From: the human T2T-CHM13v2.0 reference genome, Homo sapiens
DNA length: 64,000 nt
Reading direction: 5' to 3' (one strand)
NCBI RefSeq assembly: GCF_009914755.1
Contig: NC_060944.1
Numbering within the stretch: position 1 is the stretch's first letter; each line of letters opens with the position of its first letter. Below, in pieces: positions 1 to 64,000 of the stretch. The notes beneath the pieces were generated by a model. It made no database searches and was not told the origin of the DNA. It saw only the letters and a list, made by a program, of their open reading frames with translations. A program made the position numbers and the translations under genes.

Positions 1-979
1 GGCTTCCTGCTTCCAGCACCACCCACCCCTGGGACACCCACTGGGAGGATGAACTGGGTGGCACAGGTGACAGGCCTCACCTTGACCAGGACAGCCACCT
101 GTCAGTCATTTGCTGCTTTGTGCAGGAGACCCCAAGAGACTGAGAGAAAAGAGAAATGGTCACAGTGGGAGGGTCCTTCTGCTGCCCAAATAAGCTCAGA
201 GAACCAAAGGCCTCAGCACCCCACCACCACCTGGGTGACAAGGCCAGAGGCAGGGGCTGCATCCGGGTCCTGCCCACTGGGGGGTGACAACCGGGCTGCC
301 CCTCCTCCCCCACCAAAGCTGAAGGAAGTGGACCCTCCACAGGGATCCAGACCAGATCCCCTGCTGGCACTGATCCTACATCTGCATCACTGCTCCAACC
401 CCCACTGCCTGTGCCACCAACCGTGACAGTGGCCACTTGGCAGGTGAAACTAAGTCTCAGGGCTTTCAGCTTGGTTCTGTCACTAGCTGTGGTTATATGT
501 TGAGGAGACAGCACCTAACTCCTGGGGCTGCTGCTGGGATTCAGGGCCCCGACTGTGCATGCTCCAGCACACTGAGCTTCATTGGGGCCATTCTGTCCTC
601 ACAGGAGGGGCTGTTTGCTGACACTGGGCATGTATTTTATTGTATCAGAATTAAGACTCTCTAAATGCCCCCTAAGAAATTACTTGGAAAGTTGGCAAAA
701 TGAAAAAAATAAGAGAATAATAATAGCTACAGAAAAATGGAAAACATTTTCCTTGCACTAAAGCTAGGAGCATAAGACACTGAGAATCTGAAGGAGACTA
801 GGTAACACCAAAACAGTTACAGCATCCCAAGGCCATATTAGTGGATAAGTTCTTATTTCAGAGACAAAATCGGGCACACACTTCCCATTAACACAAAACC
901 AACCTCACCTCCTCACTAATGCAGAGTGGGCAATTCCAGATGTCCACGTGCTTGTGGGCTGTGGGTGGCTTTCCTTGCA

Positions 980-1099
980 TCTCAGCTGGCAGATGGCCTA
1001 TTGCGGAACTTTATGATCATGTGATTTAATACTTAATAAACTCATATATATATATATCTTCTATTTGTTCTGTCCCTCTAGAGAACCCTAACTAATACA
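980..1099 (+). mobile_element. MLT2A-like ERVL LTR, 3' fragment
   Basis: Characteristic LTR end: cttaataaactc(at)n...ttctgtccctctagagaaccctaactaataca. Confidence 0.75.
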
Positions 1100-1740
1100 G
1101 ACACCAAAGGAAATGTTCAAGAAAAAGAAAACAGAAAGGGGTCGGGGGTGGGGAGCGTAGAATTCAGACACTTCCAGAGGCTCCACAATTGTCTCTGAGG
1201 ATCTCTAAGAAGCCTGTCTGCTCTCTAGGAAGTCAGCCCGCTCCCCGCCAAACCTGCACTCTCTCCCAGGTTCTGGTCTGGCTGCATAAGATCCTCAGGC
1301 AAGGGTGGCCCCAGAGGGCTAGTGGCTCTCCTGAGCTCTTCCCACAGGAATCCCCGCTCTGCAGACAGGACACAGTGGCTTTCTCATGGGTGACATGGAA
1401 TTATGAGCCCAAGCATGCCAGTGACATCCCTGCTCATGGAGCTGTAGCCCTGTTGCGGGCCACAGGGCACTGCCTCCCATGGGACCTTGAGTGGGCTGGG
1501 TGCTACCTTCAGAGGGTCTGGAGGATCCAGCACAGAAGCCCAGCCAGGGATGACTGACACCTGGCCCTGGCCCCTGGCTCAGAAACCCTCCAACCATGCC
1601 ACCATCCAGACAAGGCCAAGTCTAGAAATGATCTCCTGATTACAACTGGATTATATTCCTGGTTTCTTCTATTGTTGTTAAGAACATCTGTTTAATGTAA
1701 ACCATAATTTTTGAACCTGATTTTGACATTAAAAAAAATT

Positions 1741-2037
<297 letters not shown>

Positions 2038-3278
2038 TATATATATATAGGAGAAATAACAAAAAAGGAAGTGGCCTCTTTCATTACCAGAGGTGAGGCA
2101 GACACACAGAGCCTTTGCCTTACTTTGCAGCCCTCTGCAGCATCTGGCACTGGGTTCAAGGCACACTGTTGGAGCTCACATTGGTGTCAGGCACACATTC
2201 AAGCTAGAAATGTCCCTCTGGCAAGGCTTATCTTTTAATAATACAAATCCACAATGCAGGTGGGGCTGCAGGGCAGGCACTCTTTCCCTTGTAGTCAGGG
2301 GACTAAGTTGGGAAGGTGTTTCCTATAGCCCAGCAGTATGTATCAAAAGCTTTAAAAAGATTTGCACCCTTCAGGCCAGTAATTCCACATTGGCAAATCT
2401 ATTTTAAGGCAAAAAGCACAAAGGCACCCAAAGATTTATGTTAATGTGGTTCCTCCCATGGTTATTTAAAATAGCAAAAATTAGGAACACCACACATCTC
2501 TAGCCAGTAAGGGTCAGGTAACCAGGAAATGATGTGCTCATGTGATGGAGTATTACACAGCCATTCAACAATGAGTTGTACAAGTTTTCGAGTTTAGAAC
2601 TTTACAGTCTAGGCAGACACTAAAAACTACAGCCCTTTTTTCCATGGTACTAGGCAGCGGCCACGTTCTTCTTTCCGTTATACTTTTCTGTGCTTTCCTA
2701 AATCACAGAAAATGAGCATGTGTTCCTTTTATAACAAGCAACAAAAGTCCTGCTTTATTTTTAAAACCAGAATGGCCCCCAACAGCTCCCTTCCCTGCTC
2801 ATCTCTTCCTGGCTTTCCTGTGTCCTGGTCCCCTGCAGAGAAGGCCTCCTGAGCCATCAACCCTGGAAGGAGGCTGAGGATCCCTGTCTCCGGACCAGCA
2901 GGCAGATGGATTCCTGGTGTTTGGAGTCCCCCAGGTGTCTCACAAGGAACCTGTGGAGAGAGGGGAAGAGGCCAAGTGTTAAGGGGCTAACAGGATGGCA
3001 AAAAAGGCCTCCCAGCACAACACATGGGGCATCACCTGAAGCCTGTGACACCCAGTGCACGCAGAAACCCTGGGCTGTGATTGCCACCAACAACTGTGTG
3101 ACAACAAGATGTACACAACTTCAGTGAGTCTCAGACTCCTTCTCTGCAGAGAGTGGATCATCATATCCAGTAGAAGATCAACGACTAAAATACTGGAGGA
3201 GTTGTATGTACCATGCCTACTACTGTGCCTGGTACATAGCTGGTGCCTGTAAGGATAGTTTACTACTTGTCATAGTTA

Positions 3279-3667
3279 TCATCACCATCACCATCGTCAT
3301 CACCATCACTGCCACCATCATCATCACCATCACCATCATCACTATCATCATCACCATTACCATCATCAATCACTATCACCATCATAATCACCATCATCAT
3401 CATCACCATCACTGCCATCATCACCACCAACATCACCATCGCCATTTCTATCACCATCATCACCATAACCATTTGTATCACCATCATCACCATCACCATC
3501 ATCATCACTATCACCATCACCACTACTATCATCACTATCACAATCATTATTACCATCACCATTATCACTGTCATCATTGCCATCATCATCACTATCACCA
3601 TCACCACCATCATCATTACCATCACAATCACTACCATTACCATCATCATCCTCACCACCATCATCAT
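3279..3667. repeat. Degenerate (CAT/CAC)n simple repeat
   Basis: ~390 bp of catcac/caccat/cattac triplets. Confidence 0.95.
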
Positions 3668-4471
3668 TTTTTTCTGCTGGGCTGGTGGACCATGACCCTA
3701 GCTTTCATTTCTGGCAGGGAGTAGCTGAGAAAGCACGAAACTCCACAGAAAACAGAGAATCTGCGTGGAAAGAATGTTGACATCTCTTCTCTCTTCCCAA
3801 GTGTACCATGTCCACACCTCCAGGAGCATGAGCTGAGTGGACCCCAGCTCAGCCCCTTCCTGTCTTTAAAGAGAGGTTGGAGGGGCTGGGCAGCCTCTGT
3901 CCAGCTGGGCTGTGCCCCCATGTCACCCAAAGTTTCTTCTTCCCTAGCCATGATGCCTTCATTTGCACCTTCCCTGTGCTTCTCTTCAGCAGGAAGGGCA
4001 GCCAGAGGGAACAGAAGCTAGCTGGGACCCTCCATGTCTGCCCCGGGGACACTGCTCCAGGAATCTGGAAAATGCCCTGCTGCTGGGAGAGGAAGTGAGG
4101 TCCACCCTGTGCTGCTTAAAGAGCCTGTGCTGCTTAAACTTCTCAATTTGTCACGAAATCCACAAAACAAGTGGGTGATGACCCTGTAAGCCAATGTCAC
4201 TCACTCTAGAGGGATGTGGCCAAGGTCTGAGGTAGAGGGCAAGCCCTGACACCATGTGCCTCTCCCCTCAGCAGCCTTGGGGCAGGTAACTCAGTGCCTT
4301 CCTTCATCCAGAAAGGGGACAAGGAACCACCTACTCCACAGGAACTTGTGAGGATGAAACAGCAAGAAAGGGATGTGTAGAGGCAAAAGCACCAGGTCCA
4401 CCCAGCAGCCAGGAGGAGAGGGACCAGCCCAGGAGCTGACAACCCATAGAGATTTCTGGTCTGAAAATGTG

Positions 4472-4790
4472 GGCCAGGTGCGGTGGCTCTTGCCTGTAAT
4501 CTTAGTGCTTTGGGATGCTGAGGTGATATCCTTGTTTTTTGAGCCTAGGAGTTTGAAGCCAGCCTGGGTAACACAGTAAGACCCTGTATCTATAAAAAGT
4601 ACAAAAATTAGCCAAGAATGGTAGCACATGCCTGTAATCCCAGCTACTCAGGAGGCTGAGGCAGGAGGTTCGAGGATTTCCTCGCTTAAGCCTTGGTGTT
4701 CGAGGCTGCAGTAGCTATGATTGCTCTACTGCACTCCAGTCTGGGAGATAGGGTGAGACCCTGTCTCAAGGGAAAAAAAAAAAAAAGAAA
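4472..4790 (+). mobile_element. AluJ-like element
   Basis: Dimeric Alu with J-type segments (ttgagcctaggagtttgaag; gaggctgcagtagctatgattg) and A tail. Confidence 0.9.
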
Positions 4791-6510
4791 ATCAGAACCT
4801 CAATCCCCACTGGCACCTACTGAGTCAGAAACTGTTCCTAAGGACAAGCCAGGCCTGGGTGCCACCGCAGCACAGCCTGTTTCAGGGCCCTTGGCCAACC
4901 CTAAGTACCCTGTCACTAATTACCCAGGGTTCCCCATGACCCATCAGGGCTATAACTTCTGTTACAGGGGCCACAGAATCCCATCTAGAGGAGCAGCCCA
5001 AATGTGTGACTCAAGTCCCAGAGCTGCCTTCTTGCAGGCCTCTTTGCATGCAGCCATGGAGTCTGTGCTGAGGTGCTGGCTTTGACTCGCTTCTCCGGGA
5101 ATTCACTTCTTAACTGCATTTCTAGAATATATTTGCTCAAAGAAAACCCCAAGCATGACCGATGGGAATCACATATGGAGCAGAGCCACCTGAACTGTGG
5201 AGGTAAGTCACTTATCCTTCACGAGCCCTGGTTACTCAGCTCTCAGGCAAAGTGCTTTGCCAGGCACATCTCAATAGCCCCAGACAGCTAATGCTCTGTG
5301 ACCAGGAAGCCTAAGGGCCTGGCACCAGCTGTGCCTGCTTATAGATGAAGTGGGGAAGCCCTGGAGTTCCCATTGGCTCCATCATTCCACGGGAAAGATG
5401 CAATTAAAGTCCCCCATCTGTGAGCAAACAAGAGCATGTCAGGGCTGGCTATGGCATGGGCCTCAGAGGAGAACTGGCCCTCCTCACAAGCCCACAGAGA
5501 CACTGGTGGGTGGGGGACACCCCTCCCAGTGCCCTGCAAGAGTGTGCTGCAGTCAACGTTGTAGGTACAAACATCAAAACAATTCAGGACAATACCATAA
5601 CTGCCCATTATTCTGAAAAACATCAAGACCCAAAATAAATGCTTGCTTGCAAATGAGTCATACGTACCTAAGGGAAACCTCCATCTACTTCTGAAATGCA
5701 CATGAAGGATGTAGTAAGCAATATGAAAATTCATTTTCCAAATCACAAAATGAAAATGTTATCTGTCTGACTAGTGATTTAACTTTAAGTAAACAGTTTA
5801 TATAAAAGGCCACACAAACTGCTTTTTACCATATGAGAAGCTGTGCAACATCACTTGTAGTAAGAAATGGAACCTACAACTGCAATAAGATTTCTCACCT
5901 ATCCGGCTGGCGAAGGTCAAAAGTCTGGGGTGTGCCTGACATGTTCCTGCTGATATAGACCAACAAGCATTCTCTCATATTCTTGGCAAAAACACACATT
6001 AGTAAAAACTTCTTCAGTAGGAGCTGTTGGTATTTTAGACACAGACCCTGTTACATGTCCTCTCCCCACAGATACGTGGATCATGTGTATTCACTGCAGC
6101 AGCAATAGATTCAAGTCAAGATAAGTGTCCATTCTTGGGAGACTGAGAGGAATATTCTGGAGTGCCCACAAGGACAAATCCTGTATTTGCTGATCTGGAA
6201 CAATTTCCAAGATGTATACTGTTCAGCAAAGAGCACAAGTTTGTAGAAGAGTATAGAGATACATCTTTTTTTGTGTGTGGAAGATTGAAGGAAATCCATA
6301 AATATGCCCTGTCTGTAATCAGAATGTTCTGGAAAGACACACAGGTCCCCGATTCCAGTGGCCATCTCTGGAGAGGCCACACTTTGGTGGCTGTGCTCAG
6401 CAGGGATAGAGGGCAGGCTTCTCATTGGAGACAAATTTTTGACTATTCAGTATTTTCCTATGTATATATATTGCTACCCATCAAGAAGTGTAAAGAATAT
6501 TTTTAATCCT

Positions 6511-6808
6511 GGCGAGGCACAGCCGCTCATGCCTGTAATCCCAGCACTTTGGGAAGCCGAGACTGGAAGATGGCTTGAGTCCAGGAGTTCAGGACCAGCC
6601 TGGGCAAAAATGCAAGACTCCATTTCTTCAAAAAATAAAAATAAAAAAACAGCCAGGCATGGTAGCCTATGCCTATAGTCCTAGCTACTCTGGAGGCTGA
6701 GGTGGGAGGGTTACTTGAGCTCAGGAGTTCAAAGCTACATTAAGCTATGACCACAACAGTGCACTCCATCCTGAGTGAGAGAGCAAGACCCTCTATTAAA
6801 AAATAAAA
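6511..6808 (+). mobile_element. AluJ-like element
   Basis: Dimeric Alu; diverged flanking duplication aagaatattttt / aagggatattttt. Confidence 0.9.
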
Positions 6809-7286
6809 GGGATATTTTTACCTTTTACCTCCTTTGCTAAGTATAATCTTAAGTTTAATCCAGAAAGACCCTCTGCCACAGAGAAAGCAGAGGTCTAGAG
6901 AACAGCATGAAGACAATAAGAGACTTGAGACTCACTTCTCCTTTGTCTTCAGGCCACAGAAAGCCAAAAGCATCTGAACATCTTCTTGGAGGCATTTTCC
7001 TAAAAGAGAGCTATTGAAACTTGAAGAAAAATGTGAATCGAGAAACTAAATTTAAAGATACATTATTTTCTCCAACCCTTCCTCACAAATTAACCACAGA
7101 ATGAGTCTAGTGAGATAAAACATACCATTTACACAAAATACGGAAGTGATATGGTCTTTATGTGAGCAGAAATATGTTCAAATTTTACTCCTTAAATGTA
7201 TTTTCTTTTACTACTAGAAATAGTAATTTTCACTTGATCATTACTTTATTTTATAATTATCTCAATTTAAATTTGTGTTAGCCTGC

Positions 7287-7789
7287 TCCTGGGTATCTAC
7301 CTAAAGGGAAAGAAGTCATATGAAAAAGATGCTTGTACACACATTTATAGCAGCACAATTTGCGGTTGTAAAAATATGGAACCAGGTTAAGTGTCTATCA
7401 GCCAATGAGTGGACAAAGAAAATGTGGTATGTATACAGCATGGAATACTACTGAGCCCTAAAAAGGAACCAAATAATGGCATTTGCAGCAACCTAGATGG
7501 AGTTAGAGATGATTATTCTAAGTGAAGTAACTCAGGAATACAAAAAAACAAATATTGTGCATTCTCGCTTATAAGTGGGAGCTAAGCTATGAGGCTGTAA
7601 AGCATAAGAATGATATAATGGACTTTGGGGACTTGGAGGGAAGGTTGTGGGGGTGAGGAATAAAAGACTACACATTGGGTACAGTGTACATGACTCGAGT
7701 AATGGGTAAACCAAAATCTCAGAAATTACCACTAAATAACTTTTCCATGTAACCAGAAACCACCTGTTTCCCAAAAACTATTGAAATAA
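7287..7789 (+). mobile_element. L1PB-type LINE-1 3' end
   Basis: ggtgaggaataaaagactacacattgggtacagtgtac...aaatctcagaaattaccactaa...aaaaactattgaaataa is the L1PB 3'UTR pattern. Confidence 0.85.
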
Positions 7790-7794
7790 GGTAA

Positions 7795-8540
<746 letters not shown>

Positions 8541-10008
8541 AAAATCATCATTAATTTTTTCACCATACTGAACATGTAAGGAGGACATACTGGAAGGGAG
8601 CTCAACGAGTTAACATTCATGAGAACACCTTTCTGGAACTCTCATATCTTACAGAAGTGTGAAAAGAAACCCTGTGAAAGTAAAGTCTATGGAAAGCCTT
8701 TCATATTCATTCACCTTGAGTAGATATTTGTTCTCACACTGGAGCAAAACTATGAAAGTAAGGAATATGATAAAAAAAAGACTCATTATTACCTCAGACT
8801 CATAGTTCATACAAGAAGTCACACTGCAGAGACTTCTTCTGGAAGTAAAAAATGAAGAAAAGACCTCTTTAAACACGTATCCCTCCTGTTACACATGATT
8901 CCACACCCTGGAGGGAGACTACAATTGGAATAAATAAAGAAAGCTTTCAGTTCCAACTCCTCACTTATTGGGCATTAATGAGCACAGTATAGGACTGAAG
9001 CACTGTAAATGTGAACAATTGCTGCCATGCCATTATCATTGTCTTATCCCTCAATTAGAACTCAGATTCAGAAAATCTGTTTGGAAATGGGACAGTTATT
9101 GTTCCTCTTTTCTCTTAACCAAGTTCCCCTTGCTCTCTATGCTTGCTGCTCTCTGGAAATAGGATGAAATGCCCTGAGTCGGGTTTAGCACCTTGAAGAC
9201 CATTGGACTGAAGGTCCCAATAACAAAACCTTCAAATTACAAAATTTCTCACTTCCCAATGGCATGTTGGGTATCCATGGCTGCCCTGGACTATTTCTGG
9301 ACTTACTTCATGCAATTAACCCCTTGTAGAATTAAGAAACATTTTAGGAGAGATGTTTATAAGAGATTAAATGATAAACCTAAAAAATGAATAAAACATA
9401 CTATAAAAATAAAGAGAACAAACCAAATGGGCTTGCAGATTCTGACTGGCCACATTCGTCCTTGATGCTTGTCCCCATGGATGCCTCACCTACTGTGACA
9501 CTTGGAGGGCTTGCAGCCATCACTCAAGGAATCAGAACACATTGGCCTCTACTGCAGCATCAGGGAACAAAGCAAAAACAGCCTCTCAGCTCTCAAGAGA
9601 CACACTTATGTGTATAAACATATGTTATATAAATTTATCCAGTGACTTTGAGATGTCTTACACTAAATGGATAAAATTAATTAAAACTAGTGCAAATTTC
9701 TGGCAACAGCACTCCAACTCCCCATTGTTTATCCAGGGCATTGAAAATTGGCACACATCACAGATCCTTAAGTCATTCTCTGAATCAGCAGGAGAAAAGA
9801 GGAGAACAGAGGGAGCTCACTGTATGTGCCAGGCACTGGGCTGACAGCTGTGCCTACATCATCCCACTTGATGCTTGCCGTAACCCTGCAAGATAAAAGT
9901 AAAGTAAAAACACACACACACAAACTCACACATATACGCACATGCTCAAGCACACACTAGAAACTACAGAACAAAGAAAGCATTGGCAACTAATAGAAGT
10001 ATAGTGCT

Positions 10009-10105
10009 GGCCAAGCACAGTGGCTCATGCCTATAATCTCACCACTTTAGGCCAGGAGTTCAAGACAAGCCTGGGCAACATAGCAAGACACCATCTCTAC
10101 AACAC
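10009..10105 (+). mobile_element. Alu monomer (FLAM/AluJ left arm) with internal deletion
   Basis: ggccaagcacagtggctcatgcctataatc...ggccaggagttcaagacaagcctgggcaacatagcaagac. Confidence 0.8.
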
Positions 10106-10329
10106 ATTTTCTAAGATAGAAATTATTTTTAGAAAGATATAATGCCTAAGGGCTCAGGGAAGCAATACCTTTATGACTGTATGGTAAGCATCAGGCAAGG
10201 CTGCTTATCAGACCAAAGTGGTAGTGATTCCAGGGTTCTTTTGCACACTTAGCTAGGAACCTGGTTCACTTTACCCTTTCTACAGCTCTAAAGCTCTGGC
10301 AGGTGGGACCTAAGCATAAGAGAAAGTGA

Positions 10330-10780
10330 TATTATGCAGAACTCTCTTGACTTCAAGTGAGTCCTTGACTCACTTAACCTAACCCGATCCAGCAGAACAT
10401 TGAATTATTTGTCTATCACAACTAAAAATATCCAGGAGTAGATGGCTTCTGGCTCAGTGGGATCAGGGGTCAACTAATTTCAACCAAGACTCATTCCGTC
10501 CCTTCATTTCCTGGGCCAGCTCTGCTTTTCAGAGAGGCTATTTTGAGAGAGCAGCAAAAATGGCCCCATATATTTCTTATCACTTACTTCCTTGCAAGTA
10601 GCTATTCCAATAAAAAGAAAGCACCCTATTCAAGGCCGTTTCATCAAAAGTGCAGGGATGGCTTCCATGAGCCCAGCTTGGATCACATGCCCATCCCTGA
10701 ATGAATTATCCTGCTGATCTGATTGCCGAGGGTAGGTCAGCCCTTCCCAAAGCACATGGACTAGAAATGGAATAGTGGTC
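10330..10780 (-). mobile_element. Old MaLR (MLT1-type) LTR
   Basis: Diverged motifs such as ggatcacatgcccatccctgaa and cacaactaaaaatatccagg; subfamily uncertain. Confidence 0.45.
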
Positions 10781-11314
10781 CTCCCATGAAAAAAAAAAAA
10801 AAAAAAAAGAAAGAAAGACAGCATAGTGGGAAAGGAATATGGATGGGATGGTCTCATCTCTATATAAAAAGTATGACCGTATTGGTGGTCTTTTGCACAC
10901 TCATTTATATAGTCACTGGGAAAAAAATTGAGAAAAACTCACACATGAGTTTCTATATGCCTCTGTGCTTTGTTTTCAACACCAAGCTGTGATAAATTTA
11001 ATTATTAAAACAAAACTTTGAAAAGAAATAACAATTTGGACAATGGGGACACTTAGCTGATGCAGCACAGGTGAGCAGTTCTTCTTTTGTGCCCAGGAAG
11101 ACACAATTCCCAGGAGCCCACCTGTGGTCTCCTAAGACAAGCATGCAGACTGCCCACAGGCTGCAGTTCCACCTTTCCTTTCCTGGACTCTTAGGAATAA
11201 ACAAGTTCTGAATTCAGCTGACCTGAGTTCAAATTCAGGCTCTCTGACTCACTGGGTAAGTCTCTTGCTCTCCTTGAGTCCCATATCCTCCTTGGAAAAA
11301 TGGAGGGGTAGAGT

Positions 11315-11704
11315 TGTTACGTTTTGAAGGCAAGGCGAGGGTTAAAGAAAGACAGAGAGAGACAGTTGGCGGCTTCAACAGCAACACTTTTATTGCCAAC
11401 AAAACCCTGAGGAGGGGTGAACCAGCTTAGTGCCAGCGCCAACTGCCACTCACAGGCTGAGGTAATCATGGGATGGGAGGGAGGGGTCTGGGTGGTAGAG
11501 CTTGCTGCCCAGCAGGAAACGGCAAGGATGTCCCTGCAGTCAGGCTGTTGGACCTTTGCCTGGGAGGATGCGATAAGGATGTTCCTGCAGTCATGTGGTT
11601 AGGAAGGATGTTTCTCACAGCCCGAGTTCCCATGGAATGTTTCACTGTGACCAGGGTCTGCAAAATGGCTGGGGGTTTACAAAATGGTACAGGTTAGGCT
11701 AACA
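11315..11704 (-). mobile_element. Solo ERVL LTR (LTR32-like), apparently inserted into a MIR
   Basis: TG...CA termini. Minus strand reads tgttagcctaacctgtaccattttgtaa...gcagaccctggtcacagtgaaacatt, with AATAAA at 11394-11389. Confidence 0.7.
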
Positions 11705-13886
11705 GTAACATCTCCCAGGTAAACAGTTCTTCAAAGTAAACTTCCCCTTAGCATTTACACTGTAGTAGTAGACATGGTGCCAGGACCCAGGCCACAGGAC
11801 GAACAGGACAGATGAGGCCCCTGCCATCCTAGTGTTCATGTCTGATGAAGGAAGCTAACAGGTCATAAGACCAAATCAGATGGTGGTGGTAATCAAAGAC
11901 ATTACCAGAGTGAGAAGAACTAGAAACAAACTGAGGAAGCTGTTCCAAACACAGTGAAAGGGAGAGACCCCTCGAAGAGGTGACTTTTGAGCAGAAACCT
12001 GAAAGATGTGGAGGAGGCAATGGAGAAGGACCAGCCCCTGGAGCCATCCCAGCAGTAAAGACCCAGCACCAGGTGGGCAATTGAATGTCCTGACCTGTGT
12101 GTCCTTCATGCTTCCTTCCTCAGTGGTGCACAAAGGGAAACATGGGGTAATTTCACGCAGGGTCCATGGAGGAATCAAGAAGCAGCTGCGCTGCAGAGCT
12201 GGGGTGGGGATGAAATCTGGCCCAACAGTGAAGCTAGAAGCAGGTGCATGAAGCATAACCAGCCCCTGAAGTCACATCCATGGCCAGACCAGCTGGCCGG
12301 GCTGCCAACATCTTAGTAGAGATCCCTGGAAATCAGATGAGCTGGTTAGGGGGGTAATAAAAAAGCTGGAAAGCTTCAGAAAATTCCAGAGGACACATGA
12401 CACTTAGCATGAACTTTCCCCGAGTGGGATCTGTTTGGCATTGCTGGTTCTAAAGAGTCGGTACCACCACTCCCACCTGCCCATTACCCCACCAGGGAAA
12501 CACTCAGGGTACAGTCCACAGAAACAATCCCTGTGGAATTGAAAAGGGTGTTTCTCATCCCAAACCAAGGGAGGGGACCCAGAAAACCACTCATAAAGAG
12601 CAGAGGGGCCTGCTGGGAGAGACAGGGTTCTGCTGCTCATTTGGGTATCTGCTTCCCAGCGGGAAAGGGGACCATGCAGGATAGAGCGGCTAAGGGGAAC
12701 CTGGGCTGTCGGGCCAGGAGAGCCGGTGCTGACTCACTGTTGGAGGTGAGCCACAATAGGAGGCTTAGAAACCCTCCCGGCAGCCTCTCCAGTCTAATAA
12801 GGGGATGGTAGTGTTGGTCAGTAGGGGCATCCAGACGCAGTCAAAGGGCAAGAGAGTGATGTCTCCTCTGGCCTCCCCTTTCAGCTGCAGATTCTCCCTA
12901 TGAGTTCCTGAGAAAGCTTCTCTATGGCTCCACAAGACTGGGGGGTGGTGACAGTTCCCAGATGACCCTAACCCCAGGGCCTTGTGCCATCCCTCCTCGT
13001 TCCCCCTGACCCTGCCCACGCCGTTGTAAACAGCTCCTTCTTAATGGCCCGTCAGCTGATGAGAGTTTCCTGCCAGCACCTGACTGCCACACTGCTTTGC
13101 CAAAGGGACCAGGCTCCTCGGCACAGGAGCTGAGGTTCTACAGGCACAGAGAAAACACTGTCTGAACGTTGGAATGGAGTCGGGAGCGGAAAAAAGAATG
13201 TTTGTTCTCAATGCTTACACTTACCAATTGTTTCCTTTTATCACATGAAGACTGTGTGTCATTTTGAAGTAGAATTAGTAATCTACATAATTACAAATTA
13301 TGTTCTTAAAATAAACTGCTCAGTGCCATGCTTGACACAAGGTGGAACTCCATTATGAGATGTGTGAGAAACCAGGGTGCCATGGTTACAGACAAGGACA
13401 CTAGGTGCAGACTGCTTGCTTCAAACCTGGACAAGCAGTACGAATTTTGGCAACTCTCTTGTATTGCTCTTTGCCCCAGTTTTTTTCACCTAAAAACTAA
13501 AAGTAAAAACAAGGTTATTGTGAAAATTAAATGAATTAAAGTAAGCAAAGTACCTACAACAACACCCCGAGGCACAGTCAGCCCTGAGCATGTTTTTCAT
13601 TATTACTCTTAATGAGGTAAGAATGAGAACACAGGCACCAACCATGAGCCTCTGGCACAGGCATCAGAGACCAAATTTTTAACAGCCTCCATTCATTCAT
13701 TTGACCCTGATAAGAGAGAAGTCTCATGCCAGAGGAGCAAGCATCCACCTTGGGACCAGACAGCCTATGGTCAAAGTTGAACTCCACCACTGTTCAGCTG
13801 TGTGACTTTGGGCAAGTGACTTTCCCTCTCTGATCCTCAGCACAATCACAGGTCTATGAGGATTGTAGGAGCTGACTGAAAAATGT

Positions 13887-14360
13887 GTGTCTTAGTTTGA
13901 GTTTCCTGGAAGTAGATCCAGAGGAAAAGATTCAGATACAAAAATTTTGTTTGGAGATGACTCTCGGACAGTAATTCTACTGCCAGTTCTTCCTTAGGGT
14001 GGTAATCCCAGGAAACACCAGAAGAGGAGTGGGGAACTGAGACAGGAAAGGAATGCAGCAGTTAAAGGGACCTTCATCAGGAAAGTTTCCACTGTGGCAG
14101 CCAAGACTCAGCCCTGCCAGGTACTTCTGAGAGACAGCACAGAACATGTATCTCAGAGTCATCCCACCAAAAGCAAGGGAGCTGGGATATTTATCCACCA
14201 ATACCCACCAGTCACTCCTCAGGGCTCCTTCCAAAGACATGATTCCTCCTGAACGCCCTGCCTGCACTGCAAGGGTTAGACCTTGGGTTGAGGGCAGGGG
14301 AGCTGACAACACCTCCAGCAATGAGCAGGAACACAGGCTGGTGTGGACTGTTTCAGTCAC
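13887..14360 (-). mobile_element. LTR16-like ERVL LTR, preceded by MIR fragments (13400-13880)
   Basis: tgtgtcttagtttgagtttcctggaag...ggtaatcccaggaaacaccag...ggggaactgagacagg motif set. Confidence 0.55.
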
Positions 14361-14948
14361 TCAGTGACTCCAACACACACACACACACACCCCACACTCC
14401 AACACCAATACAGGGCATATGTACATACACATACATGCATACATGACTGTTACCTGCTTCAATCCTGGTGAATCCATGGGATCGATGATAAGGTGGGAAT
14501 CAGAGGGAAGAGCAAAATAAAGGGGAGTGAAGGTCTTAGGAACAAAATGCAAATATAGGCAGAAAATCAAGGGGGAAGAGGAGTGGTCTGGACACCAAAT
14601 GCTGGCTGGGTGCCACCTGCTCTACATTCACTGTCAGGCATTCCCCAAGCAGCTTTGTGAGGTAGAAGAAATTCCCCTCAATTTACAGGTGGCAGAAATG
14701 TAGTTCAGAAAAGAAAACTGATTTTATTAATGTCTTACAGAGTTAGTGGGTGATAGATATGTTTCTGTCCACAAAGCCTACAAATTTTCCTCATTATGCA
14801 GGCTGGGTACCAGGCCTTGCTTCTGGGCTCTGCTACTTTTCCTGCTAGGCAATCATGGCAGAATTGACAAAAACATTTTCCCCCTTCACCACCTGGAGCA
14901 GAGCCAATGAGAAGGGCTGGAGAACAGGCCATGAGGCCCTGCACTCAC

Positions 14949-15767
14949 CATTCAATGTCTTCAGGACTGTGGTCCCTCAGGACTCTTGCACCATGTTCTA
15001 GCAGCACTCCTGGTGTCTGGGGGTCTTGTGAGGTTGTACAGGATCCAGTAGAGGCCACTGGCTGTGCTGTCATATTCTAAAGGTGGCCAGGCAGGTTTGT
15101 GTCTCTTGGCTGCTTCAGTACCAGAGGATGGAGAGTGCCAACGCAGTGAGGCCCTCGGTAGAATGGGAGGAGGGAAGGAAAGGGCAGAATGGAGTGATGT
15201 AGGGTCCATCCACCATGTCCCTGGATGGAGAGACCCCTGTTCTCATAGTAGCCCCACACCAGGACCACCACTGGCATTCATGAACAGGCCAGCCTCCATT
15301 TACACGTCCTCATCTGACAACTCCTTCCCATTTTCATCCTGGAGACAAGACCTCTGAACACACTAGCTCTGAGGGCACCTGATTGTAACCTGAGACAGTC
15401 TCTGGAGACTGTTCATCCAAGCAGGATCCCTCCCTTGCCATCTCCAGACCTCCCCCACAAGCTCCCTCCCTGGTCTGCTCTTGTTCACTCATTCCAGTCA
15501 GCCTTCTACAGTCATCTCTAACACGTATCTGACTGGCCCCTCCTTTATCCAGCACCTTCCATGGCTCCCCAAAGCACTCCAGATCAAGTTCAAGTTCTTT
15601 GATCGGACAGTTGATCTCAAGCTGCATTCTACCTCCTGAATTAAGATCCCGGAGAAGCCCACTTGCTCAGGATGATGGTGTCTGAAGTTGTGCACCAAGT
15701 CACAGGCCTTGTAGAAGCATCACCCCTCAGGAATGGGTACACTGGCGGCAATATAGTCACTGGATTC
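14949..15767 (-). pseudogene. CYP4F29P: CYP4F fragment pseudogene: three exons with introns (CYP4F29P/CYP4F35P-type). Symbol is a best guess among paralogs
   Basis: Exon 15767-15663 (SDYIAA..CFYKACDLVHNF..LSK, two internal deletions). Exon 15338-15272 (DENGKELSDEDV*MEA.LFM, 67 bp). Exon 15076-14949 (YDSTASGLYWILYNL...EDIEW, I-helix). All are AG/GT-bounded and carry stops or frameshifts. Confidence 0.9.
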
Positions 15768-15919
15768 CTGCAGGGTGAGGCTGGGGAGAGGAAGTAGCTC
15801 CATAACACATATGAAACCCTGGAAACCCTTCCCAGCAAAAATCTCAGGACCACGTTACATGCAGAAATGGGTGCCCTCTGAGCACACTTCTCTCTGCCTC
15901 CCACTCTGAGCTCCCTCCA

Positions 15920-18490
15920 GGCCCCACATGCCCCATCCTGGACCAGGGCTTGGAGCCCAGCAGGTGTTCAGTCCATGGTATTGACTGCTTCCTGGGCCAG
16001 GAGAGCCCTTGGTGGCTCTGTGACTCCTCCTGTGGAACCCCTGACTCTGCCTTGGGACCTCCCAATTCCCGTGGGAAGCCCCCATGGCTATGGATTGCCA
16101 CACCTGCCCTGGGATCCTCCAACCCCATAAGACTTACTTAATGCCTTAGCCCTCCTAGAATATGACGTGTTTCTCAGAAGGTGACTTATCTCCAGGGCCA
16201 TCTCTGGATGTTTGCTGGGGACCTCTTACTGTTCTCCTTTCTGATCTGCAGGGCAGGGCCCAGAGGAGAAAGCAGCCCAACCGCAGAATGAACAAAGGGC
16301 TCACTGCCACAAACAACAAGCACCAGTCAGCAGTGCTTCTGGAAGGAAAGGAGGTTTCATTCTGCAGAAAGCTCCTTGTTTGGCTTCTTTCTGAAGCCAG
16401 GAAGGGGTACTAAGCCCAGCTTACCTGTGGTGCCTACGTTACCATCTGTGCCTAGGATGTGCAATGGGCCCCTGCTCCCACTGCAGGGTTGACGTTCCCT
16501 CCAGCTGGAGACCTGGTCTCCTGACATCGCCTGGCCTGTTTGTCCTGCTCTGGATGAGCGTGGAAAGTCTGTACCTGGTATTTTCCTAGGTCCTTGGTTT
16601 ACACCTTCTAGATATCCAGCAGGATTGACCTTGCCCAGCCCCATACCTGAAAGGGGTCTCCCTTGAGGAGCAGCCGAGGACCGGGACTCCCCTCCCACGA
16701 TTCAAAGAGTGGATGAGTGCTCAGCGTCGGGAAATCTGATCTAGACCTATTTTTTCATTTAGGTCACCAAGAGACAACCCCTAACCCCTGAGCTAGGGAT
16801 GGTGCCAGCTCTGGCATGAGATTCTCTTCCAGCAATGTGATGCTTGCAGGGACAGGCCGAAACCTGGTGACCAGGTCTGCTGTCCTCTGGGTAAGGACAG
16901 TGTGCTACTCAACCTCAGAGAGACAGGTGGTGCCAGGACACAGCACTGGGTGCCTGTACCCCTGGCTCTGCAGATATCAGTCATGGAGTTCCTGCCCTCT
17001 CCACATTACCTTCTTGCTGCTCCTAGATTTCTTCTAGTCATTAAGCACTTCCAGTCATTTTTCTGTGCATCCAATCTGACATTTTTGTTGTCAGATGAAA
17101 CACAATAAAGTAAGCTGAGCCACCAGGATTCCTGGAGGGGACCTTGGATGCTGGGTCTTGGGCTCCAGGGCCCTGATGGGACTGAATCAGAAGTAGCCAG
17201 GGAAGGATAAACACTGGGGCTGAGCCCCTATGACACAATGGCCATTGTTGGCCTGGCCTTATGGCCCCAAGACACACTGTCCTCAGGCCACAGGCACCAT
17301 GGGTTTTGGTCAGGTCCCAGCCTCCCAATAGTGTCCTGGCACTAGCAGGTGCTGACCCCTGAGCCACAACCACAGTTCTGGGTTTGGGATTTAGTAAAAC
17401 CACCTCAGGGGCAGAGTTCTGGGGCTGGGTTTGGCAGGAACTATGGTGACTCCCAGGGATGGTGTGTCACTTCTACTTGCCACCAAATGTGCACATAGGC
17501 TGTCCCCCAAGACCAGCCCATCCTACTGGACAGAATGGAGGAAGTCAGGGAACAGGCAGAGTGGACAGCTGGGGTGCAGGCAGAGGCAGGTGCATGCTGG
17601 GAGGTCAGGCCCTGTGAGGGCTGCGGGGATGTCAGGTGGAGTGGATTCCAGGTGCACCCTCAGTGCACTCAGCAGGTCTCAGTCCAGGCCCTCTGGGCCA
17701 TGGCTGGGTGATGTGGTCACTCCCTGGGGTACTACTGTCAGACCCTGGCCACCCACCCTGGGAAGCACCGTCCCATCCCAGGACTGGACTTTCTGAGTCC
17801 TGAGACAGGACAGTGCTGTCCAGGCCTGACAGACTGGGAGAACCTGCCAAGTCCTCCATCCCTAGAACAGCCTCCCACACAGCAAGGACAATCTCTTACC
17901 TTCACCTTCAGGGCACTAACTGATCCTTCTCACTCTGAGGCAACAAAGGCAGAGCTGAGGACCTGCACCAGGCTGGGAGCCAGTCCCCTCCCTAAGTGGG
18001 CCTGAGGGAAGCACCATCCCTGTCCCAATCCGCCACTAGTTTCCACCCAGGAGACACATAGGGAAGGGAGGAGGGGGCCTACCAGCTGGCTGATACTGGA
18101 AAAGTGGGACCTGGGAGAAGAGGGAGTGCAGGGCTGGCAGGGGATGCTCCAGGCCCATGGAGAGCTCGGGCTGCACCATGGTGCTGCCCCTCCTGGGCTG
18201 GAGGCTGTGCCCTCTGCAGGAACTGAGAAAGTCCAATCCTGAGATGGGACAACACTGCCCAGGGTGGTTGGCCAGGGCCTGACAGTAGTCCCCCAGGGAG
18301 TGACCACATCACCTGGCTGGGGTCCAGGGAGCCTGGGGTGAGACCTACCCAGTGCACTGAGAGTGCACCTGGAGCCCACCTCACCTGATGCCCCCACAGC
18401 CCTAACAGGGTCTGACCTCCCAGCATGCACCTGCCTCTCCCTGAACCCCAACTGCCCACCCTGCCTGTTACCTGGCCTCCTCCATCCTGT
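15920..18490 (-). pseudogene. TBC1D3/USP6/TBC1D26-family gene remnant (four exons with introns)
   Basis: Exons 17932-17900 (..SALKVK|gtaag), 17087-17010 (CTEK*LEVLND*KKSRSSKK|gtaat), 16666-16575 (KGDPFQVWGWARSILLDI*KV*TKDLGKYQ|gtac) and 16245-16138 (IRKENSKRSPANIQR...|gtaagt). They parallel recalled TBC1D26/TBC1D3 peptides ([62 protein letters not shown]). Introns are also collinear with recalled TBC1D3 introns. Confidence 0.8.
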
Positions 18491-18491
18491 G
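17529..18491. repeat. ~275-bp inverted repeat (17529-17803 vs 18217-18491)
   Basis: Arms are reverse complements. ORFs 17431+ and 17930- give the same peptide (GNRQ.GQLG.R.RQVHAGRS.PVRA...QDWTF). Confidence 0.9.
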
Positions 18492-18699
18492 CAGCCCATA
18501 GACTGTGACCATCTCTCCAGCCACTCTGGCCCTTCCTTTACCGTTGTCCTCTCAGAATCTCTGAGCAGGATCTCCCAGGTCCATCCAAACACATGCTTTG
18601 TCCACTTTTGACTGGGCCCTTGGGTACCACTGGGCTACCCCAGCTGTCCACAGGGCCTTCAATAATGCACATTGCACCTGGCTTATCCAAGCAGTGCTC

Positions 18700-19612
18700 A
18701 GTAGCCCACATTGACCAGGTCCCTGCTGACCAGACCCTGCAAATCAGGTCCTCCCTGACAACACCCTCACTGATTAGACCCTCATGACCAGACCCCACTA
18801 ACAAGGCCCCCACTGCCAGGCACACAATGACAAGGACTCCACTGACCAGGACCTTACTGACAAGGCCTCACTGACAAGGCCTCAAGGACCAAGTCCTTAC
18901 TGACAAGTCCTCACTGACTAGGTCATTATTGACAAGGCCTCACTGATCAGGTTCCACTGATCATGACCTCATTCCCTGGCCCCAAAGATGAGGCCCCACT
19001 GACCAGGCCTCCAGGGAACAGGTTGCCACTGATCAGGCCGCTACTAACCAGGCCTAAGGTCACCAGATGCCCCTGACTGGGACCCTAGTGAGTAGACCCC
19101 ACTGAACAGGCATGTAATGCTCAGATCCCTGCTGACCAGGTCACCCTGTAGACCAGTGCTACAAAAGTCACCACTGACAAAGTCCTCTCTGACCAGGACC
19201 CTACTGATTAGGTCCTACTGACAAGGCTGCCCTGACCAGGGACCCACCGACAAGGGCCTCACTGATGAGGACACGCCCACCAGGCTCTGCTGACTGGGTC
19301 CCATGTGCCCAGTCCTCCACTGAATAGCACCCCTTGACCTGGTCACCAGTGCCCCAGCCCATGCTGACCAGGCCAGCACTAAGTCCCAGATGACCAGGTC
19401 TCCACTGATCAAGCCCCACAGCCCAGGTTTGCACTGACCAGACACCAAACATCTGGCAGCCAATAGGTCCCCACTCACCAAAACCCCTAAAACTTGATCC
19501 CACTAATAAGACCCTCTCTAAGCAGACCCCTGCTGACCACGATCCCACTAAATAGGCCTCACTGACCTACCACTGACCAGGCCCACAATGATCAGGCTCC
19601 TCCTAACCACAC
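18700..19612. repeat. Degenerate ~18-20-bp CCCCACTGACCAGG tandem repeat, block 1
   Basis: Dozens of ccactgacca/cactgatcagg/cactgacaagg units. Confidence 0.9.
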
Positions 19613-19619
19613 CGGAAAT

Positions 19620-20753
19620 CCAAGCGGCAATGATATGTTTCATATGGCAGAAGTTGGAGCAAGACAGAGAGAGGAAAGAGGTTCCACAGCCTTTTAAACT
19701 ACTAGATCTCATGAGAACTCACTCACTATCAGGAGGATGGCATTAAGGTCTTGGTGCTTTACCATTTGTGAAGGATCTACTCCCACCCCTTTATGATTAA
19801 AGCTTTCTCCACCTAGGCCCCGACTCTAACATTAGGGAGTGTATTTTCACATGAGTTTTGGAAGGGGCATAGAGAAAAACCGTATTATTCTGTCCCTGAC
19901 ACCACAAATCTCATGTCCTTCTCACATTGCAAAATACAGTCATGCCTTGCCAGCAGTCTCCCAAAGTCTTAACTCGTTTCAGCATTAACTCAAAGTTACA
20001 AAGTACAAAGTCTCATCTGGGTCAAGGCTACATTCTCTTTTTCCTACGAGTCTCTGAAATAAAAAGCAAGTTCACTGCGTCTAAAGTAAAATGATGGTAC
20101 AGGCATTGTGTAAGCTTTCCATATCCAAAAGGAAGACATTTTCCAGAAATCTTCTTATTTTTATCTAGGCCCCCTCAGCCTGGCCTTCACTGTCCATGTT
20201 TCTGTCAGCATTCTTGTCACAACCATTTAACCAGTCTCTAAGATGGCCCAAAAATGTTCTCATCTGTCTGTCTTCTTTTGAGCCTTCCAAACTCTTCCAA
20301 CCGCTAACCATTACCCAGTTCCGAAGCCGCTTCCACATTTTTAGGTATCTTTATAGCAAAGCTCCAGTCCTCATTTGTCATTTTTGGTATGATTTATTTT
20401 GAAAAAGAGGTTTAATTGGCTCATGGTTCTGCAGGGTGGACAGGAAGCACAGTGCTTCTGCTTCTGGGGGGTCTCAGAAATCTTTCAATCATTGCACAAT
20501 GCAATGAAAGAGCAAATTGTCTCACAATGCAAGAGGAAATCATGGAGAGTAGGGAGTGATATAGAGTTTTTAGTGGCCAGATCTCACGAGGTCACTCATG
20601 ATTGTGATGAGGACAGTACCAAGGGGATGGTGCTGAACCATTCATGAGAAGTTTGCCTTCATGATTCAATCACCTTATACCAGGATCCACCTCCAACATT
20701 AGGAAATATAACACAACATGAGATGTGGTGGGGACACATATTCAAATTGCATC
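19620..20753 (-). mobile_element. MSTA/MSTB-type MaLR element: LTR - deleted internal region - LTR
   Basis: gatctcatgagaactcact, caaatctcatgtccttctcacattgcaaaatac and aaagaggtttaattggctcatggttctgcagg motifs. Confidence 0.85.
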
Positions 20754-20754
20754 A

Positions 20755-21906
20755 TCAGTCTTTGAGTATAAAGACATCCACAGCAGGCTTTATCCAGCCA
20801 GCTTCTTTGAGACTTTTTATAGGACTTGAGGTCTATAGCATATCCACTAAAATATTCCTACTTCAAAAGGCAATAAAGTAAGTGGTATTATCATTCTTCA
20901 AAAAGTTACCATGGTAGTGTAGGCATTCATAGTATGACTTAGTTCATTTGCTGCTGTTTCTATTCTATCACCATATTAACACTATCCTACACAATTCTAT
21001 ATTCAGCTGGGTTTCACTTGAGCACAAAATCATCCTTGTACTACCACCGATAGCTGGCACTAGCTCTTTGATACTGTTATCATTCTGCTGTAGAAAGTAC
21101 CTGTGAACTGGAAAAAGTTCACAATCGAATAACTAGTTATTCAACACTATCAAATTTTAGGTGACTTTTTGAAAAAATAGTATCTCTTGTTGCAAGAAAT
21201 GCTCCATCTGTGATTTCAAGTCTCTCACTTGAGTGAATTGGATGGAAGTGGTGAATTTCAGCCAAAGTGGCCAAAGAAATCCTGTTCCTGTGATAATGAC
21301 ACCATCAGCCTCTGTACCTCTGTCTTCCCTTCTGCCACATGTTGCCTGTTGTCCGTGACTTTGGTAAGAGCTTCCTTGTGTACGAGGATGATGTCCAGGA
21401 TGTTGGTCTGGTGTCCCTGAGACAGCACTAACAGGTCCATGCCTGGGTCCAGGTCCTTCCTGGACTGATTGGCAAAGAGCTCACTGATGTTCTTGAAGGC
21501 ATCTCTGCTTAAGTGGATGGCCTAGTCAAGCTCCAAGGCCTGGCTGAGGCTGAAGAAAAACTGGCCGCCTTCTGAAGCTCTTTCTAAAAGCCTGTCACTG
21601 TCATCTGCTTGCATGTCAACTCATTGGCTGTGAGGTTGAGCTGAGTGGCCTGTGTCCATCTTCTTGGGGAAGCATTTAAAGCCATCAATCTTGCTCTCCC
21701 ACCCCTAAAGGTTGATGGTCCCCACCTGGGGGTGTGCTGAGGGTCAGAAAGAAGCCAGCACTCACCATCTCATCCTTCTCAGCCTTCCTCTTGCACTCTC
21801 TCCAGGCTGTCTCTTCAGTGCTGGTGGGATACATCAGAAAGTGATGGAAGATGTGGCACTGTGCCCACACCCAGAAGCTGGCCATGTGGTTGGCTCATCC
21901 ACCAGA
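20755..21906 (-). pseudogene. SNX18P: SNX18 processed pseudogene, copy A (end of PX, BAR domain, part of 3'UTR)
   Basis: [36 protein letters not shown]; MDLLVLSQGHQTNILDIILVHKEALTKV..; LAEIHHFH..FFQKVT match SNX18. No intron at the VQKG|ALTK junction. Many indels and stops. Confidence 0.9.
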
Positions 21907-24494
21907 ATGGACGCTCTGGTTGCTCTTTGAGCCAGCTTGGCCTTGACTGGCATGCACAGGCCCCAGGTATAGATACGTTGCTCTGAGTGAACTTCTCCTG
22001 CCTTGGGCCAAATTCTGTCAGGCCAGTCCCACGGGTGGTAATCCTGGCTGTTTTCTGCACTTCAACATAAAGACCTCCTGAAGATGGCCTGTGGTCTGCC
22101 TCTTTGCAACCAAGAAGCCCGCAGTGCCATATGAGCCCTGAGGCATGGACTGGAGCCCCTGAGGCAGCACACACCCTGCTCCTGAGCCTGCTGCTCAATT
22201 TCTCTGTGTGGCTCCATTTGTGTCACAGTTGTTGCACTGACTTGTGCATGCCGGGGAAGGCCAAGCTGGCTCAAAAAGCAACCGACCACCTCTGCAAGGG
22301 TGTGCCTGGAGCTGGTGGACCAGCCACCAACCTGACTTGCTGCCGGTCGGGGTACATCAGTTCTTCTACCCTACAGGTAGGGCCACAGTGTTATCTGCTT
22401 TTCCTCAGGCCTCTGCTCCATCAGCCATCAGGAGGCAGCCCCTCAGGCTATAGGAATCTGGCCATCCCTGCTTCCTTGAGTGGGTGAGGTTGGTGGCTGC
22501 TCCACCTGCTCCAGGCACACCCTTGCAGAGGTGGCTGATTCCTCTTTGAGCCAGCTTGGCCTTGCCTGGCATGCACAGGCCCCAGCTACCTATATGCTGT
22601 TCCAAGTCAGCTTGTACTGTGTTGGGCCAAATTCTACCTCTGGCCAGGGCCACAGAAGGCCGAGTCCCCTGGGTGCTAATCCTGGCTGCTTTCTGCACTT
22701 GAACATAAAGTCTTCCTCAAGACCGCCTGTGGTCTGCCTCTTGGCGACCAAGAAGCCTACAGTGCCATACAAGCCCTGAGGCATGAACTGGAGCCACAAA
22801 GGCAGTGCACGCCCCATTCCTGAGCCTGCTGATCATTTCCTCTTTATGGCTCCATTTGTAGTACACTTGTTGCAGTGAGGCTTGTGCATGGCAGGCAAGG
22901 CCAAGCTGGCTCAAAGAGCAACCAGCCACCTCTGCAAGAATGTGCCAGGAGCAGATGGACCAGATGCCAACCTCACTCACTGTCAGGAGTGGTACATCAG
23001 TTCTTCTACCCTAAAGGTGGGGCCGAGAGGCAGACCACAGGCCGTCTTGAGGAGGACTTTATGTTCAAGTGCAGAAAGTAGGCAGGATTACCACCCAGGG
23101 GACTCAGCCTTCTGTGGCCCGCAGTGCCATATGAACCCCGAGGCATGGACCGGTGCCATCTGCTTTATACAAAAATTAACTTAAGATAGATTAAAGAGTT
23201 AAACATGCCACCTGCTTTTCCTCAGGCCTCTGCTCCATCAGCCATCAGGAGGCAGCCACTCAGGCTGTGGAAACCTGGCCATCCTGGCTTCCTTCAGTGG
23301 GTGAGGTTGGTGGCTTGTCCACCTGATCCAGGCACACCCTTGCAGAGGTGGCTGATTCCTCTTTAAGCCAGCTTGGCCTTGCCTCTCATGCACAGGCCCC
23401 ACCTACTGACACACTGCTCTGAGTGAGCTTGTCCTGCCTTGGGCCAAATTCTCTCAGGCCAGGGCCACAGAAGGCCGAGTCCCCTGGGTGCTAATCCTGG
23501 CTGCTTTCTGCACTTGAACATAAAGTCTTCCTCAAGACGGCCTGTGGTCTGCCTCTTGGCAACCAAGAAGCCTGCAGTGCCATAGGAGCCCTGAGGCATG
23601 GACTGGAACCCCAAAGGCAGTGCACACCCTGCTCCTGACCCTCCTGCTCCTTTCCTATATATGGCTCCATTTGTAGAACGGTTGTTTCACCGAGGCTTGT
23701 GCATTCCAGGCAAGGCCAAGCTGGCTCAAAGAGCAACCAGCCACCCCTGCAGGGGTGTGCCAGGAGCAGGTGGGCCAGTCACCAACCTCACATGCTGCCA
23801 GTCAGGGTACATCAGTTCTTCTGCCCTAGAGTTAGGGCCACAGTGCCATCTGCTTTTCCTCAGGACTCTGCTCCATCAGTCATAAGGTGGCAGCCACTCA
23901 TGCTGTTGGAACCTGGCCATCTGGGCTTCCTTGAGTGGGTGAGGTTGGTGGCTCCTCCACCTTCTCCAGGCACACCCTTGCAGAGGTGGCTGGTTGCTCT
24001 TTGAGCCAGCTTGGCCTTGACTGGCATGCACAGGCCCCAGGTACTGACACGTTGCTCTGAGTGAGCTTGTCCTGCCTTGGACCAAACTCTGTCAGGCCAG
24101 GGTCACAAAAGGCCGAGTCCCACGGGTGGTAATCCTGGCTGCTTTCTGCACATAAAGACCTCCTGAAGATGGCCTGTGGTCTGCCTCTTTGCAACCAAGA
24201 AGCCCGCAGTGCCATATGAGCCCTGAGGTATGGACTGGAGCCCCCAAGGCAGCGCACACCCTGCTCCTGAGCCTGCTGCTCATTTTCTCTGTGTGGCTCC
24301 ATTTGTGTCACAGTTGTTGCACTGACTTGTGCATGCCGGGCAAAGCCAAGCTGGCTCAAAAAGCAACCAGCTGCGTTTGCAAGGGAGTGCCTGGAGTGAC
24401 TGGACTAGCCATCAACTTCGCCCACTCAAGGAAGCAGGGAAAACGTGTTTGTACCATGCATTTCACTACAGGTGCATTTCCCCTGAGGTTGGTG
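21907..24494. repeat. Irregular tandem array of ~0.65-0.8-kb units, each with a ~95-bp inverted repeat and a short SNX18 PX fragment
   Basis: Arm pairs 22242-22336/22484-22578, 22879-22976/23301-23398 and 23693-23790/23939-24035. KRQTTGRLEEDF (SNX18 KQATGRFEEDF) recurs, once inverted (~23025-23078). Confidence 0.85.
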
Positions 24495-26110
24495 GCCTAG
24501 GTTTCTTCTAGATTTTTTTATGGTTTTAGGTCTTACGTTTAACTCTTTCATCCATGTTACTTAATTTTTGTTTAAGGTGTATGGGTGTGGCCCAGTTTCA
24601 GTTTTCTGCATAAGGCTAGCCAGTTTTCCCAAGATCATTTATTAAATAGGGTATCCTTTACCCATTGCTTGTTTTTGTCAGGTTTGTCAAAGATCAGATG
24701 GTTTTAGATGTGTGGTGTCATTTCTGAGGCCTCTGTTCTGTTCCACTGGTCTATAGATCTGATTTAGTACCAGCCCCGTGCTGTTTTGATTACTGTAGGC
24801 TTGTAGAATAATTTGAAGTCAGGTACTGTGATGCCTCTAGCTTTGTTGTTTTTGCTTAGGATTGTCTTGGCTATGTGGGCTCTTTTTTGGTTCCATATGA
24901 AATTTAAAGTAGTTTTTCTAATTCTATGAAGAAAGTCAATGGTAGCTTGATGAGGATAGCAATGAATCTGTAAATCACTTTGGGTGGTATAGCACTCAGG
25001 CACAGGAATCTCCTTGTGTTAGGCAATATCATTCAGGACAGAGCCATGGGCAGAGACTTCATCACTAGAACACAAAAAGCAATGGCAACAAAAGCCAAAA
25101 TTGACAAATGGGATCTAACTAAACTAAACAGTATCTGCAGTGCAAAAGAAACTATTATCAGAGTGAACAGGCAACCCACAGAATGGGAGAAAATTGTTGC
25201 AATCTATCCATCTGACAAAGGGCTAATATGCAGAATCTACAAAGAACAAATTTACAAGAAAAAAAACAAACAACCCCATCAAAAAGTGGACAAAGGATAT
25301 GAATAGACACTTACCAAAGAAGACATTTATACAGCCAATGAACATGTGAAGCAAAGCACATCATCACTGGTTATTAGAGAAATGGAAATCAAAACCACAG
25401 TGAGATACAATCTCACACCACTTAGAAAGGCCATTGTTAAAAAATCAGGAAACAACAGATGCTGGACAGGGTGTGGAGAAATAGGAACACTTTTACACAG
25501 TTTGTGGGAATATAAATTAGTTCAACCATTGTGGAAGACAGTGTGACAATTCGTCAAGGATCTACAGCTAGAAATATCATTTGACCCAGCAATCCCATTA
25601 CTGGGTATATACACCCAAAATTATAAATCATTCTAATATAAAGACACATGCACCTGTCTGTTTATGGCGGCACTGTTCACAACACCAAAGACTTGGAACC
25701 AACCAAAATGCCCACCAATGATAGACTGAATAAAGAAAATGTGGCATATATACACCATGGAATACTATGCAGCCATAAACAAGGATGAATTCACGTCCTT
25801 TGCTGGGACATGAATGAAGCTGGAAAGCATCATTCTCAGCAAACTAACACAAGAACAGAAAACCAAACACCACATGTTCTCATTCATAACTGGGAGTAGA
25901 ACAATGGGAACACATGGACTCAGGAAGGGGAACATCACACACCAGGGCCTGTCAGGGTGGGGGGCTAGGAGAGGGACGGCATTAGGAGAAATAACTAATG
26001 TAGATCATGGGTTGATGGATGCAGCAAGCCACCATGGCATGTGTATACCTATGTAACAAACCTGCATGTCTGCACATGTACCCCAGAACTTAAAGTATAA
26101 TTAAAAAAAA
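24495..26110 (+). mobile_element. 5'-truncated L1PA with an inverted 5' segment (24495-24993 minus; 25020-26110 plus, A tail)
   Basis: The two pieces are contiguous in L1 ORF2 at ...agaaacctaggc / taggcaatatcattcagg. 3'UTR ends cagaacttaaagtataattaaaaaa. Confidence 0.9.
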
Positions 26111-26114
26111 AAGA

Positions 26115-27110
26115 AATTTGCTTTTAATTAAGCTTTTAATCATAGAACTTGTAAAGAAAATCCTTTCGAATCTTTTACTACCACATCATAGCTGGGACAA
26201 ACTGCTGACGTTCTAAAAGTAACACAAATATCAAACAGAAAGAACTAGACTTAGGAATCAAACTCAGGTTACTGTAGTGAACAGGGCAGAATCTTCACAT
26301 TAGGTCACCACCAGTACTCCTTCACTTTGGCCTTGGCTAGCAAAAGAATGGCCTTTTTATGTAGATGAGACCACTTACGTAAAAAAAAAGTTTTAAAAAA
26401 TAATTTCTGCTAACTGGAATGTTTTTTGTTGTTGTTTATTTGTTTGTTTTTTTGCAGCCATAGGAGTTTTAGCCAATTCAGAGGCCTTGCTCCCCACAAT
26501 TTGGAACATTCCTTTGAATTTGACCAAGTCAGGAAGAGATGGGAGAAAAGTGAAACAACAATAATAAAACCCCAAGCATAAACAAACAAAAAGAGTTAAG
26601 CAAAACAACAAATGCACAATTCATATGATTACTGAGTGTTCTAATGGTAAGGAGAAATTAAAAGCAGCTGGTGAGTAATCTTAAATTTTAGTCATTAAGG
26701 AAAAATTTTAAGACAAAACTCTAATTCAGCTACTTACCTGGAAATAAGGCTCAGGCTGGTGATCGTTCTCTGCCATATTAGAAGCTGGAAAAAACTTACA
26801 CTCACCTTCCCTGTCAGAAGCAAGCTGAAACTCAGGAAAGGAGGTGCCTGCTCTCCATCATCGTGGAAGCAGGAAAACTTGCCTTCCTTGTTGGAAATGA
26901 GTAAAACTTCAGAAAAGGAGTTGTACAGCAAAATCAAACTTAGATCTCAACTAGATTTTGGGAGATCAGGGACCCTCTGCAGGGGAGAAACTCCACAACC
27001 TCAGCAAATTATCCTGTTGATTTGGGCAATAAAGATAGCCCAGGTTGGTATCAAGCAATAATGAGATTTATCAAAGGTCAGGGACATCTTTGTAATGTCC
27101 TTCTCTGTCT
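26115..27110. mobile_element. ERV1 (MER4-group) internal-region fragment
   Basis: ttagccaattcagaggccttgctccccacaatttggaacattcctttgaatttgaccaagtcagg resembles MER4-group internal sequence; no LTR seen. Confidence 0.5.
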
Positions 27111-27114
27111 TTTT

Positions 27115-30100
27115 TAATCTTTATTGGTATATACGTTTTGTCAAAACTAGGAGGGCAACACCTGCTTTTTTCTGTTTTCCATTTGCTTGAAAGATTTTTC
27201 TCCATTCCTTTATTTTGAGCCTATGTATGGCACTGCATGTGAGATGGGTTTCTTGGAGATGGCATACTCAAATTGGTCTTGGTTCTTTATCCAGCTTGCC
27301 CCCCTGTGTCTTTCAATCGGAGCATTTAGCCCATTTCCATTTAAGGTTAGTAATGGTATGTGTGGATTGGATCTTGTCGTCATGCTGTCAGCTGGTTATT
27401 TTGCAGACTTGTGTATGTGGTTGGTTTTTAGCATCACTGTTCTGTGTACTTCGGTGCATTTTTGTAGTGGCTGGTGATGGTCTTTTCTTTCCATATTTAG
27501 TGCTTCATTCAGGAGCTCTTGTAAGGTAGATCTGGTGATAATGAATTCTCTCAGCATTTGCTTGTCTGGAAAGGATCTTGTTTCTCCTTCACTTATGATG
27601 CTTAATTTTGCTGGACATGAAGTTCTGGGTTGAAATTTCTTGTCTTTTTTTTTTAACCATTTAACTCTCTAGCTCTCATTTTAACCATTTTAACTCTCTA
27701 GCTGCCTTTAACATTGTTTCTCTCATTTTGACCTTGGAGAATCTGATGATTATATGTTTTGGGGATGATCTTCTCATGGCATATCTTACTGCGGTCCTCT
27801 GGATTTCCTAAATTTGAATGTTGGCCTGTCTGGCTAGGTTGGGGACATTCTCATGAAAGATATTCTGAAGTACGTTTTCCAAGCTGGTTCCATTCTCCTC
27901 ATCTCTTTCAGATACATTAATCAGTCATAGGTTTGGTCGTTTATATAATCCCATATTTCTTGGATGCTTTGTTCATTCCTTTTCCTTCTTTTTTCCCCCA
28001 TTCTTGTCTGCCTGTTTTATTTCAGAAAGCCAGTTTTCAAGCTCTGGGATTCTTTCCTCTGTTTGGTCTATTCTGCTGGGTGGTCTTGCACATGAGATGG
28101 AGCTGGTCTGACCTCAGCCCTCCTTAGTCTGCTTGCCTCTCCCAGGACCCCAGCCTGGCCACACCTGCTTACAGGGCAATCTCGGGTGCCCACACACACT
28201 ACAATAATTTTCATAATGCAATCACACATAATCACCATGTGACTCCATTATGAAAATTCTTATAGTGTGCTTTTCAGCTCTATTAGGTCGGTTACGTCTT
28301 CTTTATACTTGCTATTTTGTCTGTTAGCTCCTGCAATGTTTTAAAATGATTTTTAGCTCGCTTGTATTGCATGACAACATACTTCTTTCACTCAGTGAAC
28401 TTTGTTCCTACGCATATCCTGAACACTGCTTGTATCATTCCAGACATCTCAGCCTCAGCCCAGTTCAGAACACTTGCTGGAGAGTTGATGCAGTCATTTG
28501 GAGGAAGGAAGGCATGCTACTTTTTGAGTTTTCAGTGTTCTCACACAGATTCTTTCTCATCTTTATGGGCTTATCCACCTTCCATCTTTGAGGTTGCTGA
28601 CCTTTGGACAGGGTATTTTTCTTTTATTGTATTTGATGATCTTGAGGGTTTCATTGCGGTATAAGGTGGATTCAACCAACTGGCTTTGTTTTTGGAGGAT
28701 TTTGGGGGGGCCAATGTGCAGCTCCCAATTCCTGGACTGTTTGCTTTAACTCTGGGGAACTTGTCTTGGGCCCCAACTTTGTTCTCTGGCTCCTCGAGGT
28801 TTGGAGTCCACTGCTCTGTGGGGACCGAAGTGTAGCAACTGTGACGGAATGCTAGTGGATGCAAAATTCCCTGCCTCCCTGCGGGTGTTCACCCAGTGGT
28901 GGAGACAAGACAGCTGGGGTGTGGGCCAGGGCTCCCCTGCTGTGTGTGTGTTGTGCTGGAGGTAATGTTCGTTCAGAGTGAGCTGCTGGCCAGTGCAGAC
29001 CATGGTGCCTTCTCTGTGCCCCTCAAAGCAACAGTGGTCGCTCAGGGTATAAGAAGGTCCCTTTTTCTCTGCACAGCATTAGCTCAACGGTGAGGTGCTG
29101 GCAGGGGTGGGGTTCTTGGTTCTGTGCCCACCAAGGCTCTGTCTTCAATGGCAGTTGGTGTGGGTTGGTGTGTGTGCTGCACTCCCATGTGCTCTCAGGG
29201 CAAGTACAGCAAAACCCACCTGTGTAAACACACACAGCAAAGTGATGTAGGAAGTTTCCATATAAAGGGCTGCAGTATGGAGAGGTAATCTGCAGACTGG
29301 TGTGTGGCTGTTGGGGCCACCTTGCTGCAGCTCTCCACTGATCAGGTATGGTCCACTAGCACGGAAGCTATGCTGTGGGCATCCGAAAGTGCCCTGTAAG
29401 CAGGTGTGGCCAGGCTGGGGTCCTGGGAGAGGCAAGCAGACTAAGGAGTGCTGAGATCAGACCAGCCCCATCTCATGGGCAAGACTGCCCAGCAGAGATC
29501 AGGTCTCAGAGGAGAACTCTCTCAAAAGTGAACCCCCAGCACAGCATAGCTGCTTTACACAAACATGGGCAGGCTTCTTTTTTAAGCAAGTCCCCTTTTT
29601 TAAGAGAGGAACTCTGGGACCTGATCTCTGCTGGGCAATCTTGAACATGAGATGGGGCTGATCTGAGCTTAGCATTCCTAAAGTGCTGGGATGAAGTGTC
29701 TCACAAGGGCAAGTGGAACCTAGAGAGATAGCTGTCCCTGTCCTCTGGGCTCCACATCACCTGACTTGCTGCTCCACCACTCTGCTTTTCTCCTGGGTGC
29801 TCCATCCCAGAGAGATGTGAGTTAGTGTAATCAGCCCAGGATGGAGGGTCTGTGTTGTGAGCCCAAGCCAGGGTTCCCTCTCTGGTGATGAGCAGTGTGG
29901 GGTGTGTGGTACCCGTGGGAGATGGACTGGCTTGTTCGTTGGGTCAACTGCAGCTTATTGGAGGTGTCGATATGGCACTTAGGGTCTTTGCTCCCTTGAT
30001 ATTCTGAGGGTAGCAAGGGCAGTTCCACTGCAGAGACAGTGGCAGAGAGAATTTCATTTGCTCCTGGAAGCTCTGTCCAGGGAATTGCTGAGTTGCTACT

Positions 30101-31075
30101 GGCTTGATAGCTCCAATGGTGGACTGGCTGGAGACCCAGGCCAGGAGGACCTGCTCATCAAGTAGACTGTCTGGCCACTTTTCTGTCAGGCTGCTGGTAT
30201 GCTGGGTATCCCCTCCAGTCCCTATTTGCCTTGTATTTTCCAGGGAAGATGATAGCCTGCCCCTTCCTCTGGGAGCTCTGGGCCACTGAGGTACGAACTT
30301 GTTGCCGATATGAACACACCTATAAGATGTGACTGGAGACAAGTTGAGAAGTCTTATCTAGTCAGGAGGAACAAGAACAGGGACTTGCTTAAAAAAAAAG
30401 TCTGGCCACGTTTTTCTAGAGCAGCTGTGCTATGCTGGGGGTTCACTTCCACTCCTGGTCGCCTCAGACACTCTGAAGCCCTAAGGCTGAAATGGCTGAG
30501 TTGCCCCAACAGCAAAGATGACAGTCTGGTCCTCCCCCTGGGAGCTCTGACTCAGGGAGGCCTGAAACCTCTGTCAGCCAGAGAACAGCAGTGAATGTAG
30601 CTGGAGACCTTGGTTGAAAGGCTTCACCCACTGATTAGAAATGTGGTCGGGGACTGACTTAAACAAGAGTCTGGCCACGTTTTTGTAGTGTGGCTGTGCT
30701 GTGCTGTGCTGAGTTTCCTCTTCCACCCCTTTTCACCTTGGGCTTTCCAAAGCCCGCAGGCCAGAACGGCTAGTCACCCAAACAGCAAAGGTGGTGGCCT
30801 GCCCCTCTCTCTGGGAGCTCTGTCCCAGGAACACTTCAAATTTCCATTGGCCAAGGAATGCTGGTGGCGGTAGCTGGAGGCCCCAGTTGGGAGGTCCTGT
30901 CCTGTGACGTGGAACAGGGTCAGGGGCCTGCTTACAGAAGCAGTCTGGCCATGATTTGGTAAAGCAGCTATGCTGTGCTGTGGGATCTCTTCTGCCACTG
31001 GTCGGTTTGTCCTCTCCAAAGCCCTCAGGCTGGAATGACTAAGTTGCCTGAACAGGAAAGATGGAGGCCTGCCCC
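27115..31075 (-). mobile_element. Old L1 (L1PA13-16/L1PREC2-like): 5'UTR, ORF1 and start of ORF2, rearranged
   Basis: Antisense L1 motifs (ctcagcatttgcttgtctggaaaggat; ttgaatgttggcctgtctggctaggttgggga). Repeated ctggccacgtttt...gctgtgct blocks at ~30170, 30400, 30670 and 30945. Confidence 0.8.
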
Positions 31076-31448
31076 ATCTATTCTCTCAGAGTTCATCTTG
31101 TTTGATGGAGCTTAATTTTTAGCCTGTTAATTTTACTGTCTACATTAGACTTGTTCGGAAAGAATCTGTTATATTTTAGGTTAGATATATGAGAATTCAT
31201 TGTTTTCTGTAAATAAACCTGTTCATGTCTTGTTCTCTGGAAAGAAATCTCTTTCAACTATCTGACTTTGGTCACAATCATGTAGAGCAGTAGCCAGTCT
31301 ACAGTGACATAATTGAATTTCCATTTCCAGTGTTTCGTTTTTGTGTCTTACATTTTACAGTTCAGAATTGCGCATTTTATTCCCAATTGTCAAAATGCTA
31401 AGCTGTCCACTGTACTGAAATAGTTTTTGTTAATTCTTCGTCATTCAA

Positions 31449-31849
31449 TTTTTTTTAAGATGTGCACTTTTATCCAACTTTTCTCAAGTCAGAGTACAGA
31501 TAAGCCCTGGCTGCCTCCAGCCGCTCTCAGGGAGACCAAAACCCTTCATACACTCCAAGTTGGGGTACAAAAAAGGGGGGCCATGAAGGCTAATCATTAA
31601 AAATAAAACAAAAGTTAAAAGTATTAATGCAAAGATTTAAAAATTTTTGCATTATGTAATTTACACAAAAGCAATGCTATCACCTCCCCTGTGTGAACTC
31701 GGGAGAGGACTGGGCCATTCTCCTTAGAGAGAAGTAGGGTGGCTTTTAGGAGGGCAAGGGGCTTCCTGAAACAATACATCTCACAATATTTGGAATGACT
31801 ATTGAAAAGAAGAACAATGTACAATCAAAGTCCTTGGCGACATTGTAGA
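31449..31849 (-). pseudogene. ACTB: ACTB 3'UTR retrocopy fragment (no coding sequence)
   Basis: Minus strand matches the recalled ACTB 3'UTR: gactttgattgtacattg..aatagtcattccaaata..taaggagaatggcccagtcctctccc..ggggaggtgatagcattgcttt..ggcagccagggctta..taaaagtgcac, then a short A run. Confidence 0.9.
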
Positions 31850-31855
31850 AACAGC

Positions 31856-33000
31856 GGGCGCTGACCCCTGAACCACAACCACAGTTCTGGGTTTGGGATT
31901 TGGTAAAACCACCCCAGGGACAGAGTTCTGGGGCCGGGTTTTGGAGGAACCAAGGCGCCTCCCAGGGATGATGTGTCACTCCTGCTTGCCATGAAATGTG
32001 CACACAGGCTGTCCCCCTGCCCATCCCATCCTGCTGGACAGGATGGAGGAAGTGAGAGAACAGGCAGGGTGGACAGCTGGGGTGCAGGGAGAGGCAGGTG
32101 CATTCTGGGAGGTCAGGATCTGTGAGGGCTGTGGGCTCATCAGGTGGAGTAGGCTCCAGGTGCACCATCAGTGCACTGGGCAGGTCTCAGGCCAGGCTTC
32201 CTGGACCCCGGCTGGGTGATGTGGTCACTCCCTGGGGGACTGCTGTCAGACCTTGGCCACGCCCCCTTGGCAGCACCGTCCCATCCTAGGACTGGACTTT
32301 CTGAGTCCTGAGACAGGACAGTGCTTCCCAGACCTGACAGACTGGGAGGACCTGTTAAGTCCTCCATCCCTAGACCAGCCTCCCAAAAGCAGGGACAGTC
32401 TCCTACCTTTACCTTCAGGGCACTGACTGATCCATCTCATTCTAAGGCAACCAAGGCAGAGCTGAGGACCTGTGCCAGGCTGGGAGCCAGTCTTCTCCCT
32501 AAATGGGCCTTAGGGAAGCCTCATCCCTGTCCCAGTGCACTGCAAGTTTCAGCTCAGGAGACACATAGGGAAGGGAGGATGGGTCCTCCCCACTGGCTGA
32601 CCCTGGAAAAGCAGGACCTGGGAGAAGAGAGAGTGCAGGGCTGGCAGGTGATGCTCCAGGCCCATGGAGAGCTCAGGCTCCACCAAGGGGCTGCCTATCC
32701 TGGGCTGGAGGCTGTGCCCTCTGCAGGATCTGAGGAAGTCCAGTCGTGAGGTGGGACAGTGCTACCCAGGGTGGGTGGCCAGCGCCTGACAACAGTCCCC
32801 CAGTAAGTGACCACATCACCCAGCCGGGGTCCAGAGAGCCTGGGCCAAGACCTGCCCAGTGCACTGAGGGTGCACCTGGAGCCCACCCCACCTGATGCCC
32901 CCACAGCCCTCACAGGGTCTGACCTCCCAGCATGCACCTGCCTCTCCCTGAAACCCAGCTGCCCACCCTGCCTGTTCCCTGGCCTCCTCCATCCTGTGCA
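31856..33000 (-). pseudogene. Second TBC1D3/TBC1D26-family fragment (one exon, 32439-32407, plus introns and the same inverted repeat)
   Basis: Collinear paralog of 17350-18490. Exon reads tgagatggatcagtcagtgccctgaaggtaaag|gtagg. Arms at ~32037-32310 and ~32724-33000. Confidence 0.8.
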
Positions 33001-33199
33001 GACCATAGACTGTGACCCTCTCTCTGACCACTCTGGCCCTTCCTTTACCTTTGTCCCATCAGAATCTCTGAGCAAGATCTCCCAGGTCCATCCAGACACC
33101 TGCTTTGTCCACTTTTGACTGGGCCATTGAACACCACTGGGCCACCCCAACTGTCCACAGGCTCCTTGATAACATGCATTTCCCCTGACATTTCCCAGT

Positions 33200-34078
33200 A
33201 GTGCTCAGCAGCCCCCACTGACCAGGTCCCTGCTGAGCAGATTCAGCATATCAGATCCTCCCTGACCACACCCTCACTGATTAGACCCCCTTCACCAGGC
33301 CTCACTAACTAGATTCCCGCTGCCAGGCCCACAATGACCAGGACTCCACAGACGAGGATCTTACTGACAAGGCCTCACTGGCAAGGCCTCACTGACCAGG
33401 TCCTTACTGACAAGGCCTCACTGATCAGGTTCCACCGATCATGACCCCATTGCCTGGTCCCACAGATGAAGCCCTACTGACTAGGCCTGCAGGGAATATG
33501 ATGCCAGTGACCAGGCCCCTGCTAACCAGGCCTGAGGTGACCAGATGCCCCTGACCAGGACCCTAATGAGTATGCCCCACTGAACAGGTATGCACTGCTC
33601 AGATCCCTGCTGACCAGGTCACCCCGTAGACCAGTGCTACAAAAGCCACCACTGATCAAGTCCTCTCTGACCAGGCCCCCACTGATTAGGTTTCCACGGA
33701 CCAGCCTGCCCTGACCAGGGCCCCACTGACAAGCGCCTCTGCTGACTAGGTCCCATGTGACCAGGCCTCCACTGAATAGCACCCCTTGACCTGGTCACCA
33801 GTAACCCAGCCCAATCTGACAAGGCCATCACTAAGCCCCAGCTGACAAGGTCTCCACTGACCAAGTCCCACAGCACAGGTTGGCATTGACCAGACACCAA
33901 ACATTTGTCTGCCACTAGGAACCCACTCACCAAGACCTGCACTACTAGATCCCTCTAATGAGACCCTCTCTAAGCAGACCCCTGCTGACCACCCCCCACT
34001 AAATAGGCCTTACGACCAAGTCCCGATTGACTAGGTCCACTGAGCAGGCCCACACTGATCAGGCCCCTCCTAACCATA
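33200..34078. repeat. CCCCACTGACCAGG tandem repeat, block 2
   Basis: Same units and order as 18700-19612. Confidence 0.9.
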
Positions 34079-34084
34079 TCAGAA

Positions 34085-37000
34085 GGCCAAGCAGCAAAGA
34101 GATGTTTCATATGGCAGGAGTAGGAGCAAGACAGAGAAAGGAAAGAGGTGTGACATCCTGTTAGACAACCAAATCACATCAGAACTCACTCCCAGGAGAT
34201 CAGCATCAAGAAGACTAACCAATGGTGAAGGATTCTCCACCCACACCACCGCCCACTGCTTCCAGGCAGAAGCCTCCTGCAGAGGCAGAACCTCTTAGGA
34301 AACTTCCACTATGGCAGTGCAGAAGGAAAATATAGGCTTTGAGCCCCCACACAGGAGGCCACCATCCTCCAGACTCCAGATTTGTAAGCCCACCAACAGC
34401 TCACACCCTCAGTATGGAAAAGCTACAGGCACTCAACACCAACCCAGCCCATGACAGCAGCCATGGGGGCTACACCCTGCAAAGCCACAGGTGCACTGTC
34501 CTAGTAGAGGTTTCCCATGAGCCTCTGCCTCTGCAGCAGGTTACTCCCACCCTCCCACCACCCTACTGACAACCTACTCCTCCCCACACTACCACCCCTT
34601 TTCCTTCCACCCCAACCCCCTCTCATCCAAGATTAAAACACCTCCCACCTGGCCCACCTCCAACATTAAGGATGACACGTGAGTTATATAGGGACACACA
34701 GCCAACCCATATTATTCTGACCCTGATACCCCAGAACCTCATGTCCTTCTCACAGAGCAAAACAAAATCATGCTTTTTCAAAAGTTTCCAAAAGTCTTAA
34801 CTCATTCCAAATGTAAAAATTTCCAAGTCTCATCTGAGACAAGGTTACAGTCCCTTCTGCCAATGAGTCCCTGAATTTAAAAGGGATTTCTTTTCCTTCA
34901 AGGTACAACAGGCATTGGGTAAGGTTTCTCAATCCAAATGGAAGAAATTCCCCAGAAAAATAACACAAATGCAAGTCCAAAACCCAGCAGGACAGTATTC
35001 ACTCAATCTCACAGCTCCAAAGTCATCAAAAGAACGCACTGTCATGCGGACAGCATTAAGGAGATAGTGTTTACCCATTTGTGAAGAATCTGCTCCCCCA
35101 CCCTCATCTTTCACTCCCACCCACAAAATAATCTCTCCCATTCTCCCCACACCCCTACCTCCAACACCCACTCTTCTCCATGATCAAATCACCTCCCACC
35201 AGGTCCCACCTTTAACATTCCCCACTACAATTCCACATGAGTATTGGTAGGGACACAGAATCAAATCATATTATTCTGGCTCTTGCTCCCCAAATCTTGT
35301 ATCCTTGTCACACTGCAAAATACAATGATGACTTCTCTACTTCCCCCCAATGACTTAACTCATTCCAGCATTTACTGAAATGTACAAGGACTTACAGACC
35401 CCATGCAAGTCAAAAACCCAGCAGGCCAGTCATTGAATCCTACAGCTCCAAATCATCCTTTCTGAATCTACATCTCACATCTAGAGCACAGGTTTGTGAT
35501 GCCTGGGTTCCCAAGGCCTTGGGCAGCTCTGTGCCTGTGGCTGTGCAGGGTCTATCCCCCACAGCTGTCCTCATGGGCTGGGCTGGTGTTGAGTGCCTGT
35601 AGCTTTTCCACACTAAGGATGCCAGCTGTTGGTGCGTCTATGAATCTGGGGTCTGGATAATGGTGCCTCCATATTTAGGGACTCCAGCCCTATATTCTTC
35701 TTCTGTACTGCCCTAGTAAAGGTTTCCCATGAGGCTCTGCCTCTTGGAAAAGATTCTGCCTGAACACCCAGGTTTTTCCTTACATACTCTGGAGTCTAGA
35801 CAAAGGCTCCCAAGCCTCTAGTTTTGTCCTCTGCGCAGCTGCTGGCTTAACACTGTGTGGAAGCCACCAAGGCTTGAAGCTTGCACCCCTGAAGCAGTGA
35901 TGCAAGCTGTACCTGTGCATCTTTCAGCCATGGCTGGAACTAGAGCTGCAGGGATGCAGGCAGCAGTGTCCTGAGGCTGCACATAGAGGGGGGTCATGGA
36001 ACTGGCCCAGGAAACCATTCTTCTCTCTGAGGCCCCAGGGCCTATGATAGCAAGGGCTGCTGCAAAGTTTTCTGAAATGGCTTCAAGGCCTTTTCCCTAT
36101 TGTCTTGGCTATTAGCACTGGGCTCCTTTTCATGCAAATTTCTGAAGCCTTCCTCAGTTTTATCCTGAAAATCAGCTTTTCTTTTTGACCATTTGGTCAG
36201 GCTGCAAATTTTTGAGTTCTGTTTCTCATTTAATATTAGAGTTGGGACTGATTTAATGTAAGACCCATCCAGATGTCATTTCCTCAGTCACACATAAGGG
36301 CACAGGCTGTTTGATACAGACAGGACACCCCTTCAGCTTTGCTGCCCAGAAGTTCATTCCATCAGATACTCAGTAAGCCGTCACCCTCAAATTCAAAGTT
36401 TCACAGATCTCCAGGGCAGGGTCACTGTGCAGCCACGTTCTTTGCTGCAGCAAAACAAAAGTAACCTTGGCTCCTGTTTGCAGTAAGTCCCTCCTTTTCA
36501 TCTGAGAGCTTCTTAATCTGATCCTTACTGTCTATTTTCCTATGAGCCTTCTGATCACAAGTATTTAACAATTCTTTACAAAGATCCAAACTTTCCCTCA
36601 TCTCCCTGTCTTCGAAGTCCTCCAAACTCTCCCAAACTCCATCTGCTACCCCCTTCTGAACCTGCTTCTATATTATCAGCTATCTTTGTCGCAGGCTGGC
36701 AATGTGGTAAAGGAAGACAAGCCCATTTTCTGGGGAAAAATTCAAGGAGGCTTCAGATACTTGAGTGAAAAGAAGCTGAGTGCTGATTGCCAAGACATTA
36801 GGGAGAAGGCCTTGAAGACACTTAATAGATCCACTTTGCAGTCATAATTTTCTCCATGATCATAAAGAAAACAGGTTTAATTGGTTAATGATTCTGCAGA
36901 CTGTAAGGAAGCATAGTGGCTTCTGCATCTGACAGGACTCAGGAAGCCTCCCAATCATACCAGAATGTCAAAGGGCAAGGAGATGTCTCATATGGCAAGA

Positions 37001-40000
37001 GTAGGAGCAAGACAGAGAAAGGAAAAAGTTGTCATACCCATTATACAAGCAGATCTCATGAGAACTCACTATCACAAGGTCAGCATCAAGAAGATGGTGC
37101 TTAAACATTGGTGAAGGATCTGACCCACACACCCAACTCCCACTGTTTCCAGGCAGAAGCCTCCTTCAGATGCAGAGCCTCTTGAAAACCTCTATTATGG
37201 AAGTGCAGAAAGAAAATATGGGCTTAGAGCCCCCACACAGGTTGTCACCAACCTCCAGATCCCAGATTCATAGGCCCACCAACAACTCACACCCTTGGTG
37301 TGGAAAAGCTACAGGCCCTCAATACCAGCCCAGCCCACGAGAACAGCTGTGGGGCTAAAACTTGCAAAGCCACAGGTGCACTTCCCTAGTGGAGGTTTTC
37401 CGTGAGGCTTTGCCTCTGCAGCAGTCTACTCCCCCTTCCTACTTCCCCCCACCCTCCCACCACCCTACTGCCAACCCACTCCTCCCCATCCTACCGATCC
37501 CTTTTACCTTCCACCACCACCAACCTCCTGTCCATAATTAAGTCACCTGCTTCAACATTAGAGATTACAATTCCACATGAGTTTCATAGGGACACACAGG
37601 CAAACCATATAATTCTGACCCTGATATTCCAGAATCTCATGTCCTTATCACAGAGCAAAATACAATCATGACTTTTCAAAAGTTTGAAAAAGTCTTAACT
37701 CATTCCAAATTTTAAAAATTCAAAGTCTCATCTGAGATAAGGCCACAGTCCCTTCTGCCTATGAGTCCCTGAATTTAAAATGGAGTTCTTTTCTTTCAAG
37801 GTACAATGATGGTAGAGGCATTGGGTAAGATTTCTCAGTCCAAAGGGAAGAAATTTCCCAGAAAAATAACACAAATGGGCCCACAGGCCCAATGCAAGTC
37901 CAAAACCCAGCAGGACAGTATTCACTCAATCTCACAGCTCCAAAATCATCAAGAGAACTCACTGTCATGTGAACAGCATTAAGGAGAGTATGCTTAACCA
38001 TTTGTGAAGGATCTGCCCCCCCACCCTCATCTTTCACTCCCACCCACAAAATAATCTCCCCCATTCTCCCCACTCCCCTACCTCCAACACCCATTCTTCT
38101 CCATGATTAAATCACCTCCCACCAGGCCCCAGCTTTAACATTCCCCATTACAATTCCACATGAGTTTGGTAGGGATGCAGAGCCAAATCATATTATTCTG
38201 ACCCTGGTCCCCATATCTCATGTTGTTCTCACACTGCAAAGTACAATGATGCTTTCTCTACAGTTTCCCAATCTCTTTACTCATTCCAGCATTTACTGAA
38301 ATGCCCAAAGCCCAAAGTCTCTTCTGAGACAAGGCTGCCATATGTTCTACCCCTGAGCCTCTGAAATACAAAGCAAGTACTTCCAAAGTACAATGATTGT
38401 ACATGCATTGGGTAAGTATTCCCAGCCAAAAGGAAGAAATTTGTCAGAAAGAATCACAAAACACAGTTGGGACTTACAGACCCCATACAAGTCAAAAACC
38501 CAACAGGCCAGTCATTGAATTCTACAGCTCCAAATCATTTTTTTTGAATCCAGATCCCACATCCAGAGCTCAAGGCTATGAGGCCTGGGCTCCCAAGGCC
38601 TTGGGCAGGTCTGCACCTGTGACTTTGCAGGGTCTAACCTCCACAGTTGCCCTCATGGGCTGGGCTGGTGTTGAGTAGCTACAGCTTTTCCACAATCAAG
38701 GTGCAAGCTGCTAGTGAGTCTATGAATCTGGCATTGGCAGAATGGTGCCTCCCTGTATGGGGTTCGAACCCTATATGTTCCTTCTGTACTGCCCTAGTAA
38801 AGGAGGCTCTGCCTCTTGGAAAAGTTTCGACCTGGACACCCAGGTTTTTCCATACATACTCTGGAGTCCAGACAAAGGATCCCTAGCCTCTAGTTTTGTG
38901 CTCTGTGCACCTGCTGGCTTAACACTATGTGGAAGCCACCAAGGCTTGCAGCTTGCACCCTCTGAAGCAGTGACCCAAGCTCTACCTGTGCATCTTTCAG
39001 CCATGGCTGGAGCTGGAGCTTCAGAAATGCAGCCAGCAGTGTCCTGAGGATGGACATAGCAGCGGGGACATGGGGCTGGAAAAGGAAACCATTCTTTTCT
39101 CTCAGGTCTCAGGGCCTGTGATAGCAAGGGCTGCTGCAAAAGTCTTTGAAATGCCTTCAAGGCCTTTTTAACATTGTATTGGCTATTAGCACTGAACTCC
39201 ATTTTATGCACATTTCTGAAGACTTTTTGAATTTTCCCACTGATAATCAGCTTTTCTTTTTGACCACTTGGCCAGGCTGCAAATTTTTCAAACTTTTAAG
39301 CTCTCCTCATTTAAATATAAGTTTCACCTTGAGGTCATTTCTTTGGTCACATATAGGACCACAGGCTGTTCGACACAGACAGGACACCTCTTAAGCTTTG
39401 CTGCCTAAAATTTCATTCCACCAAATACACTCTAAATTATCACCCTGATGTTCAAAATTTCACAGGTCTCCACATTAGGGGCATAGTGCAGCAACGTTCT
39501 TTGCTAAGGAAAAAACAAAAGTGACCTTTGTTCCTGTTCCCAGCAAGCTCCTCATTTTCATGTGAGACCTTCTAAGCCTGGTGATCACTGTCCATCCTTC
39601 TGTCACCTTTTTAATTATAACTATTTAACAAGTCTCTACACTGAACCAAACTTTTCCTCATCTTCCTGTCTTCTTCCAAGACCTCCAAACTCTCCAACCT
39701 CTGGCCATTACACACTTCTCAACCTGCTTCTACATTTTCAGCTATGTTTGTCACAGCCTGGCAATGTGGTAAAAGAAGAAAAGTCCATTTCAGGAGAAAA
39801 ATTAATGCAGGCTTCACATATTTGCCTGAAAAGAAGCTGAGTGCTGATTGCCAAGACTATAGGGAAAAGGCCTTGAAGGCATTTCATAGCTCCACTTTAT
39901 AGCATTAATTTGCTGTATAATCAGAAAGAAGAGAGATTAAACTGGCTGATGGTTCTGCAAGCTTTAAATAAATCATAGAGGCTTCTGCTTCTGGAAGGAT

Positions 40001-43000
40001 TCAGGAAGCCTCCCAATCATACCAGAAGACCAAGCAGCAATGGGATGTTTTATATGGGAGACATAGAAACAAAACAGAGAGAGGAAAAAGGTGCCACACA
40101 TTGTATAACCCTGTTATACAACCAGATTTCCTGAGAACTCACTATCACAAGGTCAGTATCAAGATGTTGCTGAACCATTGGTGAAAGTTCTGCCCCCTAC
40201 CACCCACACCTCTCACTGTTTCCAGGCAGAAGCCTAAGGCAGAGGCAGAGCCACTAGGAAAACCTCTACTAGGGCAGATCAGAAAAAATAGATGGGCTTG
40301 GAGGCCCCATGCAGGAGGTTACCATCCTCAGACCCCAGATTCATAGACCCACCAAAAACTTGCACTCTCAGTATGGAAAAGCTACAGGCACTGAACACCA
40401 GCCCAGCCTATGAGGGCAGCCATTGGGGCTACACCCTGCAAAGCCACAGGTGCACTGCCCTGGTAGAGGTTTTCCATGAGGCTCTGACACTGCAGCAGGC
40501 TACTCCCCCTTCCTACTGCCCACCACCCTCTCACCACCCTACTGCCAGCCTACTCCTCCCCATCTTACCCATTTGTTTTCCCTTCCACCCCTACCAACCT
40601 CCCGTTTGTGATTAAATCACCTCCCACCAGGTCCCACCTACAACAGTCAGGAATGCAATTCCCCATGAGTTTTTGTAGAGAAACACAGCCAAACCTTATT
40701 ATCCTGACCCTGACACCCCCACATCTCATGTCCTTCTCACACAGAAAAATACAAACACGTCTTTTCAACAGTTTCAAAAAGTCTTAACTCATTCCAGCAG
40801 TAACTCAAATGTAGTAAATTCAAGTCTCATCCAAAACAAGACCAATCTTTTCTGCCTATGAGTCCCTGAATGTAAAAGACAATTCTTTTCTTTCAAGTTA
40901 AAACGATGGCACAGGCAATGGGTAAGCTTTCTCAAACCAAAGGGAAGATTTTCCCAGAAAAATAACACAAATGGGACACAGGCCCAATCCGACTCCAAAA
41001 CCCAGCAGGACAGCATTCATTTATCATGAGAACTCACTATCACACAGACTGCATTAAGGAGACAGTATTTAACCATTTGTGAAGGATCTGCCACCCATCC
41101 CCATGTTTCACCCTCACTCACACCATGAATGTCCATTCCCCCACATCCCCCTTCCAACCCCCATTCTCTACTATGATTAAATCACCTTCTACCAAGCCCC
41201 ACATTTAACATTCCCAATTATAATTCCACATGAGTTTTGGTAGGGACACAGAGCCAAATCATATTATTCTCCCTTTGGACCCCCAATCTCACAACCTTCT
41301 CATACTGCAAAATACAATGATGCATTCTCTACAGTCCCCCAGTGTCTGAACTCATTCCAGCATTTACTCAAATGTCCATTTGTGAAGGATCCACCCCCCA
41401 CCCCTGCCTTTCACCCCTAACCCCACCACAATGCCCCCAACCCTCCTCACCCCCTAATCCCCCCCACACTCCCCACCCCACCAACCATCCCACCTCCACT
41501 CTCCACCATGATTAAATCACCTTCCACCAGCCCCTACCTTTAACATTTCCCATTAAAATTCCACATGAGTTTTGGTAGAGACACAGAGCCAAAACATATT
41601 ATTCTGTCCCTGGTCCCCCAAGGTTCATGTCTTTCTCACATTACAAAACGCAATGATGCCTTCCCTAGAGTCCCCCAAATCTTAACTCATCCCAGCATTT
41701 ACTCAAATGTCCAAAGCCCGAAGTCTCTTCTGGGACAAGGCTGCCATACCTTCTGCCCTGAGCCTCTGAAATACAAAGCAAGTTAACCACTTCCAAGGTA
41801 CAATGATTGTACAGGCATTGGGTAAGCATTCCAAGCCAAAAAGAAGAAATTTGCCAGAAAGAAGCACAAAACACAGATGAGACTTAAAAACCCCCTGCAA
41901 GTCAAAAACCCAGCAGGCCAGTCATTCCATCATACAGCTCCAAGTCATCTTTTTGGAATCTATGTCCACATCCAGAGCACAGGTTGGTGTGATGGCTGGA
42001 ATCCCAAGGCCTTGGGCAGCTCTGCACATGTGGCATTGCAAAATCTTCCCCCTACAGCTGACCTCATTGGCTAGGCTGGCGTTGAGTGCCTGTAGCTTTT
42101 CAACACTAAGGGGGCAAGCAGCTGGTGGGTCTATGAAACTGAGGTCTGGAAAATGGTGCCTCCCTGTATGGGGACTCCAACCCTATACTTTCCTTGTGTA
42201 CTGCCTGAGTAGAGGTTTACCATGAGGCTCTGACTCTTGGAAAAGCTTCTGGCTAGACACTCAGGCTTTCTGATATATCCTCTGGAGTCCAGACAAAGGC
42301 TCTGAAGCTTCTAGTCCTGTGCTTTATGTACCTGCTGGCTTAACACTACGTAGAAGCCACCAAGGCTTGGAGCTTGCATCCTCTGAAGCAGTGATGCAAG
42401 CTGTACCTGTACATCTTTCATCCATGGCTGGAGCTGGAAAAGGAGCTGCAGGGATGGAGGCAGCAGTGTCCTGAGGCTGCACACAGCAGTGGAGCCATGA
42501 GGCTGGGCCAGGAAAATATTCTTTTCTCCTAAACCCCAGGGCCAGTGACAGCAAGGGCTGCTACAAAGGTCTCTGAAATGCCTTCAAGGCCTTTTTCCCA
42601 TTGTCTTGAATTATTAGCATTGGGCTCCTTTTTATGCAAATATCCGAAGCCTTCTTGATTTTCCCCCTGAAAATCAGCTTTTCTTTTTGACCACTTGTCC
42701 AGATTACAAATTTTCCAAATGTTAAAGCTCTGCTTCTCATTTAAATATAAGTTCCAACTTATGGTCATTTCTTTCATCACACATAGGAGCACAGGCTGTT
42801 CGATGTAGGCCAGACAACTCTTGAGCTTTGCTGCTTAGAAGTTCATTCCACCAGATACACCCTAAATCATCACCCTCGAGTTCAGTTTCACAGATCTCCC
42901 GGGAAGGGTCACTGTGTAGCCAATTACTTTGCTAAGTCAAAAAAAAAAAAAAACCTTAGCTCCTTTTCCCAGTAAGTTCCTCATTTTCATCTGAGACCTT

Positions 43001-46000
43001 ACAAGGCTATCTTCACTGTCCATCCTTCTGTCAGCCTTTTACTCACAACTATTTAACAAGTCTCTGCAATGGTCCAAACTTTCCCTCATCTTCCTGTCTT
43101 CTTCCAAGCTCTCCAAACTCTCTAACCTCTCGCCACTACCCAATTTGGAACCTGCTTCTACACTGTCAGCTATCTTTGTTGCAGCCTGGCAATGTGGTAA
43201 AAGAAGAAAAGTCCATTATCAGGGGGAAACATCAAGATGGCCTCCAATATTTGCATTGAAAAAAGCTCAGTGCTAATAGCCAAGAGAATGGGGGAAACTC
43301 CTAGAAGTCATTTCATAACTTCACTTCACAGCATTAATTTTCTGTATCTACATAAAGAAAAGAGGTCTAATTGACTCACAGTTCTTCAGGCTGTAAAGAA
43401 AGCATAGTGGTTTCTGCTTGTAGGAGGACTCAGGAAGCCTCCCAATTATACCAGAAGGCCAAGCGGCAATGAAATGTTTCATATGGCAGGAGTAGAAGCA
43501 AGACAGAGAGAGGAAAGAGGTGTGATATCCTGTTATACAACTAGATCTCATGAGAGCTCACTATCAGGAGATCAGCATTAAGATGGTGCTTAACTGATGG
43601 TGAAGGATCCGCCCACCACCCCATATCCACCACCAACTGTTTCCAAGCAAAAGCCTGCGGCAGAGACAGATCCTCTTGGAAAACCTCTACTAGGGCAGTG
43701 CAGAAGGAAAATATGGGCTTGGAGCCCCCACGCCACCATCCTCCAGCCCCAAGAGTCATGGACCCACCAACAGCTCACACCCCCAGTATGGAATACCAGC
43801 CCAGCCCATGAGTGCAGCTGCAGGTGCTAAACCCTGCAAAGCCACAGGTGCTCTGCCTTAGTAGAGGTTTTCCATGAGCCTCTGCCTCTGTGGCAGGCTA
43901 CTCCCCTCCTGCTACACACCACCCTACAGCCAGCCTACTCCTCCCCACATTACCCACCTGTTTTTACTTCCAACCCCACCCCTCTCCCATCCATGAATAA
44001 GTCACCTCCCACCAGGCCCCACCTGCAACATTCAGGATTACAATTACATGTGAGTTTAGGTAGGGACATGCAGCTAAATCATACTATTCTGACCCCGATC
44101 CCCCAAATATCATATCCTTCTCACAGAGTAAAATACAATCATGCCTTTTCAAAAGTTGCCGAAAGTCTTAAGTCATTTCAGCATTAACTCGAATGTAAAA
44201 AGTTCCACGTCTCATCTGAGAAAAGGCTACAGTCCCTTTTGCCTATATGTCCCTGAATTTAAAAGGGAGATCTTTTCTTTCAAGGTACAATGATGGTACA
44301 GGCATTGGGTAAGTTTTCCCAATCCAAAGGGTAGAGGTTTGCCAGGAAAATAACACAAATGGGATCACAGGGCCAATGCAGGTCCAAAACCCAGGAGGCC
44401 AGTATCCATTCAATCTCACGGCTCCAAAACCGTCACGAGAACTCACCATCATGAGGAAAGGATTAAGTAGATGGTGTTTAACTATTTGTGAGGGATCCTC
44501 CCCCACCCCCACTTTTCATCCCTCACCCCCACCATAATCCACCCATTCTCCCCAATCTCCACCTTCCAAAACCCAGTGTCCTCCATGATTAAATCACCTT
44601 CCACCTGGCCCCACTTTTAACATTTCTGATTACAATTCCACATGAGTTTCCATAGGGACACACAGCCGAATCTTATTCCTCTGTCTCTGCCTCCCCAAAT
44701 CTCATGTCCTTCTCACTTTGCAAAATACAGTGATGCCTTACTTACCATTCCCTAAGCCACTATGCTTTTTTTTTTACAGCCTACAGAACCTTGAGCCAAT
44801 TAAACCCCTTTTTGTTATGATCATACAGAAAATTAGTACTGTGAAGTGAAACTATGAAATGCCTTCAATGACTTTTCCCCATCGTCTTGGCTAAAACCCC
44901 CAACTTCTTAACTCATTCCAGCATTTACTTAAATGTCTGAAGCCCAAAGTCTCGTCTGAGACAAAGATGCCATCCTTTCTGCTCCTGAGCCTCTGAAATA
45001 CAAAGCAAGTTAACTACTTCCAAGGTATGATTGTCCAGACATTGAGTAAGAATTCCCACCCTAAAGGAAGATTTTTTGCCAGAGAGAACAACGAAACACA
45101 AACGGGACTTACAGATCCCATGAAAATCCAAAACCCAGCAGGCCAGTTATTAAAACGTACAGCTCCAAAGTCATCCTTTTTTAATCCTTGTCCCACATCC
45201 AGGGCACAAGGGCATGAGGGCTGGGCTCCCAAGGCCTTGGGCAGGTCTGCACCTGTGGCTTTGCAGTTTTCAGTTCCCGCAGCTGCCCTCATGGGCTGTG
45301 CTGGTGTTGAGTGCCTGTAGTTTTCACCCACAGAGGGTACAAAGCTCTTGGTGGGTCTATGAATCTGGGGTCTGCATGATGGTGGCCTCCAGTGTGGGGG
45401 CTCCAACCCCATATTTTCCTTCTGCACTGCCCTAGTAGAGGTTTCCCAAGAGGCTCTGGTTTTTGGCAGCCTTCTGTCTGGACACCCAAACATTTTCATA
45501 CATCTTCCAAAATCTATATGAAGGCTCCGAAGCCTCTGGGCTAGTGATCTATGGACTCGCTGGCTTAACACTATGTGGAAGCCATGAAGCCTTATAGCTT
45601 CTACCCTCTGAAGCAGTGATGCAATCTGTACCTGTGCATCTTTCAGCCAAGGTCGGAGCAGGAGATGGGGCTGCTGGGATGCAGGCAGCAGCGTCCTGAG
45701 GCTGCACTCAGCAGCAGGGCCATGGGGCTGGCCCCGGAAACCATTCTTCTCTCCTAGGCCCCAGGGACTGTGACAGCAAGGGCTGCTGCAAACATCTCTG
45801 AAATGCCTCCAAGGTTTTTTCCCCCATTGTCTTGGCTATTAGCACTGGCCTCCATTTTATGCAAATTTCTGGAGCCTTCATGAATTTTCCCCCTGAAAAT
45901 CAGCTTTTCTTTTTGAACACTTGGCCAGGCTGCAAATGTTCCAAACTTTTGAGCTCTGCTTGTCATTTTTAAATATAAGTTCCAACTTGAGGTCATTTCC

Positions 46001-49000
46001 TCGGTCACACATAACCTCGGTCACACAAGAGCACAGGCTGTTTGATGCAGACAGGATCCCCCTTGTGCTATGCTGCCTAGAACTTCATTCCACCAGATAT
46101 GTACTAAATCGTCACCCTCAAGTTAAAAGTTTCACAGATCTCGAGGGCAAGGTCACCCTGCAGCCATGTTCTTTGCTACAGCAAAACAAAAGTAACCTTG
46201 GCTCCTGTTCCCAGTAATTTCCTCATTTTCATCTGAGACCTTGTAAGCCTGGCCTTCACTGTCCATCCTTCTGCCAGCCTTTTAATCACAACTATTTAAC
46301 AAGTGCCTACGATGGTCCAAAATTTCTTCATCTTCCTGTCTTCTTTCAAGCTCTCCAAACTCTCCAACCTCTGGCTTTTACACACTTCTGAACCTGCTTT
46401 ACATTTTCAGCTATCTTTGTTGCTGCTTGGTAATGTAGAAGAAAAAGAAGTCCATTTTCAGGGGGAAACTTCAAGAAGGCTTCAGATATTTGCATTAAAA
46501 AGAAGTCCAGTGCTAATAGTCAAGACGATGGGGAAATGTCATTGAAGATATTTCATAGCTCCACTTCACAGTACTTTATTTTCTGTATGATCATAATGAA
46601 AAGGGGTTTAATTGGCCCATGGTTCTGCAGGCTGTAAAGAAAGCACAGTGGCTTCTGCTTCTGGAAGGACTCAGGAAGCCTCCCAATCATACCAGTAGGA
46701 AAACAGCAATGAAATGTTTCATACGGCAGGAGCAGGAGCAAGGCTGAGAGAGGAATGAGGTGCCACATCGTTATATAACCAGATCTCATGAGAACTCACT
46801 ATCACTAGGTCAGCATCAAGAAGATAGTGCTTAACCATTGGTGAAGGATCCACCCCCCAACACAGTTCCACCTCCTACTGTTCCAAACAGAAGCCTGCTG
46901 CAGAGGCAGAGGCTCTTGGGAATCCTGTACTATGGTAGTGCAGAAGGAAAATAAGGGCTTTGAGTGACTATGCAGGAGGCAACCATCCTCTAAACCCCAG
47001 ATTCATAGACCTACCAACAGTTCACACCCTCAGTATGGAAAAGCTACAGGCACTCAACACTAGTCCAGTCTATGAAAGAAGCCATGGGGGCTCAGACCTG
47101 CAAAGCCACAGGTGCACTTCCTTAGTAGGGATTTTCCATGAGGCTCTGCCTCTGCAGCAGGCTACTCCCCCTTCCTACTAACCACCACCCTCCCACCACC
47201 CTACAGACAGCCTACTCTTCCCCACCCTACCCACCCCTTTTTTCTTCCACCCCTACCCCTCCCATCCATGATTAAATAATCTCCCACCAGGTCCCGCCTC
47301 CAACATTTGGGATTACAATTCCACATGAGTTTTTCCAGGGGCACACAGCCAAATCATATTATGCTGACCTTGACCCCCCAAATCTCATATCCTTCTCACA
47401 GAATAAAATACATTCATGTCTTTTCAAAAGTTTCCAAAAGCCTTAACTCATTCCTACATTAACTCACATGTAAAAAGTTCAAAGTCTTATCTGAGACGAG
47501 GCTACTATCTCTTCTGCCTATGAGTCCCTGAAGTTAAAAAGGTGTTTGTTTCTTTCAAGGTACAATGATGGTACAGGTATTGGGTAAGCTTTCTCAATCC
47601 AAAGGGAAGAAATTTCCAAGAAAAATAACATAAATGGGACCACAGGCCCAATGGACATCCAAAATCCAGCAGGTCAGTGTTCATTCAATCTCACAGCTCC
47701 AAAATCATGAAGAGAACTCACTATCAGAAGGACAGCATTAAGGAGATGGTGTTTAACCATTTGTGAAGGATCCACCCCCACCTCTGCCTTTCACCCCCAA
47801 CCCCACCACAATCCCCTCCAACCCTCCCCACCCCCAATCCCCTCCAACCCTCCTCGCCCCCCAATCCTCCCCAACCCTCCCCGCTCCCCAACCATCCAAA
47901 CTCCACTCTTCACCATGATTAAATCACCTTCCACCAGCCCCCACCTTTAACATTTCCTATTAATATTCCGCATGAGCTTTGGTAGAGACAGAGAGCCAAA
48001 ACATATTATTTTGTCCCTGGTCCCCCAAAGTTCATGTCTTTCTCACATTGCAAAATGCAATGATGGCTTCCCTAGAGTCTCTCAAATCTTAACCCATTCC
48101 AGCATCTACTCAAAGGCCCAAAGCCCAGAGTCTTATCTGAGACAAGTGTACAGTCCCTTCTGCCCATGAGTCACTGAATTATAAAGAAACTTTACTACTT
48201 CCAAGGTACAAGGATTGTACAGGCAATGGGTAAGCATTCCCAGCCAACAGAAAAAAAAATTGCTAGAAAGAAGCACAAAACACAGATGGGACTCATAGGA
48301 TACATAAATGTCCAAAACCCAGCAGGCCAGTCACTCAATGCTACAGCTCCAAAATCATCATTTTTGAATCCTTGTCCCATATCCATGGCACAGGGCTGTG
48401 AGGGCTGAGCTCCCAGGGCCTTGGGCAGATCTACACCTGTGGCATTGCAGCGTTCAGACTCCGCGGCTGTCTCTCATGGACAGGGCTGTTGTTGAGTGGC
48501 CGTAGCTTTTCCCCACTGAGGGTGCAAGCTGTTTGTGGGTCTATGAATCTGGGGTTTAGAGAATGATGCCTCCCTGTGTGGGGGCTTCAACCCTATAGGT
48601 CCCTTCTTTGCTCCCCTAGTAGAGGTTCCCCATGAGGCTCTGTCTCTTAGAAAAGCTTCTTCCTGAACATCCAGGATTTTCTATACATCTTCTGGAGTCT
48701 AGACGGGAGCTCCCAAGCCTCTAATCTCTTTCTCTGTGCACCTACTGGCTTAACACTATATGGAAACCATCAAGACTTTGAGCCACCTCTGAAGCAATGA
48801 CCCAAGCTGTACCTGTACATCTTTCAGCCATGGCTGGTGCTGGAGCTGCACGGATGCAGGCAGCAGTGTCCTGAGGTTGAGTACAGAAGCAGGGCCATGA
48901 GACTGGCTTAGGAAACCATTCTTCTCTCCTAGGCCCCAGGGCCTGTGACAACAAGGGCTGCTGCAGACATCTCTAAAATACCTTCAAGTCCGGTTTCCCA

Positions 49001-51937
49001 TTGTCTTGGCTATTTGCAGTGGGTTCCTTTTTATGCAAATACCCTAAGCCTTCTTGAATTTTCCCCCTCAAAATTGGCTTTTCTTTTTGACCACTTGGCC
49101 AGGCTCCAAATTTTCCAAACTTTAGATCTCCACTTGAAGTTCCAACTTGAAGTCATTTCTTAGGTCACCCATAAGAACACAGGCTGTTCAATGCAGACAG
49201 GACACCTGTTGTGCTATGCTGCCTAGATGTTTATTTCACCAGATACATCCTAAATCATCACCCCCAAGTTCATAGTTTCACAGACCTCCAGGGCAGGGTC
49301 CCCGTGCAGCCAGCTTCTTTGCTAAGGCCAATCAAATGTAATCTTGGCTCCTGTTCCTAGGAAATTCCTCATTTTCATCTGAGACCTTTTAAGTCTGGAC
49401 TTCAGTGTTTACCCTTTTGTCAGCCTTCTGATCACAAGTATTTAACAATTCTCTATAGTGGTCCAATATTTTCCTCATCTTGCTGTCTTCCAAGCTTTCC
49501 CAACTCTTCTGACCTCTGTCTTTTACACACTTCTGAACCTGGTTCTACATTGTCAGCTATCTTTATCACAGCCTGGCAATGTGGTAAAACAGAAAAGTCC
49601 ATTTTCAGGGGGAAAATTCACGAAGGATTCAGATATTTGAATGAAAAGAAGCTGAGTGCTGGTTGCCAAGACAAAGGGGAAAGGGCCTTGAAGGCATTTA
49701 ATGGCTCCACTTCATAGCACTAATTTTCTGTATGATCATAAAAAAAAGAGGCTTAATTGGCTCACGATTCAGCAGGCTGTAAAGGAAGCATAGTGGCTTC
49801 TGCTTCTGGGAGGATCAGATCAGGAAGCCTCCCAATCATATCAGAAGGCCAAGGGGCAATGAGATATTTCAAATATCTCATTGCAGGAGTAGAAGCAAGA
49901 CTGAGAGAGGAAAGAGGTGCCACCCCCTGTTATATAACCAGATCTCATGAGAACACACTGTCATGAGGACAACATCAAGAAGACGTTGCCTAACCATTGG
50001 TGAAGGATCTGACTCCCACCCCCACCTCCCACTGTTTCCAGGCAGAAGCCTGCTGCAGATGAAGAGTTCTTGGGAAACCTCTACTAGGGCAGTGCAGAAA
50101 GAAAATATGGACTTGGAGCCCCCACGCAGGGGGCAACCACCCTCCAGATCCCAGATTCATAAACCCACCAACAGCTTGCACCCTCCGTGTGGAAAAGCTA
50201 CAGGCACTCAACACTAGTCCAGTCTATGAAAGAAGCCATGGGGGCTCAGACCTGCAAAGCCACAGGTGCACTTCCTTAGTAGGGATTTTCCATGAGGCTC
50301 TGCCTCTGCAGCAGGCTACTCCCCCTTCCTACTACCCACCACCCTCCCACCACCGTACAGCCAGTCTAATCCCTCCCACCCTACCCACCCCTTTTTCCCT
50401 TCCACATCCACCCGTACCCATCCATGATTAAATCACTCCCTCCCACTCCCTCTCATACTCTAATCCCTCCAAGCCCTTCCAATCTTTGTTTGCTACCCAC
50501 TATTGAGCCTGCTTCTACTTTTTCAGATATCTGTATAGCAGGTTGGCTATGTAGCAATAACAAAAATCCCATTTAAGGGGAAACATTCAAGAAGATTTCA
50601 GAAATTTGCATATAAAGAAGCCCTGTGCTAATAGCCAAGACAAAGGGAAAAAGGCCTTGAAGACATTTCACAGCTCCTCTCTGCAGTTCTAATTTTCTGT
50701 ATTATTGTAAATAAAAGAGGTGTAATTGACTCATGATTCTGCAAGCTGTGAAAGAAGCATTGTGTCTTCTGTTTCTGGGAGGAATCAGGAAGACTCCTCA
50801 TTATATCAGAAAACCAAGGGACAATGAGATGTCTCCTAAAGCAGGAGTAGGAGGAAGACAGAGTGAGGGAAGAGGTTCCACAGCCTGTTAAACAACCAGA
50901 TCTCATGAGAACTCACTCACTATCAGGAGGATAGCATCAAGGTGATGGTCCTTTATCATTCGTGAAGTATCTACATGCACCATTTTATGACTAAATCTTT
51001 TTCCACCTAGGCCCCGCCTCTAACATTACAAAATATAATTCCACATGAGTTTTGGTAGGGACATAGAGAAAAACCATATTATTCTGCCCCTGACCCCATG
51101 AATCTCATGTCCTTCTCACATTGCAAAATACAATCATGCCTTGGCAGCAGTCTCCCAAAGTCTTAACACATTTCAGGATTAACTCAAAGTTACAAAGTCC
51201 AAAGTCTCATCTGGGTCAAGGCTGCAGTCTATTTTGCCTATAAGTCTCTGACATAAAAAGCAAGTTCACTGCTTCTAGGGTACAATGATGGTACAGGCAT
51301 TGTGTAAGCTTTCCATATCCAAAAGAAAGACATTTTCCAGAAAGCTTCTTATTTCTCTCTGAGACCTCCTCAGTCTGGCCTTCACTGTCCATGTTTCTGT
51401 CAGGATTTTTGTCACAGCCATTGAGCCAGACTCTAAGATGGTCCAAAAGTTTTCTCATCTATCTGTCTTCTTTTGAGCCTTCCAAACTCTTCCAATCTCC
51501 TTCCATTACCTGGTTCCAAAGTTGCTTCCACATTTCCAGGTATCTTTATAGCAATATTCCAAGTCCCCATTTGCCATTTTCTGTATGATTTACTTTGAAA
51601 AAGAGGTTTAATTGGCTCATGGTTCTAAGCACAGTGCTTCTGCTTCTAGGAGGCCTCAGAAATCTTTCAATAATCATGGAAGGCAAAGAAAGAATCAGTT
51701 GTCTCACATGGCAAGGGGAAAACAAGGAGAGTAGGGAGGGGACATAGAGTTTTCAGTGACCAGATCTCATGAGAAGTCACTCATTATTGTGAGAATGCTA
51801 CAAGGGGATGGTGCTGAACCACTCATGGGAAATTTGCCTTCATAATTCAATCATCTTATACCAGGATCCACCTTCCACATTAGGAAATATAATTCAACAT
51901 GAGATTCGGTAGAGACACATATTCAAATTGCATCATC
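34085..51937 (-). repeat. Tandem array of rearranged MST LTR+internal units (five of ~2.8-3.4 kb, one of ~1 kb, and a terminal element)
   Basis: Marker atatggcaggagtaggagcaagacagag recurs at ~34110, 36990, 40053, 43481, 46721, 49881 and 50841. 50841-51937 is collinear with 19640-20753. Confidence 0.9.
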
Positions 51938-51939
51938 AA

Positions 51940-52990
51940 TATTTGAATATAAAGACATCCACAGCAGGCTTTATCCAGCCAACTTCTTTGAGACTCTTTA
52001 TAGGGTTTGAGGTCTAGAGCATATACACTAAAATATTCATACTTCAAAAAGCAATAAAGTGGTATTATCATTTTTCCAAAAGTTACAGCAGTAGTTTAGG
52101 CATTCATAGCATGATTTAATTCACATTTGCTACTGTTTCTATTCTATCACCATATTAACTGTTTCCTATACAATTTTGTATTCAGCTGGATTTCAGTTGA
52201 GCACAAAACCATCCTTGTACTAGCTCTTTGCTAGTGTTATTATTCTGCTGTAGAAAGTATCCTTGAACTGGAAACAGTCCACGATTGAGTATCGAGTCAT
52301 TCAACACTATCAATTCCTGGGTAGCTTTTTGAAAAAGTAGTATCTCTTGTTGCAAGAAATGCTGCATCTGTGAGTCCATGTCTCTCACTGGAATTGGATG
52401 GAAGTGGTGAATTTCAGCCAAAGCGGCCAAAGAAATCCTGTTCCTGTGATTCTGACATCATCAGCCTCTGCATCTCTGTCTTCCCTTCTGCCACATGTTG
52501 CCTGCTCTCTGTGACTTTGGTAAGAGCTTCCTTGTGTATGTGGATGATGTCCAAGATGTTGGTCTGATGTCCCTGAGACAGCACTAACAGGTCCATGGCT
52601 GGGTCCAGATCCTGCCTGGACTGATTGACAAAGAGCTCACTGACAGTTTGGAAGACGCTCTTTCTTAAAGCCTGTCACCACTCATTGGCTGTGAAGTTGA
52701 GCTGAGTGCCCTGTTGTCCATCTTCTTGGTGAAGCACTTGAAGCCATCAATCTTGCTCTCCCACTCCTAAAGGTTGAGTGTCACCCTGAGGGAGGGCTCA
52801 GGGCCAGGAAGAATCTGGCACTCACCATCTCATCCTTCTCAGCCTTCCTCTTGCCCTGTCTCCAGGCTGTCTCTTCAGTGCTGGTGGGGCACATCAGGAA
52901 GTGACAAAAAATGTGGCACTGTGCCTGCACCCAGAAGCTGGCTGTGTGGTTCATCTACCAGATTGGGCCCTTTCTGCACTGGAACATAGG
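51940..52990 (-). pseudogene. SNX18P: SNX18 processed pseudogene, copy B
   Basis: MDLLVLSQGHQTNILDIIHIHKEALTKVTESRQHVAEGKTEMQ and ALAEIHHFHPIPVRDMDSQMQHFLQQEILLFQKATQ; disabled by frameshifts. Confidence 0.9.
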
Positions 52991-53149
52991 TCCACTTCAC
53001 CATAGATTCCTTCCACACTGTCAGTGAGCTCTTTGCCAATCAGCCCAGGCAGAACCTGCACCCAGTCGTGGACCTGTTAGTGCTGTCTCAGGGACACCAG
53101 GCCAAAATTCTGGACATCATCCACATATCCAAGGAAGCTCTTACCAGAG

Positions 53150-53765
53150 TCCTCCTCAAGATGGCCTGTGGTCTGCCTCTTGGCACCTGAGAAGCCCACA
53201 GTGCTGTAGAAGCCCCGATGCATGGACTGGAGCCCCAAAGGTGGCACACACTCCGCTCCTGAGCCTTCTGCTTGTTTCCTCTATGTGGCTCCATTTGCAG
53301 CACATTTGTTGCACTGAGGCCTATGCATCCCAGGCAAAGCCAAGCTGGCTCAAAGAGCAACGAGCCACCTCTGCAAGGGTGTGCCAGGAGCCAATGGACC
53401 AGCCACCAACATCACTCCCTGCCAGTCAGGGTAAATCAGTTATTCTGCCCTGGAGGTAGAGCCCCAGTGCCATCTGCTTTTCCTCAGGTCTCCACTCCAT
53501 CAGCTGTCTTGTGGTGGTCACTCAGGCTGTGGGAACCTGGCCATCCCTGTTTCCTTGAGTGGGTGAGGTTGGTGACTGCTCCACCTGCTCCTGGCACACC
53601 CTTGCAGAGGTGGCTGGTTGCTCTTTGAGCCATCTTGTCCTTGCCTGGCATGCACAGGCCCCAGGTACTGAGAAGTTGCTCCGAGTAAGCTTGTCTTGGC
53701 CCAAATTCTAAGTCTGGCCAAGGCCACAGAAGGCCGAGTCCCCTGGGTGGTAATCCTGGCTGCAG
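53150..53765. repeat. Single copy of the hairpin unit that is amplified at 21.9-24.5 kb
   Basis: Arms ~53317-53416 and ~53563-53660. Confidence 0.85.
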
Positions 53766-53874
53766 CAGGGGGGCACATGGTGCCCCTCCCCTCCCAGGGC
53801 TCAGGATGAGGTCCGACTGGGATAGGATGCTTTAGGTATGGGACTTGTGCCCCAGGAGGGGGCCTCTGTCACAC

Positions 53875-55263
53875 AGAGCCTCTATAGGTGCTCCCCAATC
53901 TCTGTCCTCCCCACCCATGGTGGTCCTGGGGATGCAGACAGAGGAGGGGCACTGCATATTGCTGAGAGGGCTGGCATCCTCTCTAGGTGGAACATAGGTC
54001 ATTTGTAAAGTTGTAGGCCTGCCAAGCAATATTGGATTCAACACATTTTCTCACCTTCTCTTACCAGCCACCCTCCAGGGTTCCCTGACTCACCTCCCTG
54101 CAGATGGAGGCAAGGAGGCTCCACAGTCAAACCACAGAAGATGTATGGCATGCTGCTGGCTACCAGGGCTGTTGGGATGCACGTTCACCCTTCCCTTCAG
54201 GGACCTCAAAGTGACCAGCTTCCCCTTGAAGAATGACTCTCCAAGGCCCAGGAGCCATCTGGGGCTGCAGAGCAGCTGGCCACATGCTGCCCTGGCTTCT
54301 TCCATGTTGTGCTGGTCACTACCCACCAAGGGGGGTCAGATGCAGGCACGATGCAGGATGGTTGTCTCTGGACCTGTGTCTTGGTTATCATGGAGCTGGA
54401 CTAGGCCTGGTGACAGGGCCCTGATGGGGTTGTCCTGGGTGGTCACGGGGGTGATGAGAAAAGATGCAGAATGGAATTGCTGTGAGGATGAATGAGACGA
54501 CTGTCAGCACAGAACAGGCACCCGGTGAGTGTTCAGGGATTACCCTCAGTAGCTGCCCAGAGGCCAAAACCGCACACCTGATAGTGACTGTCCCCAAGCC
54601 AGGAGGAAGAGAGGAGAGCAGGTCCCACTCACCTGAGTCTGATCAGTGAGCTGTGTTGAGATGTGCCTGTCATCTAGAAAATGGTCCTTCACGCAGAGCT
54701 ACTCACAGACACTGCTGTGTGTCTCTAACTTCTCCACAACACAGAGGCCATGGGGACTCAGGAAGAGTGACACTGTGGGGTGACACAACCCACCACAACG
54801 GGAGCCTGCTTGGGTCAACAGGGCCCAGCGTCAGGGTCCTCTGTCCCCTGAACTGACATGTGGGTATGCAATGTGTTTGTGTATGCATGTGTGCCTGTGT
54901 GCGTGCGCGTGTGTATGTGTGTGTTTGTCTTGCTTCTCTGGACAGGCCTAGCTTCTCCACTCATGGGTGCCCCCAGGTCCTCATCACTGTCACCTTAGAG
55001 CATTAGAGCCTCTATAGGTGCTCCCCAATCTCTGCCCTCCCCACCCATGGTGGTCCTGGGGATGCAGACAGAGGAGGGGCACTGCATATTGCTGAGAGGG
55101 CTGGCATCCTCTCTAGGTGGAACACAGGTCATTTGTAAAGTTGTAGGCCTGCCAAGCAATATTGGATTCAACACATTTTCTCACCTTCTCTTACCAGCCA
55201 CCCTCCAGGGTTCCCTGACTCACCTCCCTGCAGATGGAGGCAAGGAGGCTCCACAGTCAAACC
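53875..55263. repeat. 259-bp near-identical direct duplication (53875-54133 and 55005-55263)
   Basis: Only two mismatches found by eye (ctgTcct/ctgCcct; aacaTagg/aacaCagg). Confidence 0.9.
54500..54760 (-). other. TBC1D3-like first non-coding exon with intact donor at 54633/54632 and start of intron 1
   Basis: tctgtgagtagctctg...tcagactcag|GTGAGTgggacctgctctc...cttggggacagt...ttggcctctgggcagctac...tccctgaacactcac matches the recalled TBC1D3 exon1/intron1 junction. Confidence 0.7.
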
Positions 55264-55294
55264 CCCTGCCTGAGGTCACATAGTGGCTAGCAGG

Positions 55295-55905
55295 CCACGT
55301 ACTGACTAACCGCCCCTGACCAGGTTCCCAGTAATGAGTGATGAGGCCCCTAATGACCACTCCTCCATTGACCAGGTCCCACTGATCAAGTCCCCACTGA
55401 CCATGTCTTCCTAACCAGGCCCGCACTTAATAGGCCTCATGGGCCAGACCCCACTGACCAATTTTCCACTGAGCTGGTCCCCACTGACAAAACCGGGTTC
55501 CCACTGACAAGACCACAATTTACCAGGTTGCTGCTCACCCGACCCCTCACTGAACAATTCTCCATGGATGAGTCCCCAGCTGACTGAGCCCCCTCTGACC
55601 AGGCCCTCACTGACCAGGATCCAAGCCACTAAGGCCCCACATCGACCAGGACCCTGGTATACTGTATATGCCCCACCAACCAGTTTTTCATTGTTTATGT
55701 TCCAACTGATCAGGCCCCACTAATAAGGCCACCACTGACTAGGTCCCCCCACTGACCAGGCTTCCAATGACTAGGTCACCAGGTCCCCACTGATGAGGCC
55801 TTTACTGAGGAGACCACCACTAACCAGGCCCCTGCTGATCAGGTCGCAAATGACTAGGTCCTGGTGACCAAGTCATCTCTGACCATGGTCCATTGACCAG
55901 GCCTA
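55295..55905. repeat. CCCCACTGACCAGG tandem repeat, block 3
   Basis: Same core motif; unit order differs from blocks 1 and 2. Confidence 0.9.
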
Positions 55906-57544
55906 TGAGCAACGGGACTCAAAGTCTCATTACAATGTCCCCCTCAGCTCATAGACCCTCCCTCCCTGCGTGTGTGGCCAGAGGTTAGGCCCTGGGGGTT
56001 TTTTTGAGACATGGTATTTCCTCCAAGACACAGGGAAAGACAGTTGGCCTCAGGCTCCAGGTTCCCAGCTCCACACTCACCCCAAAGGCCCTCTGGCCCC
56101 ATCTCAAAGGAGACAGTGAGGTGGCCTGACACTGCCTGGACACGCCATCTACCCTATTCCTGAGTGTCAGAGTGTGAGGAAGGGAGGGACATTTGGCAAA
56201 TGAGACACCCTGTGCTGTTGGGTCTCCCAGGGCCCTTCCCATACAGCCCCGATCTAAAGACACAACACAAAGGCTACAGGAAGACTAATCCAGAACCTCT
56301 GAGTCTCAGACAGGGACCACCTGAGGACTCTCCCCAGACAGCCAGAAGGCCCTTTGCTAGTTTCTTGGTACCTCAGTGGATGTGGCAGCAGTTCTTCTGT
56401 TGGGGACCAGTGAGTACACGCTGGGGAGGGCTCACCTGTGCTTCCTCATTGGCTCCACTTCTGCTTCTAAAAAAAATTACTCATTCCAGAGCTGGGGCAG
56501 AGAAAATACAAGATGAGCTTAGAAAATCTTCTGCCAGAAAGTAAAAAAGTGCTGACAGAGTAATGGAGACAAATCAAAGAGACATAAAGTCAGGTTGGAA
56601 TGTCTACTACTGGCCTAATCTTGGGGAATTGGAGCATCAGAATCATGAGCTTTCCTTCTCCCTTATTTATTGGTTTTATTTCTCCATGTAGAACAAAGAA
56701 GAGAATAAGAAAATAATCATCTGGCAACCATCAAAGTAATAATTGTTCAAACACAAGTCATCCATGAAATGCTAAATCTAGTGGGTTCTGAGGAGTTACC
56801 AGATATTTACAGAGCCTCAAAGTATCTCCATACAAAATACGGTTGAACTACAAAAAGAAAATCATAACATTAGTATGGACAAACCTGGCAGGTACTCCTT
56901 AAGTCTCCTAAGTAATAAAAACTGTAAAATGCAAATAAGCCTTTGATGACCTTTACTAACCTTTACTAAAGTATCGATGACGTGGTTGTTTAAACAGCTG
57001 ACATTTGGGCAATTTGAGTATGTCAAACTCAATAATACTGGTTTTCATTTGCAAGATCCACTTAAAACTTAAGGAGGTTAAAAAACATCATTTAAAATAC
57101 CCTATAAATTATCTTCATACATATGATACAAAAATATCCTACTTCAGTAAATGTTGTAATGTTATATATTTTGTGAGAAACAATTAAAACGTGTAAATAG
57201 CCTGGTAATAAAGTTTTATAATCCTTTAAATCATACAATTTTTCCTTAAGACTTTATGGTTAAATATTCTCTTTGTTAGATATGGCTTACCAGTGGATTC
57301 TAGAGAAGAAAGTAGATGGGAGCAAGTGTCCAACACAGCAACAGCTGGAAAGAAAAATAAAGAATTATGTTCTTTACCTAAAACACTTCAGTTAACTAAG
57401 TGTGCGTTTAAAAACTAAAGAGTTGAGAACTTTATCAGATTTAATAAGAATGAGAAATATGTATGTACATTTACAATACAAAATTACTATTTAATAAATT
57501 ACACATGGCATTAATTCTAATTGTGTTTAAATACCAGAGCTTTT

Positions 57545-58000
57545 TCATTCTTCATTCATGTAATCAACAGCCACATGCTAAGGTACTAGAACCAGCACTG
57601 GAATTGCAAGATGAAGATGGCATGGTCCACCTCTCAACAATCATATGCTATAAACTAAAAAAACAGACAGGAAGGCAATGTCCATATAGAGTCATAGATA
57701 CTATGATAGGTATAGAGCAGAGCACTACTGGAACACACAGAAGTGACATCTACCCACTTTTATGTCAATATCATGGGCTTTCTGGTGGAGGAGATAACAT
57801 AGATTGATACCTGAAGGACAAGGAAAAGTTTCCCAGATAGAGGGAAGAGGCGAAGGCAAAGAGCCTGAGGTGAGGAAGAGCCCTGCAGAGTTCCACTCCA
57901 TCCAGTTTGGTGCTAAAGCAAAGGGCAGAGTGCAGTAACTGGTGAGAGACAAGGCTGAGTAACTTGATGAGAATTACTTTGACATGGGAGTTTTTATTTC
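57545..58000 (-). mobile_element. L2 fragment
   Basis: ttcattcttcattcat end followed by typical decayed antisense L2 sequence. Confidence 0.55.
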
Positions 58001-58863
58001 ATGGTGAAAAATATGGAACTTTTCCTGAGAACAAGTGTAAGCCACTGACACAGTAAATGACAGGAGATTTAAAAGGCCACCTGTCAAGTGACTGCTTATG
58101 AAGGGTTATTGCTCAGCTAAGTATTTCTGAATGAGTCTTAGGTCTGTTGGCCTTCAATCTCTACCAAAACCTTTGTTTTTTGATGATGCCTTTGTTTTCT
58201 GAGAATCGTTTCAGTGTGCTGGCTGACAGTTCCATGAAGATGGCGAAACTTAAGAAAGTGTAGAGCCAGTGAAAAAGAGATGCCCAGACTTCTTAGGAAT
58301 TGTTTAAGCTATGGAACATGATGAATTTATGGTGCATAAGTACAGTCTTCTCTGTGAAAGTTTTTGTTTTCACATCTTTCATTTGAAGTGTGTAAGAAAA
58401 AAATGCTTGATGTAGTATCTACTAACCCAAGAATGAAAAGGAATGTCATTTGCTATTTACACTTTATTTCTAAAATAAACCTGAATTTAATTAATAAATT
58501 TTGGCAATGTACTTCTCTTTGTTTCTCTAATTATTTGTTCTACACAGTCTGCCTCCATCTACAATAAGTAAAAATAATATTAATGTTTAAGTTAAACAAA
58601 AACATTATCATGAAAATAAGGTATCTCTTATAAAATGTGGCCTTTAGTATTTTTAGTGACTAGACATAACTTGAAATTTGCTTAAATAGAAAAATAATCA
58701 CATTAATAAAGTAAAATTTCTACTTATTTTAAGTTTAGATAACAGAGGATGTATATGTGTAATGCTGTTTAGAGTAATCTGACAAAAATGCAGTTAATAT
58801 TAATCTATTGCATATACATGGTTTTAGAAAGGAAGTGTTTTATTAGAACAAAGGTTAAACAAT

Positions 58864-61469
<2,606 letters not shown>

Positions 61470-61614
61470 GATTAAGTAATTAAAACCATCTTTTGCAGTG
61501 AATGGATTGCTTTGAAATTCTTAGAAAACTCTGCCCTTTATAAAAGTTTAATCCATTTTTTACTTCAATAAATTTTATCTTAAAAAGAAATTTCTATTCT
61601 CTACTTATAGTAAA

Positions 61615-62790
61615 CCTTTCTTTTTTTTCTAGTTTGTATTCTGAATTAAGGTGGTACCTCTGTAGGTTTCTTTCAAAGGCATATTTACGGATGCCGAGGT
61701 TTTCAGTACAATTGAACTCATCACACAGGTAGTGAGCATAGGACCCAATAAGTAGTTTTTCAACCCTGGCCCACTCTGTTCCTCCCCATTCTTATTTCCC
61801 AGTGTCTATTATTCCCATGTTTATGACAATGCGCACCCAATGTGTAGCTCCCACATGAGTGAAAAGATGAGATATTTGGTTTCTGTTTCTGCGTTGGTTT
61901 GCTTAGAAGAGTGGATTCCAGCTGTATCCATGTTGCTGCAAATGACGTGATTTTGTTCTTTTTATGGCTGCATAGTATTCTATGGTATATATGGAATTTT
62001 CCAATCTACCTTGGATTTTCAATCTACCGTGGATGCACCTGGATTGACTCCACGTCTTTGCTATTGTGAATAGTGCTGCAATGAACATACATGTGTATGC
62101 ATCTTTTTATTACAATGATTTATTGTCCTTTTGGTATACCCCTAGTATAGTAATGGGGTTGCTGCATCCAACAGTCATTCTTAGTTCTTAATTTCCAAGC
62201 TGCTCTCCATAGTAGCTGAATTAATTTGCATTGCCACAAACAGCGTGTGTTCCCTTTTCTCCACAGCCTCCCCAAAATCTTTTTTAATTTATTTATTATT
62301 TTTTTTAACAAAAGTCATTCGGACTGGTGTGAAATGGTATCTCACTGATGTTTTGTTTGGCATTTTTCTGATGATTAGCAATGGTAGGCATTTGTTAATG
62401 TTTGTTGGCCACTACATGTGTTATTTCAAGAAGTGTCTGTTCATGTCCTTTGCCCATTTTTAATGGTGTTATTTATTTTTTGCTTGTTGATTTGTTTAGG
62501 TCTCTTATGGATTCTGGATAATAGGATAATAGGCGTTTGCTATATCCATAGTTTGTGAATATTTTCTTCCATTCTTTAGGCTGTCCGTTTAATCCCGTGA
62601 TAATTTCTCATGCTGTGCAGAAGCTATTTAGCTAAATTAGATCACACTTGTCAATTTTTGTTATTCTTGCAATTGCTTTTGAGGACTTAGCCATAAATTA
62701 ATTGACAAATATGATGTCCAGAAGAGTACTTCCTAGGTTTTCTTCCAGGATTTTTATAGTCAGAAGATGTACTCTTATGTAAGAAAAGCA
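61615..62790 (-). mobile_element. Older L1PA (PA15/16-like) 3' region
   Basis: caggtagtgagcatag..agtttttcaaccct; tgtgaatagtgctgcaatgaacatac; ctgtgcagaagctatttag. Confidence 0.8.
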
Positions 62791-62796
62791 CAAATA

Positions 62797-63091
62797 TTTT
62801 TATTTTTTTATTTTTATTTTTTTGAGATGGAGTCTCCATCACCCAGGCTATAGTGCAGTGGTATGTTCTTGGCTTACTGCAACCTCTGTCTCCTGGGTTC
62901 AAGTGATTCTCCTGCCTCAGCCTCCTGAGTATCTGAGATTACACATGCCTGCCAACACGCCTTGCTAATTTTTGTATTTTTACTAGAGACAGGTTTCATC
63001 ATGTTGGCCAGGCTGGTCTCAAACTCCTGACCTCAGGTGATTCATCTGCCTCGGCCTCCCCAAATTTTGGGATTACAAGTGTGAGCCACCG
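62797..63091 (-). mobile_element. AluS element
   Basis: T-rich tail, then gagatggagtctc...ctcctgacctcaggtgat...gtgagccaccg. Confidence 0.92.
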
Positions 63092-63214
63092 TAAGCTTTT
63101 AAGCAGTGAACTATGATAAAACCACTGTCTCCAGTCTGGGTGACTACAGTTGCCCAGAGCCCAGACTACACTAGCAAGACCCTGTCTCTTAACAACAAAA
63201 AAAAGCTCATAGAA

Positions 63215-63490
63215 CTAGGGGAGGGGAGGCTGGTTAATGGATACAGAATTACAGTTAGATAAGAGGAATGAGTTCTGGTGTTCTGTGTCATTGTAGGGTG
63301 AATATGGTTAACTATGACTTATTGTATATTTTTAAAAATGCCAAAAGATTTTGAATGTTCACAATTGAAAGAAATGAAAAATGGTTGAAGTAGTAAATGT
63401 GCTAGTTAGCTTGATCATTACACACTATATACATGTATAAAAATATCACCCTATAGCCCATATTTATGTATATATGTGTCAATTAAAACA
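63215..63490 (+). mobile_element. L1MA-type 3' end fragment
   Basis: ggttaatggatacagaattacagttagataagaggaatgagttctggtgttct...tatgtgtcaattaaaa. Confidence 0.7.
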
Positions 63491-63519
63491 AAAGAGAAGC
63501 TACATTCATCCCATTTAAA

Positions 63520-63910
63520 ACAAAGAATATGGGCCAGCCTTACTGACTTCCTTCTAATGAGTAGAATGTAGAGAAAGGGATACCATGTGGCTTCCCTATA
63601 TCAGACTGTTTTCCCTTGGAACCCAGCCCCAATTGTGAGAGCCATTAGGCCACAAAGAGAGCCTGAAAGTGCCTGTGTCAGTGTTCATGCTGCCTGTCCC
63701 AACCAAGTTTACAGCCGATGGCCAGCATCAACCATCAAACACGTGGGAGAGCAAAGCTTCAGAGGATTCCATTTCCCCAACTGATCAGCTGTTCCTAGGG
63801 AAGCTGAAGGGAGCAGAGACAAGCTGTCCTGGCCAAGTTTTTCCCAAACCACAGGTTCATGAACAAAATAAATGTTTTTCTTTCAAGCCACAAAACTCTG
63901 GGTAATTGTT
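63520..63910 (+). mobile_element. MLT1-type LTR fragment
   Basis: gccagcatcaaccatcaaacacgtg...aaataaatgtttttctttcaagccac...gtaattgtt. Confidence 0.6.
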
Positions 63911-64000
63911 AGGAAAATAAGTTTTAAAAAGAGACAACAGGAAACATAACTTATGCAGCAGAAAAGAGTCCCCTTTAAAGCAGGATCTAATAAATGTTGA

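What the first reader, a model, noticed from the sequence alone, without database searches (positions are those of the whole stretch)
14949..17932. TBC1D3/TBC1D26-family x CYP4F chimeric gene remnant with a surviving splice chain
Seen: four TBC-like exons and their introns continue on the same strand, through an intron-to-intron junction at ~15900-15920, into three CYP4F exons. GT donors survive at all seven exons. AG acceptors survive at 17932, 16245, 15767, 15338 and 15076; the 17087 acceptor is mutated to AA and the 16666 acceptor is deleted. Known: TBC1D3 is a hominoid core duplicon and USP6 is a TBC1D3-USP32 fusion. Inference: this is an independent, older TBC-led fusion, and loci labelled only as CYP4F pseudogenes are really TBC-CYP4F chimeras. 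All frames are broken, so any product would be non-coding. I cannot confirm that this is undescribed.
Basis: partly seen in the sequence, partly recalled or inferred. Interest (0 to 1): 0.8.

Follow-up and report, generated by a model that had tools for sequence, protein, structure and literature searches.

The report
Dead TBC–CYP4F mosaic pseudogene duplicon
This stretch of human chromosome 20 is one old copy of a much-duplicated piece of DNA in which a fragment of a TBC-family gene was joined once to a fragment of a CYP4F gene; it is a neutrally decaying, non-coding relic that is annotated as a long non-coding RNA.

Summary
On the minus strand, window 18617-15920 is colinear with TBC1D3/26/28-family loci on C17 and carries four exon remnants. 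Window 15935-14770 is colinear with the CYP4F cluster on C19 and carries three. The junction is refined to about 15915-15935.

The junction formed once and is shared by 16 other loci on C2, C8, C9, C13, C18 and C21. By divergence it is older than, and independent of, the USP6-type TBC fusion. It does not look like a "TBC-led" gene:
- Both halves are internal gene fragments. There is no TBC 5' end and no p450 3' end.
- All 17 copies share frameshifts.
- Exons drift as fast as introns, 0.123 against 0.117.
- Splice-site survival is not above neutral expectation (P = 0.11 and 0.18).

RefSeq's predicted lncRNA already splices the TBC exon-D donor to an AG 13 nt upstream of the first CYP4F exon's acceptor. 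Six searches of the held paper library found no description of the junction. This is an ordinary mosaic duplicon of modest interest.

The parts
15920..18617 (-). Fragment of a TBC1D3/TBC1D26/TBC1D28-family gene: intron sequence plus four internal exon remnants, with no 5' exons or promoter.
   Evidence: Colinear blastn to C17:15643094-15645344 and C17:18.58 Mb at 69-75%. The parental locus scores Pfam RabGAP-TBC E = 1.2e-5. No C17 homology lies upstream of 18617.
17900..17932 (-). TBC exon A remnant. AG acceptor and GT donor are kept. It has a 7-bp deletion.
   Evidence: The 7-bp deletion is shared by 16 of 17 copies; C8 lacks it.
17010..17087 (-). TBC exon B remnant. The acceptor is AG>AA and the donor GT is kept.
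   Evidence: The C2:95.27 Mb copy also has AA; the other 15 copies have AG.
16575..16678 (-). TBC exon C remnant. The acceptor and first 4 nt are lost in a chr20-private deletion spanning 149 alignment columns. The donor GT is kept.
16138..16245 (-). TBC exon D remnant with AG and GT kept. Its donor is the one used by the RefSeq lncRNA model.
   Evidence: and the hub table. Two 1-bp deletions are shared by 17 of 17 copies.
15915..15935 (-). Intron-to-intron junction between the C17-type and C19-type sequence, in a short stretch of imperfect similarity between the two parental introns.
   Evidence: The junction is identical in all 17 copies.
14770..15935 (-). Fragment of a CYP4F gene: three consecutive mid-gene exons with their introns.
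   Evidence: blastn to C19:15701518-15702869 and C19:15748183-15749657 at 72-79%. The parental exons score Pfam p450 E = 2.3e-25, with profile positions 250-312 of 462 for the last two exons.
15663..15767 (-). CYP4F exon Y1 remnant, 105 nt against 271 in the parent. AG is kept. A GT is kept at 15662-15661. RefSeq uses a GT 30 nt further on (exon end 15633) and an AG 13 nt upstream (exon start 15780).
   Evidence: The large internal deletions are private to chr20. The upstream AG is GG in both C19 parents aligned at those columns.
15272..15338 (-). CYP4F exon Y2 remnant with AG and GT kept and one in-frame stop.
14949..15076 (-). CYP4F exon Y3 remnant with AG and GT kept. Its donor is used by the RefSeq lncRNA model.
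   Evidence: and the hub table.
11821..14390 (-). Second C19-derived piece, colinear with C19:15715175-15719536. That is about 12.3 kb beyond the first piece in C19. It is non-coding and carries the downstream lncRNA exons.
   Evidence: Pfam finds no p450 on the C19 counterpart. Hub table.
17526..17798 (.). Proximal arm of an inverted repeat. It is an inverted extra copy of the TBC-intron segment and is absent from the four C17 loci compared.
   Evidence: 273 nt, 84%; the C17 loci hold a single arm. It is present in the paralogues.
18222..18494 (.). Distal arm of the inverted repeat, at the orthologous position of the TBC intron. The annotated lncRNA start sites (18306-18366) lie inside it.
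   Evidence: and the hub table. The RNA 18366-17500 folds with z = -9.95.
11371..18366 (-). Predicted lncRNA LOC124908113. One model splices 16138 to 15780, 15633 to 15109, and 14949 to 13496.
   Evidence: Hub annotation table (RefSeq, predicted). The splice dinucleotides were verified.

Best explanation
Window 11821-18617 (minus strand) is one early-diverged copy of an old mosaic duplicon.

How it arose. The join is a breakpoint inside two introns, at a short stretch where the introns are similar.

What happened next. The product was already disabled in both halves when copying began. It was then copied to at least 16 other full-length loci and at least 22 truncated ones, and it has evolved neutrally since.

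What it does now. It encodes no protein. In the RefSeq model it is transcribed from a start inside TBC-intron-derived sequence. That transcript reuses two inherited splice donors (TBC exon D and CYP4F exon Y3) together with nearby cryptic sites, giving a chimeric non-coding RNA.

Shown: the homologies, the single shared junction, the shared lesions, the neutral rates, and the nesting of truncated copies inside the chimeric clade.

Inferred: the joining mechanism, the absolute age, and that the transcript has no sequence-specific function.
For: Two-parent structure and breakpoint:
- In one search, 14 C17 loci plus C1 and C6 match only up to query position 381, and 2 C19 loci match only from position 366.
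- In the same call, 16 loci match across the junction.
- Colinear maps are and base-level alignments.

Parental identities: Pfam p450 E = 2.3e-25 and RabGAP-TBC E = 1.2e-5.

Single origin:
- The junction is identical in 17 of 17 copies.
- The chimeric copies are monophyletic in both halves.

Dead before spreading: exon D (-1, -1) and Y1 (-2) are shared by 17 of 17 copies.

Neutral evolution:
- The exon p-distance is 0.1228 against 0.1166 for non-exon sequence among 7 representative copies.
- Splice dinucleotides are invariant at 8 of 14 sites, against 0.414 for random intron dinucleotides, P = 0.18.
- On the chr20 lineage 12 of 14 sites survive against 0.672 expected, P = 0.11.
- CpG observed/expected is 0.09.

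Fragments only:
- There is no C17 homology upstream of 18617.
- There is no p450 signal in the downstream C19 piece.

Truncated copies are derived: 5 of 5 sampled, plus the window's second copy, nest inside the chimeric clade.

The transcript model comes from the hub table.
Against: - Pfam sees no domain in the window's own read-through frames, so family identity rests on nucleotide homology to the parental loci.
- The RabGAP-TBC hit on the parent is only just above its cut-off (25.5 against 25.2 bits).
- The TBC exon D donor and the CYP4F Y1 acceptor are invariant in 17 of 17 copies.
- Their reading phases would have been compatible in the intact ancestors: 2 nt carried over plus 1 nt. That is what a real fusion transcript would need, although phase compatibility has a one-in-three chance.
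- Whole-genome searches scored only 40 of 100 candidates and 40 of 194, so those copy counts are lower bounds.
- Trees are FastTree only. Gene conversion between copies was not tested, and the exact position of the chr20 copy differs between the two halves.
- Transcription rests on a predicted RefSeq model. I saw no reads.
Confidence: 0.85

Rival explanations
1. The chimera began as a working, in-frame TBC-CYP4F fusion gene, comparable to USP6, and was pseudogenised only later. The splice chain is a leftover of that function.
For: - Both halves lie on the same strand.
- The exon D donor carries 2 nt of a codon and exon Y1 supplies 1 nt, so the native splice would have been in frame.
- The D donor and Y1 acceptor are invariant in 17 of 17 copies.
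Against: - The TBC fragment starts inside an intron, with no first exons or promoter.
- The p450 part lacks everything after the third exon.
- Frameshifts in both halves are shared by all 17 copies, so they predate the oldest duplication seen.
- There is no exon constraint.
- Phase compatibility has a prior of one in three.
Confidence: 0.05
2. The locus family is kept as a functional non-coding RNA. Selection would act on the splice architecture or on the long hairpin made by the inverted repeat, not on coding sequence.
For: - RefSeq models a spliced lncRNA here (hub table).
- The 5' part of the longest model folds into a long hairpin, z = -9.95 with 0 of 20 shuffles as stable.
- The inverted repeat is present in all 16 chimeric paralogues and in most truncated copies listed, and in 5 of 5 sampled.
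- Pseudogene names that I recall for the paralogues appear as expressed lncRNAs in many expression studies. I saw search listings and abstract starts only.
Against: - Splice sites are no more conserved than random intron dinucleotides (P = 0.18).
- The A, B, C and Y2 sites are lost in various copies.
- The arms are only 84% complementary.
- A hairpin follows automatically from any inverted duplication.
- There is no Rfam family in 11000-20000.
Confidence: 0.08
3. The two fragments arrived separately, as two independent duplicative transpositions that landed next to each other in a pericentromeric acceptor site. In that case no single rearrangement between a TBC gene and a CYP4F gene took place.
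For: - The TBC fragment is bounded by junctions on both sides (18617 and about 15920), which is typical of mosaic duplicon blocks.
- Both halves are about equally far from their nearest extant relatives, 0.35 and 0.29-0.33.
Against: This cannot be told apart from a direct TBC-CYP4F rearrangement with the present data. Both routes give one shared junction. The similarity of the two introns at the junction fits either route. This rival concerns the route, not what the element is now, and it is compatible with the best explanation.
Confidence: 0.3

Closest known systems
USP6 (Tre2), described as a hominoid fusion gene of TBC1D3 (passage seen in 10.1101/2024.03.12.584650; the USP32 partner is recalled)
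   Same: A TBC1D3-family 5' portion is joined on the same strand to part of an unrelated gene, and the join arose in duplicated DNA.
   Different: - USP6 keeps a promoter and an open frame and encodes a protein. Here the TBC part is an internal four-exon fragment without a 5' end, all frames are broken, and evolution is neutral.
- The TBC lineage differs and is much deeper: K2P 0.41-0.43 to the TBC1D3-like and C17:5.02 Mb loci, against 0.066 between those two.
- That C17:5.02 Mb is USP6 is inferred from its position and recalled, not tested.
Dispersed CYP4F pseudogene fragments outside 19p13 (HGNC names such as CYP4F29P, CYP4F35P, CYP4F26P; names and places recalled, and the names were seen in the paper listings)
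   Same: The same three mid-gene CYP4F exons lie on C2, C8, C9, C13, C18 and C21. The chr20 copy is a further member.
   Different: - The chr20 copy is annotated in the hub table only as an uncharacterised lncRNA.
- It is 87-89% identical to the others, it is one of the two deepest branches, and it has private deletions in exons C and Y1.
- No paper I searched mentions that all of these loci carry a TBC-family fragment upstream.
Mosaic pericentromeric duplicons built from gene fragments, such as the CHEK2 duplicon (PMC2566985; title and abstract start seen in the listing)
   Same: Internal gene fragments with introns are juxtaposed with unrelated fragments and copied between chromosomes. Secondary copies have new breakpoints.
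   Different: The divergence is larger than the 90% identity usually used to define segmental duplications (threshold quoted in that abstract). The chr20 copy is 87-89% identical to the others and the C8 copy 80-83%.
C17:15.64 Mb and C17:18.58 Mb TBC loci (TBC1D26 and TBC1D28 by position, recalled)
   Same: They are the nearest extant relatives of the TBC half, with the same four exons, the same introns and the same order.
   Different: They lie K2P 0.35 from the chimeric copies and only 0.014 from each other. The chimeric TBC half is a third lineage and does not derive from either.

Membership tests
RabGAP-TBC gene family (TBC1D3/26/28 branch), as a pseudogene fragment | Colinear homology of exons and introns to bona fide TBC loci | tested here: met
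   Window 18617-15920 against C17:15643094-15645344, in four colinear blocks at 69-75%.
RabGAP-TBC gene family (TBC1D3/26/28 branch), as a pseudogene fragment | Pfam PF00566 match | tested here: inconclusive
   The parental locus L025 scores E = 1.2e-5, 25.5 bits against a cut-off of 25.2, on an exon outside the fragment. The window's own three read-through frames give 0 families.
RabGAP-TBC gene family (TBC1D3/26/28 branch), as a pseudogene fragment | Open reading frame | tested here: not met
   There are non-3n indels and stops in exons A to D. It is therefore a pseudogene fragment and not a gene.
Cytochrome P450 family 4F, as a pseudogene fragment | Colinear homology to the C19 CYP4F cluster and a Pfam PF00067 match | tested here: met
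   Window 15935-14770 against two C19 loci at 72-79%. The parental exons score p450 E = 2.3e-25. The window's own frames give 0 families.
Cytochrome P450 family 4F, as a pseudogene fragment | Complete coding capacity, including the C-terminal haem-binding region | tested here: not met
   Only three mid-gene exons are present, at profile positions up to 312 of 462. The downstream C19-derived piece has no p450 signal. Frames are broken.
Fusion gene of the USP6 kind | A single junction joining two genes on one strand | tested here: met
Fusion gene of the USP6 kind | Promoter and start codon supplied by the 5' partner | tested here: not met
   C17 homology starts inside the intron upstream of exon A, and nothing lies further upstream within window 15000-34000.
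Fusion gene of the USP6 kind | Open frame across the junction and purifying selection | tested here: not met
   Frameshifts are shared by 17 of 17 copies, and exons drift at 0.123 against 0.117 for non-exon sequence. The ancestral phases were compatible.
Interchromosomal segmental duplication (duplicon) | Several copies on different chromosomes sharing the same boundaries | tested here: met
   There are 16 full copies on 6 chromosomes and at least 22 truncated ones. 4 of 4 sampled copies of the 17341 class end exactly at 17341.
Interchromosomal segmental duplication (duplicon) | At least 90% identity between copies (the usual operational threshold) | tested here: not met
   The chr20 copy is 85-89% identical to the others and the C8 copy 80-83%. 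Several of the other copies are nearly identical to one another (minimum K2P about 0).
Long non-coding RNA gene | Transcript evidence | not testable with these tools
   Only the predicted RefSeq models in the hub table are available. Their splice dinucleotides are present in the sequence.

The most novel reading that the evidence does not exclude
All the dispersed human 'CYP4F pseudogene' transcripts may in fact be one old family of TBC-fronted chimeric transcription units. On this reading the start site and a hairpin-forming inverted repeat come from a TBC-family intron, and the first splice donor is TBC exon D. The junction would date from before the catarrhine radiation and would originally have been in frame. 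That would make it a second, much older TBC-family fusion than USP6, which died and was then spread to about 40 sites.
Probability: 0.12. Interest if true: 0.5.

Novelty: new member of a known kind. Interest (0 to 1): 0.27.

Why it matters
The result mainly matters for annotation.
- A family of at least 17 loci on seven chromosomes has a composite origin. I recall the paralogues being named only after CYP4F, and on chr20 the locus is only an uncharacterised lncRNA. Transcripts from these loci begin in TBC-derived sequence.
- Expression studies that report these pseudogene lncRNAs (listing) are measuring chimeric, multi-copy RNAs that are hard to map.
- It adds a dated example of a gene-fragment mosaic that is older than the 90% identity window used for segmental-duplication maps.
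- It shows that a run of intact splice sites in a pseudogene needs a neutral baseline before it is read as meaningful.
- It does not open a new biological question.

Tried and rejected
- Pfam on short exon translations failed because one piece was under 20 residues and several frames were wrong.
- Pfam on the three whole read-through frames of window 14701-18600 found no family. I turned to the parental loci instead.
- I looked for further p450 exons in the second C19-derived piece and found none. The only match was a sub-threshold ArgoL2 hit, E = 0.0093, 16.6 bits against a cut-off of 33.3, which I take as chance.
- I looked for upstream TBC exons in window 15000-34000 against C17:15630000-15649999. 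There was only a weak 66% hit in a repeat region.
- I tested whether the C1:245.94 Mb or C6:29.39 Mb TBC-like fragments could be the source of the TBC half. They are 70-71% identical, and C1 groups with the TBC1D3 branch, so I rejected this.
- Rfam at gathering thresholds on 11000-20000 gave 0 matches.
- Six literature searches found no description of a TBC-CYP4F junction. The passages read in PMC1866355 and in the TBC1D3 preprint do not mention it.
A smaller request of 7 stretches was answered, so only 5 of at least 22 truncated copies were placed in the tree.
- I did not use protein homology searches, structure prediction or complex prediction, because the element has no open frame to test.
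Full report
**What is in the sequence**

I read window 14700-18600 on the minus strand and searched the window's own genome with three overlapping pieces.

With the 701-base piece spanning the proposed junction (window 16300-15600), all 35 first-look candidates were scored:
- 14 loci on C17, one on C1 and one on C6 match only query positions about 24-381. That is window 16277-15920.
- 2 loci in a C19 cluster match only from position 366. That is window 15935 downward.
- 16 loci match straight across both parts at 81-89% identity. They lie on C2 (5), C8 (1), C9 (7), C13, C18 and C21.

The two-parent structure and a shared breakpoint are therefore real.

**Identity of the parents**

I fetched the candidate parental loci and mapped them by blastn.
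- Window 18617-15920 is colinear in four blocks with C17:15643094-15645344, and equally with C17:18.58 Mb, at 69-75%. It matches a TBC1D3-cluster copy and the C17:5.02 Mb locus more weakly.
- Window 15935-14770 is colinear with C19:15701518-15702869 and C19:15748183-15749657 at 72-79%.
- Window 14390-11821 continues colinearly with C19:15715175-15719536, about 12.3 kb further on in C19.

Pfam results:
- On read-through frames (X at each stop) of the parental loci, Pfam gives p450 at E = 2.3e-25 for the C19 locus.
- It gives RabGAP-TBC at E = 1.2e-5 for the C17 locus, which is 25.5 bits against a cut-off of 25.2.
- The same scan on the window's own three frames finds nothing. The family assignment of the window therefore rests on nucleotide homology to these loci.
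- The second C19-derived piece shows no p450 signal. The element therefore carries three CYP4F exons and no more.

The gene names TBC1D26/28, TBC1D3, USP6 and CYP4F for these places are recalled from their positions. No call supplied them.

**Exons, splice sites and junction**

Base-level alignments and a splice table over all copies give these exon remnants:

| Exon | Window (minus strand) |
|---|---|
| TBC A | 17932-17900 |
| TBC B | 17087-17010 |
| TBC C | 16678-16575 |
| TBC D | 16245-16138 |
| CYP4F Y1 | 15767-15663 |
| CYP4F Y2 | 15338-15272 |
| CYP4F Y3 | 15076-14949 |

The boundaries are validated by the parents: their concatenated exons have exactly one open frame each.

In the chr20 copy:
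- All seven donor positions read GT.
- The acceptors of A, D, Y1, Y2 and Y3 read AG.
- The acceptor of B reads AA.
- The acceptor of C and the first 4 nt of that exon are removed by a deletion spanning 149 alignment columns. Only chr20 has it; the 16 other copies keep the AG.

Exon Y1 is much reduced on chr20, 105 nt against 271 in the parent, through private deletions. Its native donor survives only because a 1-bp loss leaves a GT in place.

The junction lies at about 15915-15935, inside a stretch where the two parental introns resemble each other. It is identical in all 17 copies.

**Is it a gene fusion?**

Five results say it is not one now, and was not one when it began to spread.
1. C17 homology begins at 18617 inside the intron upstream of exon A. 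Nothing further upstream in window 15000-34000 matches C17:15630000-15649999, apart from a weak hit in a repeat. No TBC promoter or first exons came along.
2. The p450 part lacks everything beyond the third exon.
3. Two 1-bp deletions in exon D and a 2-bp deletion in Y1 are shared by 17 of 17 copies. A 7-bp deletion in exon A is shared by 16 of 17. Both halves were therefore disabled before the oldest duplication that survives.
4. Among seven representative copies, exons differ by 0.1228 per site and non-exon sequence by 0.1166.
5. The splice chain is not better kept than chance.
 - Across copies, 8 of 14 native dinucleotides are invariant, against 0.414 for random adjacent intron columns (P = 0.18).
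 - On the chr20 lineage, 12 of 14 survive against a neutral survival of 0.672. That baseline comes from intron dinucleotides on which two parental lineages agree (P = 0.11).

Two points run the other way. The exon D donor and the Y1 acceptor are invariant in all 17 copies. In the intact ancestors their phases were compatible, with two bases carried over plus one. A once-coding fusion is therefore not strictly excluded, but phase compatibility alone has a one-in-three prior.

**History**
- Trees of each half, rooted with the parents, put all chimeric copies in one clade, with the C8 copy deepest. The chr20 copy is another early branch with a long private branch. Its exact position differs between the two halves.
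- K2P distances are 0.10-0.13 from chr20 to the others, 0.18 from C8 to the others, and a mean of 0.09 among the remaining 15 copies.
- The chimeric copies lie 0.35 from the C17:15.64/18.58 Mb loci, 0.41-0.43 from the TBC1D3-like and C17:5.02 Mb loci, and 0.29-0.33 from the nearest C19 loci.
- The TBC half is thus a third, deep lineage of the family. It does not derive from TBC1D3 or from the C17:15.64/18.58 pair. The C1:245.94 Mb fragment is not its source either.
- The C17:5.02 Mb locus and a TBC1D3-cluster copy differ by only 0.066. If that pair reflects the hominoid USP6 fusion (so described in the preprint passages), the TBC-CYP4F junction is roughly two to three times older. With recalled primate divergences this points to before the catarrhine radiation. 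That is inference from a clock, and gene conversion or faster local rates were not excluded.
- CpG observed/expected is 0.09, which fits long decay.

**Truncated copies**

One search scored 40 of 100 candidates. It lists at least 22 further loci that hold only the upstream part. Twelve of these end at query position 1357-1360, which is window about 17341-17344. One of the twelve lies in this same window at 31853-34191.

Of the five I could fetch, four end exactly at 17341 and one at 17023. All five, and the window's second copy, nest inside the chimeric clade. The chimeric form is therefore ancestral and these copies are later partial copies. The window's second copy groups with the C13/C18/C21 lineage, so it is a separate arrival and not a local duplicate.

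**What it does now**

The hub's RefSeq table models a lncRNA (LOC124908113) that starts at 18306-18366. One transcript has exons 18315-16138, 15780-15633, 15109-14949, 13496-12095 and 11668-11371.

Checked against the sequence, this model uses:
- The native TBC exon D donor.
- An AG 13 nt upstream of the Y1 acceptor. Both C19 parents aligned at those columns read GG there.
- A GT 30 nt beyond the Y1 donor.
- An AG 33 nt upstream of the Y3 acceptor.
- The native Y3 donor.

The models are predictions, and I could not see reads.

**Is it in print?**

Six full-text searches found no paper describing a TBC-CYP4F junction or the CYP4F fragments in pericentromeric duplications.
- (CYP4F, pericentromeric, duplication, pseudogene) returned 0 papers.
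- Papers holding both CYP4F and TBC1D3 looked like gene-list studies, judging from their titles and abstract starts.
- I read passages of PMC1866355 and of the TBC1D3 preprint. Neither mentions it.
- Subscription journals and many older Genome Research papers are outside the searched library. I opened no supplements, and genome annotation at the paralogues was not available. I therefore cannot say the junction is undescribed, only that I did not find it.

**Verdict**

It is an ordinary product of mosaic duplication: two internal gene fragments joined once, dead from the start of its spread, drifting neutrally, and annotated as a non-coding RNA that reuses some inherited splice sites. Interest is modest.

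Noticed in passing
window 17526-17798 and 18222-18494: An inverted repeat of 273 nt, 84% complementary, with 423 nt between the arms. The four C17 TBC loci compared hold only one arm, so the second arm is an inverted duplication that arose in the chimeric lineage. The annotated lncRNA start sites lie in the distal arm, and the RNA 18366-17500 folds into a long hairpin (z = -9.95, 0 of 20 shuffles as stable).
   Followed up: partly
window 31853-34191: A second, truncated copy of the upstream module (TBC exon A plus both repeat arms), 84% identical to 17344-19724 and in the same orientation. In the tree it groups with the C13/C18/C21 chimeric copies and the acrocentric, C1 and C4 truncated copies, not with the chr20 chimeric copy. 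It therefore arrived separately.
   Followed up: yes
window 17341: A sharp secondary breakpoint. 4 of 4 sampled truncated copies (C21:0.32, C22:10.55, C1:127.88 and C4:49.40 Mb) end exactly here, and one search lists 12 loci of this class. I did not examine what lies beyond the break in those copies.
   Followed up: partly
window 18709-19614: A minisatellite-like region of degenerate direct repeats (families of 83 and 45 nt at 60-72% identity, with spacings of 14, 15, 29 and 58). It lies immediately upstream of the end of TBC homology and matches C17:15639293-15639484 only weakly (66%).
   Followed up: no
window 21916-24419, and 53148-53763: Tandemly repeated units of roughly 630-1050 bp at 79-88% identity, with further copies near 53 kb.
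   Followed up: no
window 19777-20149 against 34645-48240: An element of about 340-370 bp recurs at nine or more places between 34.6 and 48.2 kb at 70-76% identity, which suggests a large diverged repeat array in that part of the window.
   Followed up: no
window 15781-15782 (minus strand AG): The acceptor used by the RefSeq model for exon 15780-15633 is AG in 12 of 17 chimeric copies and AA in five C9 copies. Both C19 CYP4F parents aligned at those columns read GG. It is a derived cryptic site, not an inherited one.
   Followed up: yes
L023 (C9:33.62 Mb copy): This paralogue carries an insertion of about 1.6 kb inside TBC exon B. Like C9:38.57 Mb, it is truncated after CYP4F exon Y1.
   Followed up: partly
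L029-L031 (C19:15702869-15715175): The two C19-derived pieces of the duplicon are separated by about 12.3 kb in C19. This could be a deletion in the duplicon lineage or a later insertion in C19. The downstream piece also matches C19:15681824-15682517 at 69%, so it may belong to the tandem unit of the C19 cluster.
   Followed up: no
L041 (C1:245.94 Mb) and L042 (C6:29.39 Mb): Two further dispersed TBC-family fragments, 70-71% identical to the window's TBC half. The C1 fragment groups with the TBC1D3 and C17:5.02 branch.
   Followed up: partly
window 14770-18617: Strong CpG depletion (observed/expected 0.09 at 55.7% G+C), with no CpG island at the annotated transcript start.
   Followed up: yes
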